DNA from: Elusimicrobiota bacterium
GTDB lineage: Bacteria; Elusimicrobiota; Elusimicrobia; Elusimicrobiales; UBA9959
NCBI GenBank assembly: GCA_036574205.1
Contig: JAINCQ010000028.1
Coordinates: 64,001-128,000, forward strand
Direction: 5' to 3'
Length of the DNA: 64,000 nucleotides
A program made the translations under genes and the position numbers. Under the pieces are notes generated by a model, which did not search any database, had not been told where the DNA came from, and was given only the letters and a program-made list of their open reading frames with translations. Position 1 is the first letter of the stretch. The number at the start of each line of letters is the position of its first letter. This document shows positions 1-64,000 of this stretch, one piece after another.

Positions 1-11
1 TGAAAATAGAA

Positions 12-1355
12 ATGACAGACAATAAGATACTATCAAAAATAATGATATCTCCAGAAGAAATTATTAATTTGTTTAAGGTAAAGGAAATAGATAGGGAATA
101 GTCATTTGAGAAGATTAAGCCTTCTGATACCGGAAAGTGGACTCATAATTATCACAGATATCCTGCTAAGTTTATTCCACAATTAGTTGAGAAATTAATT
201 GATGAATACACTATATCTAATGAAGAGATTCATATAAATGATCCATTTATGGGTTGTGGAACAACTATTGTTACTGCTATTTCTAAGGGATTTAAAGCAA
301 GCGGGACAGATATAAATAAAATTGCTTATCTTATTACAAAGGTAAAATCCACGCCAATAAAACCAGAATATCTCAATAAAAAAATTGAGCAATTTATATC
401 TCAATTAAAAGCGTTAGATAGAGGAGGACTTTTTAATGATAAGATTGAGCCATTAATTCCTCAAAAACATATTGATAGGATTAATTACTGGTTTACAGAT
501 GAAAATAAAAATGAACTTGGAAAAATATTAAAAGTTATTTATGATGAAAATGATGAGGTTATAAGAAATTTTTTCCTTGTTGCTTTTAGCCACATTTTAA
601 AAAATTGTTCCAGATGGCTTCAAGGAAGTACAAAGCCCAATAGAGATTTGAAGAAAAGGCAAGTCAAAGCATATGAGGCTTTACTAAGACATTTGATAAA
701 GATGCAAAGAGGAAATGATGCTTTTTATAAAATCGTTCCGGAAAGAGTAATGAGGAATTTAAATCAATATTTAAATATTGAGCTCGGAGATGCCAGAAGA
801 CAACCTGTACCTGATAAAAGTGTAGATTTAGTTATAACTTCAAGTCCTTATGTGACAAGCTATGAGTACGCAGACTTACATCAATTATCAACTATATGGC
901 TTAATTTGGCAGATGATTTGACAGGATACAAGAAAAAGTTTATTGGTACCTCTCATAAAAAATACGAAAATAAAATAATAAGAAGTTCAATCGCCAGGAA
1001 TATAGTAGATAAGATTTCTATTAAAAGTAAAGTGCTGGCGAAGGAAATTGAGGCTTTTTTTATTGATATGGAAGAGGTTTTCGACGAGAGTTTTAGAATT
1101 TTAAAACATAGGGGTAGAGCTTGTTATGTTATAGGCAATACGAAATTGAAGGGAGTTGATATTCTTAATGCAGAAGTCTTTGCCGAAAGTTTGCAATATT
1201 CAGGTTTTAAACTTGATAGGATAATAAAGAGGGAAATTCCTTACAAAATATTGCCGCAGAAGAGAGATGAAAAGACAGGGAGATTTACTAGTGATTGTGA
1301 AGCAGATTTACAGGCATATCCTATTGAATATATTGTCATTGGATTAAAGGAGTAA
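12..1355 (+). pseudogene. Site-specific DNA methyltransferase (N4-C/N6-A amino-MTase) with in-frame TAG at 99-101
   Basis: ATG at 12 is in frame with the 249..1355 ORF and reads ...KEIDRE*SFEKIKPSDTGKWTHNYHRYPAKFIPQLV...DPFMGCGTT (motif I)...ITSSPY (motif IV). The listed ORF starts inside motif I, so the real gene must begin upstream of the TAG. Confidence 0.8.
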
Positions 1356-1360
1356 GAAAT

Positions 1361-2047
1361 ATGAAATTTGAGGATTTGAAAAAATTATATTTGCAGAAGA
1401 AAGAGCAATTTGGGGCGGAAAGCTACAAATATATATCAGAAGTATTAAAGGAAGCAAAAGAAATTCATAAGAGAGATTGGTTAAAACATCCGACTCCAAT
1501 TGGAGATCATGAACAGAGTTGGAGAGCTTTTAAAGGGAAAAATTTAGAAAAGCTGATCCAATGTATTATTACAGATGAAGTCAAAAGACTTGGCTTGAAG
1601 TTGGTTAATGGTAATCAGCTAGAACGAGCTACAAATCTTTCCAAAGAGTTAAGTCAAGTAAAACGAAATTTGGCTGTTGATTATGGAGAGTTTGGATTGC
1701 ATTTGCCAGATGTTGATATTATTATTTATAATCCTCAAAACTATAAAGTTTTAATTTTAATTTCGAGCAAAGTAACTTTGCAAGAAAGAATTGCACAAAC
1801 TGCATACTGGAAACTAAAACTTTCTCATGATGAAGCAACAAAACACATAAAGGTTTATTTTATTACCCCTGATGAAGATGGGACGTTAACCTATAGAAAA
1901 CCGGCTAAAAAGGGCAGGGCAATTGTAGAAATAGATTTAGATGGCAGTTATGTTTTGACTGATGAAAAAATAGAAGAAAGTGATAAAGTTAAACTTTTCA
2001 AGTGCTTTATAGATGATTTGAAAAAGTTGTTGAAAAATGAGATCTAA
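1361..2047 (+). CDS. Type II restriction endonuclease, BsaWI/CCGG-family-like
   Basis: QSWRAFKGKNLE, LPDVDIII, ISSKVTLQERIAQTAYWKLKL motifs; lies between two MTases. Confidence 0.7.
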   Translation: MKFEDLKKLYLQKKEQFGAESYKYISEVLKEAKEIHKRDWLKHPTPIGDHEQSWRAFKGKNLEKLIQCIITDEVKRLGLKLVNGNQLERATNLSKELSQVKRNLAVDYGEFGLHLPDVDIIIYNPQNYKVLILISSKVTLQERIAQTAYWKLKLSHDEATKHIKVYFITPDEDGTLTYRKPAKKGRAIVEIDLDGSYVLTDEKIEESDKVKLFKCFIDDLKKLLKNEI

Positions 2048-2723
2048 AAAACCCAAATTTGAAACAACAACACTATGGGACTTCCCAACTCAAAATTATG
2101 GGGATACTCCCCATGGCAATAATAAATATCCTGGTGTAACACCAGCGTTTGTTATTTGGAATCTTATTCAAAGATATACAAAAGAAGGAGATCTTGTAGT
2201 TGATCCGATGTGTGGCAGCGGAACAACTATTGATGTTTGCAAGGAAGAAAAACGTAAGGTTTTAGGTTTTGATATAGTTCCTTATAGAGAAGATATAAAA
2301 CAAGAAGATGCAAGGAAATTACCATTAGGAAATGAAACTGCAGATTTTATTTTTATCGATCCTCCTTATTCAGATAACATAAAATATAATGATCACCCTG
2401 ATAATATTGGTAATATATCTTGTGAAAATCCAATATTTTTTGAAGAATTAGAAAAAGTAGTGAAGGAGATGTATCGTATTTTGAAGCCAGGAAAATATAT
2501 TGCATGGCTTGTCGGAGACCAGGCAAAAAAGAAAAGATTTGTGCCAGTAGGATTTAAATTATATTTTATTGTTGAAAGATACTTTAAACCTGTTGATATT
2601 ATTTGTGTAGCTAGACACAACCAAACTTCTAATACACCACTTTGGCATGAAAGGGCAAGAAAGTATAATTTTTATCTTCGTGGTTTTAAATATTTGATAG
2701 TGATGCAAAAGAGCAGTAAATAA
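2037..2723 (+). CDS. Small DNA amino-methyltransferase
   Basis: DPMCGSGTT and FIDPPY motifs; overlaps the REase stop. Confidence 0.85.
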   Translation: MRSKKPKFETTTLWDFPTQNYGDTPHGNNKYPGVTPAFVIWNLIQRYTKEGDLVVDPMCGSGTTIDVCKEEKRKVLGFDIVPYREDIKQEDARKLPLGNETADFIFIDPPYSDNIKYNDHPDNIGNISCENPIFFEELEKVVKEMYRILKPGKYIAWLVGDQAKKKRFVPVGFKLYFIVERYFKPVDIICVARHNQTSNTPLWHERARKYNFYLRGFKYLIVMQKSSK

Positions 2724-2906
2724 AATTATCATATTTTATAAAATAATATCCATACTTTGTTTTTTTAAAAAGTTTTATCTTTTAAAATTAAAATTCTTTT
2801 AAATTTATTAATTTTTTACTGATTTGCAGCAGTTTTTAGTTCGTAGGATTTTTTAGATTTGATTCGGAGTTTTTTAATTTATCGCTAAAAAAAGTAAAAT
2901 TTGTTT

Positions 2907-4286
2907 ATGAAAATAAAATTTTGTGGAGCAAGTGGCGGAGATGTTACAGGATCAAAACATCTTATAAGCTTTAAAGGTGGAAGTATTCTTCTTGATGCGG
3001 GGCTTTTTCAAGGTAGAAGAAAAGAGACTATTGAAAAAAACTTAAATTTTCCATTTTTAGTTGATGATATTGACGGTGTAATAATTTCACATTCTCATAT
3101 AGACCATATTGGGGTCCTTCCAGTTCTTGTAAAGAAAGGTTTTAACAAGGGTATATATTTAAACAGGATAACTGCTGAGATATCCAGGATTATGCTTTTA
3201 GACTCTGCACGCCTTCAAAAAGAAGATGCAAAATTTTATAACAAAATACATCCCCAGGAAAAGCCAATAGAGCCGATTTATGACGAAGAAGATGTTCAGA
3301 AAGTTTTTGGATTGTTTAAAACCTTTGAAAGAGGAGAGTTTTTGCAGCCTATTGATGGAGTATATGTCAAATTTATAAATGCTGGACATGTCCTTGGTTC
3401 TTCATCTATTGTAATAAACGATGGTAAAAATAAGATATTGTATACAGGTGATATAGGAAGGCAAAATCAGCTGCTTTTAAAATCTCCGGATATTGAAGAA
3501 AATATAGATTGGCTTATTATGGAAACTACATATGGCGATAGGGATCATGACGATATAAAAAATGTATATCAGGAATTTTCCAGTATAATAGAAGAAGCGA
3601 TAAAGAATAAAAGTAAAATTATAATTCCAAGTTTTTCCCTTGAAAGAACTCAGGAGATAATATACCTTATTGATATGCTAATTCATGAAGAAAAGTTTAG
3701 AAAGATAGATGTTTATGTAGATAGTCCTATGAGTGTTAGAATAACCGATATATTCAATAAAAATCTTGGAGAGGTAGATTTTAATGTTTGTTTCAAAAAT
3801 TATACCAGGTTTGATAAGGATCCTTTCGGCTATGAGTATATAAAATATATTTCATCCAGAGAAGAATCTCAAAGGCTTAATCAAAAGGAAGGACCAATGA
3901 TAATAATCTCTGCTTCAGGAATGTGTGAGGGAGGAAGGATACTTCATCATATAAGAAATTCAATAGACAATGAAAAAAATATTCTTCTTATTGTAGGCTA
4001 TCAGGCTGAAAATACTCTTGGTAGAAGGCTTAAAGACGGCGCAAAAAAGGTTAAGATATTTGGGCTTGAACATAATGTTTTTTTTAAGGTCAGATCACTT
4101 GATTTTTTTTCAGCGCATGCCGGGCGAAGTGATCTTCTTGATTATGTCATGAAAATAAATCCCCAAAAAGGTATCTTTCTTGTTCACGGTGAAGAAAAAG
4201 CCAGAACATCTTTTAAATTCTTGCTTAAGGAAAATGGCTTTAAAAATGTTTTTACTCCGGATATGGGTGAAGAGTTTGAGATATGA
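2907..4286 (+). CDS. MBL-fold beta-CASP ribonuclease
   Basis: SHSHIDHIG, AGHVLGS, YTGD, METTYG, SGMCEGGR, FSAHA, LVHGE motifs. Confidence 0.9.
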   Translation: MKIKFCGASGGDVTGSKHLISFKGGSILLDAGLFQGRRKETIEKNLNFPFLVDDIDGVIISHSHIDHIGVLPVLVKKGFNKGIYLNRITAEISRIMLLDSARLQKEDAKFYNKIHPQEKPIEPIYDEEDVQKVFGLFKTFERGEFLQPIDGVYVKFINAGHVLGSSSIVINDGKNKILYTGDIGRQNQLLLKSPDIEENIDWLIMETTYGDRDHDDIKNVYQEFSSIIEEAIKNKSKIIIPSFSLERTQEIIYLIDMLIHEEKFRKIDVYVDSPMSVRITDIFNKNLGEVDFNVCFKNYTRFDKDPFGYEYIKYISSREESQRLNQKEGPMIIISASGMCEGGRILHHIRNSIDNEKNILLIVGYQAENTLGRRLKDGAKKVKIFGLEHNVFFKVRSLDFFSAHAGRSDLLDYVMKINPQKGIFLVHGEEKARTSFKFLLKENGFKNVFTPDMGEEFEI

Positions 4287-5557
4287 GAGAATTTGAAGTA
4301 GAATTTTCTAAGATTGTTTACGAGGGCAAGGCGCTTGGCAGAAAAGATGGGAAGGTCATATTTGCTTATGGGGCGCTTGCTGGCGAGAAAGCAATTGTAA
4401 AACCAATATTTGAGAAAAAAAATTATATTGAGGCTGAAGTTGTCTCTATTATAGATAAAAGCAAATTCAGAATTGATCCGATAGAGGATCATTTCCTTTC
4501 ATGTTCACCCTGGCAGATAATAAAATATGAAAAGCAGGTTGAGTTTAAAAAAAGACTAATTGAGGAAAGCCTTTTTCAGACCTCAAAAGAAACTATAATG
4601 CTTAATGATTTTATAGCTTGTGAAAAAAAATTTGGTTATAGGACAAAAATAGAATATAGTTTTATGGAAGATGAGGATGGTATTTTTTTGGCTTTTCATA
4701 AAAGAGGGGATTATTCAAAAAAAGTAAAGCTTATAAATGGATGCGCTTTAATAGATAATGAAGCAAATACCATCGCGCTTGATATTTTAAAAAAAATAAA
4801 CAAATTAAAAATACCTTTAAATATTCTTAAAACGCTTATAATGAGAAGAGCAGAAACTGAAGCTAAAATAATCGCTTCTTTGTTTATAAAAGACAGAGAG
4901 TTAAAATTTGAATTTGAGAAAGAAAATTTAAGGGGATTTAATCTTGTGTATTCAAATCCAAAAACTTCTATTTCCACAGTGGATGAAATTTTATATAAAG
5001 AGGGGGAAGATTATCTTATTGAGAAAATATGCGGAAAAAAAATTTATTATGGTTTTGATTGTTTTTTTCAAAATAATATTCCTCTTTTTGAAAAAGCCAT
5101 TTTAGAAATAAAAAAAGAAATTTCCGCTGCTAATAAGGTTCTGGATCTTTACTCAGGTGTTGGTGTAATAGGGATTTGCCTGGCTGATATATCAAAGGAA
5201 ATTACACTTATAGATTTAAATAAATCAAGTATAGAATTTGCGAAAAAAAACATAGAAATAAATAGTATAACTAATGCAAAAGCATTTTGTTTTTCAGACT
5301 CAAAGATAGACCTTGATTTTTTTGATGTTGATGTATTGATTTTAGATCCTCCAAGAGCAGGGATACATAAAAACACAATCAAAAATATTATGAAAGCGCT
5401 TCCGCAGAAAATTGTTTATCTGTCCTGTAATCCTATAACCCAGGGAAGGGATATGTGTTTTTTTCTTGAAAAATATAAGGTTATAAAGACGATTGGCTTT
5501 GATTTTTATCCAAATACCCCACATATGGAAAGCCTTATAATTTTAGAGAGAAAATGA
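4283..5557 (+). CDS. rlmD: RlmD/TrmA-family RNA (uracil-5)-methyltransferase with TRAM domain
   Basis: FFQNN, DLYSGVG, LDPPRAG, YLSCNP, DFYPNTPHMES; the 4Fe-4S Cys motif is degenerate (HFLSCSPWQ). Confidence 0.8.
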   Translation: MREFEVEFSKIVYEGKALGRKDGKVIFAYGALAGEKAIVKPIFEKKNYIEAEVVSIIDKSKFRIDPIEDHFLSCSPWQIIKYEKQVEFKKRLIEESLFQTSKETIMLNDFIACEKKFGYRTKIEYSFMEDEDGIFLAFHKRGDYSKKVKLINGCALIDNEANTIALDILKKINKLKIPLNILKTLIMRRAETEAKIIASLFIKDRELKFEFEKENLRGFNLVYSNPKTSISTVDEILYKEGEDYLIEKICGKKIYYGFDCFFQNNIPLFEKAILEIKKEISAANKVLDLYSGVGVIGICLADISKEITLIDLNKSSIEFAKKNIEINSITNAKAFCFSDSKIDLDFFDVDVLILDPPRAGIHKNTIKNIMKALPQKIVYLSCNPITQGRDMCFFLEKYKVIKTIGFDFYPNTPHMESLIILERK

Positions 5558-5605
5558 TAAAATAATTTTTAAGTTAGAGTTTTAAAGTTATCAAAAGGGG
5601 GCTTT

Positions 5606-6490
5606 ATGAAAAAAAGAATATTTTTTTCTCTTATTATTTTTGGAATGTTTCTTATCCCTTTTCTTATACTATCAAATCACTTTATAAATACGGTTAATGA
5701 GATAAATCTTAATGGAGCCCTGTCAAGGATGGAGTTTTCTATAAATTCAATATCTTCTAAACTTGCCGATACTCTCATAAAAGAATATGATGTTTTAAAA
5801 AATATAAGGGATAGTAATATAGAGGATAGTGTTATAAGGTCAAAAGCCAGAGAGATTTTAAATTCAAGCACAATAGTTAAGAAAATTTCTGTTTTTTCTC
5901 TTAATGGTTCTTTGATCTATTCTACCGATGCCAAAGAAAAAAAATCGCTTAAATCAGATAGGCTTTTTGAGACAGCAAAAGACATAAAAATTCCTGTTGG
6001 GATTGTGGCTTATCCAGATAACAGTCCGCCTGAGCTTATTATGGGGGAAAAAATTTCAGATAAGATAATAATAACTGTAATGGATTTAGGTTTTCTCAAT
6101 GAGCAGTTGATTAAAATATCCCGGAAATTATATGGTTCTATTTATCTTGTAGATGGAGATAATAACATTATATTTGACTCAAATTATGATTATATTTTTA
6201 ACTCCGGGACAAAGATAAATGAAAACATATCAACATTAATTTCTTCCCTTATTTCCAGAAATCTTTTCAGTTATAAAGGGATAATTTCAATAAATGGTGA
6301 AAAAACTTTAATAGCTATTTCCAATATTGAAGGCACTAAGTGGTGGCTTATTAATACAACTCATTATGAGAAGATGGTTGATATGGGGCTTATTTCCTGG
6401 GCAAAAAGGGTTGTTTATTTAGGTATAGCGCTTTTTATTGTTTTTAGTTATATTTCGGTTTTATTGATGGAAAGGTTTTATAACGCATAA
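5606..6490 (+). CDS. Membrane protein with Cache-like extracytoplasmic domain and no cytoplasmic output domain
   Basis: Hydrophobic helices at both termini; GSIYLVDGDNNIIF and ISNIEGTKWWLI resemble dCache segments. Confidence 0.55.
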   Translation: MKKRIFFSLIIFGMFLIPFLILSNHFINTVNEINLNGALSRMEFSINSISSKLADTLIKEYDVLKNIRDSNIEDSVIRSKAREILNSSTIVKKISVFSLNGSLIYSTDAKEKKSLKSDRLFETAKDIKIPVGIVAYPDNSPPELIMGEKISDKIIITVMDLGFLNEQLIKISRKLYGSIYLVDGDNNIIFDSNYDYIFNSGTKINENISTLISSLISRNLFSYKGIISINGEKTLIAISNIEGTKWWLINTTHYEKMVDMGLISWAKRVVYLGIALFIVFSYISVLLMERFYNA

Positions 6491-6539
6491 ATAATTTTGT
6501 GTTATAGTTTATCTTATTTTCCATTTTCAGGAAATATCC

Positions 6540-7008
6540 TGTAAGATATCTATACATACCTGTCTGCGTGCCTGCCTGAGCGAAGACACTCGCAGTCAGG
6601 CGGACACGCACAGGCAGGTTGGACTTTTCATTATTTTTAAATTGTTTACCTAAAAACCAATTTATTGGCGTTTTTCAATACCATAACATATAATCCATAA
6701 ACCCTATCATTTAAACTCCATATGATGAATATTACCTTTCTGGACGGTTTAACTGCTATGTCCCCTCTCCTTTTTTGAAGAGGGTTAGGGTGAGGAGATT
6801 TCACCCTCACCTTAATCCTCTCCCATCAAGGGAGAGGAAAATTAAGTGTCAATAAGGGAATTTAATTTTTTCACCCTCATCCTTCACCTTCCCCCATCAA
6901 GGGGGAAAGGACGGTTTGACCGTCTAAGGAAGGTAAAACCAGGTTTTGTTTGGGTTAAAAAACAATTATCCACAGTTTAACCACGATCGTGTAAAATTAG
7001 TGGATGTT
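6540..7008. repeat. Dispersed modular palindromic (REP/MITE-like) element, longest copy
   Basis: 6540-6921 is near-identical to 32721-33033; about 6728-7008 matches 49095-49286 in reverse; 6966-7008 matches 15488-15530. Contains nested hairpin CCTGTCTGCGTG..CACGCACAGGCAGG and CCTCTCCCATCAAGGGAGAGG. Confidence 0.9.
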
Positions 7009-7139
7009 AATTTAAGGTTGCGGGTTAATATAATTTATGTTTTTTTAGTTATATTTGTGTTTTTAAATAATAAATCCTGCTTAATTAATAAAACTTATTA
7101 GGTCTTTTCAATAATCTAAATTAGTATTGTAATACCAAT

Positions 7140-7169
7140 TTGACAGCTTATATATAACTTTAATAGAAT
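7140..7169 (+). promoter_or_regulatory. Sigma70-type promoter of nifU-nifS
   Basis: TTGACA (7140-7145), 18-nt spacer, TAGAAT (7164-7169); GGAGG RBS before ATG 7189. Confidence 0.55.
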
Positions 7170-7188
7170 ATATATTAGTGGAGGAGAG

Positions 7189-8022
7189 ATGTGGAATTAT
7201 ACCGAAAAGATGATGGAGTATTTTAGAAATCCCAAAAATGTTGGGGAGATTGAAAATCCTGATGCGGTTGGCGAGGTTGGAAGCATTGTTTGCGGTGATG
7301 CCTTGAAATTGACTTTAAAAGTAGATGAAAAAACTCATAAAATACTGGATGCTAAATTTAAAACATTTGGGTGCGCAAGCGCAATAGCCTCATCAAGCGT
7401 TTTGACTGAAATGATTATAGGTAAGACTCTTGAGGAAGCGTCTAAAATAACAAATCAGGATATAGCTGATTATTTGGGGGGGTTGCCTGAGCAGAAGATG
7501 CATTGCTCAGTTATGGGGATGGAGGCTCTTGAAGCGGCTATAGATAACTATTACACGAAAAAAGGAGGCAAAAAAATAATAGGAGAACAGGATAGGATTG
7601 TTTGTAAATGTTTTAGTGTTACAGAAAAAACGATTTTAAAAGCAATAGAGCTGAACAACCTTAAAACTGTTGATGAGGTTACTCATTTTACAAAAGCCGG
7701 CGGAATGTGTGGAAAATGCAAGGGTGAGATAGAAAAGCTTATAAAAGATTTTTGGGCTGCAAAAGTGAAACTAAGTTTTGAGGAAATGACTGTTGTGGAA
7801 AAAATTAAGGTAATTGAAAAAATTCTAAATGAAGAGATAAACCCCAAACTTAAAAATGATGGCGGACTGCTTGAGCTTGTTGATGTAGATGGCAGTAAAA
7901 TAAAGGTAAGGTTTTTAGGCGCCTGTTCAAGTTGTTCGTTAGCCGGAGTTACCTTTAAAGAAGTGGTTGAGAAAGAACTTAAAAATAGGATAAATGGCGA
8001 TATAGAAATAATTTTAGTTTAA
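7189..8022 (+). CDS. nifU: Fe-S cluster assembly protein NifU (three-domain)
   Basis: IscU-like CGD/FGC/KMHCS, BFD-like CKC..CGKC and C-terminal Nfu GACSSC. Confidence 0.95.
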   Translation: MWNYTEKMMEYFRNPKNVGEIENPDAVGEVGSIVCGDALKLTLKVDEKTHKILDAKFKTFGCASAIASSSVLTEMIIGKTLEEASKITNQDIADYLGGLPEQKMHCSVMGMEALEAAIDNYYTKKGGKKIIGEQDRIVCKCFSVTEKTILKAIELNNLKTVDEVTHFTKAGGMCGKCKGEIEKLIKDFWAAKVKLSFEEMTVVEKIKVIEKILNEEINPKLKNDGGLLELVDVDGSKIKVRFLGACSSCSLAGVTFKEVVEKELKNRINGDIEIILV

Positions 8023-8038
8023 AGTATTGGAGAAATTT

Positions 8039-9235
8039 ATGGATAAAGTTATTTATTTTGATAATAATGCGACTACAAGGGTTAGTGATAATGTTAAAGA
8101 TGAAATGGATAAATTTTTTACAGAATTTTACGGAAATCCATCAAGCATGCACTATTTCGGCGGGCAGGTACAAAAGTATATGGATGAGGCAAGAGAAAAA
8201 GTGGCGGAGCTTTTGGGATGTATGCCTGAGGAGATTGTTTTCACAAGTTGTGGAACTGAAAGTGATTCTACGGCTATATATAGCGCATTAAGGGTAAATC
8301 CGGATAAAAAACACATAATAACAACATCCGTTGAACATCCGGCGGTTTTAAATCTTGCCAAACATCTTGAACAACAGGGATACAGGGTAACATATCTTCA
8401 AGTAGATAAAAATGGAATGATAGATTTAAATGAACTTGAGAAATCAATATCCTCTGATACAGCAATTGTTTCAATTATGTGGGCTAATAATGAAACAGGG
8501 GTGATTTTTCCGATTGAAAAAGCTGCTGAAATAGCTAATAGAAAAGGTGTTTTATTTCATACTGACGCAGTACAGGCTGCGGGTAAAATACCTATAAATC
8601 TTTCTAAAACCAAAATAGATATGCTCTCAATTTCAGCTCACAAAATCCACGCTCCAAAAGGAATAGGAGCGCTTTATGTAAGAAAGGGGGTTAGATTCTC
8701 TCCTTTTTTGATAGGTGGACATCAGGAGAGAGGAAGACGTGCCGGAACAGAAAATGTTCCTTATATAGTAGCTTTTGGTGAAGCGGCGCGTCAGGCAATG
8801 GAGAATCTTGAAAAAGAAAATAAATATGTTAGATCTTTAAGAGAAAGACTTGAAAAAGGGATATCCGAAAGGATTCCAAATATAAGAATAAATGGTTTAA
8901 ATTCTCCGCGCCTTCCAAATACTTCAAGCATAAGTTTTGAGTATGTAGAGGGCGAGTCAATAGTCCTTCTTTTAAGCGAAAAAGGGATATGTGTTTCTAC
9001 TGGTTCAGCATGTTCAAGCGGTTCGCTTGAGCCTTCCCATGTTCTTATGGCTATGGGAATACCTTTTACATATGCTCATGGAACTATAAGGTTTTCTTTA
9101 AGTACTTACAATACCGAAGATGAAGTTGATTATGTTATAGATCAAACTGCAAACGTAATCAAGAAATTAAGAGAAATCTCTCCTTTTAGTGATTTAAGAC
9201 CTCGTTTTGAAAATGAGAAAGAGATTCATCATTGA
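8039..9235 (+). CDS. nifS: Cysteine desulfurase NifS
   Basis: YFDNNATT, HTDAVQ, SAHKIHAPKG, STGSACSSGSLEPSHVL; follows nifU. Confidence 0.95.
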   Translation: MDKVIYFDNNATTRVSDNVKDEMDKFFTEFYGNPSSMHYFGGQVQKYMDEAREKVAELLGCMPEEIVFTSCGTESDSTAIYSALRVNPDKKHIITTSVEHPAVLNLAKHLEQQGYRVTYLQVDKNGMIDLNELEKSISSDTAIVSIMWANNETGVIFPIEKAAEIANRKGVLFHTDAVQAAGKIPINLSKTKIDMLSISAHKIHAPKGIGALYVRKGVRFSPFLIGGHQERGRRAGTENVPYIVAFGEAARQAMENLEKENKYVRSLRERLEKGISERIPNIRINGLNSPRLPNTSSISFEYVEGESIVLLLSEKGICVSTGSACSSGSLEPSHVLMAMGIPFTYAHGTIRFSLSTYNTEDEVDYVIDQTANVIKKLREISPFSDLRPRFENEKEIHH

Positions 9236-9254
9236 TTTTTTATTTGGAGATAGA

Positions 9255-9785
9255 ATGGAAAATACGCTTTTAAACAGTATTGAGTATAAAATTGTAAAGA
9301 CAAGGTTTGGGATCTGGAAAAGCTTTGGATATCAAAATGGCAATTCATATCATGAATTTATTTCGGATTCAAAAATATTTGGCTTACCAGTTTTTCATTA
9401 TACCTACGGTATAAATCCTGAAACTGGTAGACGTAAGTGGGCGGAAGGTTTTATAGCGCTTGGAAGGTTTGCGCGTGGTGTTATTGCTATAGGACATATA
9501 GGGATTGGAGTTATTGCATTCGGACAGCTTTCGCTTGGTTTTTTAGTTTTTGCTTAGGCATCTATTGCTTTTATTTCGCTTGGACAGGTTTCAGTTGGTC
9601 TTTTTTTTGCATTGGGACAGTTTGCGCTTGGCTATGTTGCAATAGGACAATTAGCAGCTGGGAAATATATAATAGCGCAGAAAGGTTTTGGTGAATATAT
9701 TATCACCTCCGGTATAAAAGAGGCTAACATTGGAGATATCTTTAATTTTCTCAAGTCCACTTTTTTAAAATTTTTTTATAAATAG
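9255..9785 (+). pseudogene. Glycine-rich membrane protein with in-frame TAG at 9555-9557
   Basis: The frame continues past the TAG with the same repeat pattern: ...AFGQLSLGFLVFA*ASIAFISLGQVSVGLFFALGQFALGYVAIGQLAAG..., ending TAG TAA at 9783-9788. Confidence 0.7.
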
Positions 9786-9833
9786 TAAAATATTATTAAT
9801 AAATTTGGGATGTTTTTAATTTTTGGAGGCTAT

Positions 9834-10847
9834 ATGTTTAGGATTGTGTGTGTTGTTTTCTTAACAGTAAACTTATTATATGCTGAAAAAATAGAATTGA
9901 AAGATGGAAGCGTAATATATGGCGATTTTGAAGGGGTTATGGATGATTATTATGTTATCAGAACAAAATATGGGATTTTGAGTGTGGCAAAATCGGAACT
10001 TTTGACTCCACCTGATATTCAAATAGCCACAGGGGTTATTAATGGCAACAAAGGATATGAACTTAAAATAATAATAAAAAAATCAAGCGATGTATATACA
10101 AGATTTTTTTACGAAAATGATGTTATAACATCAACGCAAGTATTATCTTTAACAGGCGTTATTATTTCAAGCTCTGGATTTGTTAAAGATGGAATATATT
10201 ATGAATATGATGAAAGTGGTAATTTGATGGCTGAAAGAACAATAAAAAATTCTCTTGACAATGGTCCAGTAATAGAGTTTTATCCAGATGGCATAGTAAA
10301 ATCACGTATTGATTTTAAAGACGGGAAGATAAATGGAAAAGCTTTTTTTTATACTCCAGATTCTAAATTGATACTTGAGCAAACATATTCAAATAATGTC
10401 CTTGATGGTTTTTCCATAGAATATGATTTAGATGGTAATGTTAAATCCAGAGTTTTATATTCTCAAGGAAAAATAGCGGATAGTATAGCGAAAAAAGACG
10501 ATAGTGAGAAACAACCTGACGAACAGCTTGAAAATAAAATTATTGAAAATCCAAAAAATATCTCAACAGATAGGATTTCTACAAAGGTTATAAAAATAGC
10601 TCGCGGCAAAAAAATTTTTCTATATAAGAATAATAAATATACGGGAAGTTTTTCCATAGATGGAGATTATAATGTCATAGATATTAATGGGAAAATATCT
10701 AATGGAGAAATTATTGTTGAGGACGGGAAAACTAATTTGATTTTTAACTTCTCCAATAATTGGCCAATCAGCCTTAAAATTGTCATGGGTGGGGTTATCA
10801 AGGATGATTTTATATACGATGAAAATGGCAGGGCGAAAAGAAAATAA
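9834..10847 (+). CDS. Exported MORN-variant/YwqK-like repeat protein
   Basis: Signal peptide; repeats such as GIYYEYDESGNL, GPVIEFYPDGIV, GFSIEYDLDGNV; GGAGG RBS. Confidence 0.65.
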   Translation: MFRIVCVVFLTVNLLYAEKIELKDGSVIYGDFEGVMDDYYVIRTKYGILSVAKSELLTPPDIQIATGVINGNKGYELKIIIKKSSDVYTRFFYENDVITSTQVLSLTGVIISSSGFVKDGIYYEYDESGNLMAERTIKNSLDNGPVIEFYPDGIVKSRIDFKDGKINGKAFFYTPDSKLILEQTYSNNVLDGFSIEYDLDGNVKSRVLYSQGKIADSIAKKDDSEKQPDEQLENKIIENPKNISTDRISTKVIKIARGKKIFLYKNNKYTGSFSIDGDYNVIDINGKISNGEIIVEDGKTNLIFNFSNNWPISLKIVMGGVIKDDFIYDENGRAKRK

Positions 10848-10885
10848 AGACACATGATTCTGCTTGATAGGAGAAAATATTAAGG

Positions 10886-12134
10886 TTATGTAAATGGAAA
10901 TGATATCTCAACGACTGCTCCAGTTGAATCGTTATAAATTTTAAATTCTCCATTGTGTTGTTTAACTATATTATATGATGAATAAAGTCCAATCCCAAGT
11001 CCTTTTTCGTCTTGTCTAAAAGACTTAAATGGTTCTATTTTTTCAATTATTTCTTTTGGAAAGCCGGGTCCATTGTCTGAGATTTTAATTTTTAGGTTGT
11101 TCCCTGATTCCTCAATCAAAATTTTTATAACTCCATTTTTTTCAGGAAGAAATGATTTAGAGTTTATAAGAATGTTAAGCAACGCTCTGGTTATAAGAAG
11201 GGGATTTCCTTTTATATTTTTCCTCCTAGATTTATCCATAAATTCAATCTTTGCGCCGGCTAATTTTAAAGCCGGTTTAATTGTTTCAATTGCCTGGTTG
11301 ACTGGTTCAGTTATATTGATAATGGTCATATCGTAGGCGTTGGATTTTGCGGAGTTTATCGCGTAATAGATAAGATTGGCTGACATCTTAGAAGCATATT
11401 TTATTCTCAATATATCTTCTTTTGAAAATGTTTCATTTCTTTCAATGATTTCCATCGTGAGGTTTATGATTGTTAAAAAATTTTTTATATCATGCATTGA
11501 AGTTGAAATTAACTCTAATTTTTCCTCAATTTTAGGATTTTGAATTTCTGTTTCAAAATTTACTGCATTTGCCATAAGCGCTTCTATTTCTTTTTTTTTG
11601 GAAATCACCTCTTCTTCAAGCATATACTTTGCCTTTACCTCTTTGCATATTATATATCCCCCACCTATAACTATAAAGCCTTCAATAAAACATTTTCCAA
11701 CATTTACCAAATCTTTATATGGCTGGTTCATATACATAAAAAACATCCCCAGAGCGACCATAATAGAAATAATCCAGAAGTAAAAATATGTTCCTGTCAT
11801 AGAAACTGTAAATATTGGAAGGAGTAAAAGAACCCAGAAATAAGAGTCTAATTGTCCTGAAAGATTAATTATTGAAAATGCAAGAATAAGATTTGTTACG
11901 GATATTAAAATTATTGCAAGAGGATTTATGTATAATTTGTTATTCAAATATCTATTAGTTGCAAAATTAATTACCATCAAAAACATTAGCGGATATAGTA
12001 TTTTGGGGTAAATTATTTTGGGATTTGATTTAAAAAATAAAGCGATCGTAAAAATAAATACTGCAAATATAAGCTCATATTTATTTTTTTGAAAAATTTG
12101 GAATTGGATTGTTTATTTCCGGAAAAATTTTCAT
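10886..12134 (-). CDS. Membrane sensor histidine kinase; probable 1-nt frameshift in the A7 run at 12084-12090
   Basis: H box (MHDIKN), N box, DNGPG and GLGIGL. The frame stays open about 120 nt upstream of 11986. ATG at 12134 is preceded by TATAAT-N7 but is out of frame by one base. Confidence 0.75.
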
Positions 12135-12229
12135 CTATTATATTATAGTATTAAATAAAGAAAAAAATACATATGATGTAGATTGTTTTATTATTTCTTT
12201 CTATTTCGTAAAATAAAAGGCTCAAGAGT

Positions 12230-12594
12230 GGATATGGTCGTATACAGTTATCAAATTCAACATCTTCATTTGTTAAATTGAATGCTTCCTGGATTTTTGT
12301 AAGGTCCTTATTTCTTTCTTTCTAAAGTTCTTTGTCCGATACGAATTGGTCATAAAGATTAGAATTACCATTTAAGTAGTGAATTTTTATCCTGCTTTTT
12401 GAGAAGTTTCCGTTGATGTTCAGTAACATCCTTAGTCACTAATATCTCTTTTTTTCTGCTTGATACAATTCATCAGACAGTTTAGCTTCTAACTTAGCGA
12501 TCTCAGGTTTGCGTGCTATTTCACAATCTCTGCAAAGCATACCTCTGGCAGAAAAGGATAGTTTCTTAGCACACCTTTGACAAAATTTCATCAT
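12230..12594 (-). pseudogene. Degraded gene with N-terminal zinc-ribbon (CxxC...CxxC)
   Basis: MMKFCQRCAKKLSFSARGMLCRDCE..., then stops and frameshifts with protein-like text continuing in other frames. Confidence 0.4.
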
Positions 12595-12751
12595 TTTTTA
12601 TCACTTCCAATTTTTATAATACCCTGAAGTCAATTGCAGAAAAAGTTTTGCATGCTTGCGAAGTTCTCTTTAGGCAATTTAGTGACGCGTCGCAAACACG
12701 TTGCCATATACTATTGGTCGTTTATCATTATTGTCGAAAATTTTCCATCAT

Positions 12752-13525
12752 TTATTTGAATTTTGAAAAGTATTTATCTATTTCTGGCCTCAACTCTATT
12801 CCTACTCTTTCAAAACAATTCAGTAACTCCAAATAAGCGCCTTCCCCTCCCAGAAAATCCCAAAATTCCTCTGCAACCTTGAGTTCATTATCTAAATCCA
12901 GCATTCCTTTTAGTGTCCATCTTTCATAAGGTTTTGGTTCGTATGGATTGTAAGGAATGGCAACATACTAATGAATATTCGCATCTGGATATTTTGATAA
13001 ATAGATTGCTATCCATTCCATTAATGTCCGCTTAAAATCTTTAAAATTGCTAATATTAGGTTTAGCTGTTTTTAAATCGAACAGATGTATGCTTCCATCT
13101 TTACTTTTAACAAACAAATCTACTTTAACTGTTCTTAATTTATTAATCTTAACCTTTACGCAAACTTTCCTTATCCTTTCAATTTCCTCTGTTTTGTTTG
13201 GAGTTCTACCTGTTGTTAGTTCGTTTATGATATGTTGAATTTCATTTTGAGCCTCTTCACTTATCGTATCACCTACCACAAATTGTTTTTGTGCAACAGG
13301 AAATCTTAAACCTGCCAATGTTTCAGCCACAGGTTCAAAAATGGAAATACCAAAAGTGGTGTTTAGAGAATGGATAAAAGAAAATAACGCCATCCTATCA
13401 CGACCAAGTAGGCGATAATGAAATGGCATATTACTGGTTTCTGGTTTATATGTTAAAAATTTATTCCTTAGACTTTCTCTAATAGTATTTTCAACTTTTT
13501 TTATTTGTTCTTTTGTAAGAGCCAT
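12752..13525 (-). pseudogene. TdeIII/MjaII-family type II restriction endonuclease with in-frame TAG at 12968-12970
   Basis: FIHSLNTTFG..IFEPVA, VDLF, DLKTAKPN. After the TAG the frame continues YVAIPYNPYEPKPYERW...AEEFWDFLGGEGAY...FSKFK to TAA at 12752. Confidence 0.85.
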
Positions 13526-13528
13526 TTT

Positions 13529-15133
13529 TCATCTTTCCTTTAAATGAAATATTGATTCTGTGTAAGGAGTATTCCTATCTTTCTCCACTCTATTAAGGAC
13601 TGGCCTCTTGAATTGATTGACAATTTTCATCCCAGCCAATTCTGCAATCTTAGGATAAAGATGAAATTTATCATTAGCCACTAAAAAAATATCATAATCA
13701 TTTTGAAGATATTTCTTGCAATTTAGAAGAACCTCTGCTATGTTTCTACTATAAGAAATTCTTTGAGCTTCTCCCTGACCTTGGGATAGAGAGCCTATCT
13801 CTAAATCATCATTACGTTCAAATTCAAATATTTCATATGCATACGCATGTTGTTCGTGATAATCAATAAGTCCAACATAAGGTGGGCTTGAAAATATCCC
13901 TCTTATTTTTTGTCTTAATAACATTTCTGCAAACTCAGTGTCTCTTTTTTTAATTTCTTCGTAAATATTTATTGTCCTTGAGTCTCCGCATAAACAGACC
14001 TGAATTGTACCTGTTCTTAATTTATCAAATTCTTTAAGTCGATTTAGTGTATCTACTGTATAAAATTCCCACCATTTTGTGATAGAAAATATTGGTTTAC
14101 AAATTTTTCCATGCTTTTTGCAATAATATGGAGTAGTAACTGGTTCTTTTAGGGTAGCTAAATCTGCATGTGTCGTTGCTCTACAAGAGCGTACAGTTCT
14201 ACTTAAAACAATGGTTAAAACTTTCTTTACATCCATGTTATCTATCTTTTTTATTTCTTGTGCTAAGAAATCTATCTCTTTCCTTACAGGTTCTAAGAAC
14301 CACCTATCTAAAAAACTTTCATTTTTATCCTGTCTTATTTTGATATGATACCTTTGAATCAACTCATTATAAATAGTAAGAAACTCTTTTTCTTTCTCTT
14401 TGGAGTATTCATCTTCATTGATTGTTCTACTGGCAACTTTCCTTTTATATTCTGGCGATGGAAAATATTTAATGTTAAATTTTGCAAGTTCTGATAGTAA
14501 ATGTTCTTCAAAAATAATATTTTTTTTATTCTTCTGAAAGTCTTTTAATTTTGAAGTTAATTTGTGAATTGTGTCTGCAATTAAAATTAAATTATGCTTT
14601 TCAACTTTTACATTAGAAATTAAAACATTGAAAGAAGAAATATCTATTCCAATGGCATGCATTCCTAATTCGTTTGCCTGAACTAATGTTGTTCCACTTC
14701 CACAAAAAGGGTCTAATACTATATCACCTTTATGAAAGTATATCTCTTTCTTATACTCATCCGTGTGAGAATCAAGGAAATACTCTACTAATTGAGGAAT
14801 AAATTTACCCTTATAAAGATGTAACCTATGAACATGTTTTGTCCTTTCTGCTTCCTTATATTGGACAAATGAGATATGCCAATTAACATCTTCTCCTAAT
14901 ACCTTTTTCCAATCTTTTTCCCTAGAAAAAGAATCATAATAATTTTTTAATTCCTCTATATCTATGAGAGGATTCCCATCAGATCCATATCTTTTTATTC
15001 TTCCGTATTGAATTAGATAAGATATATTTGAAAGGGTAACTTTGCGACCTGTATATTGAGAAGCCAAAATACTTGCCTCTTTTAAATTAATCAATTTCTT
15101 ATCTTCTTCTCTAAAAGATGTAAATTGGTTCAT
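13529..15133 (-). CDS. N4-cytosine DNA methyltransferase with N-terminal HTH-like extension
   Basis: HRLHLYKGKFIPQLV, DPFCGSGTT, FSSPPY; directly upstream of the REase. Confidence 0.9.
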   Translation of the reverse strand: MNQFTSFREEDKKLINLKEASILASQYTGRKVTLSNISYLIQYGRIKRYGSDGNPLIDIEELKNYYDSFSREKDWKKVLGEDVNWHISFVQYKEAERTKHVHRLHLYKGKFIPQLVEYFLDSHTDEYKKEIYFHKGDIVLDPFCGSGTTLVQANELGMHAIGIDISSFNVLISNVKVEKHNLILIADTIHKLTSKLKDFQKNKKNIIFEEHLLSELAKFNIKYFPSPEYKRKVASRTINEDEYSKEKEKEFLTIYNELIQRYHIKIRQDKNESFLDRWFLEPVRKEIDFLAQEIKKIDNMDVKKVLTIVLSRTVRSCRATTHADLATLKEPVTTPYYCKKHGKICKPIFSITKWWEFYTVDTLNRLKEFDKLRTGTIQVCLCGDSRTINIYEEIKKRDTEFAEMLLRQKIRGIFSSPPYVGLIDYHEQHAYAYEIFEFERNDDLEIGSLSQGQGEAQRISYSRNIAEVLLNCKKYLQNDYDIFLVANDKFHLYPKIAELAGMKIVNQFKRPVLNRVEKDRNTPYTESIFHLKER

Positions 15134-15343
15134 TGCTTAACTTCTCCCTTTTTGTCTTTTGCTATTTAATTTTGCCAATAACAGCTTGATAAACTTTTCT
15201 TCTTTTTTCAAGCGACCAATTGCGTATAACTCGTTCATATCCGAATCAGTTTCGGATATACCATTGATTTTGGGGTGATATCCAAAGCAGTTTAGATACT
15301 CCGAATGTAGCTAATCCCTTTAACTTGGAATATACTCTTTTCG

Positions 15344-15417
15344 TGGGCCCGGTAGGACTTGAACCTACGACCCATCCGTTATGAGCGGATTGCTCTGACC
15401 GACTGAGCTACGGGCCC
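15344..15417 (-). tRNA. tRNA with CAT anticodon, most likely Ile2 (lysidine); CCA not encoded
   Basis: GGGCCCGTAGCTCAGTCGGTCAGAGCAATCCGCTCATAACGGATGGGTCGTAGGTTCAAGTCCTACCGGGCCCA. The paired 1:72 excludes fMet; C4:G69 and C5:G68 fit TilS substrates. Confidence 0.9.
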
Positions 15418-15487
15418 TGATAACTATATTATATTTTTTTTGAAAACAAATTCAAAATAAATTATATATATTTGCAAACTTTTATCT

Positions 15488-15530
15488 TTATCCACAGTTT
15501 AACCACGGTCGTGTAAAAGTAGTGGATGTT
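15488..15530. repeat. Terminal module of the dispersed repeat (TTATCCACA...GTGGATGTT)
   Basis: Matches 6966-7008 with 2 substitutions. Confidence 0.85.
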
Positions 15531-15682
15531 ATTTTTATGAGATTATGGAAATTTATCTAATATTTTCTATTTTGCTTGCAATCTTAATCATATAGTTTAG
15601 AAAGGATAAAAATTTTTTTCATAAATAAAATATAAAGAATCTCCTAAAGACAGTTTTTTAGTAGTGTTAAAAGCCAATTTAG

Positions 15683-16936
15683 TTAGAGTTTTTCAATAGA
15701 CCCTAAATAGTTTCTAAGATCCTTCCAGAAGGAGGAATAAGTTTTTGACACAGAATCTTTATCTTTTATTTTAATTTCTGGATTATTGATTATTTTAAGT
15801 AAGCCACCAATCATTGCAACTCTATGGTCTTTTTGTGGATCAAGGCTTTTGATTTTTTTAAAATCAGATGGTCCAATTATAGTTAACTTATTTTTGGTTC
15901 TTTTAACCCTAACTCCAAGTTTTTTAAGAATTAAAAATATATTTGAAAATCTGTCAGATTCTTTGTTTTTTAAAAGGTTTATATGGTGTATTTCGCTCTT
16001 CCCCTTAGCTTTTGCCATAATAAGGGCAAGTGGCATAATCTCATCTATCATAGTAGTTATATCTTCTTTTATAACTATTGGTTTTAAGTTTTTTGGTGGT
16101 TTTATATGTATATCTGCTATTGGTTCATTTGATATAACTTTTTTGTTTTTAAACAAAATCTTTGCCCCCATTTCAGATATTGCTTTTAAAAATCCAATTC
16201 TTTTAGGGTTAATACCACAGTTTTTAATAACTATTTCTTTTTTTAATAACAAAGCTATTGTAATAAAAACAGCAGCCTGTGATATATCCCCTGGAACTTC
16301 TATATTTTTCGGAGTTAATTTATTTTTGGTAATGTAAATACTTTTTCCGGCTTTATGTGTAGTTATTCCAAACACTTTTAAAATCCTTTCCGTATGGTCT
16401 CTTGTTAAAAAAGTTTCTTTTATTTTTATAGGACCGGAATATAATGATGCTATTAATAAAGCAGATTTTGTCTGAGCTGAACTGGTTTTAAAATTTAGGG
16501 GTTTTAAAATTGATGGATATGTTTGAATCGGTAACTTAAAATTATTATGTTTTATTTTAGCCCCCATTTTTTTAAAAATCAGTATATCCTGTTTAAAACT
16601 TCTTCTTAAAATAGTCTTTTGTCCATTTATTTTATAGGGAAATTTTTGATTTAAAAGAATTGGAAGCAAAAGTCTTAATAGAAGAGCAGATTCTCCAACG
16701 TTTATTTGAGCTTTTTTAGCACCATATTTGCCGAACCCTTTTATCTCAATAGATTTTGAGTTTATTTTTATTTTAGCTCCAAGTCTCCTGAGATTTTTTA
16801 TTGTATTTAATGAGTCCTCTGATATAAGCGGATTTAAAATTTTTATTTTTTTATCTGAAAGCGATGAAAGAACAAGATCTCTTATTGTTATTGATTTATC
16901 TGGAGGGGGGATGTATATTATTTTATTTTTCATCAT
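15683..16936 (-). CDS. aroA: EPSP synthase
   Basis: PDKSIT, SAQTKSALL, RDHTER, IDE, KESDR, DHRVAM. Confidence 0.9.
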   Translation of the reverse strand: MMKNKIIYIPPPDKSITIRDLVLSSLSDKKIKILNPLISEDSLNTIKNLRRLGAKIKINSKSIEIKGFGKYGAKKAQINVGESALLLRLLLPILLNQKFPYKINGQKTILRRSFKQDILIFKKMGAKIKHNNFKLPIQTYPSILKPLNFKTSSAQTKSALLIASLYSGPIKIKETFLTRDHTERILKVFGITTHKAGKSIYITKNKLTPKNIEVPGDISQAAVFITIALLLKKEIVIKNCGINPKRIGFLKAISEMGAKILFKNKKVISNEPIADIHIKPPKNLKPIVIKEDITTMIDEIMPLALIMAKAKGKSEIHHINLLKNKESDRFSNIFLILKKLGVRVKRTKNKLTIIGPSDFKKIKSLDPQKDHRVAMIGGLLKIINNPEIKIKDKDSVSKTYSSFWKDLRNYLGSIEKL

Positions 16937-17372
16937 CCGTATTAATCTTCAAACAGAAATCTATTGCTTTTAAATAAGAGTTTATGCCTTCACCCAAAAA
17001 AGTTTTGATACAGACATCTTTTACGACGGATTTTCTTCTAAATTTTTCGCGTTTATTGATATCTGAAAGGTGAACCTCTATTGTTGGAATTCCGCATGCT
17101 TTTATGCAATCCCTTATAGCATAGCTATAATGGGTAAATGCCGCGGGGTTTATTATTATAAAATCCGCCCAGTTCATTTGTTTTGTTATTAAATCTATTA
17201 TCTCGCCTTCATAATTTGATTGATATATTTTTATCAAAACATTTTTAGACTTTGCATAACTTTTTAATTTTTTATTTACTTCTTTAAGCGAAAGCTTGCC
17301 ATATATTTCTGGTTCCCTTTTACCAAGGAGGTGGAGATTAGGACCGTGTATGATTAATATTTTTTTTCGCAT
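16923..17372 (-). CDS. aroQ: Type II 3-dehydroquinate dehydratase
   Basis: HGPNLHLLGKREPEIYG, INPAAFTHYS, EVHLS, REKFR. Confidence 0.95.
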   Translation of the reverse strand: MRKKILIIHGPNLHLLGKREPEIYGKLSLKEVNKKLKSYAKSKNVLIKIYQSNYEGEIIDLITKQMNWADFIIINPAAFTHYSYAIRDCIKACGIPTIEVHLSDINKREKFRRKSVVKDVCIKTFLGEGINSYLKAIDFCLKINTDDEK

Positions 17373-18397
17373 AACTCCTCATATGTTTTTGATAATATTG
17401 AAGGATCAATGTTTATAGCAGGTTTAATTTTCTTTTTCTTTAATACAAGAAAATAATTATTAGATCCTTTATTTTTCTTATCATAAGTTATTAATTCAGA
17501 AAATCTTTTAAAGTCAGATTTTTTAAAAGGAAATGCTGGCTCATAGATTTTGAATATTTCGCTAAATTTCTCCTTTTTATAGTTTATAAGTCCTAAATTT
17601 TTTGATAAAAGTACTTCATATATAACACCATAATATACTGCATCGCCATGAGAAATGTCATATAACTTTTCAAAAGCATGAGCGGGAGTATGTCCGAAAT
17701 TTAGAATTTCTCGCTTTCCATTTGAATCAAAAGGGTCTTTCTGGACTATATCGGTTTTAAATTTGACACATAAATTTATGGAAGATTTAATTGCCTGTGG
17801 ATTTTTAGTTATTACTGATGGCAGAAGTTTTTTTAGTTTTTCTGATGTTTTTTGTGGGGTTATTAAGATGTATTTTACCATCTCGCCTATCCCGTTAAAA
17901 AAAGTTTTATTTTGTTTTAAGGGAAATTCCCAGTCTATGAGGACAAGCACCGGAAAATGAAAAGTGCCTAAAAGATTTTTAATTCCATTAAAATCTATTG
18001 CAGTTTTCCCGCCGATAGAGGCATCTATCTGTGAAAGAAATGTGGTTGGGACAGATATCCATCTGATTCCACGCATATAAAGCGAAGAGGCAAGGCCGAC
18101 TATATCTGAAACCTTCCCGCCGCCAAATGCAAGAACAATAGAGTTTCTTGTTAATTTATTTTTGGCAAAAAAATTTAAAATACTTGAAAGCTCAGAAAGA
18201 TTTTTGTTGCTAAGAGGTTGTAATTCAAAAACTGGATATGAGTTAATTTTTCTTTTTAAAAAAGGTTTTGCCATTGAATCTGCTACAATAACAAGTTTAT
18301 CGTAATCTAAATCTGATAGTTCTTTTTTCAAATTCAGGTTCTCTAAAATTTTTATAAAAGAGTGTGTTGTTCTCTTAATTTTTAGTTTAATTTCCAT
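17354..18397 (-). CDS. aroB: 3-dehydroquinate synthase
   Basis: GGGKVSD, PTTFLSQIDASIGGKT, KNLLG, LNFGHT, HGDAV. Confidence 0.95.
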   Translation of the reverse strand: MEIKLKIKRTTHSFIKILENLNLKKELSDLDYDKLVIVADSMAKPFLKRKINSYPVFELQPLSNKNLSELSSILNFFAKNKLTRNSIVLAFGGGKVSDIVGLASSLYMRGIRWISVPTTFLSQIDASIGGKTAIDFNGIKNLLGTFHFPVLVLIDWEFPLKQNKTFFNGIGEMVKYILITPQKTSEKLKKLLPSVITKNPQAIKSSINLCVKFKTDIVQKDPFDSNGKREILNFGHTPAHAFEKLYDISHGDAVYYGVIYEVLLSKNLGLINYKKEKFSEIFKIYEPAFPFKKSDFKRFSELITYDKKNKGSNNYFLVLKKKKIKPAINIDPSILSKTYEELCEKKY

Positions 18398-18905
18398 AAT
18401 ATGCGGCTTTTATTTTATTAGTTATTTCCCTCAATTTTATTTCTTTTATTGTGATAAGAGCTTTTGAGTATTTTTTTAATCTTTTCTTATAAAGCGTAAT
18501 TATCTTTTTTTTGGTTTCAGGATATCCTGTTAATAATGGGCGTGTGTTTTTGTTTTTTAAAAACCTTTTCTCAAGAATCTCAAATGGTGGATTTAAAAAG
18601 ATTTCAAGCGCTTGTGGTTTTTTTGTTGGGAAGAATCCTCCTCCCGTGGCTATAACACAGTTTTCCTCTTTCAGAATTTTTGAAAAAATTTTTTTCTCAA
18701 TCTTTCTAAAATTGGTGAATCCATATCTTTTAGTAAAATCTGATATTCTTCCATGTATTTTTTCAAACTCAGTATCAATGTCATAAAATTTAAGCCCTAA
18801 TTTTTTTGAAATAGATTTTGCCACTGTAGTTTTCCCTGAGCACATAAAACCGTATAATATTATCTTTTTATATTTTGAAGTTTTTTTAGTGTTTGTCTTT
18901 TCCAT
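18387..18905 (-). CDS. aroK: Shikimate kinase
   Basis: GFMCSGKTT, DID, FR..E, ATGGG, RPLL. Confidence 0.9.
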   Translation of the reverse strand: MEKTNTKKTSKYKKIILYGFMCSGKTTVAKSISKKLGLKFYDIDTEFEKIHGRISDFTKRYGFTNFRKIEKKIFSKILKEENCVIATGGGFFPTKKPQALEIFLNPPFEILEKRFLKNKNTRPLLTGYPETKKKIITLYKKRLKKYSKALITIKEIKLREITNKIKAAYYGN

Positions 18906-19879
18906 ATATTGAATGCTCTTTTTATTTCATTGAAATTTTCATTGCCAAATTTTAACATTATCTCATTTGCCAGTGTATATGAAACAACATGTTCACAGAT
19001 TATGGCAGCTGCAAAAACTGAGGTTATATCACTTGTTTGTGATGATAGTTTTAGTTTCTTTTTAGTTTTAAGGTCATAGCTAATTACTTCTTTTTTAATA
19101 GAAGCCAGAGGTCTTGTTGCGGCTCTTATGATAATATCGTTCCCATCAGTTATGCCAGCTTCAATTCCCCCCAGAACAGCCGGATGCTTTATAACCTCAG
19201 TAACTTCCTTCTGACTTAATTTAAACCCATCTCCAAACTCAATGCCTTTTATTGAGCCAATTGTTAAAATTGCTGATGCAAGTTTTGAAGAGATTCTATC
19301 TTCACCCTGTGAAAAACCGCCAACTCCAGCCGGAAAGTTTTTTACTCTTATTTCAAAAACACCGCCAAAACTCAAACCTCTTTCTTCAAAATTCTTTATT
19401 ATACTCTCAAATTTTTTATTATCATTTTCTCCATAACAGGATATAACCTTTGATTCTACTTTTATTCCAAGAAGTTCAATAAATCTTTTTGTAAAAGAGA
19501 ATATGGCAACTCTTGCCGCAGTTTCCCGCGCAGATGATCTTTCCTTTATTATTTCTGCGTTATAATGGGAATATTTAATCATACCCGCAAGTTCACTATG
19601 GGTGGGGGTGAAGTAAGAATGCGGTTGGATTTGAGAGGGATTTGAATTTTCAATTAAAATCCCTATAGGCATTCCGGTTGTTATCCCGTTTTTAACCCCG
19701 CTTATAATTTCAAATTTGTCTGTTTCAGATTTCTGTCTTATTCCCCTTCCAGGACATTCTCTCCTTCTTTTAAGTTCATTGGCTATATACTGAGGGGTTA
19801 TCCTTACACCATAAGGAAAACCATCAAGGATTGCAACAAGAAATTTTCCATGAGAATCTCCTGCTGTTAGATACTTCAT
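18860..19879 (-). CDS. aroC: Chorismate synthase (divergent)
   Basis: TAGDSHG, ERSSARETAARVA, KGIEFGDGF, GGIEAGITDG. Confidence 0.85.
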   Translation of the reverse strand: MKYLTAGDSHGKFLVAILDGFPYGVRITPQYIANELKRRRECPGRGIRQKSETDKFEIISGVKNGITTGMPIGILIENSNPSQIQPHSYFTPTHSELAGMIKYSHYNAEIIKERSSARETAARVAIFSFTKRFIELLGIKVESKVISCYGENDNKKFESIIKNFEERGLSFGGVFEIRVKNFPAGVGGFSQGEDRISSKLASAILTIGSIKGIEFGDGFKLSQKEVTEVIKHPAVLGGIEAGITDGNDIIIRAATRPLASIKKEVISYDLKTKKKLKLSSQTSDITSVFAAAIICEHVVSYTLANEIMLKFGNENFNEIKRAFNIWKRQTLKKLQNIKR

Positions 19880-20667
19880 AAATTCCTCTTTAAATATTTT
19901 ATAAGTTTTCTATTTATATTTGAAACTAAAATTCCTGTGATAAATTTAAATCCCTCAATTGCTTGTTGGACTAAAATTTCAATGCCGTCTATATAATTTA
20001 TTTTTTTCTTTTTTGCTTCACAAATTATATTGGTATCATTTTTATCATAAGCCCAGTCTACTAAAAGAGATAAGTTTTTAAAGTTTATATTGAGAGTATC
20101 ATTTGAATACATCCCTATTGGTGTCGCATTTATAAATATATCATATTCTTTTTCGCATTTATTGAATCCAAAAACCTCAAACTTAAACTTCTTGCCAAAT
20201 TTTTTACACATAGCCTTTGCTTTTTTTTCATTTCTTGCTGATATAAAAATTTTTTTTACGCCCATTTCACCAAGCGCTTTAATTGATGCTCTTGCAGATC
20301 CTCCACAGCCTGCTATAAGAGCTGTCTTGCCTTTAATCTTGTATCGGCTGATTAGTTTTTTGAAAGCAAGATAGTCAGTATTTATCCCGAAAGCTTTTGA
20401 ATCCCTTATCTTTACACAGTTTATAGCGCCAATTTTTTTAGATAACGGTTTAATAGATGGGTGTTTAAATAGCTGTTCTTTAAATGGTATAGTTATAAAA
20501 AATCCATCATATCCATTTCCAATTATCTCATTAACTAATTCTTGACAATTTTTAGTCTCAAAAAGGGTAAATTTTAATTTAATTTTTTTCTCTCTTGCAA
20601 TATATTCAAATATTTTTTTAGAAAGTGATTTTGAAAGTGGATATCCCAGCAGTCCCAGTTTTATCAT
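19876..20667 (-). CDS. aroE: Shikimate dehydrogenase
   Basis: GYPLSKSLS, TIPFK, GAIN, NTD, GCGGSARA, NATPIGM. Confidence 0.9.
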   Translation of the reverse strand: MIKLGLLGYPLSKSLSKKIFEYIAREKKIKLKFTLFETKNCQELVNEIIGNGYDGFFITIPFKEQLFKHPSIKPLSKKIGAINCVKIRDSKAFGINTDYLAFKKLISRYKIKGKTALIAGCGGSARASIKALGEMGVKKIFISARNEKKAKAMCKKFGKKFKFEVFGFNKCEKEYDIFINATPIGMYSNDTLNINFKNLSLLVDWAYDKNDTNIICEAKKKKINYIDGIEILVQQAIEGFKFITGILVSNINRKLIKYLKRNL

Positions 20668-21608
20668 CTGATTATATTCATTACCTTTTTAAATGTTTCT
20701 ATATCTATTATCTGTTTTGTGTCTATTAGCGATTTTTCCGGGGTTATGCTTGTTTCAACCATAACTCCATCAGATATTCCTGCCGTTTTAGCTGCAAAGT
20801 TTATAACTTTTTTCCTGTCTTTTGCGCTATGGCTTAAATCGGCGATTATTGGTATTTTCAACTCTTTTTTTATTCTTTTTATTATCTCTAAATTTATTGA
20901 TGCAATCCCATCTGAAAGATTATCTCCCCTTTCACATAAAATTATTTTCTTTGCGCCATATTTTAAAATATATTCAGCGGAATATAAAAATTCTCTTAAA
21001 TTAGATTTTGGCTGCCTTTTTAAAAGAACCGGTAAACCTGAAGCTGCTGCTTCTTTTAAAAGCACATAGTTTTTCATATTTCTTGCGCCTATCTGGATTA
21101 TATCGCATACTCCTGTTAATTTATCAATAACTCTATAATCCATAACTTCCATCACAAATGGGACTTTTAATTTTTTTCTTGCCTCTTTTAATTTTGAAAT
21201 TCCTTTTTTACCAAACCCTTCCCATCCATAGGGTGAGCTCCTTGGCTTAAACAAAGGCGCCCTTATAGCGTCAACTCCAAGTTTTTTAAGTTCAAAGCCA
21301 GTTTTAATGAAGATATCCCAGTCATCTATAACACATGGCCCTGCTATAATAATTTTTTTTAGCGGGTTTATCGGATACTTAAAACGATATTTATATGAAT
21401 AGACAAGTGGAAGCAGTTCATGGTTTTTAGCTTCTATTTTTTTAACTCCCTTTATATTTTCAAGTCTTGGGAAAATATTATAAACATATCCTGCTTTAAA
21501 GTTTTTCACTAAAAATTCACGGTTTTTATGTATTAAAATTAATTTGGGATCTATTTTTTTAATTTCCTCTGCTATCTTTTTCGGATTCCCATAAAATGTT
21601 ATTCTCAT
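20664..21608 (-). CDS. aroF: DAHP synthase, class I-beta
   Basis: IAGPC, FKPRSSPY, QIGARNM, LKR, CERG, DLSH; operon context. Confidence 0.85.
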   Translation of the reverse strand: MRITFYGNPKKIAEEIKKIDPKLILIHKNREFLVKNFKAGYVYNIFPRLENIKGVKKIEAKNHELLPLVYSYKYRFKYPINPLKKIIIAGPCVIDDWDIFIKTGFELKKLGVDAIRAPLFKPRSSPYGWEGFGKKGISKLKEARKKLKVPFVMEVMDYRVIDKLTGVCDIIQIGARNMKNYVLLKEAAASGLPVLLKRQPKSNLREFLYSAEYILKYGAKKIILCERGDNLSDGIASINLEIIKRIKKELKIPIIADLSHSAKDRKKVINFAAKTAGISDGVMVETSITPEKSLIDTKQIIDIETFKKVMNIIR

Positions 21609-21862
21609 TTTTGTAACTCTCTGGATTTTTTTATTATAACTGAAAAAATCTGTGAGATTTCATTTTTATATTTCCCTGCGTTTTTTTTAACATTTGTCAT
21701 AACTTTTTTTTCTCTTGCTTTATCTGTTATTTTTAAACCAATTTTTTTCTTTACATCTCCTATCCTGGAAGATAAGTTAAATCTTTTTTTCAAAAGTTTT
21801 ACCAGTTTGATATCTATTAAATCTATTTTCATTCTTAAATCTTTTATTTTATGTTTTACCAT
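21605..21862 (-). CDS. Monofunctional chorismate mutase (AroQ/CM_2 type)
   Basis: LRMKIDLIDIKLVKLLKKR...IGDVK...DKARE...SRELQ. Confidence 0.9.
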   Translation of the reverse strand: MVKHKIKDLRMKIDLIDIKLVKLLKKRFNLSSRIGDVKKKIGLKITDKAREKKVMTNVKKNAGKYKNEISQIFSVIIKKSRELQK

Positions 21863-22529
21863 AGTTTAAAACAAGTCTTTTTATGTGCGGAGAATTTATA
21901 ATTTTATTAATTCTAAAATAAGAGTTTTCTTTTAAATAAATAATTTCTCCGCTTTTTTCCTCTTCTAATTTTATAACATTTTTATCAATACAGCTATATT
22001 TACAGTTTCCTATTTTATACTCATATGGGCAAAACCTTGTCATTGCAAGATACTCAAATGGATAATAGTATGATAAAGGTATTTTTGAGTCTTTTAATTT
22101 TTTAACGATAAATTCTTCATCTGTTTCTACATATTTTATTCGATATTTTTTTATGAAATTTGAGAGAAAATTTATGTCCATCCTTAGATAATCATGCGAA
22201 ATCGGCCTTGACAAAAGGACTTCAACCATAAATTCCCTTCTTCTTATTTCGTTTATAAATCCTATATCAGTGGCTGAGACCTCAACCTGAATTTTTGATT
22301 TTGTTAGTTTATTTAAGAGTAATATTGCTTTTTTTACATTGTTGTCATTCATAAGAGAGGTTGCAATAGTTAAATTTTTAATTCCATTTTCGTAAAGAAA
22401 TTTTATGTGTTTAAAATCTGGAATAAGGTTAGCGCAAAAATTAGAGCCAGTATAGACTCTATCAAATTTTTTTAAGTATTTTATATTAAGATTATCAAAA
22501 GGATTTATTAAAATTGCTTTTTCTAACAT
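21849..22529 (-). CDS. U32-family Fe-S protein, UbiV-like subunit
   Basis: DRVYTGSNFC (C32) plus LAMTRFC-x8-C-x3-C (C167/C176/C180): a 1+3 Cys layout like UbiV; adjacent to a U32 gene. Confidence 0.6.
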   Translation of the reverse strand: MLEKAILINPFDNLNIKYLKKFDRVYTGSNFCANLIPDFKHIKFLYENGIKNLTIATSLMNDNNVKKAILLLNKLTKSKIQVEVSATDIGFINEIRRREFMVEVLLSRPISHDYLRMDINFLSNFIKKYRIKYVETDEEFIVKKLKDSKIPLSYYYPFEYLAMTRFCPYEYKIGNCKYSCIDKNVIKLEEEKSGEIIYLKENSYFRINKIINSPHIKRLVLNYGKT

Positions 22530-23362
22530 ATAAACCTGTATTTTAAAGAGAGTTTTTTGTAAATTTTATCATAGTCATTGACTGCTTTTAGCGCCTGGGA
22601 TAAAAATTCATCTTCAGTTTTGGCTTTTTCCGCAATAGCTGAGATAAGCTTTGCTTCGGAAAATATTAGTTGTGTAAGATTAAACAGAGGGGATCTGCCT
22701 ATTTTAACTATATTTACCCCAAGTTTATAAAACCTGTAAAATTGTCTTAATCTTTCCCTTGTAGAATATGTTGTCATTCTAAATATTTTCCCATCGTTTA
22801 AATAGGTTTTAAGACAAGCTGTTGAATCTTCTCCATGGCAGTTTAAAAAACATATCCCGTTAAACATCTTACAAGTTTCTCTATGTTTTATAAACATTTC
22901 AGTTTCTATTTGTTTTATTATATTTTTTGCTTCTTCCGGGGTTATTTGTTCACATAGCGCTATTCTTTTAATGCCGTAATTTTTGAAAAACTTAAGTGAA
23001 TATGAATTGAGGCATAGGCTAAGCGTTGAAAGAATTGTAAAAAGTTTTAATTTTCTTTTTTTCAACTCCTCAAAAATTGCTATATCTTTGATTATAAAAC
23101 CGTCAACCCCAGCCTCAGCTAGTTCTTCTATGGCTTTTATTGCTTCCCAGATTATTTCCCCCTGAACTTCGTTTGCCACATAAAAAAGTTTTTTCCTGCC
23201 CAATAATTTCTTTGCTTCTATAAAATCTTTTTGTTTTGAAAAGTTTGGCGCTTTTTCCACATGAGATGGTATATACGAAAGTCCGCAGTAAAATTCATCA
23301 GCGCCAAGTTTAAGGAATTTTTCTATTTCCTTTAAAGTTCCGGCTCCAACCTGGATAATCAT
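22523..23362 (-). CDS. U32-family Fe-S protein, UbiU/TrhP-like subunit
   Basis: GADEFYCG, GVDGFIIKD, LSTL..CLN, GIKRIAL, EMF..H..C-x6-C-x3-C-x7-C, VKIGR. Confidence 0.8.
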   Translation of the reverse strand: MIIQVGAGTLKEIEKFLKLGADEFYCGLSYIPSHVEKAPNFSKQKDFIEAKKLLGRKKLFYVANEVQGEIIWEAIKAIEELAEAGVDGFIIKDIAIFEELKKRKLKLFTILSTLSLCLNSYSLKFFKNYGIKRIALCEQITPEEAKNIIKQIETEMFIKHRETCKMFNGICFLNCHGEDSTACLKTYLNDGKIFRMTTYSTRERLRQFYRFYKLGVNIVKIGRSPLFNLTQLIFSEAKLISAIAEKAKTEDEFLSQALKAVNDYDKIYKKLSLKYRFIC

Positions 23363-23398
23363 AACTAAATTCTATAAAATTTATGTAAAATATTGTTT

Positions 23399-23800
23399 AT
23401 GGAAGATAAGATTTTTGTAATTGCGGTAGATGATGATGATGTAATACTTGATATGTATAAGGGGGGACTTGTAAATTATGATGTTATGGTTTTTGACGAG
23501 CCTAAAAAAGCAAGGGAGTATCTTTTTGCAGGGAACAGAAAGCCTGATATAATCCTTATGGATATAATGATGCCTTCAGTGGATGGTATAACACTTATAA
23601 GGGAGATACATTCAAGCGATAAACTTTGCGACATTCCCATAGTAGCTGTAAGCGGGCTTTCTGATGCCGCCACATTAAACGATGCTATGCTTTTTGGCGC
23701 TGTGGATTATATTATAAAACCATTTGATATTGTTGAACTTTCAAACAGGATTAGGTCAATAGTAAAAAAATATAAAAACAGGAAGATGGAGGAAAGATGA
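23399..23800 (+). CDS. Single-domain response regulator
   Basis: VDDD, DIILMDIMMP, IVAVSG, KPF. Confidence 0.9.
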   Translation: MEDKIFVIAVDDDDVILDMYKGGLVNYDVMVFDEPKKAREYLFAGNRKPDIILMDIMMPSVDGITLIREIHSSDKLCDIPIVAVSGLSDAATLNDAMLFGAVDYIIKPFDIVELSNRIRSIVKKYKNRKMEER

Positions 23801-24963
23801 ATATTTTAGGGTTATTTGGAAAAACCGAGGATGGTTCGACAGAAAGGCTTATTCAGTATTCTTTCTTATATTTTGCTTTTTATGTAATTTATACAATGCT
23901 TACTAAAAGACTTCAGGAGCTTTATAAACTTAGTGGAACTACTTTTACAGTGTATAATACTATCGGGGGGATGCTAATTTGCATATTGGTTGTGATAGTT
24001 TTGAAGTGGTATAAATTTAAATCTTCAACTTATATAAAGTTTTTAGGTATTAATATGCCTAAAGAGTTTTTATATATAATACCATCCGGGGTTTGCACTG
24101 CTATTATTATTCCCACAACAACCCTTATGTATACTCTCCCAATTTCAGTTATGGTTGCTATGATAATAATGAGGGCAAGCATTATAATTATAAGCAGGGT
24201 TATAGATCAGATTCAGATATGGCAGGGGATATTAAAAAAGAAAGTTTACTGGGAAGAAAATGTGGGTTCTATATTTGCCATTTTAGCTTTAAGCGTTCAG
24301 TTATTTATAAAAATTCATACAGGGGATGATTTTAGGATTGATTTTTTTAAGGTAAATCCCGGAGATTTTGATTTTATCAGAAATAATGCTGCAATGATGA
24401 TTCTTACTTTTTATCTTGGAGCTTATACTATCAGGCTTTACATAATGAATTATTATAAAAACACAAGACCAAAAGGCGCTGTTTATGATACGAAAGGTTT
24501 CTTTGCGATAGAGCAGATAGCAAGCACTGTAGCAATACTTCTGGCAGGTTTTCTTTATTATTATTTTGCTGAAGTTGATACAACTGTTGAAGGCTATAGC
24601 AAAACCTTTGCTTATCAATATAAATTTTCTTTTGATAATGTGCCTGAGAAATGGGGGATGATTGTTGCAAGTGGAATCCCTTTTGGTATGGCAGCCTTTT
24701 TTTCAGTATTTTTATTTATGTTTAAAGGAAGAACAGCAACCTTTGCCGGGCTTGTAAATAGAATAACCTCTCTACTTGCGGGAACCTTTTCTACAATATT
24801 GTTATGGCTTTTCTTTAATAAGAAGGCGCCTAAAAATGAGGATTGGATAGCTCTCATCCTTGTTTTTATTGCTATATATTTTCTTGGAAAAGGCGAAAAG
24901 AGGAGAGCCTGTGAACTTATTTCAAACAAAGAAATAGGAACGACAACAGTTAAATGTAACTAA
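23797..24963 (+). CDS. Multi-pass membrane protein, unknown function (possibly transporter)
   Basis: About 9-10 hydrophobic segments. Confidence 0.6.
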   Translation: MNILGLFGKTEDGSTERLIQYSFLYFAFYVIYTMLTKRLQELYKLSGTTFTVYNTIGGMLICILVVIVLKWYKFKSSTYIKFLGINMPKEFLYIIPSGVCTAIIIPTTTLMYTLPISVMVAMIIMRASIIIISRVIDQIQIWQGILKKKVYWEENVGSIFAILALSVQLFIKIHTGDDFRIDFFKVNPGDFDFIRNNAAMMILTFYLGAYTIRLYIMNYYKNTRPKGAVYDTKGFFAIEQIASTVAILLAGFLYYYFAEVDTTVEGYSKTFAYQYKFSFDNVPEKWGMIVASGIPFGMAAFFSVFLFMFKGRTATFAGLVNRITSLLAGTFSTILLWLFFNKKAPKNEDWIALILVFIAIYFLGKGEKRRACELISNKEIGTTTVKCN

Positions 24964-24988
24964 AATTGATTATGTAGAGGTATATTAA

Positions 24989-26314
24989 ATGAAAAATAAT
25001 CGAGTAAATATAGTTGTTATCGGAACGGGATATGTGGGGCTTGTAAGCGGAACGTGTTTTGCGGAGATGGGGCATAGAGTTGTATGTGTGGATAATAATG
25101 AAAATAAAATAAAACTTTTAAAAAAGCTTAAAATGCCGATTTATGAGGAAGGGCTTAAAGAACTTGTAGAAAAAAATGTAAAAGCAAAAAATCTTTTTTT
25201 CACCACAAGCATAAAAGAAGCGATGAGTTTTGAAGGTAAAATAGCTGAGGCTGTTTTTATAGCAGTTGGAACTCCCCCCCGGGATGATGGCTCCGCAGAT
25301 TTAAGCGCTGTTGAGAAAGTAAGCGCTGAGGTTGCTGTCAATATGCAAGATTATACTGTTATAGTGGAGAAGTCTACTGTTCCAGTTGAAACATGCTTGT
25401 GGATTGAAAAGACTATAAAACGATACAATAAGAAGAATATTCCATTTGATGTATGTTCAAATCCAGAATTTTTGAAAGAAGGTGTTGCAATAAATGATTT
25501 CTTAAAACCGGACAGGATTGTTATTGGAGTTCCCTCAAAAAGAGCAGAAGAACTTTTAAGAAAAATATATAAACCGCTTTCAAAATATCCAATGCTTATT
25601 ACAGATGTAAAAAGCGCTGAGATTATCAAACATGCCTCAAATTCTTTCCTTTCCACAAAAATATCCTTTATTAACGCAGTTGCCAGATTATGCGAAAAGA
25701 CTGGAGCAAATATAGATGATGTCGCAAAAGGAATGGGGCTTGACAAAAGAATTGGTCCTGATTTCTTGAAAGCTGGAATAGGATTTGGCGGATTTTGTTT
25801 TCCAAAGGACCTTGAAGCGTTTTACTGGCTTAGCAAGCAAAGGGGGTATGAATTTAATTTATTGAAAGAGGTAAAGAAAATAAATGATGAACAAAAAAAC
25901 TGGATGGTGGAAAAGGTGGAATCTGAACTATGGAATATAAAGGGGAAAACAGTTGCAATCCTTGGCCTTGCTTTTAAACCGAAGACAGATGATATGAGAT
26001 TTGCGCCATCAATAGATATTATAAATTCTCTTTTGGATAAAGGCGCTGTTATTAAAGCTTATGATCCAATAGCGGTTGAAAACGCAAAAAAAATATTTGG
26101 GAAAAAGATATATTATGCTAAAGACCCTTATGATTGTATTAAAGATGTTGATTGTATATGTCTTGTTACTGAATGGGATGAGTTTAAGACTCTTGATTTT
26201 GAAAAGATTAAAAAGATAGCAAAGCATCCTATAATTATAGATGGAAGAAATTTTTATTCTCCACAGAAAATAAGAGATATGGGATTCACTTATATATCTG
26301 TTGGAAGACCATAA
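24989..26314 (+). CDS. ugd: UDP-glucose 6-dehydrogenase
   Basis: GTGYVG, VGTP, KSTVP, NPEFLKEG, GFGGFCFPKD, IDGRN. Confidence 0.95.
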   Translation: MKNNRVNIVVIGTGYVGLVSGTCFAEMGHRVVCVDNNENKIKLLKKLKMPIYEEGLKELVEKNVKAKNLFFTTSIKEAMSFEGKIAEAVFIAVGTPPRDDGSADLSAVEKVSAEVAVNMQDYTVIVEKSTVPVETCLWIEKTIKRYNKKNIPFDVCSNPEFLKEGVAINDFLKPDRIVIGVPSKRAEELLRKIYKPLSKYPMLITDVKSAEIIKHASNSFLSTKISFINAVARLCEKTGANIDDVAKGMGLDKRIGPDFLKAGIGFGGFCFPKDLEAFYWLSKQRGYEFNLLKEVKKINDEQKNWMVEKVESELWNIKGKTVAILGLAFKPKTDDMRFAPSIDIINSLLDKGAVIKAYDPIAVENAKKIFGKKIYYAKDPYDCIKDVDCICLVTEWDEFKTLDFEKIKKIAKHPIIIDGRNFYSPQKIRDMGFTYISVGRP

Positions 26315-26379
26315 TTTTTAAATAATTAATGAGATGATCCTTGAAAAAAAAGGTATTGTTAGATTTTAATGGAGGGGTA

Positions 26380-27312
26380 ATGAGAATTGTTATTACAGGT
26401 GGTTGCGGTTTTATAGGCAGTCATCTTTGCCGCTATTTTATCAATAAAGGGCATTATGTTGTCGCAATAGATAATTTATTGACTGGAAGAATTGAGAATG
26501 TAGAAGATCTTTTCCATACCGGGAGGTTTGAGTTTATAAAATACAATGTGACAAATTACATACATGTAAGTGGAAAGGTTGATGCCATTTTACATTTTGC
26601 AAGTCCTGCCAGCCCCATGGATTATCTGAAATATCCAATTGCAACCTTAAAGGTTGGCGCGCTTGGGACTCACAAAGCTCTTGGTTTTGCCAGAGAAAAA
26701 AAAGCTATATTTATGCTTGCCTCAACATCAGAGGTTTATGGCGATCCTCTTGTAAATCCACAACCTGAATCTTACTGGGGCAATGTAAATCCGACAGGTC
26801 CGCGTGGGGTTTATGACGAGGCTAAGAGATTTGCTGAAGCTATGACATTAGCTTATCACAGGTATCATAAAATGCCGGTCAGAATAGCAAGGATATTTAA
26901 TACTTATGGTCCAAATATGAGGGTTGATGATGGTAGGGCCATACCAAATTTTATAACTCAGGCATTAAAAAACAAACCACTAACGGTTTATGGAGATGGG
27001 ACACAGACAAGAAGTTTTTGCTATATTGATGATCTTGTTAATGGAATATATAAATTATTGATGAGTGATTTAAACGAGCCGGTTAATTTAGGAAACCCAC
27101 AAGAGATGACACTTCTTGAAGTTGTTAAAAAAATAAAAGAGATTACAAGAAGTAAATCAAAGATAGTTTTCAAAACCGCGATGGTTGATGACCCTAAGGT
27201 TAGAAGACCGGATATTACGCTTGCAAAAAAACGCCTCAAATGGGAACCAAAAGTTTTGTTTGAAGAAGGGCTTTTAAAAACAATTGAGTATTTCAAGAAA
27301 GAAATATTATAA
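26380..27312 (+). CDS. UDP-glucuronate decarboxylase (UDP-xylose synthase)
   Basis: [39 protein letters not shown]. Confidence 0.9.
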
Positions 27313-27348
27313 TATTATTTGATGTGATGTTTTTGATATTTTGACGCA

Positions 27349-28113
27349 GTTTTGACGCAACAAAGATTTGGTCTTTGATATAATGAATTTACGAACAAAT
27401 TATCCAAATTTTTTGTTTTGACGCAACAAAGATTTGGTCTTTGATATAATGTAACGATAAAAAATCGTTACAAGTTCACTGTTTTGACGCAACAAAGATT
27501 TGGTCTTTGATATAATCCCTTGTGTTCAGATTGCTGACAAGACTCCGTTTTGACGCAACAAAGATTTGGTCTTTGATATAATTCTTAATTAAATTCAAAG
27601 TATAAGTATTATGTTTTGACGCAACAAAGATTTGGTCTTTGATATAATTTTTCACGATTTGCTCCCTATCGAAAATCCGTTTTGACGCAACAAAGATTTG
27701 GTCTTTGATATAATCGCTGGGGTTTAATGTGCAGTATAGAGACGCGTTTTGACGCAACAAAGATTTGGTCTTTGATATAATTTTATCAACATTTTATCAA
27801 CATTATTAACAGTTTTGACGCAACAAAGATTTGGTCTTTGATATAATTGACAACTATAAGAAATACGTAAGTGTTTTTGTTTTGACGCAACAAAGATTTG
27901 GTCTTTGATATAATCAAGACCCATATAAACGTTTTATCCTTCATGTTTTGACGCAACAAAGATTTGGTCTTTGATATAATTCAAAGGTTGTATAACGAAA
28001 TTGTATCAGCAGTTTTGACGCAACAAAGATTTGGTCTTTGATATAATATCAACATTATTAACACAAAATGGAATTATGTTTTGACGCAACAAAGATTTGG
28101 TCTTTGATATAAT
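27349..28113 (+). CRISPR. CRISPR array: 12 identical 36-bp repeats GTTTTGACGCAACAAAGATTTGGTCTTTGATATAAT and 11 spacers of 30-31 bp
   Basis: Repeats start at 27349, 27415, 27481, 27547, 27613, 27679, 27746, 27812, 27879, 27945, 28012 and 28078; partial ATTTTGACGCA at 27338. Orientation from 5' GTTTT, 3' TGnTATAAT and the strand of the anti-repeat. Confidence 0.99.
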
Positions 28114-28133
28114 AGGATTTCATAGTAGTGATT

Positions 28134-28163
28134 TTGACAAAAATTTAGTAAAAATGTTAGAAT
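28134..28163 (+). promoter_or_regulatory. Putative tracrRNA promoter
   Basis: TTGACA (28134-28139), 18-nt spacer, TG-n-TAGAAT (28155-28163). Confidence 0.6.
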
Positions 28164-28260
28164 TTCTTTGTTGCGTCTTAACATAAAAAGGAAATTCGGA
28201 CCTCTGCAATGCACGTCACGGATTATCCTTTACCAGAATTGAAGTTGCTCATAGCTATTC
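28161..28260 (+). ncRNA. tracrRNA candidate (3' end uncertain, may run antisense into cas2)
   Basis: TCTTTGTTGCGTCTTAAC (28165-28182) is complementary to repeat positions 1-18 with 2 mismatches; followed by AAGG..CCT, a nexus-like stem. Confidence 0.75.
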
Positions 28261-28586
28261 GGGTTGTTTGCTATATTTCGTTTACTATCTTTTATTTTAT
28301 CTGAAATAGTTACCATCTGTCCCCATTGATTATCTGTTATAAAAAGACATTTTATACTTCCAGTATTTGGATTTATTTTTTTTAAATGAGATAAAAAACT
28401 TTCTTTTTTATCCAGTGTAACAGCAGCCCTTACATACACAGAGTATTGAAGCATCAGATAACCGGCATCTAATAAATCATTTCTAAATTTGGTGGCAAGT
28501 CTTCTTTCTTCTGCTGTATCTGTTGGTAAATCAAACATAACAAAAAGCCAGCCCATTCTATATTCACTCCTTTTATTTTTCTTCAT
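28230..28586 (-). CDS. cas2: CRISPR-associated Cas2
   Basis: WLFVMFDLP, FRNDLL..GY.MLQYSVY, ITDNQW. Confidence 0.95.
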   Translation of the reverse strand: MKKNKRSEYRMGWLFVMFDLPTDTAEERRLATKFRNDLLDAGYLMLQYSVYVRAAVTLDKKESFLSHLKKINPNTGSIKCLFITDNQWGQMVTISDKIKDSKRNIANNPNSYEQLQFW

Positions 28587-29478
28587 AAATATGATCTATT
28601 TTAGGAATGTATAAAGCGCCGGGAAAAGCAGAATAAAAACAGTCTGCGACTGAAGATACATATCTATCTATTATCTTTGGCATTTTTAGTTTTTTACCAT
28701 TATATTTAAAAAGTAATGATGTAAATTTTTCAGCCACTACTTTAATAAATTCCCTTATATCTTTTTTAGGATTGTTTTTCTTAAATTCAAATAAAATTAA
28801 ATCACAAAATGGTCTTAGTGGCTCCATTAAATCATATAACAAAGGCTCTGATTTAAATCTATATTTATGATGAATTCCAAGTAATGGATTAAGCCCATGC
28901 GCTATTATTTCTCTATGGCAAAAAGCTCCCATAACAGCATAGGCATAATTCAGCATTTGATTGACTGGATGTTCTGCACCTTTCTTTTCTCTTTCTTTTG
29001 GTTTTTTATGCCCAAATTTAGAAAAATATTTTTTCCAGTAATGTCTTGCGCAATTTCCTTCATCTATATTATTGCTTTTTAAAATCTCATAAAGATTGTG
29101 AGTCACATTTAATTTATCTAAAACTTTTGCTTGATTTTCAATTTTTGCTTTTATTATTTTTTGCCATAAAGAGGAAGAAAATTTTTCATCTTTTTGTATT
29201 TGTTTTTCAAAAATTTGTGAATGGACTATGCCTGAAAATCCAGAAGTCTTTCCTATTGGTCGATAATTTTCATCGCAATGAATGATTACTGCTTTATTAT
29301 TGATTAAATGATTTAAACTTTCACCGGAAAAGGAAATACCTCTTGCAGCTACAATAACTGCTAAAATATCATTTAATGGTGCTCTTTTTTCTCCTTCTTC
29401 GCTTTTTAATACTAAAAATCCTCTATCTACTGAAAGATAACTATTATGGGTTAAGATATGTATTATATGATACGACAT
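28573..29478 (-). CDS. cas1: CRISPR-associated Cas1 (type II)
   Basis: EGNCARHYW, NQMLNYAYA, GIHH, DLMEPLRP. Confidence 0.95.
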   Translation of the reverse strand: MSYHIIHILTHNSYLSVDRGFLVLKSEEGEKRAPLNDILAVIVAARGISFSGESLNHLINNKAVIIHCDENYRPIGKTSGFSGIVHSQIFEKQIQKDEKFSSSLWQKIIKAKIENQAKVLDKLNVTHNLYEILKSNNIDEGNCARHYWKKYFSKFGHKKPKEREKKGAEHPVNQMLNYAYAVMGAFCHREIIAHGLNPLLGIHHKYRFKSEPLLYDLMEPLRPFCDLILFEFKKNNPKKDIREFIKVVAEKFTSLLFKYNGKKLKMPKIIDRYVSSVADCFYSAFPGALYIPKIDHIYEEK

Positions 29479-29524
29479 TACTTATTTTGTAATGTCTTAT
29501 TTTATCAAAAATATTAAATTTTTT

Positions 29525-32500
29525 TTAAATAACAGGATGCATTAAGCCAATATCTAATAAATATTTTATATTAACTTTCCATTCCTTTGAAAAATCTATA
29601 GATACTATTTTTGTAGAATTGTCGTGAGAAATGGTTGTTAAATAATAATTGCCAATAGGTATAATATCCTTATTAGCTATTCTAACCTCTCTTTCTATTT
29701 TCACAAGCATACCTGAGCGAAAATAATATGCTTCTTTATATTTGTTTTCTAATAATCTTCTTTTTTCATATAAAGATTCAAAAGCATAGATTGGTTCTCT
29801 TTCCCATTTACCTTTTTCGTTTTTATATACAATATATCCAAAAGACTCTTTTTTTTGTTTTAAATACTGTCCTGGCATTTTACCTTTTATAAATTCGCCA
29901 AGATTTTTAATTTTTCCAGATAAAAAGTCTTTTATATCTTTTTCTTTTATCTCAGAGCTTGCCTTAAGTAATATTTTTTTGGGTTTTCCACCTGCAAAAT
30001 AATTATCTAAAAACTGTTTCCATTCTTCTTGAGTTGGATTTGTATTTAGTTTCTCACTGAAGTCTTTTCTTATCTTTGGACTGAATATCTTATCAACATA
30101 TTTTTTAGCTGTTGCTATGTCATAATAGCCTTCAATATTTTTTACATCACCAACAAAACGGGTAACAAAAACATATTTATCTGTTCCATTTATTTTTCTC
30201 AAACCATATATAGTCTCAGCAAGTTTAGGTTTTTCATACCTTATATATTCAGGAAAGCACTTTTCAATATTTTCTTTACAATAATCAGGGGTAAACCATA
30301 CCGGGAAAAAATCTTTTTTCTTATCATTCATACTTATTTCAGGCAGCATAGATAAAACAAGAGCGTCTAAAGCATGATGTCTTGGATTATCTCTGTTTTT
30401 TTCGTCTATTTTTCCAGATAAAACAAGCTCTTTGTATTCATCATCATTAATATTTGGATATAAAATTCTATCCAATTTATAAGCATTTCTCATTTTGGCT
30501 GTTAAAGCGCCATTTGCTACTATAACTTTTTTAGTTGAACCTTTTGTAGCCTGTTCCCATCCAAAAAATAAATGACATATCTTCTGAGAAAGCTTTGCTA
30601 TATAGGCTGTTTCAGCAAGATGAGTGTATTTATCCACCAGTTCTCTGGCATCTGAAGATATTAATAGATCTTTTTTCTTATCATTAATCTTTAATCCATC
30701 TATTCTCCTTAAATATTCATTCCATCTATCTGTCTTACTTAGCCATTCATAAGGTGTTCTTTTCCCTTTTTCCTCATTGTTTTTTCTTGATGTGAGAACT
30801 TTATTTATATAAGCATCAGGTCCACCATCTTCCCGTGGAACTATATGATCTATTTCATAATTATCTATCTCTGTCTCTTTAATACTTTTCCCATCATATA
30901 TATCAATTCCGTCCTGTTCTCTAAATAATTTAACCTTTAAAACAGATTTTTTCCCTTTTAAACCTAATTCTTTAGCCTGATTAAAAGCTAAGTCATTTTC
31001 TTTTCTGTTTTTATTTTGTTGAGAAATAATTTCTTTCCTTCTTTTCTCACTGTAAAATCCCTCTTTCGGGTCTCTTACAAATTCAATAATTATTTTTTCT
31101 GGCTCACCATATTTGTTTTTTAATTCTTTAATCTTGTTATAAAATAATATCAATCTGTGTTTAACCACTGGATTTGTAATTTTAGATATTATTTCATTAA
31201 TTTTCCCTTGTCTTTCTTCTTCATTTAATTTTGCTTCTTCTTCCCTTGTATCAGGTATATAAAAATTATAATCATCTGGTAGTTTTGAAAGAAAACTATA
31301 ATCTTCTTTAATTAGTCCTTTTTTAGGATCCGTATTAGTAAGGTTACTAATTTTTTCATTATAAAGCTCTGATGGTTTCTTGCCGGATAATATCAACTCT
31401 TTTATTAATCTTAAAGCTGGTCGGCAAAAACTTGATCTTCCACTTGTTTTAGGCGCATCTATTTTTTTCTGGGAAGGATTAGGAACTGCATTGAAATTTT
31501 CTTTTAGATATTTGGCCCATTGTTTTTCAGTAACTTTTAATTTATCTTTAAATTTTTCAAATATTTGTTGTATTTGTTTAGGGTCAAATCTTTTCTCTTC
31601 ACCAGTTAAAATGTCAAGATAACTCATGTTTTTTATTTTCATTAAAAAAGTCACTTCTTTATTCAATTCATCCTTGGCTTTGCATACATTAAGTCTTGGA
31701 ATTAAAACACATTTTGAAATAATTCTATTATCAAATCTCGGAGTTTTCTGTGAAAGAAGTCCCTGCCATTCCCAGTCTCTGCCTCTGTATTTCTTGTAAT
31801 CTTTTAAATTATAAGCCGCATATTTGCTTTTTGAAGGACCATAAAGAATATAGTCTAAGTTTTCTTTTAAATAAGGATATTGCTCTCCTGCTTTTATTAA
31901 CATATCTTTTATTTCTTTTTCAATAAGTTCTCTTGGAATCACCACTTCTACTTTGCCATCTTTATTTCTAACAGGAGCAGGATTTTCTGAAATTCTTTTA
32001 GTCAAATTATCGGGTTCTTCTTGAGACCAGATCTCCATTTTATATGCTTCATAATAGCAAGGATAATAAAACTGTTTATTATCTCTAAATATGTTTTCAA
32101 GTTCTTTTTTATATCTTTCTACTGCTTCTTTGTTTTCTTTCTCATCAGTATTTTCTTCGGTTTCCTCTTCAACATTTCTTTTAGGTTTATTTATCCATGG
32201 CAAATCTGGATCATATCCTCTATGTTGTATGGCAGACCATATGGCTTTAAAAATTTGCCAGCCTTCTAATTTTCTTCCCTGTAAAAGAGCTATTCTTAAT
32301 AAAGCTGAATTGTATATTGTATTATCTCCTTCTTCTGGAAACTCACGGGACATTCTCTCATCAGGTTTTATAAATACGTTTCCTTCAAGATGTCCTGTTT
32401 CTAAAACTTCAATCCCTGCTTTTTTCGCCTGTTCTTTCCACCATTCTTCCCTTTTTTTATGAGCGATTCTTGTTCTTATCTGTCTTCTTCTTTCTCGTGC

Positions 32501-32629
32501 TTCTTTTAAAGTAGCAAAGTCAGAGGGTAATAAATCAACATCTAAATTTAAAATTTCTTTTTCTTTTCTTACACAGGTTCCAATACTTCCTGTACCTATA
32601 TCAAAGGCAAATATTGGTTTATTTTCCAT
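29525..32629 (-). CDS. cas9: Cas9, compact (1034 aa), II-C-type gene set
   Basis: RuvC-I AFDIGTGSIG, Arg-rich bridge helix, RuvC-II IIIEFVRD, HNH EIDHIVP..N..N..K, RuvC-III RHHALDA; no csn2 or cas4. Confidence 0.97.
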   Translation of the reverse strand: MENKPIFAFDIGTGSIGTCVRKEKEILNLDVDLLPSDFATLKEARERRRQIRTRIAHKKREEWWKEQAKKAGIEVLETGHLEGNVFIKPDERMSREFPEEGDNTIYNSALLRIALLQGRKLEGWQIFKAIWSAIQHRGYDPDLPWINKPKRNVEEETEENTDEKENKEAVERYKKELENIFRDNKQFYYPCYYEAYKMEIWSQEEPDNLTKRISENPAPVRNKDGKVEVVIPRELIEKEIKDMLIKAGEQYPYLKENLDYILYGPSKSKYAAYNLKDYKKYRGRDWEWQGLLSQKTPRFDNRIISKCVLIPRLNVCKAKDELNKEVTFLMKIKNMSYLDILTGEEKRFDPKQIQQIFEKFKDKLKVTEKQWAKYLKENFNAVPNPSQKKIDAPKTSGRSSFCRPALRLIKELILSGKKPSELYNEKISNLTNTDPKKGLIKEDYSFLSKLPDDYNFYIPDTREEEAKLNEEERQGKINEIISKITNPVVKHRLILFYNKIKELKNKYGEPEKIIIEFVRDPKEGFYSEKRRKEIISQQNKNRKENDLAFNQAKELGLKGKKSVLKVKLFREQDGIDIYDGKSIKETEIDNYEIDHIVPREDGGPDAYINKVLTSRKNNEEKGKRTPYEWLSKTDRWNEYLRRIDGLKINDKKKDLLISSDARELVDKYTHLAETAYIAKLSQKICHLFFGWEQATKGSTKKVIVANGALTAKMRNAYKLDRILYPNINDDEYKELVLSGKIDEKNRDNPRHHALDALVLSMLPEISMNDKKKDFFPVWFTPDYCKENIEKCFPEYIRYEKPKLAETIYGLRKINGTDKYVFVTRFVGDVKNIEGYYDIATAKKYVDKIFSPKIRKDFSEKLNTNPTQEEWKQFLDNYFAGGKPKKILLKASSEIKEKDIKDFLSGKIKNLGEFIKGKMPGQYLKQKKESFGYIVYKNEKGKWEREPIYAFESLYEKRRLLENKYKEAYYFRSGMLVKIEREVRIANKDIIPIGNYYLTTISHDNSTKIVSIDFSKEWKVNIKYLLDIGLMHPVI

Positions 32630-32720
32630 ATTTTTCTCCTTGTATTTATAATAATTTTTATTAACTAAACATATTTTACTATTTTTAGGATTCTATTTAA
32701 CTTTTTAGTCTTTGTTGCTA

Positions 32721-33033
32721 TGTAAGATATTTATACATACCTGTCTGCGTGCCTGCCTGAGCGAAGACACTCGCAGTCAGGCGGACACGCACAGGCAGGT
32801 TGAACTTTTTATGATTTTTAAATTGTTCATCTAAAAACCAATTTATTGGCGTTTTTCCGATTCAATTATTTATGGCGTTTTTCAATACCATAACATATAA
32901 TCTACAAGCCCTATCATTTAAACTCCATATGATGAATATTACCTTTCTGGACAGTTTAACTGCTATGTCCCCTCCCCTTTTTTCACCCTCATCCTTCACC
33001 TTCCCCCATCAAGGGGGAAGGGACGGTTTGACC
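32721..33033. repeat. Second copy of the dispersed palindromic element, directly upstream of cas9
   Basis: Near-identical to 6540-6921; lacks one internal ~90-bp hairpin module and carries a short internal duplication (TGGCGTTTTTC). Confidence 0.9.
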
Positions 33034-33245
33034 TCCCGGAGGTGAGCATCGAACTGACCGTCTCGCTCAGTCCAGTGTATTTTATCTTCAAAACAAAATC
33101 CCGTAATTTTACATGATCGTTGAAAAACTGTGATGATTGACCCGGAAAAACGCTAATGGAGTATTTAGATAAAATCATAAATCCAGTAGGTATAGTATCT
33201 TATACACCCCCTTGATTTTTGCTTAAAATGATATATAATATATTT

Positions 33246-33300
33246 ATCACGATGAGAGGCAAGCCGAAGGGTTCCGTCCCGAGACAATGCCTCTCTTTTT
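33246..33300 (+). ncRNA. Candidate small structured RNA / terminator convergent with the NYN gene
   Basis: TTGATT-N16-TATAAT (33212-33239), then ATCACGAT GAGAGGCA-[AGCCGAAGGGTTCCGTCCCGAGACAA]-TGCCTCTC TTTTT; a GC-rich island in AT-rich DNA. Confidence 0.45.
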
Positions 33301-33490
33301 ATTTGTACTCAAGTTTCCCGCGAAGATCATTCATAAAACTAATATAAGGCATCATTTTTCTGAAAAGAGATGAGTAATGATTTTTATCTGGTATCAATAA
33401 TTTTAACAATTTATCTTGATCTTTTAGATATTTCACTAAACAATAAAAATCTCCATCACCGGTTACAATGATTGCTTTTTCATTGCTCAT
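33299..33490 (-). pseudogene. Truncated NYN/LabA (PIN-like) domain protein, C-terminal part only
   Basis: AIIVTGDGDFYCLVKYL motif; the N-terminal catalytic DGxN and KG.D motifs are missing. Confidence 0.7.
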
Positions 33491-33672
33491 TTATATTATT
33501 TTAACATATCAATACAACAATATTTTGTCGTAAAAATTTGGTTTAATATAGAATGTAATAGAAAAATCAGAAACATATTGGCCTGTTATTAAAATTATTT
33601 ATATTTTTCTTTTATAGTTTTAGAAAATAAGACAGCATTATTGATTTGTTTGTTAAGTTTGCTAAAAAATTT

Positions 33673-35382
33673 TTAATAACTTTTTTTCCCAAGATAGCAG
33701 ACACATAAATTCTTTTTAGCCCTTGTCATAGCAATGTAAAGTAACCTTTTTGACTCCTGTTTGTTAAATAAATCAGCATTTTGCGCGTTATAAACTAAAA
33801 CATTATCGCTTTCAAGCCCTTTTGAACTGTGGACTGTTAAAACATAAATATTAGTATTATCTAAAAAGTTATTCATAAAACTTACATTAATGTTATTGGA
33901 TTTTAAATAATTAAATAAATCTTCAGCATCTTTATGGATTAAACATAGAATAAAAATATCGCTACTATTTTCATTTTTCATTCTATCTTTTAGCCAGCTA
34001 AGCAAAAATTCTTTTTCTTTATTTATATTATCAAATTCTTTTACTTCTACAGGCGGACCTTCCCTTAAAACCTTCTCAGGCGCCAGATATTCAGAATCGT
34101 TGTCAGAGACCTTATTATTTTTCTCATCTAAATCCTTTATAATTGAATAAGAATATTCAAGTATTTGTTTTGTGTTCCGATAATTTGTTTTAAGGACTTT
34201 TGTCCTTCCAACTATATTTATTCCTAATTCTTTCCAGCTAACCTTTCTGTTATATATAGATTGGGAATTATCAAGAGCAATTAGTAAAGAATTGGTACTA
34301 TCGTTTAAAAACTGTAATATAGTTTTATACCATAAATTTGAAAAATCCTGCCCTTCGTCTATTAATATTGCATCGTATTTTTTTTCTTTTATTAATCCGT
34401 TATTGCTTGCTTCAATCAATTTAGAGGGCAGAATCTTTTCCCAGTATATATCATCATAACTGGTTGCATTATCTAATTTGATTCCGCAGGAAGAAAGTTT
34501 TTTCAAACACCATCCGTGAAAAGTGTTTATTTCTATATTTTTATAATTCTTCAATAATCTTTTGAAATTGTTTGAAAGAGTTTTATTATAGCACAATAAC
34601 AATATTTTCCAGTTTGGATATAACATTGATATATACTTGGCGCGAGCAATGAGTATTATTGTTTTCCCACTTCCTGCCACACCTCTTATCAGATAATGTC
34701 CTAAGCCCAGATTTTTAGCAATCTGTTCTTGCTTAACCTCTATCACCTTAACAATATCTTCATCAATATTTCCTATTGTAAGTTCGGGATAAATAATAGA
34801 GCGAATGATGTTTATTTTGTCTTTATCCAGAAATATTTTTCCGTAATGTTTATTCATTTCAAGTTTTATTTTTTTTATAAGCCTATCATCCTTTAAATCA
34901 TTAGCACTGAAAATAAAATCGGAACCAAGTACTTCATTTAAATTGTTTGTAAAAAGAGACATTTTTTCAAAATCTCTGTCTGTTATATTAGTAAAAAGCA
35001 CTCCACAACCCCATTTCAATGAGATATCGTATTTTTTAAAATAGTTGTGGCTTTTTATTAGATCTATGATTTTTAGGATATACTCTCGTGCCTGTTGGAC
35101 AGGATTTTTAATTTTTTTTATCTGATCTCCAAAATCCACTGTAACTTCCTCTTTATTAATAGCTTTTATATTATTTATTTTCCAATCTTTAACTTCCAGA
35201 ACAAATATTCCAAAATCAGGATTTATTATTATAAAATCCGGGTAATAGCCTGAGATAGGAATGTTATAGTAAACTATATAATCATCTGGTAATTTTTCTT
35301 TAAGGTACTCAAAAGTTTTTCTTTCTCCTGGTGTAATGTAATTATTTGAAACTGGTAATGTTTCAGGAATAATCAAAGCCAT
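33673..35382 (-). CDS. NERD nuclease-like domain fused to SF1 (UvrD-like) helicase
   Basis: GE..., PDFII, LEVKDW, NPVQQAREY; GVAGSGKT, LIDEGQD, QSIY, NYRNT, HSSKGLE, YIAMTRAK. Confidence 0.85.
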   Translation of the reverse strand: MALIIPETLPVSNNYITPGERKTFEYLKEKLPDDYIVYYNIPISGYYPDFIIINPDFGIFVLEVKDWKINNIKAINKEEVTVDFGDQIKKIKNPVQQAREYILKIIDLIKSHNYFKKYDISLKWGCGVLFTNITDRDFEKMSLFTNNLNEVLGSDFIFSANDLKDDRLIKKIKLEMNKHYGKIFLDKDKINIIRSIIYPELTIGNIDEDIVKVIEVKQEQIAKNLGLGHYLIRGVAGSGKTIILIARAKYISMLYPNWKILLLCYNKTLSNNFKRLLKNYKNIEINTFHGWCLKKLSSCGIKLDNATSYDDIYWEKILPSKLIEASNNGLIKEKKYDAILIDEGQDFSNLWYKTILQFLNDSTNSLLIALDNSQSIYNRKVSWKELGINIVGRTKVLKTNYRNTKQILEYSYSIIKDLDEKNNKVSDNDSEYLAPEKVLREGPPVEVKEFDNINKEKEFLLSWLKDRMKNENSSDIFILCLIHKDAEDLFNYLKSNNINVSFMNNFLDNTNIYVLTVHSSKGLESDNVLVYNAQNADLFNKQESKRLLYIAMTRAKKNLCVCYLGKKSY

Positions 35383-35430
35383 AATTTTATTATAACATTA
35401 AAGATATTTGAAATATGTAATTGATAATTT

Positions 35431-36573
35431 TTATATTTCAAATTCTGATAAATCGGTATTTCCGTCACAATCTTTTATAAGTATCTGATATTTTGATGAT
35501 TTGAGAGTTTCAGTTATCGTTGTTTTAAAAGGAGATGAGGTAGTATCAAGGTATATTGAATTTGATTTTATTATTTCTCCGTTTTTTATAATTTCATAAT
35601 CTATTTTTTTGCATCTGTTTTCTATTACATTAATGAAAACTTTTCCATTATTAGCTTTTATATCTGTTATTAAAGGAGGGAGATTTTTTGACGCCGATTT
35701 TAAAAGTTCAGATGTGGCATATACCGCAACTTGAATCTGTCTTTTTCTTATTTCAGGACTTTTAGGAGCTAACTTGCATGAGGTTGAGTTATCATAATTT
35801 TCTTCACAAATAGTTTTAGCAAAATGATCTTTTCCACCACCATAGCTTCCATGAGGGCCATATGTGGAGTCTTTGCCAGGAGGTGGAGCATTTTTTGCTT
35901 CCTCCCAATAAGGAATTTTGGTTTCCGGGTCAATCCATTTTTTTAAATTTTTTCTTGTGTCATCCTGTGTATATTGATAATATTCCCATGGTTTTAAATT
36001 TTTTGGGAAAAAGTTTTGAGAGTCTGACATATCAATTTCATGATCATCTTCATAAAATCTTTCAAACTGATCAAAATAAAAGTGTTTTATATTTGCAGCA
36101 TGAACTGGAGTAGCCTGGTCTTGAGTAAGATGAACCATTACCCCTATATTTTCATAAGCTTCTTTAAAGTTTAGATTCTCCCATTGATATAAAACACCTA
36201 TTATCCTTTTCAATATAGCCCCATCTTTGGCTAATTCGGGTCCACTTTGGTCATATATTGGTTTTGTGCTATGCCATATTGAATAGGTATTTCCTCCATT
36301 ATGTTTAGGATTAGGATGACCTTCTTCATCACTTGATCCTTCAATTATATCTTTTTTATAGAAAAATAAATCTGGATATTCTTTTTCCGGTATTAACTCA
36401 AATGCTTTTTTAGCTATTTTTTTATGAACATTTCCGAAAAAATCATTTGACCACCATTTATTCTGATTTTCAATTATTGAATATGTTGGCTCTGGTATGC
36501 TAAGATCTTTGTTCTCTTTAATAAATAATTGCGCATTTAATATAACTTGAAATATAAAAATTATTTTTATCAT
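35431..36573 (-). CDS. Exported zinc-dependent phospholipase C / P1 nuclease-like protein
   Basis: Signal peptide; W...H, HLTQD..PVH Zn-ligand pattern. Confidence 0.55.
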   Translation of the reverse strand: MIKIIFIFQVILNAQLFIKENKDLSIPEPTYSIIENQNKWWSNDFFGNVHKKIAKKAFELIPEKEYPDLFFYKKDIIEGSSDEEGHPNPKHNGGNTYSIWHSTKPIYDQSGPELAKDGAILKRIIGVLYQWENLNFKEAYENIGVMVHLTQDQATPVHAANIKHFYFDQFERFYEDDHEIDMSDSQNFFPKNLKPWEYYQYTQDDTRKNLKKWIDPETKIPYWEEAKNAPPPGKDSTYGPHGSYGGGKDHFAKTICEENYDNSTSCKLAPKSPEIRKRQIQVAVYATSELLKSASKNLPPLITDIKANNGKVFINVIENRCKKIDYEIIKNGEIIKSNSIYLDTTSSPFKTTITETLKSSKYQILIKDCDGNTDLSEFEI

Positions 36574-36736
36574 ATTATAATTTTAACATTATTTTAATTT
36601 TTTTGGGAATATCCTTTTTCCCTATTTTTCTTAAAAAAATAGACTAATAATAAATAGGTCTTTTGGGTAATTGATAATAGGACTTTAGTTATTGAAATCA
36701 TTGTCAGTAAACTATAAACTATCATCAGGAGAAGCT

Positions 36737-37315
36737 ATGAGTAAAATTTTAAGAGGGTGGTTTTTTTTCTTAATATTTGTTGGCAATATAAATTTAAATT
36801 CTCAAAATAATAATGTTGGTTCTTACGCTTTTGATTTTTCTCAATATCAAAATAAGATTGATTTTTCCTTACTACCTTCAACAAGTTCCATATCTACTTC
36901 TATAGAAATAGATAAATTAGATTCTGATACTCAAAGTTGTAAATATCAGAATCAATACCTTACATATGGTACTAATATACTACCAAAAATTTCAGACTCC
37001 AGAAGAGTCAATGCTATAATTGAACTTGTTAGAAAGATAATTCAATGTCTCCCTCTCCCTTTTAAAGAAGATGGTCAGACTTTTTTAAATAAGGAAGGGA
37101 GATTGCCTCAGATGCCAAAAGGATATTATCAGGAGTATACTCTTATAGTTCCTAAAGATGCAGACAAAGAGTTTTATGTTGGAGATACTCATTATACTGC
37201 TTATCCATCATATGGGACAAGAGGTCCAGAGAGATTGGTTATTGGTGGAGGAAAAACTATATATTACACTCCTACCCATTACGACAACTTTGTTGTAATA
37301 GAACTTGTAAAATAA
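36737..37315 (+). CDS. Exported ribonuclease, RNase Sa/barnase (N1/T1) family
   Basis: DGQTFLNKEGRLP..GYYQEYT..RGPERLV.G..YYTPTHY; AGGAG RBS; signal peptide. Confidence 0.85.
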   Translation: MSKILRGWFFFLIFVGNINLNSQNNNVGSYAFDFSQYQNKIDFSLLPSTSSISTSIEIDKLDSDTQSCKYQNQYLTYGTNILPKISDSRRVNAIIELVRKIIQCLPLPFKEDGQTFLNKEGRLPQMPKGYYQEYTLIVPKDADKEFYVGDTHYTAYPSYGTRGPERLVIGGGKTIYYTPTHYDNFVVIELVK

Positions 37316-37341
37316 GTTATAATTTTTTATAAAATTTTCTT

Positions 37342-39015
37342 ATGGCTAAAAATATAGCTATTATTAGTGATGATCTTATTCTTAATGAAAAAATCATCAA
37401 ATCACTTGATTTAAATTACAATATAAAATCCTTTACATATGGTGTGCAGATTATTTCAGAACTTGAAGAGTTTAATCCTGATTTAATTATTGTCGATATA
37501 ATATCCATCTCAAAAGATTTTTTTGATTTTATGGATATGATTAAGCAAAGCTCTGAGCTTTGTGATAAAAAAGTTTTAATTTTGTCTCAAAATAAAAAGA
37601 TGGATGCTGTTATCGGTCCAACTCCAAAGGTAAGGGGTTATATCTCAAAACCTGTAGATTTTGATGAGCTTAAAGTAATTATAGATAAAAATGTAAATGG
37701 AGATAATAAATTAATAATGGTTATTGATGATGATACTGAGTTTCTTGATTTGATTAAAATATTTCTTGAGTCAAATAATTATAAAGTAATAGCAATATCA
37801 GATTCAAGAAGAGCTGTTGATAGTGTCAAGGCTAATGAGCCTTCGCTTATAATAGTTGATCTTATGATGCCTGAAAAGGATGGTTTTGAGATAATGATGG
37901 AGTTGTGCGAAAATAAAAAAACAGCTGATATCCCGATTATAGTTATATCTGCAATGGGATTTAATAAATTTAGCGAAAGAGGAATTATAAGTGGATATCC
38001 AGAATATATATCGCGAGATATACCCAGCGACATAATAAGAGAGATGATTGAAAATTCTTTGTCCGGGGTGTTTTATTGTGATAGTCAGAAAACTAAAGTT
38101 TTACTTGCAGATGATCAAATAGAACTTCTTTCATTGGTTAAGGAATCGCTTGAAAAAGCTGGGTTTATAGTTTTTTCGGCTGTTGATGGAAAAGAGGCGG
38201 TTGAGAAAATATATGAGTTTAATCCTGATATAGCTGTAATTGATTATGATATGCCTTTTAAAAACGGTCTTGAGGTTGCAGTTGAGATAAAAAACAATCC
38301 TGTTTATTCACATATCCCTATTATAATTGTTACAGCTAAGTCTGAAAGGAATGCAAAGATCAAAGGGCTTATGATGGGCGTTGATGATTATATAACAAAG
38401 CCTGTTGATACCGAGGAACTTATCGCTAGAATTAGAATGATAGTTAAAAGGAACAGACAGGTTCTTGATACAAATCCTCTCTCTAAACTTCCCGGCAATC
38501 CATCTATTCAGTCAAGAGTTGAAAAAGCTATAGAGAGAAAGGAAAAATTTGCAGTTTTATATATAGACCTTAATAATTTTAAAGCCTATAACGATGTTTA
38601 TGGTTTTGAGGCGGGGGATAAGGTAATAAAAACTCTTGCGAATATATTAGTTAAGGTCGTCATGCCAAATGCCTCTTCGTTTGATTTTATAGGACATATA
38701 GGAGGAGATGATTTTATTGTTCTTACAACTATAAGCAAAGCTGAAGATATTGCAAAGAGGATAATAAATAATTTTAATCAGATATCCCCTTCTTTTTATA
38801 ATGAAACTGATAGAAAAAATGGTTTTATAATTACGAAAGACAGGCTTGGCAATGTAACTCAATTTCCTTTAATAGGAGTTGCTATTGGAATTGTTCATAA
38901 TCTTTATAAACAAATATCCTCTTATGCTCAGGTAAGTCATATAGGAAGTGAATTAAAAAAAGCCGCAAAAGCAAGTCACTCAAGCGCGTATGTTATAGAC
39001 AGGCGAAGAGAGTAA
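37342..39015 (+). CDS. Multi-receiver GGDEF-domain protein
   Basis: Three REC domains; DLNNFKAYNDVYG, HIGGDDF. Confidence 0.9.
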   Translation: MAKNIAIISDDLILNEKIIKSLDLNYNIKSFTYGVQIISELEEFNPDLIIVDIISISKDFFDFMDMIKQSSELCDKKVLILSQNKKMDAVIGPTPKVRGYISKPVDFDELKVIIDKNVNGDNKLIMVIDDDTEFLDLIKIFLESNNYKVIAISDSRRAVDSVKANEPSLIIVDLMMPEKDGFEIMMELCENKKTADIPIIVISAMGFNKFSERGIISGYPEYISRDIPSDIIREMIENSLSGVFYCDSQKTKVLLADDQIELLSLVKESLEKAGFIVFSAVDGKEAVEKIYEFNPDIAVIDYDMPFKNGLEVAVEIKNNPVYSHIPIIIVTAKSERNAKIKGLMMGVDDYITKPVDTEELIARIRMIVKRNRQVLDTNPLSKLPGNPSIQSRVEKAIERKEKFAVLYIDLNNFKAYNDVYGFEAGDKVIKTLANILVKVVMPNASSFDFIGHIGGDDFIVLTTISKAEDIAKRIINNFNQISPSFYNETDRKNGFIITKDRLGNVTQFPLIGVAIGIVHNLYKQISSYAQVSHIGSELKKAAKASHSSAYVIDRRRE

Positions 39016-39084
39016 ACCCTATAATCTAAAAATTAAAATCTACAATTATACATCTGTCCCGATAAGTTATGTTCTTTATTAAAA

Positions 39085-39489
39085 TCATTTCTCAGAATAG
39101 TTTTCTCTTAAAAGTTTCAAGGCTTTTTCTATGTCTGAAACATTAATTAATATTCTGGATGGGCATAAAGATGCGGTGCCATATATATTTGTTATATTTA
39201 TATCGTTATCGGCTAAAAGCTTTGTTAACTTGATAAGTTCGCCGGGCTTATCTGGTATCATTAGTGATATCATGGTTGTTTCAAGAGTTGTAAATCCAGC
39301 CCTTGTAAGTATATAGCTTAATTTTTTATCCGAATCAACTGCTATTCTTATAACACCCGATTCATCATGTATCTCGGAAGAGATGCCTATTATGTTTATC
39401 CCTTCTTTAGCAAAAAGCTCTATAAACTTATGGAGTGAACCAGGTTTATTTGGAAGAAAGACTGTATATTGCTTAACAATCTTAACCAT
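39085..39489 (-). CDS. Tandem ACT-domain protein
   Basis: NKPGSL...NI and DKPGEL...NI repeats. Confidence 0.85.
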   Translation of the reverse strand: MVKIVKQYTVFLPNKPGSLHKFIELFAKEGINIIGISSEIHDESGVIRIAVDSDKKLSYILTRAGFTTLETTMISLMIPDKPGELIKLTKLLADNDINITNIYGTASLCPSRILINVSDIEKALKLLRENYSEK

Positions 39490-39562
39490 ATTTATATTTT
39501 ACAAATTTTCATATAAAAATGATAAAATAATTCTATATATATTTTTTTTGAGAGGTTGCTTG

Positions 39563-40984
39563 ATGGCTAATTTATTAAAAGAAATAACTTTTGGAACTGA
39601 TGGTTTCAGGGGAGTTATAGGCGGCGAATTTAATTACGAAAATATAAGAAAAATAGCTCAGGGCTTTTCTGACTGGCTTGCTTACAAAAAATTTAAGGGG
39701 CCAGGGTTTAAAGTTTTTGTGGGATATGATAGAAGGTTTCTTTCGGATAAATTTGCAAGAGAATTTGCTATTGTTCTTGTAAATAATGATATTGATTGTA
39801 CTCTTTCTAAGACTCCTGTCCCAACCCCAATGGTGAGTTATCTTACGACTAAAGATTATACGTTTGGTATTATGATAACAGCAAGCCACAATAATTATAT
39901 TTATAACGGGGTAAAAATAAAATATAAAGGACAAAGTATTGCCCCACATATGACTGCCGAGATAGAAGTTTATGTAGCTAAAAATTTTAAGAGCTATGTT
40001 TCACGAATTCCTAAAAAAAGCATTTTAGAAATTGATCTTAGAAAGGAGTATACTGATTATATTGATAAAAAGTTTAATTTGAGAAGTATTTTTTCTAAAA
40101 TAAAAGGCAAAGTGGTTTTTGACCTTATGTTTGGCTCATCAGCAGAAGTTTTTAATATGGTTTTTGATGGGTTTAAAAATATAGTTACTATAAATTCAGA
40201 GCATGATCCACTTTTTGGAGAGTATGGTTCGCCTGAACCTGTAGAGAAAAGACTTATGAGGCTTAAGGAAGAGGTGAAAAAGCAAAAAGCCATTTGTGGA
40301 TTTGCGCTTGATGGAGATGGTGATAGATTTGCTGTTATAGATGAATATGGAAATTATCTTTCTCCTGCTCAAATAGCCCCAATGTTCCTTGAATATCTTA
40401 TAAATTTCAAGAAGATGAAGGGCAGGGTGGTTCAGGCGGTTTCTTTAGGTTTTTTGACTCAAAGAATAGCAAGAGCAAATAATCTACTTTTTGAATTTGT
40501 CCCGGTTGGATTTAAATACATAGCATCAAGAATATCAGATGGAGGAGTATTATTTGGTGCGGAAGAATCAGGAGGATATTCGTGGCATGGAAATATTCCA
40601 GAGAGAGATGGGATTATATCTTCATTAATGATACTTGAGATGGTTGTTAATTTAAAGAAAAGTGTAAGGGAGATTTATCGTGATATAGAAAAAAAATATG
40701 GAAGTTCAAGTTTTATTAGAGAGGATTTTCCGATATCTAAGATTACTAATTCTAAATATTCCTTTGCAATGAAGATAAAATCAAAACTTCCTAAAACTAT
40801 TATGGGTAAAGCTATAGGAGAAATTATAACCTTTGATGGGATAAGGGTAATTCTTGAAAATGATTGGTGGTTTCTTATAAGACCAAGCGGCACAGAGCCG
40901 CTTTTGAGAATATATGTTGAAACTGATAATTTGAAAAATTCAAATGCTTTAATGAAATTTGCAAAGAGCCTTTCCGTTTTTTGA
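39563..40984 (+). CDS. Phosphoglucomutase/phosphomannomutase
   Basis: FGTDGFRG, ITASHN, DGDGDR, EESGG, RPSGTEP. Confidence 0.92.
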   Translation: MANLLKEITFGTDGFRGVIGGEFNYENIRKIAQGFSDWLAYKKFKGPGFKVFVGYDRRFLSDKFAREFAIVLVNNDIDCTLSKTPVPTPMVSYLTTKDYTFGIMITASHNNYIYNGVKIKYKGQSIAPHMTAEIEVYVAKNFKSYVSRIPKKSILEIDLRKEYTDYIDKKFNLRSIFSKIKGKVVFDLMFGSSAEVFNMVFDGFKNIVTINSEHDPLFGEYGSPEPVEKRLMRLKEEVKKQKAICGFALDGDGDRFAVIDEYGNYLSPAQIAPMFLEYLINFKKMKGRVVQAVSLGFLTQRIARANNLLFEFVPVGFKYIASRISDGGVLFGAEESGGYSWHGNIPERDGIISSLMILEMVVNLKKSVREIYRDIEKKYGSSSFIREDFPISKITNSKYSFAMKIKSKLPKTIMGKAIGEIITFDGIRVILENDWWFLIRPSGTEPLLRIYVETDNLKNSNALMKFAKSLSVF

Positions 40985-41008
40985 TTTGTAAATGGAGCAG
41001 GAGGAATT

Positions 41009-42208
41009 ATGAATAGAGGTAATAAGCTTATATCGTCTGAGTCTGTTACTGAAGGACATCCTGATAAGGTATGCGATCAGATATCTGATGCTGTGCTTGA
41101 TAATGTGATTATAAATGACGAAAAAAGAGAGTTTGCAAGAGTTGCGTGTGAAACTTTTATCACTCGTGGAATGGTTATAGTGGGTGGAGAGATTACAACC
41201 GGAGCCTGGGTTGATGTTGAGGAATTAGTGAGAAAAGTTGTTAAGGATATCGGATATACTGACAATAGATATGGTTTTAATTATGAAAACTGCGCTGTAT
41301 TAAATTGTATAGGGAGGCAATCTCCTGATATAGCCCAGGGCGTTAATAGAGGTGGAGCGGGTGATCAAGGGTTGATGGTTGGATATGCCTGTGATGAAAC
41401 ACCACAGTTTATGCCGCTTCCAATAATGCTTGCGCATAAACTTGTGATGAGGCTTAAAGAGGTTAGAGAAAAAAAGATTCTTGATTATTTAGGTCCTGAT
41501 GGAAAATCTCAGGTGACAGTTGAGTATAAAGACGGAAAACCATACAGGATAGATGCTGTTGTGCTTTCTACCCAGCATCTTGATACCATATTGGATTCAT
41601 CGGGCGAGCAAATAACCAGGCAAGCACGTGATGAAATAGAAAAGCATATAATAGATCATGTTCTTAAAGATAGTGGACTTATGTATGAATCCACAAAAAT
41701 ATTTATTAATCCAACTGGAAAATTTGTTGTTGGTGGTCCGCAATCAGATACCGGAATGACCGGAAGAAAAATAATAGTTGATACATATGGTGGTATAGCC
41801 CCTCATGGTGGGGGAGCTTTTTCAGGTAAAGATCCAACTAAAGTTGACAGATCCGCAGCATATATGGCAAGATATATAGCAAAAAATATAGTTGCCAGTG
41901 GTGCTGCGAAAGAATGTACTGTTCAGATAGCCTATGCAATAGGGGTTGCTGAGCCAGTTGGTCTTTATATAGATACTCATGGCACAGGTCAGATTGATGA
42001 TCAGGATCTTGTGAAAATAGTAAAAAAGAATTTTGATTTAACACCAAGAGGAATAATAAGGGATCTTAACCTTTTAAGACCTATTTACAGGAAAACGGCG
42101 GCATTTGGCCATTTTGGGAGGGAGCTTGAAGAATTTAGCTGGGAAAAAACTGATAAAAAACATATATTTGATGGGAAAAAGGTTGAGAAAAGAAGCGCTA
42201 AACTTTAA
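41009..42208 (+). CDS. metK: S-adenosylmethionine synthetase
   Basis: [26 protein letters not shown]. Confidence 0.98.
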
Positions 42209-43483
<1,275 letters not shown>

Positions 43484-43494
43484 AGGGGGAATAT

Positions 43495-43839
43495 ATGAGG
43501 TTCTTTATAGTAGAGGATAATTCTTACACTGCTTTAACTGTAAGGATAGCTCTTGAAAAAATGGGGCATGAGGTTATTGGAAATGCTGAAAACTCGGAGG
43601 AGGCAATTGAAAAAATAATGAAAACTGATTTTGATGCTCTTCTTTTAGATCTTCTTCTGCCCGGTGAAAGTGGCATTAAGGTGCTTGATAATCTTAACAA
43701 AAAGGTTAAGGTTATTGCAATGACTGCGCTTGAGCAGGATAAGATAGATGAGGAGCTTAATAAAAGAAAAGTTGATTTTATTTTGAGAAAACCATTTTCA
43801 TATGAGGATCTTGAAAAAGCTGTCAAAAAAATTGTATGA
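43495..43839 (+). CDS. CheY-like response regulator
   Basis: IVED, LLDLLLP, MTA, KPF. Confidence 0.85.
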   Translation: MRFFIVEDNSYTALTVRIALEKMGHEVIGNAENSEEAIEKIMKTDFDALLLDLLLPGESGIKVLDNLNKKVKVIAMTALEQDKIDEELNKRKVDFILRKPFSYEDLEKAVKKIV

Positions 43840-44381
43840 AAGAAAAAATAGAATTGATAGAGGATATTGTTCAAAATGGGCTTAACAGCTCTATTGATAG
43901 AATAAACAGAATTTCTTCTTTTAAATGGGAAATAAAAGATATAGAATTTAAACTTTCTAAAGATGACTTTGATTGTATTTGTGTTTATCTAATCGCATCT
44001 AATTTTAATAAAATAGCCTTTTCGCTTTTTATAAAAACCTCAGATTTGCCTGCGCTGTTTAAAGATTTTTCAGGTCATTTATCCAACTATCTGATGAGGA
44101 TTCCAAAGGTATATGAGGTACTGGCATCTGAGATAGGAAATATTATAATGAACTCTGTTTTAAGTGAACTGGCTAATAGAATGAATAAAGCCATAATCCC
44201 TGATGTGCCAAGAACACTTTCAGGTTCAAAATCTTTTCTTCTTGAAAATATCTCCGCAATGATAGAGGAAAATAAAAATAAAACTGTTATATCCTCGGTG
44301 GTATCAGTTAAAACAGAACAGAAGAATGTTAAAATAGAATTATATTTCTTTTTTGAAAATGATATTATGGACAATATATGA
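43836..44381 (+). CDS. CheC-like phosphatase
   Basis: SEIGNI motif, P..P; overlaps the CheY-like gene. Confidence 0.6.
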   Translation: MKEKIELIEDIVQNGLNSSIDRINRISSFKWEIKDIEFKLSKDDFDCICVYLIASNFNKIAFSLFIKTSDLPALFKDFSGHLSNYLMRIPKVYEVLASEIGNIIMNSVLSELANRMNKAIIPDVPRTLSGSKSFLLENISAMIEENKNKTVISSVVSVKTEQKNVKIELYFFFENDIMDNI

Positions 44382-44863
44382 TTAAATTTTTTTGCTTGAT
44401 TTTTATTTCACAGGCATTAAATGCACAAAATTTTACTTTTTCTCTTGAGAAAAGCAAAATTGGAATAAAAGCCAAGCCAAAATATGATACGGTTAGCAGT
44501 GTGATCATCAATTCAAATAACGTTAAACATAATTACAGGATAAAGATAACTGCCAGAAATGATACAAAAAAAGATATTACAGCCATAATATTAAGATATT
44601 CTTTTAAATTGACTCTCAAAAAACACGAGAAAATAATTCAAACAATTTCTCTTTATTCAAGTGGTTTAAGAATTTCTGAAATTAAGGCAGGAAAAGAAAA
44701 GGTTGTTTTTATATACGAATTAAAGAATGTATTTGATCAATTAAAAAGATTTCTTGAAAGCGGATATGAACCGCTTGATCTTGTTGTTGATATTATGAAA
44801 GAGCCAAAAAGAAATGAGGATTTTGTTTCTTATTCGGTTGCTTTCCCGTTGAAGGTTGATTAA
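44378..44863 (+). CDS. Exported hypothetical protein
   Basis: Signal peptide; coupled to the upstream gene. Confidence 0.6.
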   Translation: MIKFFCLIFISQALNAQNFTFSLEKSKIGIKAKPKYDTVSSVIINSNNVKHNYRIKITARNDTKKDITAIILRYSFKLTLKKHEKIIQTISLYSSGLRISEIKAGKEKVVFIYELKNVFDQLKRFLESGYEPLDLVVDIMKEPKRNEDFVSYSVAFPLKVD

Positions 44864-44897
44864 AATCAGTTTGAAATCAATTTTTTTGTGAGGTTAT

Positions 44898-46172
44898 ATG
44901 ATAGATATAAAAATAATTAGAAATTCTCCTGAAATGGTTAAAGATTCCATAGTTAAAAGAGGCGGGAGATATTTAAAAACATTTGAAGAACTTATTGAAA
45001 AAGATGAAAAATGGAGGCAATCTCTTAAAGAAGTTGAGGAACTTAGAAATAAAAGAAATGAAGTAGCAAAAAAAATATCTTCTTATAAGGTAAAAAAGAC
45101 CGAACCTCCCAAAGAATTTCTGGATGAGGCAGCAAATATAAAAGCTACCATAGCTAGAAAAGAAGAGAATTTGAAGGTATTTGAAAATGAAGTATCTCAA
45201 CTGCTTCTTTCTATTCCAAATATAATAGATTCAACTGTGCCTACTGGAAATAGCGAAGAAGATAACAAAGTAGTTTATGAAGATATTTCCAATAAAAGAG
45301 AATTTTCTTTTAAACCACTTAGCCATTATGAAATAGGTGAGAAACTTTCAATACTTGATTTTGATTGCGCAGCAAAGCTTAGCGGATCAAGGTTTGCTCT
45401 TCTTAAAGGAAAAGGTGCAAAGCTTGAGCGCGCTTTAATACAGTTTATGCTTGATCTTCATACTCAAAATGGATATACTGAAATATTTCCTCCGTTTCTG
45501 GTTACAAGAAAAACCATGACTGGAACTGGTCAACTTCCAAAATTTGAAGAAGATCTTTATAAAGTTGTTTCTGATCCTGAGCTATTTTTAATACCTACGG
45601 CTGAGGTCCCATTAACCAATATGTATATGGATAGTGTAATTGATGAAGAACTTCTTCCACTTAAATTTACAGCATATACCGCTTGCTTTAGACAGGAAGC
45701 AGGTAGTTATGGAAAAGATACTAAAGGGCTTATACGAAATCATCAGTTTAACAAAGTTGAGCTTGTATGGATTACAACACCGGATTACTCAATGACTGCT
45801 CTTGAAAAAATGAGAGAGGATGCTGAATTAGTTCTAAAACTTTTGAAACTTCCTTATAGAGTTATTGAGCTTTGTTCATTTGATCTTGGATTTGCTTCAT
45901 CAAAGACTTATGATCTTGAGGTGTGGTTACCCTCAGAAAAGAGGTTCAGGGAAATATCCTCCTGCTCAAATTGCAAAGATTTTCAGGCACGAAGGATGAA
46001 TACTAAATTTAAAAATTCTATGGGTAAGCTTGAATATGTTCATACACTTAATGGATCAGGACTTGCCGTTGGAAGAACATTTGCTGCTATACTTGAAAAT
46101 TATCAAAATTCAGATGGTAGCGTAACTGTGCCTGAGGTTTTAAGAAAATACACAGGGTTTGATAAAATATGA
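44898..46172 (+). CDS. serS: Serine--tRNA ligase
   Basis: GTGQLPKF, LIPTAEV, CFRQEAG, HQFNKVE, EISSCSN, NGSGLAVGR. Confidence 0.98.
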   Translation: MIDIKIIRNSPEMVKDSIVKRGGRYLKTFEELIEKDEKWRQSLKEVEELRNKRNEVAKKISSYKVKKTEPPKEFLDEAANIKATIARKEENLKVFENEVSQLLLSIPNIIDSTVPTGNSEEDNKVVYEDISNKREFSFKPLSHYEIGEKLSILDFDCAAKLSGSRFALLKGKGAKLERALIQFMLDLHTQNGYTEIFPPFLVTRKTMTGTGQLPKFEEDLYKVVSDPELFLIPTAEVPLTNMYMDSVIDEELLPLKFTAYTACFRQEAGSYGKDTKGLIRNHQFNKVELVWITTPDYSMTALEKMREDAELVLKLLKLPYRVIELCSFDLGFASSKTYDLEVWLPSEKRFREISSCSNCKDFQARRMNTKFKNSMGKLEYVHTLNGSGLAVGRTFAAILENYQNSDGSVTVPEVLRKYTGFDKI

Positions 46173-47371
46173 TATCCTTATTTAAATTTAATTTTATAAC
46201 TTTGCTTTTTTTATTCATTTTTAAATCTATTGCTTTGCCTCAGTTTATCACAAAAGATAATAAAGAGATAATGGAAAAGGCTTATGAAGGTATAGAGTAT
46301 ATATACAAAGTAAAACCTCAAAAAGCTGCAGAAAAATTTAAGCAATTGATTACAAAATATCCTGCTCATCCATTTGGCCACTTCGGGCTTGCAATGAGCA
46401 AATGGGCAGAGCTTGAATATCTTGAGGAAGAATCCTCCCCGAAGCTTTATGAGGAATATCATAATTTGACTGAAAAAGCGATAGAGGTTGGAAAGAGATG
46501 GGTTGAAAATAACCCTGATGATGCAAACGCCTATATGTGTCTTGGAGGAACATACGGACTTGGGGCGAGGTTATATGTAATGCAACACAGCTGGCTTAAA
46601 GCATATTTAAGCGGAAGAAAAGCAGTTAAATATATGAAAAAATCTCTTGAAATTGATCCGGAACTTTATGATGCATATTTAGGTCTTGGGCTTTGGGAAT
46701 ATTCAGCAGGGACTTTGCCAGGTGTTATAAAATGGCTTGCGAAACTTATAACAGGCGGTGATGCTAAAAAAGGAATAGATTATCTGAAATTATGCGCTGA
46801 AAAAGGTAGATTTAATGTTACAGCGTCCAAACTTTTACTTATTGAAATATGGACACAAACTGATAGTAAGTATTCTAATCCAAAATTGGCAGTTCAATGG
46901 GCAAAGGAGCTTATTAAAAAATATCCCAATCTTGCGCAGATGCAGTTTGTTCTTATAGTTGCATTATATGAAGCAAAAGAATATGATGAGGCTGAGAAGG
47001 AAATGCTTGAATATGAAAGAAGAATATCAGAAGGGATGGAGAGCTATTACCCGAAGTTTTACCCAAGGATTTATGTTTCCCTTGGAACTTTATATATGAT
47101 GAGAAGTAACTATGATAAGGCGCTTGATTATTTTTCAAAAGCCAGAGATTTTATAAAAAAAGAAGAACATCCAACAAGATGGTCTGTCTGGGGAGTGGCA
47201 AGAATTGGAAATATCTATGATTTGAAAGGTATGAGAGAAAAGGCTATTGAGGCATATAAAGAAGCGCTTGGATATAAAGATCAGTGGGGTTTTAAGGAAT
47301 ATATAGAGCAATACTTAAAAAAACCTTTTTCTCTTTCAATGTATATAGCAACTCAACTTCCTCCACCTTAA
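46169..47371 (+). CDS. Exported TPR-repeat protein
   Basis: Signal peptide; repeated A...Y...L..DP helices. Confidence 0.75.
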   Translation: MISLFKFNFITLLFLFIFKSIALPQFITKDNKEIMEKAYEGIEYIYKVKPQKAAEKFKQLITKYPAHPFGHFGLAMSKWAELEYLEEESSPKLYEEYHNLTEKAIEVGKRWVENNPDDANAYMCLGGTYGLGARLYVMQHSWLKAYLSGRKAVKYMKKSLEIDPELYDAYLGLGLWEYSAGTLPGVIKWLAKLITGGDAKKGIDYLKLCAEKGRFNVTASKLLLIEIWTQTDSKYSNPKLAVQWAKELIKKYPNLAQMQFVLIVALYEAKEYDEAEKEMLEYERRISEGMESYYPKFYPRIYVSLGTLYMMRSNYDKALDYFSKARDFIKKEEHPTRWSVWGVARIGNIYDLKGMREKAIEAYKEALGYKDQWGFKEYIEQYLKKPFSLSMYIATQLPPP

Positions 47372-47378
47372 AGAAAAT

Positions 47379-47807
47379 ATGAACTTAGAAGTTTCTTTAT
47401 ATCTTTTTGTAGCAATAATATGCTGGGGGTTTGGCGCTATATTTGACAAACTTACACTGCGATATTTTGATCCAGTATCTGCTTTTTATTCAAGAACTTT
47501 TATTATAATTGTCTTTTTTTCTATTTTTGTCTCAACAAGATTTTTAAAAACCATTAATGACTTAAAAATAGCTTCAAAGTCAGGTTTGATTTATATATCT
47601 TTGAGCGTTATAGTTGCTATGGTTGGAGTTTTTGCGTATTTAAAGGCGATGAGTTTTTCGGAAGCTTCAAGAATAGTGCCTATCTCATCTACTTATCCCC
47701 TTGTGACTTTTATAATTGCCGTTTTATTTCTTGGTGAAAGTTTCACATTAACAAAACTAATAGGTACAATTTTTGTAATACTTGGAGTATATTTTATTTC
47801 AAAATAA
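47379..47807 (+). CDS. EamA-family transporter (single domain)
   Basis: WG, ASRIVPI...P, LFLGE, KLIG. Confidence 0.85.
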   Translation: MNLEVSLYLFVAIICWGFGAIFDKLTLRYFDPVSAFYSRTFIIIVFFSIFVSTRFLKTINDLKIASKSGLIYISLSVIVAMVGVFAYLKAMSFSEASRIVPISSTYPLVTFIIAVLFLGESFTLTKLIGTIFVILGVYFISK

Positions 47808-47810
47808 CAT

Positions 47811-48086
47811 ATGTCAATTGTTACAATAAAAGTTTATACCACATTAAAGGAAAAACTTGGTTTTGATCAAAAAGAGGTTGAAGCCATAAATTTAAAACAG
47901 GCTATTTTAAAAGTTATTTCAAATAATAAAGAAGTTAAAAAAATTCTTTTTGAAAGTCCATATAAAATTAAGAACTATTTTGTAATCACATTAAACTCTG
48001 AAGTTATTGATAACTCAAAGATATCCAGAATTAAATTATCAAAAGGAGATATAATAAACATATTTCCACCTGTTTCAGGAGGATAA
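47811..48086 (+). CDS. MoaD/ThiS sulfur carrier
   Basis: C-terminal FPPVSGG. Confidence 0.85.
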   Translation: MSIVTIKVYTTLKEKLGFDQKEVEAINLKQAILKVISNNKEVKKILFESPYKIKNYFVITLNSEVIDNSKISRIKLSKGDIINIFPPVSGG

Positions 48087-48087
48087 T

Positions 48088-48936
48088 GTGGAGGATATTT
48101 TAAAAATACAAAAAAATGAGATAACCGAACATTATGTATATGCTAAACTTGCGGAGATTGTAAAAAAAGATGAGCATAAAAAAATACTTTTACAAATTTC
48201 AAAAGATGAACTTGAACATTATAATATATTGAAGGAAATAACCTCCAAGGAAGTTGAACCATCTAAAATAAAAATATATTTATATACAATTATCTCTCAA
48301 TTGTTAGGACTTAATTTTGGACTTAAACTTATGGAGAGAAACGAAGTGGGTGCTGAGGAAATTTATAAAAAAAGCTCAAATATAAAATTAAGAAAACTTA
48401 TGGAATATGAAAAAGAACATGAGAATAAATTAATATCTATGATAGATGAAGAGATTCTTAATTATGTAAGCTCCATAGTTTTAGGCTTAAATGATGCTCT
48501 TGTTGAATTAAGTGGCGCTCTTACTGGATTTACACTTGCGCTTGGCAACTCAAAGATAGTTGCAATAGTTGGATTTATTACAGGTTTTGCCGCAAGCCTT
48601 TCTATGGGGGTTTCCAATTACCTTTCAATTAAAAATGATACTGATTTGAATAAACATCCAATAAAATCTGCTTTTTATACTTTTGGTGCCTATCTTTTTA
48701 CTGTAATTATTCTTATAACTCCATATTTTTTGTTTTCAAATGTTTATATATCCCTTTCAGCGGTTATAATTATGGTTATTGTAATTATAGCTATTTTTAA
48801 TTTTTACACTGCTATAGCAAGAAATCTTAATTTCAAAAAAAGATTTTTTGAAATGATTTCTTTAAGCATGTCTGTTGCTTTTATTAATTACATAATTGGG
48901 TATATAATAAAACAAAACTTTAATATTGATGTTTAG
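48088..48936 (+). CDS. Rubrerythrin-like + VIT1/CCC1 iron transporter
   Basis: ExxH motifs, then VLGLNDALVE and ASLSMGVS.YLS. Confidence 0.85.
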   Translation: MEDILKIQKNEITEHYVYAKLAEIVKKDEHKKILLQISKDELEHYNILKEITSKEVEPSKIKIYLYTIISQLLGLNFGLKLMERNEVGAEEIYKKSSNIKLRKLMEYEKEHENKLISMIDEEILNYVSSIVLGLNDALVELSGALTGFTLALGNSKIVAIVGFITGFAASLSMGVSNYLSIKNDTDLNKHPIKSAFYTFGAYLFTVIILITPYFLFSNVYISLSAVIIMVIVIIAIFNFYTAIARNLNFKKRFFEMISLSMSVAFINYIIGYIIKQNFNIDV

Positions 48937-49094
48937 TCTTTCTGCAAAATATCAGAAACATATTGAACATATTTAAGGTTGGAGAGTCGTAAAATGATAT
49001 TTGTAAATCTATTGAAAAGTGTGTAATAAAAACAGATATATCTCCAATAGCGGACTGATCGGGGCGGTCAGTTGAGGGTGTTTTTTTTAAAAAC

Positions 49095-49286
49095 AACATC
49101 CACTAATTTTATACGGTCATAATTAAACTGTGGATAATTGTTTTTTGGATTTTACCTTCCTTAGCTGGTCAATCTGTCCCTTCCCCTTTAAATTTATTTT
49201 CCTCTCCCTTGATGGGAGAGGATTAAGGTGAGGGTGAAAAAGAAGAGAAGGAATTTGACAGTTAAACCGTCACAGAAGGTAATATT
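49095..49286 (-). repeat. Third, inverted and partial copy of the dispersed element
   Basis: Reverse complement aligns to ~6728-7008 (AATATTACCTT..GACGGTTTAACTG, TCACCCTCACCTTAATCCTCTCCCATCAAGGGAGAGGAAAAT, TTATCCACAGTTTAA..AAAATTAGTGGATGTT). Confidence 0.85.
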
Positions 49287-49582
49287 GTGGTTAAGCTGTG
49301 GAAAGTTGTATTTTTGCCATCAGTATCAGAGGTTTAGAAAAAGGGACTGTATAAAACACCAATGGAGTTATACGGAGATTTTTCCCAAAAAAGACGGATT
49401 TTATAAATTATCAGAAGAAAGGTTAAAAGAGGTTGGAACCTGCTTAAAGACAGACCCGGAAAATGTCTGGGCTTTAAAACACCAGCAGAAATGTTTAATA
49501 CTTTTGTTGCACTTATTCCTTGAATCCACCAACTCTTACAGGTTATTTACTCTTTTCTTAAAAGTATGTATAATATGAAAAT

Positions 49583-50733
49583 ATGAAAAAAGTATCGTTT
49601 TCTTTAATAAGTGTGTTTATTTTGCCAGTTCTTCTTTTTTCGCAAATAAAAGAAGACGCTAAAAGCCTTAAAAATGAGTTAAAGAAAGGTTTTTTTTCCA
49701 CAGATATACAAAAGCCAGTGAAAATTGCAGTGATGGATTTTGATGAGAAGTCTGAGGATGCAAAAAAATCTAAAGCTGGCGCTGTTTTCCCATCAGCTTT
49801 AGCTGAACAGTTTATAAAAGATTCTGATTTTATTGTGGCTGAGAGGCAAAAACTTGAAAGTGTATTTAAGGAATTAAAACTTTCTGCTTCTGGGGTGATA
49901 GATCAAAAAGAATTAAAAAGAACCGGTTTAATTTTAGGTGTTGATTGGCTTGTGGTTGGGGATATCTCAGATTCTGGTGAAGATTTTTTGGTTCAGGCAA
50001 GGATTGTAAATGTTGAAACAGGAGTTGCTGTTTCAGCTGGTAGTGTTATGATTGAAAGGACCAGGCTGATAAAAGAAAGCGAGGAGTATTTTTCAAAAAA
50101 GTATAGAACTGTATTTTATCTTAGTTATGGTAATCTAAATATAGAAGATATTAAATTTAACCCAGGTATAATTACTGCACAGATAAGAAGAAAATTCGGT
50201 AAAATTATTCATTTGGTTTTGGAATATCTCAAAATCTTGTAGAAAATAAGAAGGTATACAAAGCAGATATAATTTCCGTCAATTATGTCGGAGGTAATTA
50301 CAATACTGTTTTCCGTGAAACATTTAAATCTGCTTTTATTCTTAATACAGATATAGATTGCACTAAAAAAATAGTTGGCTTAAACTGGAAAGGAGCAATA
50401 GGTCTTTCTTTTAATATTCTAACAGCTAAACAAGAATATTTTTCTCCAGATTTTAGTGGATTTGGAGGTGATGGTAGATTGTCTTATAGAATTCCTGCTT
50501 CTTATGACCATAAATATTATGTCCCTTCTTTAGATTTGAAGGCTTCTATTGAAAAGGAAATTTCTGGTTCTTTTATATTTGGGGTGGAAACGAGGTATTC
50601 CTTTATTTCCTTCAAAAGGGAAATGAAGCCGGGAGATGAAAATTCACTTTTAAAGTCATATGCTGAGACTTTGAATAAGAAAATAAATACTTCAGCTTTT
50701 TATATAGGACTTAAAGCAGGTTTTGGGTTTTGA
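49583..50733 (+). pseudogene. CsgG/FlgO-like periplasmic domain + outer-membrane beta-barrel; frameshift at ~50201-50204
   Basis: IAVMDF, AERQKL..ELKLSASG, ARIVNVETG. One extra A in GGT AAAA TTA joins an open frame through the 50479 ORF, ending GLKAGFGF (beta-signal). Confidence 0.7.
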
Positions 50734-50755
50734 TAATATTGGTTTAAAACTTATC

Positions 50756-51172
50756 TTACTCTCCGATAATTTTAATTAAAATTCTTTTTGGCCTTTGTCC
50801 GTCAAATTCGCCGTAGAATATCTGCTCCCACGGACCAAAATCAAGTTTCCCATTTGTAACCGCCACCACTACTTCCCTTCCCATAATGGTTCTTTTTAGA
50901 TGCGCATCTCCATTGTCTTCACCGGTTTCATTATGATGATATCCTTGTTTTGAATATGGAGCAAGTTTTTCAAGCCATTTTAAAAAATCTTTATGAAGTC
51001 CTCTTTCATTATCGTTTATAAATACACTTGCAGTTATATGCATTGCATTTACCAGACAAAGCCCCTCTTTTATCCCGGATTTTCTTACTTCTTTTTCTAC
51101 TATATCTGTTATGTTTGTTATCTCATATCTCTCTTTTGTATTCATAGTGATATAGGAAGTATGAGATTTCAT
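50756..51172 (-). CDS. yjbQ: YjbQ/UPF0047 family protein
   Basis: [25 protein letters not shown]. Confidence 0.9.
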
Positions 51173-51187
51173 TGTTCCTCCGGTTTT

Positions 51188-52627
51188 TTAAAGTTTTTTA
51201 AGAATGTCTATCACTATTTTAGGATTTGCTTTTCCTCTTGATTGTTTCATTACATATCCAATAATTGGTCCTGTGGCTTTGTCATTTCCTGATTTAAAAT
51301 CTTCAAAAGCTTTTTTGTTTAGTTCTATTGCGTCTTTAACCCATTTTTCTATCTCTTTTAGATCGTTTGTCTGTTTTAAGCCTAAACTGTCTAGAAGGAT
51401 TTTAGGGCTTTGCTTTGTTTTAATAGAATGTTCAAATAATTTTTTAGATCCCTGACTTGTTATCTCGTTTTTTGAAATTAATTCAGCTATTTCATATATA
51501 TACTCTGGAGAAATTGTTTTAAATTCTATTTCATTGTCTTCTATCTTGTTTTCATTAATATAAGCAAGAAGCTGGGTGTTTATAATGTTTAGGGAATTTT
51601 TTAGAATTTGAATATCTTTTGTTAATTGAAGTATTTTTGAAAAGTAGTTATTTAAATATTTATTTGATGTTATTGTTTCTATGTCGTCTTCTTTAAGTTT
51701 ATATTCTGATATATATTGTTCTTTTATTTCGCATGGTAATTTTCCTATATTTCTTTTTATATCATCAATTAAATTTTGAGGGATATTTAAAGGGATTAAG
51801 TCAGGATCTGGAAAGTATCTATAATCACAAGCCATTTCTTTACTGCGCATTGTTATGGTTTGCTGTTTTACCGCATCCCATAATCTTGTTTCGTGTTCTA
51901 TTTTTTCACCTTTTGAAAGTAACTCGCTTTGCCTTTTAATTTCATAGTTTAATGCGTCTTTTACCGCTTTAAAAGAATTAAGATTTTTTATTTCAACCTT
52001 AGTTCCAAAATTTTTATCTCCTTTATGTCTTAAAGAGATATTAACATCACACCTAAGTTCACCTTTTTCCATATCACAGTTAGATACATCAATCCATTTA
52101 AGCAATTTTTTTAACTCAACAAGGTATTCATAAGCTTCATCAGCTGATGAAATATCGGGCTCAGTTACTATTTCTACAAGCGGCACACCGCATCTGTTAA
52201 AATCTATTAAGCTATAATCAAGTTTCTGGCTTCCTATAGCGTGAAGTGACTTTCCTGCATCTTCTTCAAGATGAGCTCGTTTAATTCTTATTTCTTTTCC
52301 TGAGATTTTTATTCTTCCATTTTCACAAATAGGGTTTTCATATTGCGAGATCTGATACCCCTTTGGAAGATCTGGATAAAAATAATTTTTCCTTGCAAAA
52401 ACAGAAAAATTATTTATTTTAGAATTTAGCGCAACACCTATTTTAATTGCCATCTCTATAGCTTTTTTGTTTGGAAGGGGCAACGATCCGGGTTGTCCTG
52501 AGCAAATTGGGCAGATTGAGGAGTTTGCCGGTGAGTTATAGTCTACAATCTCACATCTACAAAACATTTTAGTTTTAGTTTTTAGCTGAGTATGTATTTC
52601 AAGGCCTATTACTGGTTCAAAATCCAT
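51188..52627 (-). CDS. gatB: Asp/Glu-tRNA amidotransferase subunit B
   Basis: IGLEIH, RKNYFYPDLPKGYQISQ, HLEEDAGK, YRYFPDPDL. Confidence 0.98.
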   Translation of the reverse strand: MDFEPVIGLEIHTQLKTKTKMFCRCEIVDYNSPANSSICPICSGQPGSLPLPNKKAIEMAIKIGVALNSKINNFSVFARKNYFYPDLPKGYQISQYENPICENGRIKISGKEIRIKRAHLEEDAGKSLHAIGSQKLDYSLIDFNRCGVPLVEIVTEPDISSADEAYEYLVELKKLLKWIDVSNCDMEKGELRCDVNISLRHKGDKNFGTKVEIKNLNSFKAVKDALNYEIKRQSELLSKGEKIEHETRLWDAVKQQTITMRSKEMACDYRYFPDPDLIPLNIPQNLIDDIKRNIGKLPCEIKEQYISEYKLKEDDIETITSNKYLNNYFSKILQLTKDIQILKNSLNIINTQLLAYINENKIEDNEIEFKTISPEYIYEIAELISKNEITSQGSKKLFEHSIKTKQSPKILLDSLGLKQTNDLKEIEKWVKDAIELNKKAFEDFKSGNDKATGPIIGYVMKQSRGKANPKIVIDILKKL

Positions 52628-53045
52628 CTTGCCTCCTGTTTGATAAAAGTTTTTTGATTATCTGTTTGTCACTTGGATATTTAAGAAGTAAAAGCGCATC
52701 TTTGTAAGAAACCCATCTGGTTTCTTCTATTTCATTTGGGGTTTCTATTTTGCCAGTCTCTTCGATAGGAGTCATTAAATACCAGTAAACTTTTTTTTCA
52801 ACCTTTTCTCCATTTCTGGTAAAAAAATAATGAGATATAAAAAACTTAGCATTGTCAGAAATTTTACATTTTACTCCAGTTTCTTCAAATACTTCACGCA
52901 AAGCTGCTTCTAGAGGGGTTTCATTTTTTTCAATATGTCCCTTTGGAAATGTCCATACTTTTTCTCCCGTTATTGTGTTCATAAGTATAATCATTACGCT
53001 ATCATTTTTTGTTATGATACCTCCAGCTGAAAACTCTTTTTTCAT
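52617..53045 (-). CDS. NUDIX hydrolase
   Basis: PKGHIE..ETP..AALREVFEETG. Confidence 0.92.
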   Translation of the reverse strand: MKKEFSAGGIITKNDSVMIILMNTITGEKVWTFPKGHIEKNETPLEAALREVFEETGVKCKISDNAKFFISHYFFTRNGEKVEKKVYWYLMTPIEETGKIETPNEIEETRWVSYKDALLLLKYPSDKQIIKKLLSNRRQDGF

Positions 53046-54385
53046 AATAATCCTTGTGCTGCTTCAAAAAGATAATTTTCACAAAAACGATCTGATATAA
53101 ACTGTACCCCGCAGGGTAGGTTTTCGCTTGTTTTTCCGAAAGGGGCGCTTAATGCAGATATCCCGGTTAAATTTACAGGGACCGTAAAGATATCACTTAA
53201 ATACATTGAAAGAGGATCGTCTATCTTTTCACCTAATTTAAAGGCTGAAGTTGGGGTTGTGGGAATCATCAAAACATCAACCTCTTTAAAAGCCCTGTCA
53301 AAATCATCTTTTATTGCTTTTCTGACTTTTTGAGCTTTTAGATAGTAAGCGTCATAATACCCTGCGCTTAATGCATATGTCCCAAGGAGTATTCTTCTTT
53401 TAACCTCCTGTCCAAAACCTTTGCCTCTTGTTTCTTCATAGGAGGATGAAAGGTCTTCTCTTTCAATATATTTACCGTATCTTATCCCATCAAATCTTGA
53501 AAGATTTGAGGAAGCTTCACTTGAAGCTATAATATAATAGGCGCTTATAGCGTATTTTAAAAGAGGAAGGGTTATTTTTTTTACAGTTGATTTAGATGAT
53601 ATTTTAGAAACTGCGTTTTCAAAATTATCAATAACATTTTTATCAACTCCATTTCTGTCAAATTCAATAACTCCAAATTTTAGTTTTGATATATCTTTTT
53701 TTTCTTGTTCTAATATCTCTTTATATGTGGTAGAATCTTTTGGATCTGTACCTTTTATTGTTTCATATGCTAATTTAAGAGTTTCTAAGTCTCTTGCTAT
53801 GGGTCCTATCTGATCAAGACTTGACGCAAAAGCTATAAGCCCATACCTTGAAACTGTCCCATATGTTGGTTTTAAGCCATAAACTCCACAAAATGAGGCT
53901 GGCTGCCTTATAGATCCTCCTGTGTCAGATCCTAATGCTATATCACAAAATCCAGCAGCCACTGCCGCAGCAGATCCTCCAGAAGATCCTCCCGGAACAT
54001 AATCAAGATTATGTGGATTTCTGGTTTTAAAATAAGCTGAGTTTTCAGTAGATGAGCCCATTGCAAATTCATCCATATTAGTTCTTCCAATTATTATTCC
54101 ATCTGAATCAATTATTCTCTGAACCGCGGTGGCTGTATATGGCGATTTGTAATTTTCAAGAATTTTTGAAGCGGCTGTTATATTTTTGCCTTCATATAGC
54201 ATATTATCTTTTATTGCAACTATATATCCATAAAGTTTTTTGGGTTTTCTACCGTTTTTAATCTCAGATTCTATTTTTTCTGCTTGCTCAATTGCATCTT
54301 TTTCCCATATCTCTATAAAAGCTTTTATTTTTCCATCTTCCTCTTTTATTTTCTTAATATATCTTTCTATTTTTTCTACCAGCAT
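53042..54385 (-). CDS. gatA: Amidotransferase subunit A
   Basis: NMDEFAMGSS, PGGSSGGS, GSDTGGSIRQPA, FGQEVKRRI. Confidence 0.98.
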   Translation of the reverse strand: MLVEKIERYIKKIKEEDGKIKAFIEIWEKDAIEQAEKIESEIKNGRKPKKLYGYIVAIKDNMLYEGKNITAASKILENYKSPYTATAVQRIIDSDGIIIGRTNMDEFAMGSSTENSAYFKTRNPHNLDYVPGGSSGGSAAAVAAGFCDIALGSDTGGSIRQPASFCGVYGLKPTYGTVSRYGLIAFASSLDQIGPIARDLETLKLAYETIKGTDPKDSTTYKEILEQEKKDISKLKFGVIEFDRNGVDKNVIDNFENAVSKISSKSTVKKITLPLLKYAISAYYIIASSEASSNLSRFDGIRYGKYIEREDLSSSYEETRGKGFGQEVKRRILLGTYALSAGYYDAYYLKAQKVRKAIKDDFDRAFKEVDVLMIPTTPTSAFKLGEKIDDPLSMYLSDIFTVPVNLTGISALSAPFGKTSENLPCGVQFISDRFCENYLFEAAQGLL

Positions 54386-54395
54386 TTTCCCTCCA

Positions 54396-54665
54396 TCAAA
54401 TCACTTTTTTCACCTTAACAAAATCATATTCTTTATTTGGAAAATTCTCTATTATTTTTTCCTTTGCATGAAATTTTTCTGGCTGATCTTCATAAATAGA
54501 ACTTTCTATGTTTGTTATAGAAAACTGAGGCATGATATTGCTTGTGTCAACCTCGTTTAAATCATTTATCCATTTAATTATATTTTCAAATTGTTTAGAA
54601 AAAACAGATTTCTCTTTTTCATCAAGATTTATTTTTGCAAGTCTTGCAATATATTCTACATCCAT
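54396..54665 (-). CDS. gatC: Amidotransferase subunit C
   Basis: VEYIARLAKI, L.EVDT; upstream of gatA. Confidence 0.9.
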   Translation of the reverse strand: MDVEYIARLAKINLDEKEKSVFSKQFENIIKWINDLNEVDTSNIMPQFSITNIESSIYEDQPEKFHAKEKIIENFPNKEYDFVKVKKVI

Positions 54666-54677
54666 ATTAATTCCTCC

Positions 54678-56855
54678 TTAGATAATTTCTATTGGAGCAA
54701 ATTTAAGCATAAATGTGTGAATAGAACCATCTGAAAATTTTATCTTAACCTTTGCGAATTCCCCAGATCCTATAACCTCAATAATTTTCCCTTTACCAAA
54801 AATTGGATGTATTGCTATTCTTCCCGCTTCAGCTTTTGGTTTTAAAGCGCTATATGCTTCTATTATTTTTATATCATCCTCTTTTTTCCTGCCGAAATAA
54901 TCAGATACTTCAGCCTCTATTATAAATCTTGACATCATATTAGGATATGTTTTTCCAAATATCCTTCTTGTCTTTGCCCAGCTTAAGAAAAGCTTTTTTT
55001 TGGCGCGCGTCATTCCAACATACATTAACCTTCTTTCTTCTTCCATATCTTCTTCATCTGAGTTTGCCGCGTTTATCGGAAAAAGACCTTCTTCAAGCCC
55101 TGTAACAAATACCGCTTCAAACTCAAGCCCTTTGGCAAGATGAACTGTCATAAGTGTTACGGTATCCGAGTTTTCATTAAAATCATCTATATCTGATTGA
55201 AGAGATATTTCTTCAAGATATTTTTCAAGGGTTGGTTTTATCCCTTTTTTTTCGCAATCATCTTCAAATTGTTTTATGGCGTTTACAAGCTCCTGTATAT
55301 TTGCAAGTCGCATAAGCCCGGTTTCTTTATCTTTTTCTGCTTCTTCCTCAAGCATCTGCCAGTATCCGGATTTTATAAGAAGTTTTTCCATAAGAATATG
55401 TGGTTTTTCAATGGCAGATAAATTTTTAAATTCTTTTATAATCTCCATAAAATTCTGGATTGATGCTCTTGCTGATGGAGGGATGGTGGCCTCGCTTGAT
55501 AAAAGCGCGTCAAAAAAAGGTATGCCTCTTATACTAGAATATTCAAGGATTTTTTCTATGGTTTTATCCCCAATTCCTCTTGGCGGGGTGTTTATAACTC
55601 TCATCAGACTTATTGTGTCGTCATTATTTACTACTACCCTTAAATATGCTATAGCGTCTTTTATCTCTTTCCTTTCATAAAACCTTACCGTTCCTATGAG
55701 TTTATATGGTATTCTATTTTTTCTAAAATACTCTTCAAAGTTTCTGCTCTGAGCATTTGTTCGATAAAATACCGCAATGTTTTTATAAGGCATACCACCA
55801 CGAACAAGTTTTGAAATTTTAGCTGATATTGCCGCTGCTTCTTCTATCTCGTTTGCCGTCTCTATAATTTCAACTTTTTCGCCGACAGGATTCTGTGTCC
55901 ATAAATTTTTTTCTTTTCTATTCTTGTTGTGTATAATAACCCTATTGGCCGCATCAATAATTGATGATGTGGAGCGATAATTTTGTTCAAGAGCTATCGT
56001 TTTTGCGTCTTTAAAATCAGCTTCGAATTGAAGAATATTTCTTATATCCGCTCCTCTCCATCCATATATAGACTGGTCTGGATCTCCTACAACGCAAAGA
56101 TTTTTATGTTTTTGAGAGAGGGTTTTAATAAGAAGGTATTGAGCTCTGTTTGTATCTTGATATTCATCAACCAGTATATAATTAAAGTAATTTTGATAAT
56201 ACTCGCATAGCTCCTTATTATTTTTTAAAAGTTCAACCGGCTTTGAAATAAGATCGCCAAAATCAACCGCATTTGAACTGGCAAGTTTTTTCTGATATTC
56301 AAAGTATATCTGAGCTACTTTTATCCTTTCGGAGTTACCAGTTATTCTTGCATTTAGAAGATATGATTCTGAATCAAGGAGATCATCTTTGGCGCGGGAG
56401 ATTATAGCAAGATATACCGCTGCTTTGTTTTTATCTTTTTCAAATCCCATTTCTTTCATTGTAAGGGATATAAGTTTTTTCTGATCATCTTCGTCATATA
56501 TTACAAAATCCTTTCTAAGCCCCGCTTCTTTGTAATGCATTCTCAAAAATTTGGCTCCAAATGAATGAAATGTGGAGCACCACAGTCCATAAGCGTCCGG
56601 AACCAGTTTTACCACTCTATTTCGCATTTCCTCAGCTGCTTTGTTTGTAAATGTGATTGCAAGAATTCTTGATGGAGGAATTCCGCCGTAAGCAAGTATT
56701 GCCAATTTTGATATTAGTGTTTTTGTTTTACCGGTACCCGCTCCCGCTATTATCAAAAGAGGAGATTTGAAGTAAAGCGCTGCTTCCAGTTGCCTGTCGT
56801 TTAATCCAAGTCTTTTTATAAATTCACGATTTATATTAAGGTTTGATAGCTCCAC
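54678..56855 (-). CDS. pcrA: UvrD/PcrA DNA helicase
   Basis: AGAGTGKT, TFTNKAA, VDEYQDTN, GDPDQSIY, QNYRST, HLAKGLEF, EERRLMYVGMTRA. Confidence 0.95.
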   Translation of the reverse strand: MELSNLNINREFIKRLGLNDRQLEAALYFKSPLLIIAGAGTGKTKTLISKLAILAYGGIPPSRILAITFTNKAAEEMRNRVVKLVPDAYGLWCSTFHSFGAKFLRMHYKEAGLRKDFVIYDEDDQKKLISLTMKEMGFEKDKNKAAVYLAIISRAKDDLLDSESYLLNARITGNSERIKVAQIYFEYQKKLASSNAVDFGDLISKPVELLKNNKELCEYYQNYFNYILVDEYQDTNRAQYLLIKTLSQKHKNLCVVGDPDQSIYGWRGADIRNILQFEADFKDAKTIALEQNYRSTSSIIDAANRVIIHNKNRKEKNLWTQNPVGEKVEIIETANEIEEAAAISAKISKLVRGGMPYKNIAVFYRTNAQSRNFEEYFRKNRIPYKLIGTVRFYERKEIKDAIAYLRVVVNNDDTISLMRVINTPPRGIGDKTIEKILEYSSIRGIPFFDALLSSEATIPPSARASIQNFMEIIKEFKNLSAIEKPHILMEKLLIKSGYWQMLEEEAEKDKETGLMRLANIQELVNAIKQFEDDCEKKGIKPTLEKYLEEISLQSDIDDFNENSDTVTLMTVHLAKGLEFEAVFVTGLEEGLFPINAANSDEEDMEEERRLMYVGMTRAKKKLFLSWAKTRRIFGKTYPNMMSRFIIEAEVSDYFGRKKEDDIKIIEAYSALKPKAEAGRIAIHPIFGKGKIIEVIGSGEFAKVKIKFSDGSIHTFMLKFAPIEII

Positions 56856-57053
56856 ATATTAATTTTACAAAATTATCAAAATTATAAGTTATTATCGGGC
56901 AATTTTTTAAATTCTAAATCTGATTTTTTATAATAACTTGTAATTTTGTCGCTTTAAAACATAAAATCAGTAAAAATAGAGCAATTCTATAATAGGTCTT
57001 TAGGACTTGACATAATAAATAGTATATATTAAAACATAGATAAGGAAATATTT

Positions 57054-59271
57054 ATGGATAAAATAATATTGAGTTTTTTGTTAAGTTTAAATATATTTAT
57101 GGAAATGCCTGGGAGTTAAGCCAGAGCGATATACAAATATCTCCTGAGATTGACTCAAAAATTCCAGATTCAAAATCAATAAAACCATCAACGACTTCAT
57201 CATCAGCGTCTCAAATTGCGCCGGATAACCTTAATTTCTGGGATAAATTAAATAGCGGGGTTTTTGATAATCTTTGTAAACAGGCGCAGATAAAACTTAA
57301 TCAGGACGCCCGTTTAGACAATATCGCCGGGATTTCAGGCGGTTTTAAAAGAAAGTTTGAAAGATATCCCGATAAAACCCTTGCGCTTGTGGATGAGGTC
57401 GAAGTAAAACTTGATTCATCATTTGGGACTGAGATCTTAAATATACCGGAAGTCGGTTCTTTAAATGTAGGGATATCTGGTTCGGTTGAGGGGAAGTCAA
57501 TAGTCGTAACACCTTTAAGGAGTGATGATTATTGTAGAAATTTAACAAAACTCATAGATTTAAGAAAAGTAAAAACAGTTCTTCCGATAACAGAGAAAAG
57601 AATAAGTGATATGAAGGTTGGGGAGATATGGAAGATGCCAATAGTAACAAGATTTTCTTTTTCAGGAAATATATCTGGATCTCCAATACCTTATATCGTT
57701 TTTTCCATAGGAGGAGGGTTTAACAAAGAAAGAACACCTTTGGTAAGTTTATATAGAATGGATCCAAATACATTGAGGCTCAGGATAAGAATAGAACGAC
57801 TTGAGCTTAAATCTATAAATGCAGGGGTTTCAACTACATATGAGATAGTTCCGGGTGATATAGGACTTTTTGAAGCGGAAAATATAATAACAAAGCTTGT
57901 CAATAAAGAGATTGCAAAACAGATAAACAAATATATAGCTTTTAAAATAGGATATTCAACCAGTAAATCAAAAAGCAGGAAACTACTTATTGAATTTTTG
58001 ATTAATCCAAACGACAGGGAGCAACTCAACTTGCTTGTAAAATTTTTAAAAGGCAATCTGGGAATAATAAGTAAATTAATAAAATTGGGACTTAGATTTA
58101 GCGAGTTTGATGAGAATATGGATTATAATCAGGGGTATGCTGCTATAAATAATGTTACAAATCAGGCGGCCTATCAACTTGGCGCTTCTTCCTCAACATA
58201 CGCCGGATCAAATCTATCTCACTCCCATAGCTCAAATTTTCATATAACCGTTCCAGTGATACACAGCCATCAATACACATCAAACAATTCATATAACAGA
58301 TATCAGAGCCTTGATGGGAAGGATGTTATTCATATCCACAAGCCCAAAGAGTATCAGAGGGTTCTTCTTTAAATATACCTTTTCTTGGAACAATAATTAA
58401 ATATCGCGAAGAAGAAAATGTTATGGCAATAAATAGAGAGAACAGGGAAAAGGTGGATGATCCACTTTTCCTTTACCAGTATAATGCTGGTTTTGTAAGA
58501 AATTCTGAGTCAAAAGCAAGAAAGATGCTAGATAAAGCAAATGGAATTTTGAAATATATAGCTACAGACGGTAACGGAACTTCAAACGAATATACCTTAA
58601 ACACAAATTCTATATTTCCAAAAAGTCCTGAACCGGAGGATTATAACTCCGACGATCTTATGAGCGGAAGTTCTGAGAAAACATATAAGCGCGGAATGAT
58701 AGCCTTTAACCTTCTTATATCAAAGGAAGGGATCAAGCAGATAATATTTTCAACGCCTCAAAGAATCTTAAAAGCTTATCTTAATATGATGAAGGAATTT
58801 GACGAATATCTCGTTAAAAAATTTAGTTCGCTTTTTAAAGTGGTAAAAGATAAAAATGGCAGAGATAAAGTTGAGATTGATACCAGAGAAATAGATTATG
58901 ATGAAAACTATTCAAACACTGTTGATATATTGACTCAAATGGCTTATACCGCCACAAATCTTATAAAAGATATATTTTCAATAAGAAATGAATATGATTC
59001 AAAAAAACAAGCAGAAAAACTTGTAAAAATTGCTTCAGGCAAAGGTTCAAGCAATCTTGGTTATGATAAATTTATGAAGGTTATAGTTCAGCTTGTCAGT
59101 AAAGAAAACATAGCAGGAAATATATACATATCAACCGAGAAAAAAATAAAAGGTGAAGAAGATGTTAACGCAACATATCAGGTTGATCCTAATAATGAGG
59201 TTTCCGGGACTTTAAAAGAGATTAACTCTGTGAGGGAAAGATTCTCTGCACCTTTAACTCTCAAAGATTGA
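57054..59271 (+). pseudogene. Large exported hypothetical protein (~740 aa) split by two frameshifts (~57090 and ~58340)
   Basis: Signal peptide from ATG 57054 shifts into the frame of the 57389 ORF; that frame shifts at CAC AAG CCC into an open frame leading into the 58423 ORF. Confidence 0.65.
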
Positions 59272-59340
59272 GAGTATTTGTGTCTTATATAACTTTTTAA
59301 AAAAAAGCAAAAAATATTTTTTTGTAAAATAAATAATGAG

Positions 59341-60093
59341 ATGAGCGATATAGAGATATTTGTATTAAATATACTTCCGTGGTTATTTTTGTTATTAGTC
59401 GTTTTGATCTTAATTCAAACATTTTATTATCCCTATAAGAGAAGAAATGAGATTTTACAGATGGTGAAGGATAGGAGTTTTGAGTATGATAAAGAGGGGA
59501 ACTCTTTGTCAAATTATATAGGCAATGTTACTACATTTGTTGTAAAGAGAAATTTTTTCGATTTAGTTTTTAAAGGTTTTGAAAAAGAAACTTCTTGTAT
59601 AGTAGCTCTTGCTTCAACTGGTTTGAATCTTTTTAATAGAGGGCATTCGAAAAAGGCAAAAAATATATTTGCTATTTCTTTTGAAGGGAAAAAATTATTT
59701 TTTTTTGATTATTATTTTACTGTTGGAAGTGGAAAACACTCTACCAGGTATTCACATACAGTTGCTCTTTTAAAGACTAACTCTTTTTTACCGGATTTTT
59801 ATATGAGACCTGAAAACTTTTTTGATTCTGTCGCTGCAATTATTGGTTTTGATGATATAGATATTTCTGGTTTTGAAAACTTTTCAAAGATCTATTACCT
59901 TAAAGGAAAAAATCCAGACTCTGTCATTTCATTTTTTACACCAGAAAGGATTATGATTTTTGAACAGTCGCCAGGGTATTATGTAGAGGCGGCTAATAAT
60001 TTTTTGATTATTTACAGTAAAAGTATTATTCCTGTTAAAAAAGATTATATTGATAAGATAGTTAATATTTTTAAAGGACTTAAAGTTGAATAG
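59341..60093 (+). CDS. Membrane-anchored hypothetical protein
   Basis: N-terminal TM helix; FDYYFTVGSGK, LPDF.MRPE, DIDI..F..FS..Y. Confidence 0.65.
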   Translation: MSDIEIFVLNILPWLFLLLVVLILIQTFYYPYKRRNEILQMVKDRSFEYDKEGNSLSNYIGNVTTFVVKRNFFDLVFKGFEKETSCIVALASTGLNLFNRGHSKKAKNIFAISFEGKKLFFFDYYFTVGSGKHSTRYSHTVALLKTNSFLPDFYMRPENFFDSVAAIIGFDDIDISGFENFSKIYYLKGKNPDSVISFFTPERIMIFEQSPGYYVEAANNFLIIYSKSIIPVKKDYIDKIVNIFKGLKVE

Positions 60094-60130
60094 AATTTTT
60101 TTAAAAAACCTGATTTTAAACGGAGGTTTG

Positions 60131-61810
60131 ATGAATATAATATTAATTGCTCTTATTATATTTAATATAAACTTTTTATCAGCAGGCGATGTGTTTCTTG
60201 ATGCAATGAAAAAAGAGTTAAACGTTTCTTATGAGAAATTAAAAAACGCTGAAAAGTTTCCTATGTATTTTATTGGATATGAGGCGTGGGATAGTGAAAA
60301 TTGGTGGGTAAGTTCCAATCTTGGATCTATAAAAAGCGAAATGGAAAGAAAACAAAGGATTATCTCCTGTGATATTAGGGTTGGAACGCCTGATATGGAT
60401 TCAACCCATGAAATAAAAGGAGTAAATTACGATGAAAATTCAAAAATGACGAATATAAGTATTTTGCCACTGAATGATGAACAAGCCATAAGGTCTGAGA
60501 TATGGAATTTGACTGACAAAACCTATAAAGATGCCCTCAATAGATACATAAGGGTTTTAACTAATAAACAGGTAACAGCTGAAGAGGAGGATAAATCCGG
60601 AGATTTTATAATTGTAAAAACTACACAATCTTTCAAAAAATATTTTGAACCTGAGATAATAGATAAAGATGTAATAAAAAATATGCTTAAAAAACTTTCT
60701 TCAGTTTTTAAAAGATATGATTTTATAATAGATTCTTCAGTTAGTTTTTCAAAAGAATATCAAAACAGATATATAGTCAATTCTAACGGTTCTGAGATTG
60801 TTGAAGGTGAAAGAAGATATAGGCTTAGCTACTTGCTTGTGGCAAGGACTGATGATGGAATGGATATTTCAAGATATCGTAACTATGATTTTGAGAATAT
60901 TTCTGAGATGCCTTTGGAGGATAAAGTTCTTTCTGATATCTATAATTCAATAGATGAGTTGAAAAATCTTTTAACTGCAAAACAACTTGAGCCTTATACT
61001 GGTCCTGCAATATTAGAAAGCAAGGCTGCGGCTGTTTTCTGGCATGAAATATTTGGACATAGAGTTGAAGGGCACAGGCAGAAAAGTGAAAGCGAAGGAC
61101 AGACCTTTGCTAAGAAAATTGGGCAAAGCATAATGCCTTCTTTTATTACGATATATGATGATCCAAATCTTAAATATTATAATTCTAAGTTTTTAAATGG
61201 AAATTATCTTTATGACGATGAAGGGGTTAAATCGCAAAAAGCCGTGCTTGTTGAAAATGGGGTTTTAAAGGGTTTTCTTATGCAGAGGGTCCCTGTTCTT
61301 GGCTTTAAAGATTCAAATGGACATGGAAGAAGAAGTCCTGGGTATTTAACTGTAGCAAGACAGGGTAATCTTATTGTTGAGTCTACAAAAGTTTTTCCTT
61401 ATCAAACCCTTAAAAAAATGCTTATTGAAGAGATTAAAAAATCACAAAAACCTTATGGGCTTATAATAAAAGACATTGAAGGTGGATTTACTTTTACCAC
61501 AAGGGATATGCCTCAAAGTTATACTGTGCTTATAAAGTATGCATTCAAGATTTATCCTGATGGCAAAGAAGAGGTTGTTAGAGGTTTGAATATGATAGGC
61601 ACTCCCTTACAAACATTTTCAAGAATAGTGGCAACTGGGGATGATTATGATGTTTTTAATGGAGTCTGTGGAGCTGAATCTGGCTGGGTTAATGTTTCTG
61701 CGGTTTCTCCTTCTTTGCTTTTTTCTGAGATTGAAACCGAGAAAGTTCAAAAATCAAATCAAAAACCGCCTATTTTAAAACCGCCTTATATTGATTTGGA
61801 GGGAAAATGA
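60131..61810 (+). CDS. TldD-family metalloprotease with signal peptide
   Basis: HEIFGHRVE, YDDEG, SNGHGR, CGAESG. Confidence 0.85.
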   Translation: MNIILIALIIFNINFLSAGDVFLDAMKKELNVSYEKLKNAEKFPMYFIGYEAWDSENWWVSSNLGSIKSEMERKQRIISCDIRVGTPDMDSTHEIKGVNYDENSKMTNISILPLNDEQAIRSEIWNLTDKTYKDALNRYIRVLTNKQVTAEEEDKSGDFIIVKTTQSFKKYFEPEIIDKDVIKNMLKKLSSVFKRYDFIIDSSVSFSKEYQNRYIVNSNGSEIVEGERRYRLSYLLVARTDDGMDISRYRNYDFENISEMPLEDKVLSDIYNSIDELKNLLTAKQLEPYTGPAILESKAAAVFWHEIFGHRVEGHRQKSESEGQTFAKKIGQSIMPSFITIYDDPNLKYYNSKFLNGNYLYDDEGVKSQKAVLVENGVLKGFLMQRVPVLGFKDSNGHGRRSPGYLTVARQGNLIVESTKVFPYQTLKKMLIEEIKKSQKPYGLIIKDIEGGFTFTTRDMPQSYTVLIKYAFKIYPDGKEEVVRGLNMIGTPLQTFSRIVATGDDYDVFNGVCGAESGWVNVSAVSPSLLFSEIETEKVQKSNQKPPILKPPYIDLEGK

Positions 61811-63477
61811 AAATATTGATTTCGTTAATCCTTTTTTTCCCATCTTTTATTAAGGCAGATGATCTGGTTATGAAAGCTATGGAAGATGAGCTATTAAGAA
61901 CAGTTGATAAACTTAAACTTGAAAATTTCCAGAAACCTTATTTTGTAGCTTATACCGTCTATGATTCTTCTTCCTGTGAGATATCAGCATCATTTGGAGA
62001 TCTGGAAAGTATAAATTATGATTTTTTAAGATTTGGAAAGGTTGATCTAAGAATAGGGGCAAAACAGTTTGATAACTCTAATTTCGTTGTTGATTTAAAT
62101 AAAAACTCTCCTGAGTTTACTTATCTGCCAGTTGAAAACGATTATGACCTTATAAGACAATCCTTATGGAGACTTACAGATGATGTTTATAAAAAAAACC
62201 TTGAAATATATTCACGGAAAGACGCATATCGTAAAAAGAAGGAGATAAAAGAAAATTATGGGGATTTAACCGATGAGGCAAAAACTGAATACTATGACAA
62301 AGAAATTTTATCTAATTTTAAATGCGCAGAATATAAAGATATTATAAAAAAAGCATCGGCTATTTTTAGAAAATATTCTGAGATCCAATCTTCAAATGTA
62401 AAACTAAATTATGAAAATCTTAAAACTCGATTTGTCAATTCCCAGGGCAGTAAATATTCCAAAAACTCCGAAGTTATCTCAGTTATTGTTCAGGCTACAG
62501 TTCAGGATAAAGAGGGATATAAAATATATGATTCCAAAAATTTTGTATTTGGAAATAGTTTAGAAGTTGAAGAAGATATAATAAAGGAGATAGATGATTA
62601 CGCAAAATCTTTATCTTTGTTGTATAATGCAAACCCTATTGATTATTATATTGGTCCTGCAATATTTAAAGATGAGGCATCAGCGCAGTTTTTTGACAGA
62701 ATTTTTGTAAGAAATATATCATTCTATCCTCCACCGGAAACTGAAAATGAAAGTTGGCTGAAATATTATTACGATATTCCTAAACTCGTAGATAGAATTG
62801 GAAAGAGAATTTCTTCTGGCTTTATAAGTGTTTACGACAATCCCTTAATTGAAAAATGTGGTTCAAAGGCGCTTATCGGTTCAGCCGCAATTGACGATGA
62901 AGGAGTTTTGACGGAGAGAATAGATCTTGTAAAAGATGGCTTCCTAAAAAATATTTATTCTTCAAGAAAACCAAATAAGTATTCAACCAACTCAAACGGA
63001 CATGGAAGAGGTTCATATAACATGAATGTTTATCCTTTTCCAAACAATGTTTTTATTACTTCATCTAAAACAACATCTTACGAGAAAATATTAGAAAAAG
63101 CGTTTGATATGGCGCGGGAGCAAAAAACTGATAAAGTAATAGTCTTTGAAAAATTACTCTCAGAATATTCAAGCGAGGATATTTTGCCGGGTCCCCTAAT
63201 AGCTTATTTTATAGATATAAATACTGGAGAAAAAACTTATCTTACGCCTTTAAAATTTGAAGGGATAAGTTTAAGGGCTTTAAGGGATATAGTTATAACT
63301 GAGGATAAAGACTATGTTTATAATTTTTATGAAAAAGGCCCATTTTATAATAGCGACAGTATTCCGGTTTCAATAATCTGCCCTCGAAGTATTTTAATAA
63401 GCGAGATTGAAGTTGTTAAAACTGATATTAAACCTGAAAAAAAACCTTATGTGCCTCACCCATATTTTGGAAAATAA
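61807..63477 (+). CDS. TldD/PmbA-related partner lacking HExxGH, with signal peptide
   Basis: Paralogous to the upstream gene (PYFVAY, LRIG..FDN, IDDEG, SNGHGR). Confidence 0.75.
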   Translation: MKILISLILFFPSFIKADDLVMKAMEDELLRTVDKLKLENFQKPYFVAYTVYDSSSCEISASFGDLESINYDFLRFGKVDLRIGAKQFDNSNFVVDLNKNSPEFTYLPVENDYDLIRQSLWRLTDDVYKKNLEIYSRKDAYRKKKEIKENYGDLTDEAKTEYYDKEILSNFKCAEYKDIIKKASAIFRKYSEIQSSNVKLNYENLKTRFVNSQGSKYSKNSEVISVIVQATVQDKEGYKIYDSKNFVFGNSLEVEEDIIKEIDDYAKSLSLLYNANPIDYYIGPAIFKDEASAQFFDRIFVRNISFYPPPETENESWLKYYYDIPKLVDRIGKRISSGFISVYDNPLIEKCGSKALIGSAAIDDEGVLTERIDLVKDGFLKNIYSSRKPNKYSTNSNGHGRGSYNMNVYPFPNNVFITSSKTTSYEKILEKAFDMAREQKTDKVIVFEKLLSEYSSEDILPGPLIAYFIDINTGEKTYLTPLKFEGISLRALRDIVITEDKDYVYNFYEKGPFYNSDSIPVSIICPRSILISEIEVVKTDIKPEKKPYVPHPYFGK

Positions 63478-63572
63478 ATCAGCAAAATCTTGTTAAGGAT
63501 AATTAATATTAATGTAAATAGATAAATTTTATATTTTATCTAAAATGGTAAAATATAAATTAAGGAGAAATT

Positions 63573-64000
63573 ATGAAAAAAGTTTTATTGATAGTTAGAG
63601 ATGGATGGGGAATAGGAAATCCGAGTGATAAATATAATGCAGTTAAAGCAGCTAATACCCCTAATATAAATAACTATTTAAAAAATTATCCCAATACTAT
63701 ACTCAAAGCTTCAGGAGAAGCAGTTGGACTTCCAAAAGGATATCAGGGATCAAGCGAGGTTGGACATCTTAATATGGGAGCTGGTAGAATAGTTGTTCAG
63801 GAGCTTAAAAGAATTAAAGATATGATAGAAGATGGAAGTTTCTTTGAGACTGAGAATCTTAAAAGGGCTTTATTAAATGCGAAGGATCATCGAAAAGCTC
63901 TTCATCTAATGGGTCTGGTTCAGGATGAAGGTGTTCATGCTCATCAGGACCATATGTACTCAATAATTGAAAAAGCTATTGAGATGGGGATAAAAAAAAT
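63573..64000 (+). CDS. gpmI: 2,3-BPG-independent phosphoglycerate mutase, partial (runs off window)
   Basis: MKKVLLIVRDGWG...ASGEAVGLP.G..GSSEVGHLNMGAGR; AAGGAG RBS. Confidence 0.95.
   Translation, partial: MKKVLLIVRDGWGIGNPSDKYNAVKAANTPNINNYLKNYPNTILKASGEAVGLPKGYQGSSEVGHLNMGAGRIVVQELKRIKDMIEDGSFFETENLKRALLNAKDHRKALHLMGLVQDEGVHAHQDHMYSIIEKAIEMGIKK

Follow-up and report, generated by a model that had tools for sequence, protein, structure and literature searches.

A shikimate-to-prephenate operon headed by a putative heterodimeric U32 enzyme in an Elusimicrobiota bacterium

Why would a bacterium carry a complete route to prephenate in the same operon as two U32-type genes? This question is raised by a 64,000-nucleotide stretch from an uncultured member of the Elusimicrobia; the whole stretch is called the window here. 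Prephenate is the oxygen donor for UbiU-UbiV (PMC10990095), and TrhP and RlhA also need it (PMC6599085); a 2024 review states that direct catalysis is still unproven for any U32 protein (PMC11574389). Taken as a whole, the locus is best explained, with a probability of roughly 55%, by a prephenate-fed U32 heterodimer with an HxsA4-type substrate, and the part of this explanation that concerns a heterodimeric U32 enzyme with a dedicated prephenate supply is considered likely.

The operon occupies 23362..15683 on the minus strand and encodes U32-A, U32-B, a chorismate mutase and the complete set of seven shikimate enzymes. It begins with U32-A (23362..22523; 279 aa; PF01136 at 63.3 bits, cutoff 22.4) and U32-B (22529..21849; 226 aa), which are followed by an AroQ-class chorismate mutase (CM_2; 21862..21605; 85 aa; PF01817, E = 9e-19), the single CM_2 match genome-wide, and a type I-beta DAHP synthase (21608..20664; 314 aa; PF00793, DAHP_synth_1, E = 7.7e-48; NF006421 at 219.6 bits, below the cutoff of 335). 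Then come shikimate dehydrogenase AroE (20667..19876; PF08501 and PF01488, Shikimate_dh_N and Shikimate_DH; TIGR00507, E = 1.5e-45), chorismate synthase AroC (19879..18860; PF01264, Chorismate_synt, E = 8.3e-74; TIGR00033 at 245.8 bits, above the cutoff of 212.2), shikimate kinase AroK (18905..18387; PF01202, SKI, E = 4.7e-28), 3-dehydroquinate synthase AroB (18397..17354; PF01761 and PF24621, DHQ_synthase and DHQS_C; TIGR01357, E = 2.9e-70), type II 3-dehydroquinate dehydratase AroQ (17372..16923; PF01220, DHquinase_II, E = 5e-54; NF003805 at 182.6 bits, above the cutoff of 146) and EPSP synthase AroA (16936..15683; PF00275, EPSP_synthase, E = 6.2e-72; TIGR01356 at 285.1 bits, slightly below the cutoff of 287.25). 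Nine of the ten genes have a Pfam match, the exception being U32-B. Along the operon, the junctions overlap by 7, 14, 4, 4, 4, 46, 11, 19 and 14 nt, lengths that refer to the longest-start ORFs, and the real starts may be further downstream. The ORF coordinates and Pfam names bear out the preliminary description, which had reported ten co-oriented genes in this order with every junction overlapping. Promoter and terminator patterns were not more frequent than in shuffled sequence. NifU (7189-8022) and NifS (8027-9235) had been placed about 6 kb away, and the distance from the operon end is indeed 6.4 kb, but the proximity looks incidental: a MORN protein, a histidine kinase and a TdeIII restriction-modification pair are encoded in between, so that nothing points to a specific connection.

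U32-A matches PF01136 with E = 2.6e-17 over profile positions 4-107 of 233, and hhalign gives probabilities of 99.0% to E. coli TrhP and 98.9% to UbiU. Its model has a pLDDT of 91, with 5d88 as the best PDB fold match. Judged by its sequence, U32-A is a genuine U32 core, as had been proposed, and in the tree it forms a clade of its own apart from UbiU, TrhP and RlhA (support 100/96). The NCBIfam UbiU and TrhP models both give 42.9 bits, far below their cutoffs of 440 and 534, respectively. The cysteines of U32-A are C164, C171, C175 and C183, in addition to C26, C117, C137 and C279. The motif C164-x6-C-x3-C-x7-C given earlier is exact in its positions, but C175 is not a family-wide ligand: in the alignment of 28 relatives conservation is confined to C164, C171 and C183, while the fourth Cys shifts position, with at least four Cys in the segment in 22 of the 28 rows. 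Unlike in UbiU, this fourth Cys is away from the C232 position. By hhalign, E155, C164, C171 and C183 are aligned with TrhP E162, C170, C177 and C197, of which E162, C170 and C177 are essential (PMC6599085). U32-A has the U32 core, with aligned Glu and CX6C (E155, C164, C171), in common with TrhP and RlhA. A weak point of U32-A is that only half of PF01136 is matched and that a fourth Cys common to the family is missing.

U32-B and 65 relatives gave zero Pfam matches, and U32-B has no NCBIfam match either; its assignment to U32 therefore needed remote-homology tests. The top Foldseek PDB match of its model (pLDDT 95.5) is the U32 structure 5d88 (E = 1.2e-4). With VIA-align, 5d88 is level with generic TIM barrels at Z 12.5, yet it gives the longest alignment, 191 residues. 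The hhalign probability is 90% to the U32-A family, 70% to E. coli UbiV, a figure obtained against one single sequence, and 23% to UbiU. By sequence and model, U32-B is a TIM barrel of the U32 fold and remote kin of U32-A, and so the fold, on which the earlier proposal had been staked beforehand, held up. U32-B has exactly four Cys (C32, C167, C176 and C180), which are aligned with the UbiV cluster ligands C39, C180, C193 and C197 (PMC6747719); the layout C32 plus C167-x8-C-x3-C, described before as that of UbiV, is thus confirmed in its positions. Alignment A1 shows no variation at G28, C32, C167 or C180, and conservation of at least 90% at C176. As in UbiV, one Cys lies far upstream of a C-x(n)-C-x3-C motif (PMC6747719), although the spacing is x8 in U32-B and x12 in UbiV, and the NCBIfam UbiV model finds no match in the operon.

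Could the two subunits form one enzyme? The predicted complex reaches an ipSAE of 0.91 in three of three runs, compared with 0.02 for the best of three controls; in the benchmark, 116 of 157 solved complexes and 2 of 215 mismatched pairs score this high. The runs share at least 95% of contacts with partner pLDDT of at least 91, and the predicted interface takes in the Cys-bearing loops A 165-174, A 182-189 and B 160-174. The PDB search found no sequence relative of a U32 heterodimer, and therefore recall of a solved complex is unlikely. The modelled complex agrees with the heterodimer proposed earlier: U32-A and U32-B would associate and would probably bind Fe-S clusters, and by analogy they may use prephenate in a hydroxylation. 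The nearest known counterpart is UbiU-UbiV (E. coli YhbU/YhbV), the O2-independent ubiquinone hydroxylase heterodimer, likewise encoded by two adjacent U32-type genes with a four-Cys site per subunit. However, the setting differs: UbiC was not found in the window's genome, and its sole UbiA-family gene is MenA-like and below the cutoff.

What, then, is the prephenate for? The window's genome is 95.3% complete and has a single aro set. Prephenate dehydratase (PDT), prephenate dehydrogenase (PDH), Chorismate_bind, IGPS and MqnA are not found in it either, an absence that refers to known families in a 95%-complete MAG, so that an analogue outside them could exist; positive controls for the PDT, PDH, Chorismate_bind and IGPS searches were detected in 14 of 14 genomes. 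The claim that the pathway ends at prephenate thus extends from the window to the genome, in which no Phe, Tyr or Trp branch was found. Since none of the known enzymes that take chorismate or prephenate further was detected there, prephenate would mainly be made as the co-substrate of the U32 pair. Among 41 relatives, chorismate synthase and CM_2 are present in the identical 24 genomes, U32 in 23, PDH and Chorismate_bind in one each, and PDT in none. Both aro plus CM and U32 occur in 22 genomes and neither in 16; aro plus CM occurs without U32 in two (G017, which has PDH, and G019, 60% complete), and U32 without aro plus CM in one (G003, 81% complete), a cross-table that exaggerates the association because the relatives are not independent. 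Another relative, G006, has HxsB and lacks U32, aro and CM; therefore, aro plus CM tracks U32 rather than Hxs.

The retention of aro plus CM in 24 relatives without any PDT might also be read as Phe biosynthesis, in which phenylpyruvate arises from prephenate, either spontaneously or through the U32 pair as a non-orthologous PDT or some unknown enzyme, before transamination; phenylpyruvate is the product of the proposed U32 mechanism as well (PMC10990095). However, the Tyr and Trp branches are missing too, so that the cell has to take up aromatic amino acids in any case. An Fe-S heterodimer would be an odd substitute for a simple dehydratase, several A/B pairs per genome lie beside radical-SAM genes and distant from aro, and G006 and family f2 survive without the pathway, all of which makes Phe biosynthesis improbable. 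As far as computation goes, sequence, modelling and analogy support the earlier view that the operon makes prephenate for the U32 heterodimer and not for amino acids; the activity itself we infer.

The linkage of the pair to CM-aro is not unique to this genome; uniqueness, together with complete Phe, Tyr and Trp branches elsewhere, had been named beforehand as a possible refutation. Three arrangements are found, which span two different A-family subclades of the tree: the pair is fused to CM-aro in G000 and G001, the two are divergent in G008, G014 and G023, and they are convergent in L040 and L041. Gene-order drift in a compact genome could leave such neighbours by chance, and the pair indeed adjoins aro in 5 of the 11 U32-B-bearing relatives and is apart from it in the other 6. 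Nevertheless, three arrangements in two subclades, overlapping junctions in two genomes and a pathway that ends blind render meaningless adjacency very improbable indeed.

Which substrate could such a heterodimer have? Paralogous A/B pairs are located within expanded His-Xaa-Ser (HxsA4) radical-SAM clusters, and so is the orthologous pair in G002, G014 and G023. In the annotated loci, a radical-SAM gene lies at most two genes from the A/B pair for 10 of 11 paralogous or orthologous pairs, and the orthologous pair of G014 and of G023 has an overlap with the radical-SAM run gene that comes next. The fetched sequence flanking A/B pairs contains HxS-repeat ORFs in G002, G005, G012 and L042. In the window's genome, contig C31 encodes HxsA4 (NF038313; 77.4 bits, cutoff 55) and two HxsB proteins (510 and 461 bits, cutoff 370), with HxsC and HxsD matches under the cutoff. 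This cluster and the operon pair are on separate contigs, and the pair has no radical-SAM neighbour in the window. Because pairs lie within Hxs clusters, the operon is probably not the self-contained system it had been taken for, and a modified His-rich peptide is the leading candidate substrate, although we propose an HxsA4-type substrate tentatively, at somewhat less than even odds.

RNA is the main competitor as a substrate: the pair could be a two-subunit stand-in for RlhA (23S rRNA ho5C2501) or TrhP (tRNA ho5U34), supplied with prephenate by the operon. RNA is the target of the sole characterised non-quinone U32 enzymes, and in B. subtilis a similar tandem pair, TrhP1/TrhP2, is required in both members (PMC6599085). 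None of the seven genomes that have the window-type A (G000, G001, G002, G008, G010, G014 and G023) carries a large, RlhA-like U32, while 14 other family genomes have a U32 of about 600 aa, four sampled members of which group with E. coli RlhA (support 99/99), separately from the A family. Such complementarity fits an RNA substrate, but it may be mere shared ancestry. In addition, in G002, G014 and G023 the orthologous pair sits inside the radical-SAM/Hxs run and overlaps its genes, up to several paralogous pairs occur per genome, and the CmoA and CmoB models gave only generic matches far below the cutoff in the window's genome. The Pfam search also found no Peptidase_U32_C or other extra domain in either subunit, the former a difference from TrhP and RlhA, and the result is in line with the earlier remark on the C-termini. 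An RNA substrate is therefore regarded as unlikely.

Biosynthetic clusters with their own DAHP synthase and shikimate genes are a known pattern, and in G014 and G023 the aro operon lies between radical-SAM and Diphthami_syn_2 cluster genes. Chorismate or prephenate might thus enter the product of the radical-SAM cluster as a carbon building block, with the U32 pair tailoring this moiety, and would then be no oxygen donor. However, aro plus CM tracks U32 and not Hxs, as seen in G006, it is kept also where the RlhA-like U32 is the sole U32, and no aromatic-acid ligase or transferase is found beside the pair in the annotated loci, so that a building-block role is scarcely probable.

Returning to the HxsA4-type substrate, contig C31, with its HxS-repeat protein and HxsB maturases, resembles the HXS antiphage system (HxsA-D, Proteobacteria), in which, as its known theme, radical-SAM enzymes mature a His-rich repeat protein that is exported (PMC13128918). 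The canonical system has four genes and is found in Pseudomonadota in 99.7% of cases (PMC13128918), whereas here there are about 14 radical-SAM genes together with PEP-utilizer, Dph6-like, TP_methylase-like and NflH/D/K genes and U32 pairs; the text of that paper does not mention 'U32', 'shikimate' or 'hydroxyl'. The locus is also of the same kind as the Group VI nitrogenase-like (Nfl)/radical-SAM loci of groundwater Elusimicrobia, for which tetrapyrrole reduction has been proposed (bioRxiv 10.1101/765248); the main text of that work contains no 'U32', 'peptidase', 'shikimate' or 'chorismate'. Next to the radical-SAM run of the window's genome are an NflH-NflD fusion and an NflK-like gene, after which comes a truncated U32 gene. 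However, Oxidored_nitro is above the cutoff in only 6 of the 41 relatives, and in 3 of the 11 with U32-B.

The proposed mechanism is as follows. Eight co-transcribed genes would lead from PEP and erythrose-4-phosphate to prephenate. U32-A would provide the catalytic U32 core, including the Glu and the CX6C motif, and U32-B would be a UbiV-like subunit carrying a four-Cys cluster site; together they would make up an iron-sulfur heterodimer of the U32 'oxidase' kind with the architecture of UbiU-UbiV. By analogy with the latter, prephenate would serve as the organic oxygen donor and leave as phenylpyruvate and CO2. The likeliest substrate would be neither RNA nor quinone, but the product of the expanded HxsA4 radical-SAM system elsewhere in the genome, that is, a small (Ser-His-Gly)n-repeat protein that is exported, or its radical-SAM-modified version. 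The placement of paralogous A/B pairs in HxsA4 radical-SAM clusters is new from this analysis, and a pathway that is complete to prephenate with nothing beyond suggests that it may be kept up for O2-free hydroxylation rather than for aromatic amino acids.

The ten co-oriented, overlapping genes read in the preliminary description are all present on the minus strand (23362..15683), where each longest-start open reading frame (ORF) shares 4 to 46 nt with the next. Nine of the ten ORFs are named by Pfam, with NCBIfam in agreement, and the exception is the second gene, U32-B (226 aa), which has no match in either collection. The first gene, U32-A (279 aa), matches PF01136 (E 2.6e-17, 63.3 bits versus a gathering score of 22.4) over profile positions 4-107 of 233 only, and the other eight genes encode chorismate mutase (CM_2), DAHP synthase, AroE, AroC, AroK, AroB, type II AroQ and AroA. 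The cysteines are also located where they had been placed, that is, C164, C171, C175 and C183 among the eight of U32-A, and exactly four, C32, C167, C176 and C180, in U32-B. The NifU/NifS genes pointed out near the operon do lie 6.4 kb away, but unrelated genes stand in between, and they are treated here as housekeeping. Scans for promoters (45 promoter-like sites versus 42.9 expected) and terminators (6 terminator-like sites versus 4.8 expected) were uninformative.

Some neighbouring genes should be mentioned. Divergent from the operon (23393-24963, plus strand) are two genes, one for a stand-alone response-regulator receiver of 135 aa and one for a multi-pass membrane protein of 388 aa without family match, and both could be regulators of the operon; ORFs of 135 and 388 aa, matched by size and place only, flank the operon of the related genome G001 at equivalent positions. 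Directly downstream of the aro genes (12968-15133, minus strand) are a TdeIII-type restriction endonuclease (185 aa) and an N6/N4 DNA methylase (534 aa), and a type II CRISPR-Cas module, composed of a Cas9-like protein of 1034 aa (HNH_4, RuvC_III), Cas1 and Cas2, occupies 28230-32629 (minus strand).

The U32 family is marked by a CX6CX15CX3/4C four-cysteine motif, together with a glutamate that is essential in TrhP and RlhA. The residues E155, C164 and C171 of U32-A align with E162, C170 and C177 of TrhP, which are reported to be essential in vivo (PMC6599085), and C183 aligns with TrhP C197. All 28 relatives of U32-A have C171 and C183, C164 is conserved at 90% or more and E155 is conserved, and a fourth cysteine is present in 22 of the 28 rows at a varying position. 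Of the variant motif C164-x6-C-x3-C-x7-C proposed for U32-A, three cysteines (C164, C171 and C183) are therefore borne out by the family, but C175 is not conserved. The profile of the A family (homologues of U32-A) matches E. coli TrhP at 99.0% (E 2.3e-18), UbiU at 98.9% and UbiV at 6.7%, and the top Foldseek match of U32-A is 5d88 (E 4.8e-7), to our knowledge the only U32 structure.

Then, does U32-A belong to one of the characterised U32 groups? Its scores against the equivalog models of TrhP (NF011996, 42.9 bits versus a cutoff of 534) and UbiU (NF047963, 42.9 versus 440) are far below the cutoffs, and the positive controls, E. coli UbiU and UbiV, reached 559.9 and 363.1 bits. Unlike TrhP, U32-A has no match to the Peptidase_U32_C domain (PF16325). 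In a maximum-likelihood tree of 44 rows and 287 columns, 36 A-type proteins split from E. coli UbiV, UbiU, TrhP and RlhA at 100/96, and the U32-A of the window falls within an 11-row orthologue clade (100/98). RlhA is joined, at 99/99, by four U32 proteins of about 600 aa that were sampled from related genomes. That is, U32-A sits in a separate clade and in none of the four named groups. Since the characterised references in this tree are all from E. coli, the A family may be one of the uncharacterised PepU32#1-#6 groups in the subfamily tree of Kimura and Sakai. The context differs as well: UbiU and UbiV belong to the ubiquinone pathway, whereas here UbiC was not found, the only UbiA-family gene is MenA-like, and no ubiT-like gene stands beside the pair at this locus.

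The assignment of U32-B needed more evidence. Of the two proteins that had been read as U32, only U32-A exceeds the PF01136 gathering score, while U32-B and 65 of its relatives have no match to this profile, and none of the 65 (0/65), nor U32-B itself, has a match in Pfam at all. A word-indexed homologue search gave just 4 proteins, so an exhaustive search was required; with phmmer, the B family (homologues of U32-B) comprises 191 representatives up to an E of 0.001, 55 of them up to 1e-10, with lengths of about 215-290 aa throughout, and the related-locus search was run from a 10-row alignment. In a 65-row alignment, G28, C32, C167 and C180 are invariant, and conservation is 90% or more at C176, E83, D88, G90, R108, E135, D137 and R218. 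The AlphaFold model of U32-B (pLDDT 95.5) has a TIM-barrel-like fold, with 5d88 as the top Foldseek match in the PDB (E 1.2e-4, TM 0.55/0.51). In VIA-align, 5d88 (Z 12.5) gives the longest alignment (191 residues) and is level with CutC (Z 13.2) and other generic TIM barrels; consequently, the fold alone is not decisive. The structure neighbours in the ESM Atlas include PF01136 clusters (TM 0.74-0.75). Among PDB chains there was no match to the sequence profile of either family, and U32-B had none to the UbiU/UbiV equivalog models (NF047963/NF047965) at E 0.01. Profile against profile, the B family matches the A family with 90% probability (E 1.6e-6) and E. coli UbiV with 70% (E 4.1e-5), and UbiU with only 23%. 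In the UbiV alignment, C32, C167, C176 and C180 fall on UbiV C39, C180, C193 and C197, which mutagenesis is reported to identify as the four [4Fe-4S] ligands (PMC6747719). The UbiV-type layout C-x(n)-C-x8-C-x3-C described for U32-B thus holds, with all four cysteines conserved in the family. Based on the profile-profile matches, the alignment with the UbiV ligands and the U32-like structure neighbours, U32-B was assigned as a UbiV-like subunit that is divergent and unannotated.

The pairing of the two proteins, which had been suggested to form a heterodimer, was also recovered by complex prediction, where ipSAE was 0.91 in each of three runs, and the best of three controls scored 0.02. Note that 116 of 157 solved complexes, but just 2 of 215 mismatched pairs, attain the 0.91 mark. 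At least 95% of contacts are shared between the runs, with a partner pLDDT of at least 91, and the predicted interface takes in the cysteine-bearing loops of both chains. Searches of the PDB with the profiles of both families found no relative in sequence for which a complex has been solved. The prediction supports the binding of U32-A to U32-B.

Then, where could the prephenate made by this operon go? The genome of the window (1.85 Mb, 95.3% complete, 43 contigs) contains a single aro set, that of the operon. As had been noted for the window, the branches beyond prephenate and chorismate are missing, and PDT (prephenate dehydratase), PDH_N (prephenate dehydrogenase), Chorismate_bind and IGPS all have no match in the whole genome; the searches for these four enzymes were positive in 14/14 control genomes. 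MqnA/VitK2_biosynth and chorismate lyase (UbiC) have no match either. CmoA/CmoB is the other known route that consumes prephenate, and only generic methyltransferase matches far below cutoff were found for it in the genome, so cx-SAM formation by CmoA was rejected as a prephenate sink. A quinone substrate was also dropped as a lead, since the searches found no MenF/PabB-type enzyme, MqnA or UbiC, and the only MenA-like gene is unlinked to the pair. That gene (152 bits, below the cutoff of 277) lies on contig C6 (L034:6429-10294) in a row with a polyprenyl synthase, an amidohydrolase and a HAD hydrolase. In this genome, which has neither MenF nor MqnA, the row may be a quinone-salvage route or another prenylation pathway. 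The best-supported reading of these results is a prephenate-consuming, UbiU/UbiV-like Fe-S heterodimer that would be fed by its own operon. Two others are weaker, in which the pair would be an analogue of prephenate dehydratase for Phe synthesis, or prephenate would be a carbon building block.

The same pattern was found among relatives. The nearest homologues of U32-A carry the label Elusimicrobiales, and the related loci come from Elusimicrobia MAGs. Chorismate synthase and CM_2 are present in the same 24 of 41 related genomes, PF01136 is present in 23, PDT in none (0/41), and PDH and Chorismate_bind in one each (G017 and G020, respectively). Both aro plus CM and U32 occur in 22 genomes and neither in 16; aro plus CM occurs without U32 in two, G017, which has PDH, and G019, which is 60% complete, and U32 occurs without aro plus CM in one, G003, which is 81% complete. 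It should be noted that the compared genomes are kin, and therefore this co-occurrence should be read as a pattern, without statistical weight. The case of G006 is telling, where HxsB of the His-Xaa-Ser (Hxs) radical-SAM system is present and U32, aro and CM are all missing together.

The linkage whose recurrence had been put forward as a check does recur: G001 has the same fused ten-gene order, and the pair is divergent from CM-aro in G008, G014 and G023. U32-B occurs in 11/41 genomes, every one in the family of the window. For L040 and L041, two loci from high-GC Elusimicrobia-type MAGs, the pair is convergent with CM-aro and belongs to a different A subclade. Among the loci fetched, the pair is not adjacent to aro in G002, G005, G009, G010, G012 and G018, and aro lies within 10 kb in 3/12 genome_contigs loci, one of which (L035) duplicates G001 and is counted once. 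In addition, a tandem of three U32 genes, with frames of 368-396 aa, was found in a genome from another family of the order (G028:C310:3067-5962); this genome has aro and CM and no HxsB, a further U32 expansion with prephenate supply.

Long runs of radical-SAM genes surround the A/B pairs, the orthologues in G002, G014 and G023 among them, and these runs also hold PEP-utilizer/PPDK_N, Dph6-like, TP_methylase-like, Gamma_PGA_hydro and AA_kinase genes; the runs of G014 and G023 enclose the aro operon as well. In the genome of the window, two radical-SAM genes are immediately followed by a second pair, A' (305 aa) and B' (264 aa), and the same contig (C31, outside the window) carries a cluster of about 28 kb with about 14 radical-SAM genes, which by its NCBIfam matches is a probable His-Xaa-Ser system. 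Its HxsA4 (L032:9098-9421, 107 aa, 77.4 bits, above the cutoff of 55) consists of a leader, a hydrophobic segment and (Ser-His-Gly)n repeats, is basic at its N-terminus and ends in SRGGWC; the orthologues in G005, G012 and locus L042 end in GSY. Such a repeat ORF occurs exactly once in the genome, and an HxS-repeat protein is near the pairs in G002, G005, G012 and L042. Two HxsB genes on C31 score 510 and 461 bits (above 370), whereas its many HxsC-like genes (best HxsC 169 bits versus 267.9, HxsC4 146 bits versus 500) and one HxsD-like gene (41 bits, below 50) are all below cutoff. HxsB above cutoff is present in the genome of the window and 23/24 genomes of its family, and in 0/16 of other families. 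HxsB-like frames with one or two TAA codons (G001:C20:107712-109037, G002:C33:21388-22653 and G003:C116:4075-5445) may be pseudogenes or assembly errors in the radical-SAM runs. Adjoining the Hxs cluster on C31 are a protein-arginine-kinase-like gene (McsB-type, ATP-gua_Ptrans; L032:13400-14353) and then an ABC/FtsX exporter pair.

The C31 cluster also contains nitrogenase-like (Nfl) genes (L031:7326-11432), that is, an NflH-NflD fusion of 823 aa (Fer4_NifH and Oxidored_nitro) and an NflK-like protein of 428 aa. Behind them come two truncated genes, one of the U32 type (135 aa) and one of the radical-SAM type (173 aa), which looks like decay at the edge of a group VI nitrogenase-like locus. 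Nfl genes occur in only 6/41 relatives, and tight coupling of the pair to them was rejected, since they are present in only 3/11 U32-B genomes.

The canonical four-gene HXS is described as an antiphage system of Proteobacteria, in which radical-SAM enzymes mature an exported HxS-repeat effector, and the words ‘U32’, ‘shikimate’ and ‘hydroxyl’ do not appear in the accessible text of that paper (PMC13128918). The radical-SAM/nitrogenase-like loci of Elusimicrobia have been described as possible tetrapyrrole-cofactor loci (bioRxiv 10.1101/765248; PMC13474568). The accessible text of the former is without ‘U32’, ‘shikimate’ and ‘chorismate’, although its Figure S6 (gene neighbourhoods) may show these genes, and that of the latter, a review, is without ‘U32’ and ‘prephenate’.

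By analogy with UbiU-V, for which there is precedent (PMC10990095), prephenate would be the hydroxyl donor, and on genomic grounds the pair is a candidate for a prephenate-dependent, O2-independent hydroxylation. As candidate substrate, the gene context of the A/B pairs favours the peptide HxsA4 or some other product made by the radical-SAM cluster. The main rival is an RNA substrate, with which the distribution of the pair, complementary to that of RlhA-like proteins, is consistent. The full proposal, that the family keeps the shikimate pathway and CM solely for prephenate as oxygen donor and that the heterodimer here hydroxylates HxsA4 or its radical-SAM-modified form, is tentative, and we would give it about three chances in ten. 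If true, this would be the first case of a protein as U32 substrate, and also the first protein hydroxylation that is driven by prephenate and independent of O2.

The evidence for prephenate as oxygen donor comes from E. coli, through genetics and isotope labelling. According to a 2024 review (PMC11574389), direct catalysis was at that time still to be demonstrated for any U32 protein. The present locus is independent, evolutionary evidence for the U32-prephenate link: the enzyme genes are fused to a complete supply pathway in an organism with no other known use of prephenate. Among titles and abstract openings in the literature, we found no U32 pair fused to a chorismate-mutase/shikimate operon, no bacterial family with a shikimate pathway ending at prephenate and no U32 pairs in Hxs clusters, although supplementary figures may bear on all three. 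We regard the U32 subfamily pair, with the donor supply dedicated to it, as new, and the substrate class is likely new as well. The two subunits, of 279 and 226 aa and without extra domains, constitute a small experimental system, and an unannotated UbiV-like family of 191 representatives has been defined. U32 chemistry is also tied to His-Xaa-Ser radical-SAM systems and to the enigmatic group VI nitrogenase-like loci. Across the bacterial family, the same dead-end pathway tracks the U32 genes, and ‘aromatic amino acid biosynthesis’ calls in metabolic reconstructions of such genomes need a different reading.
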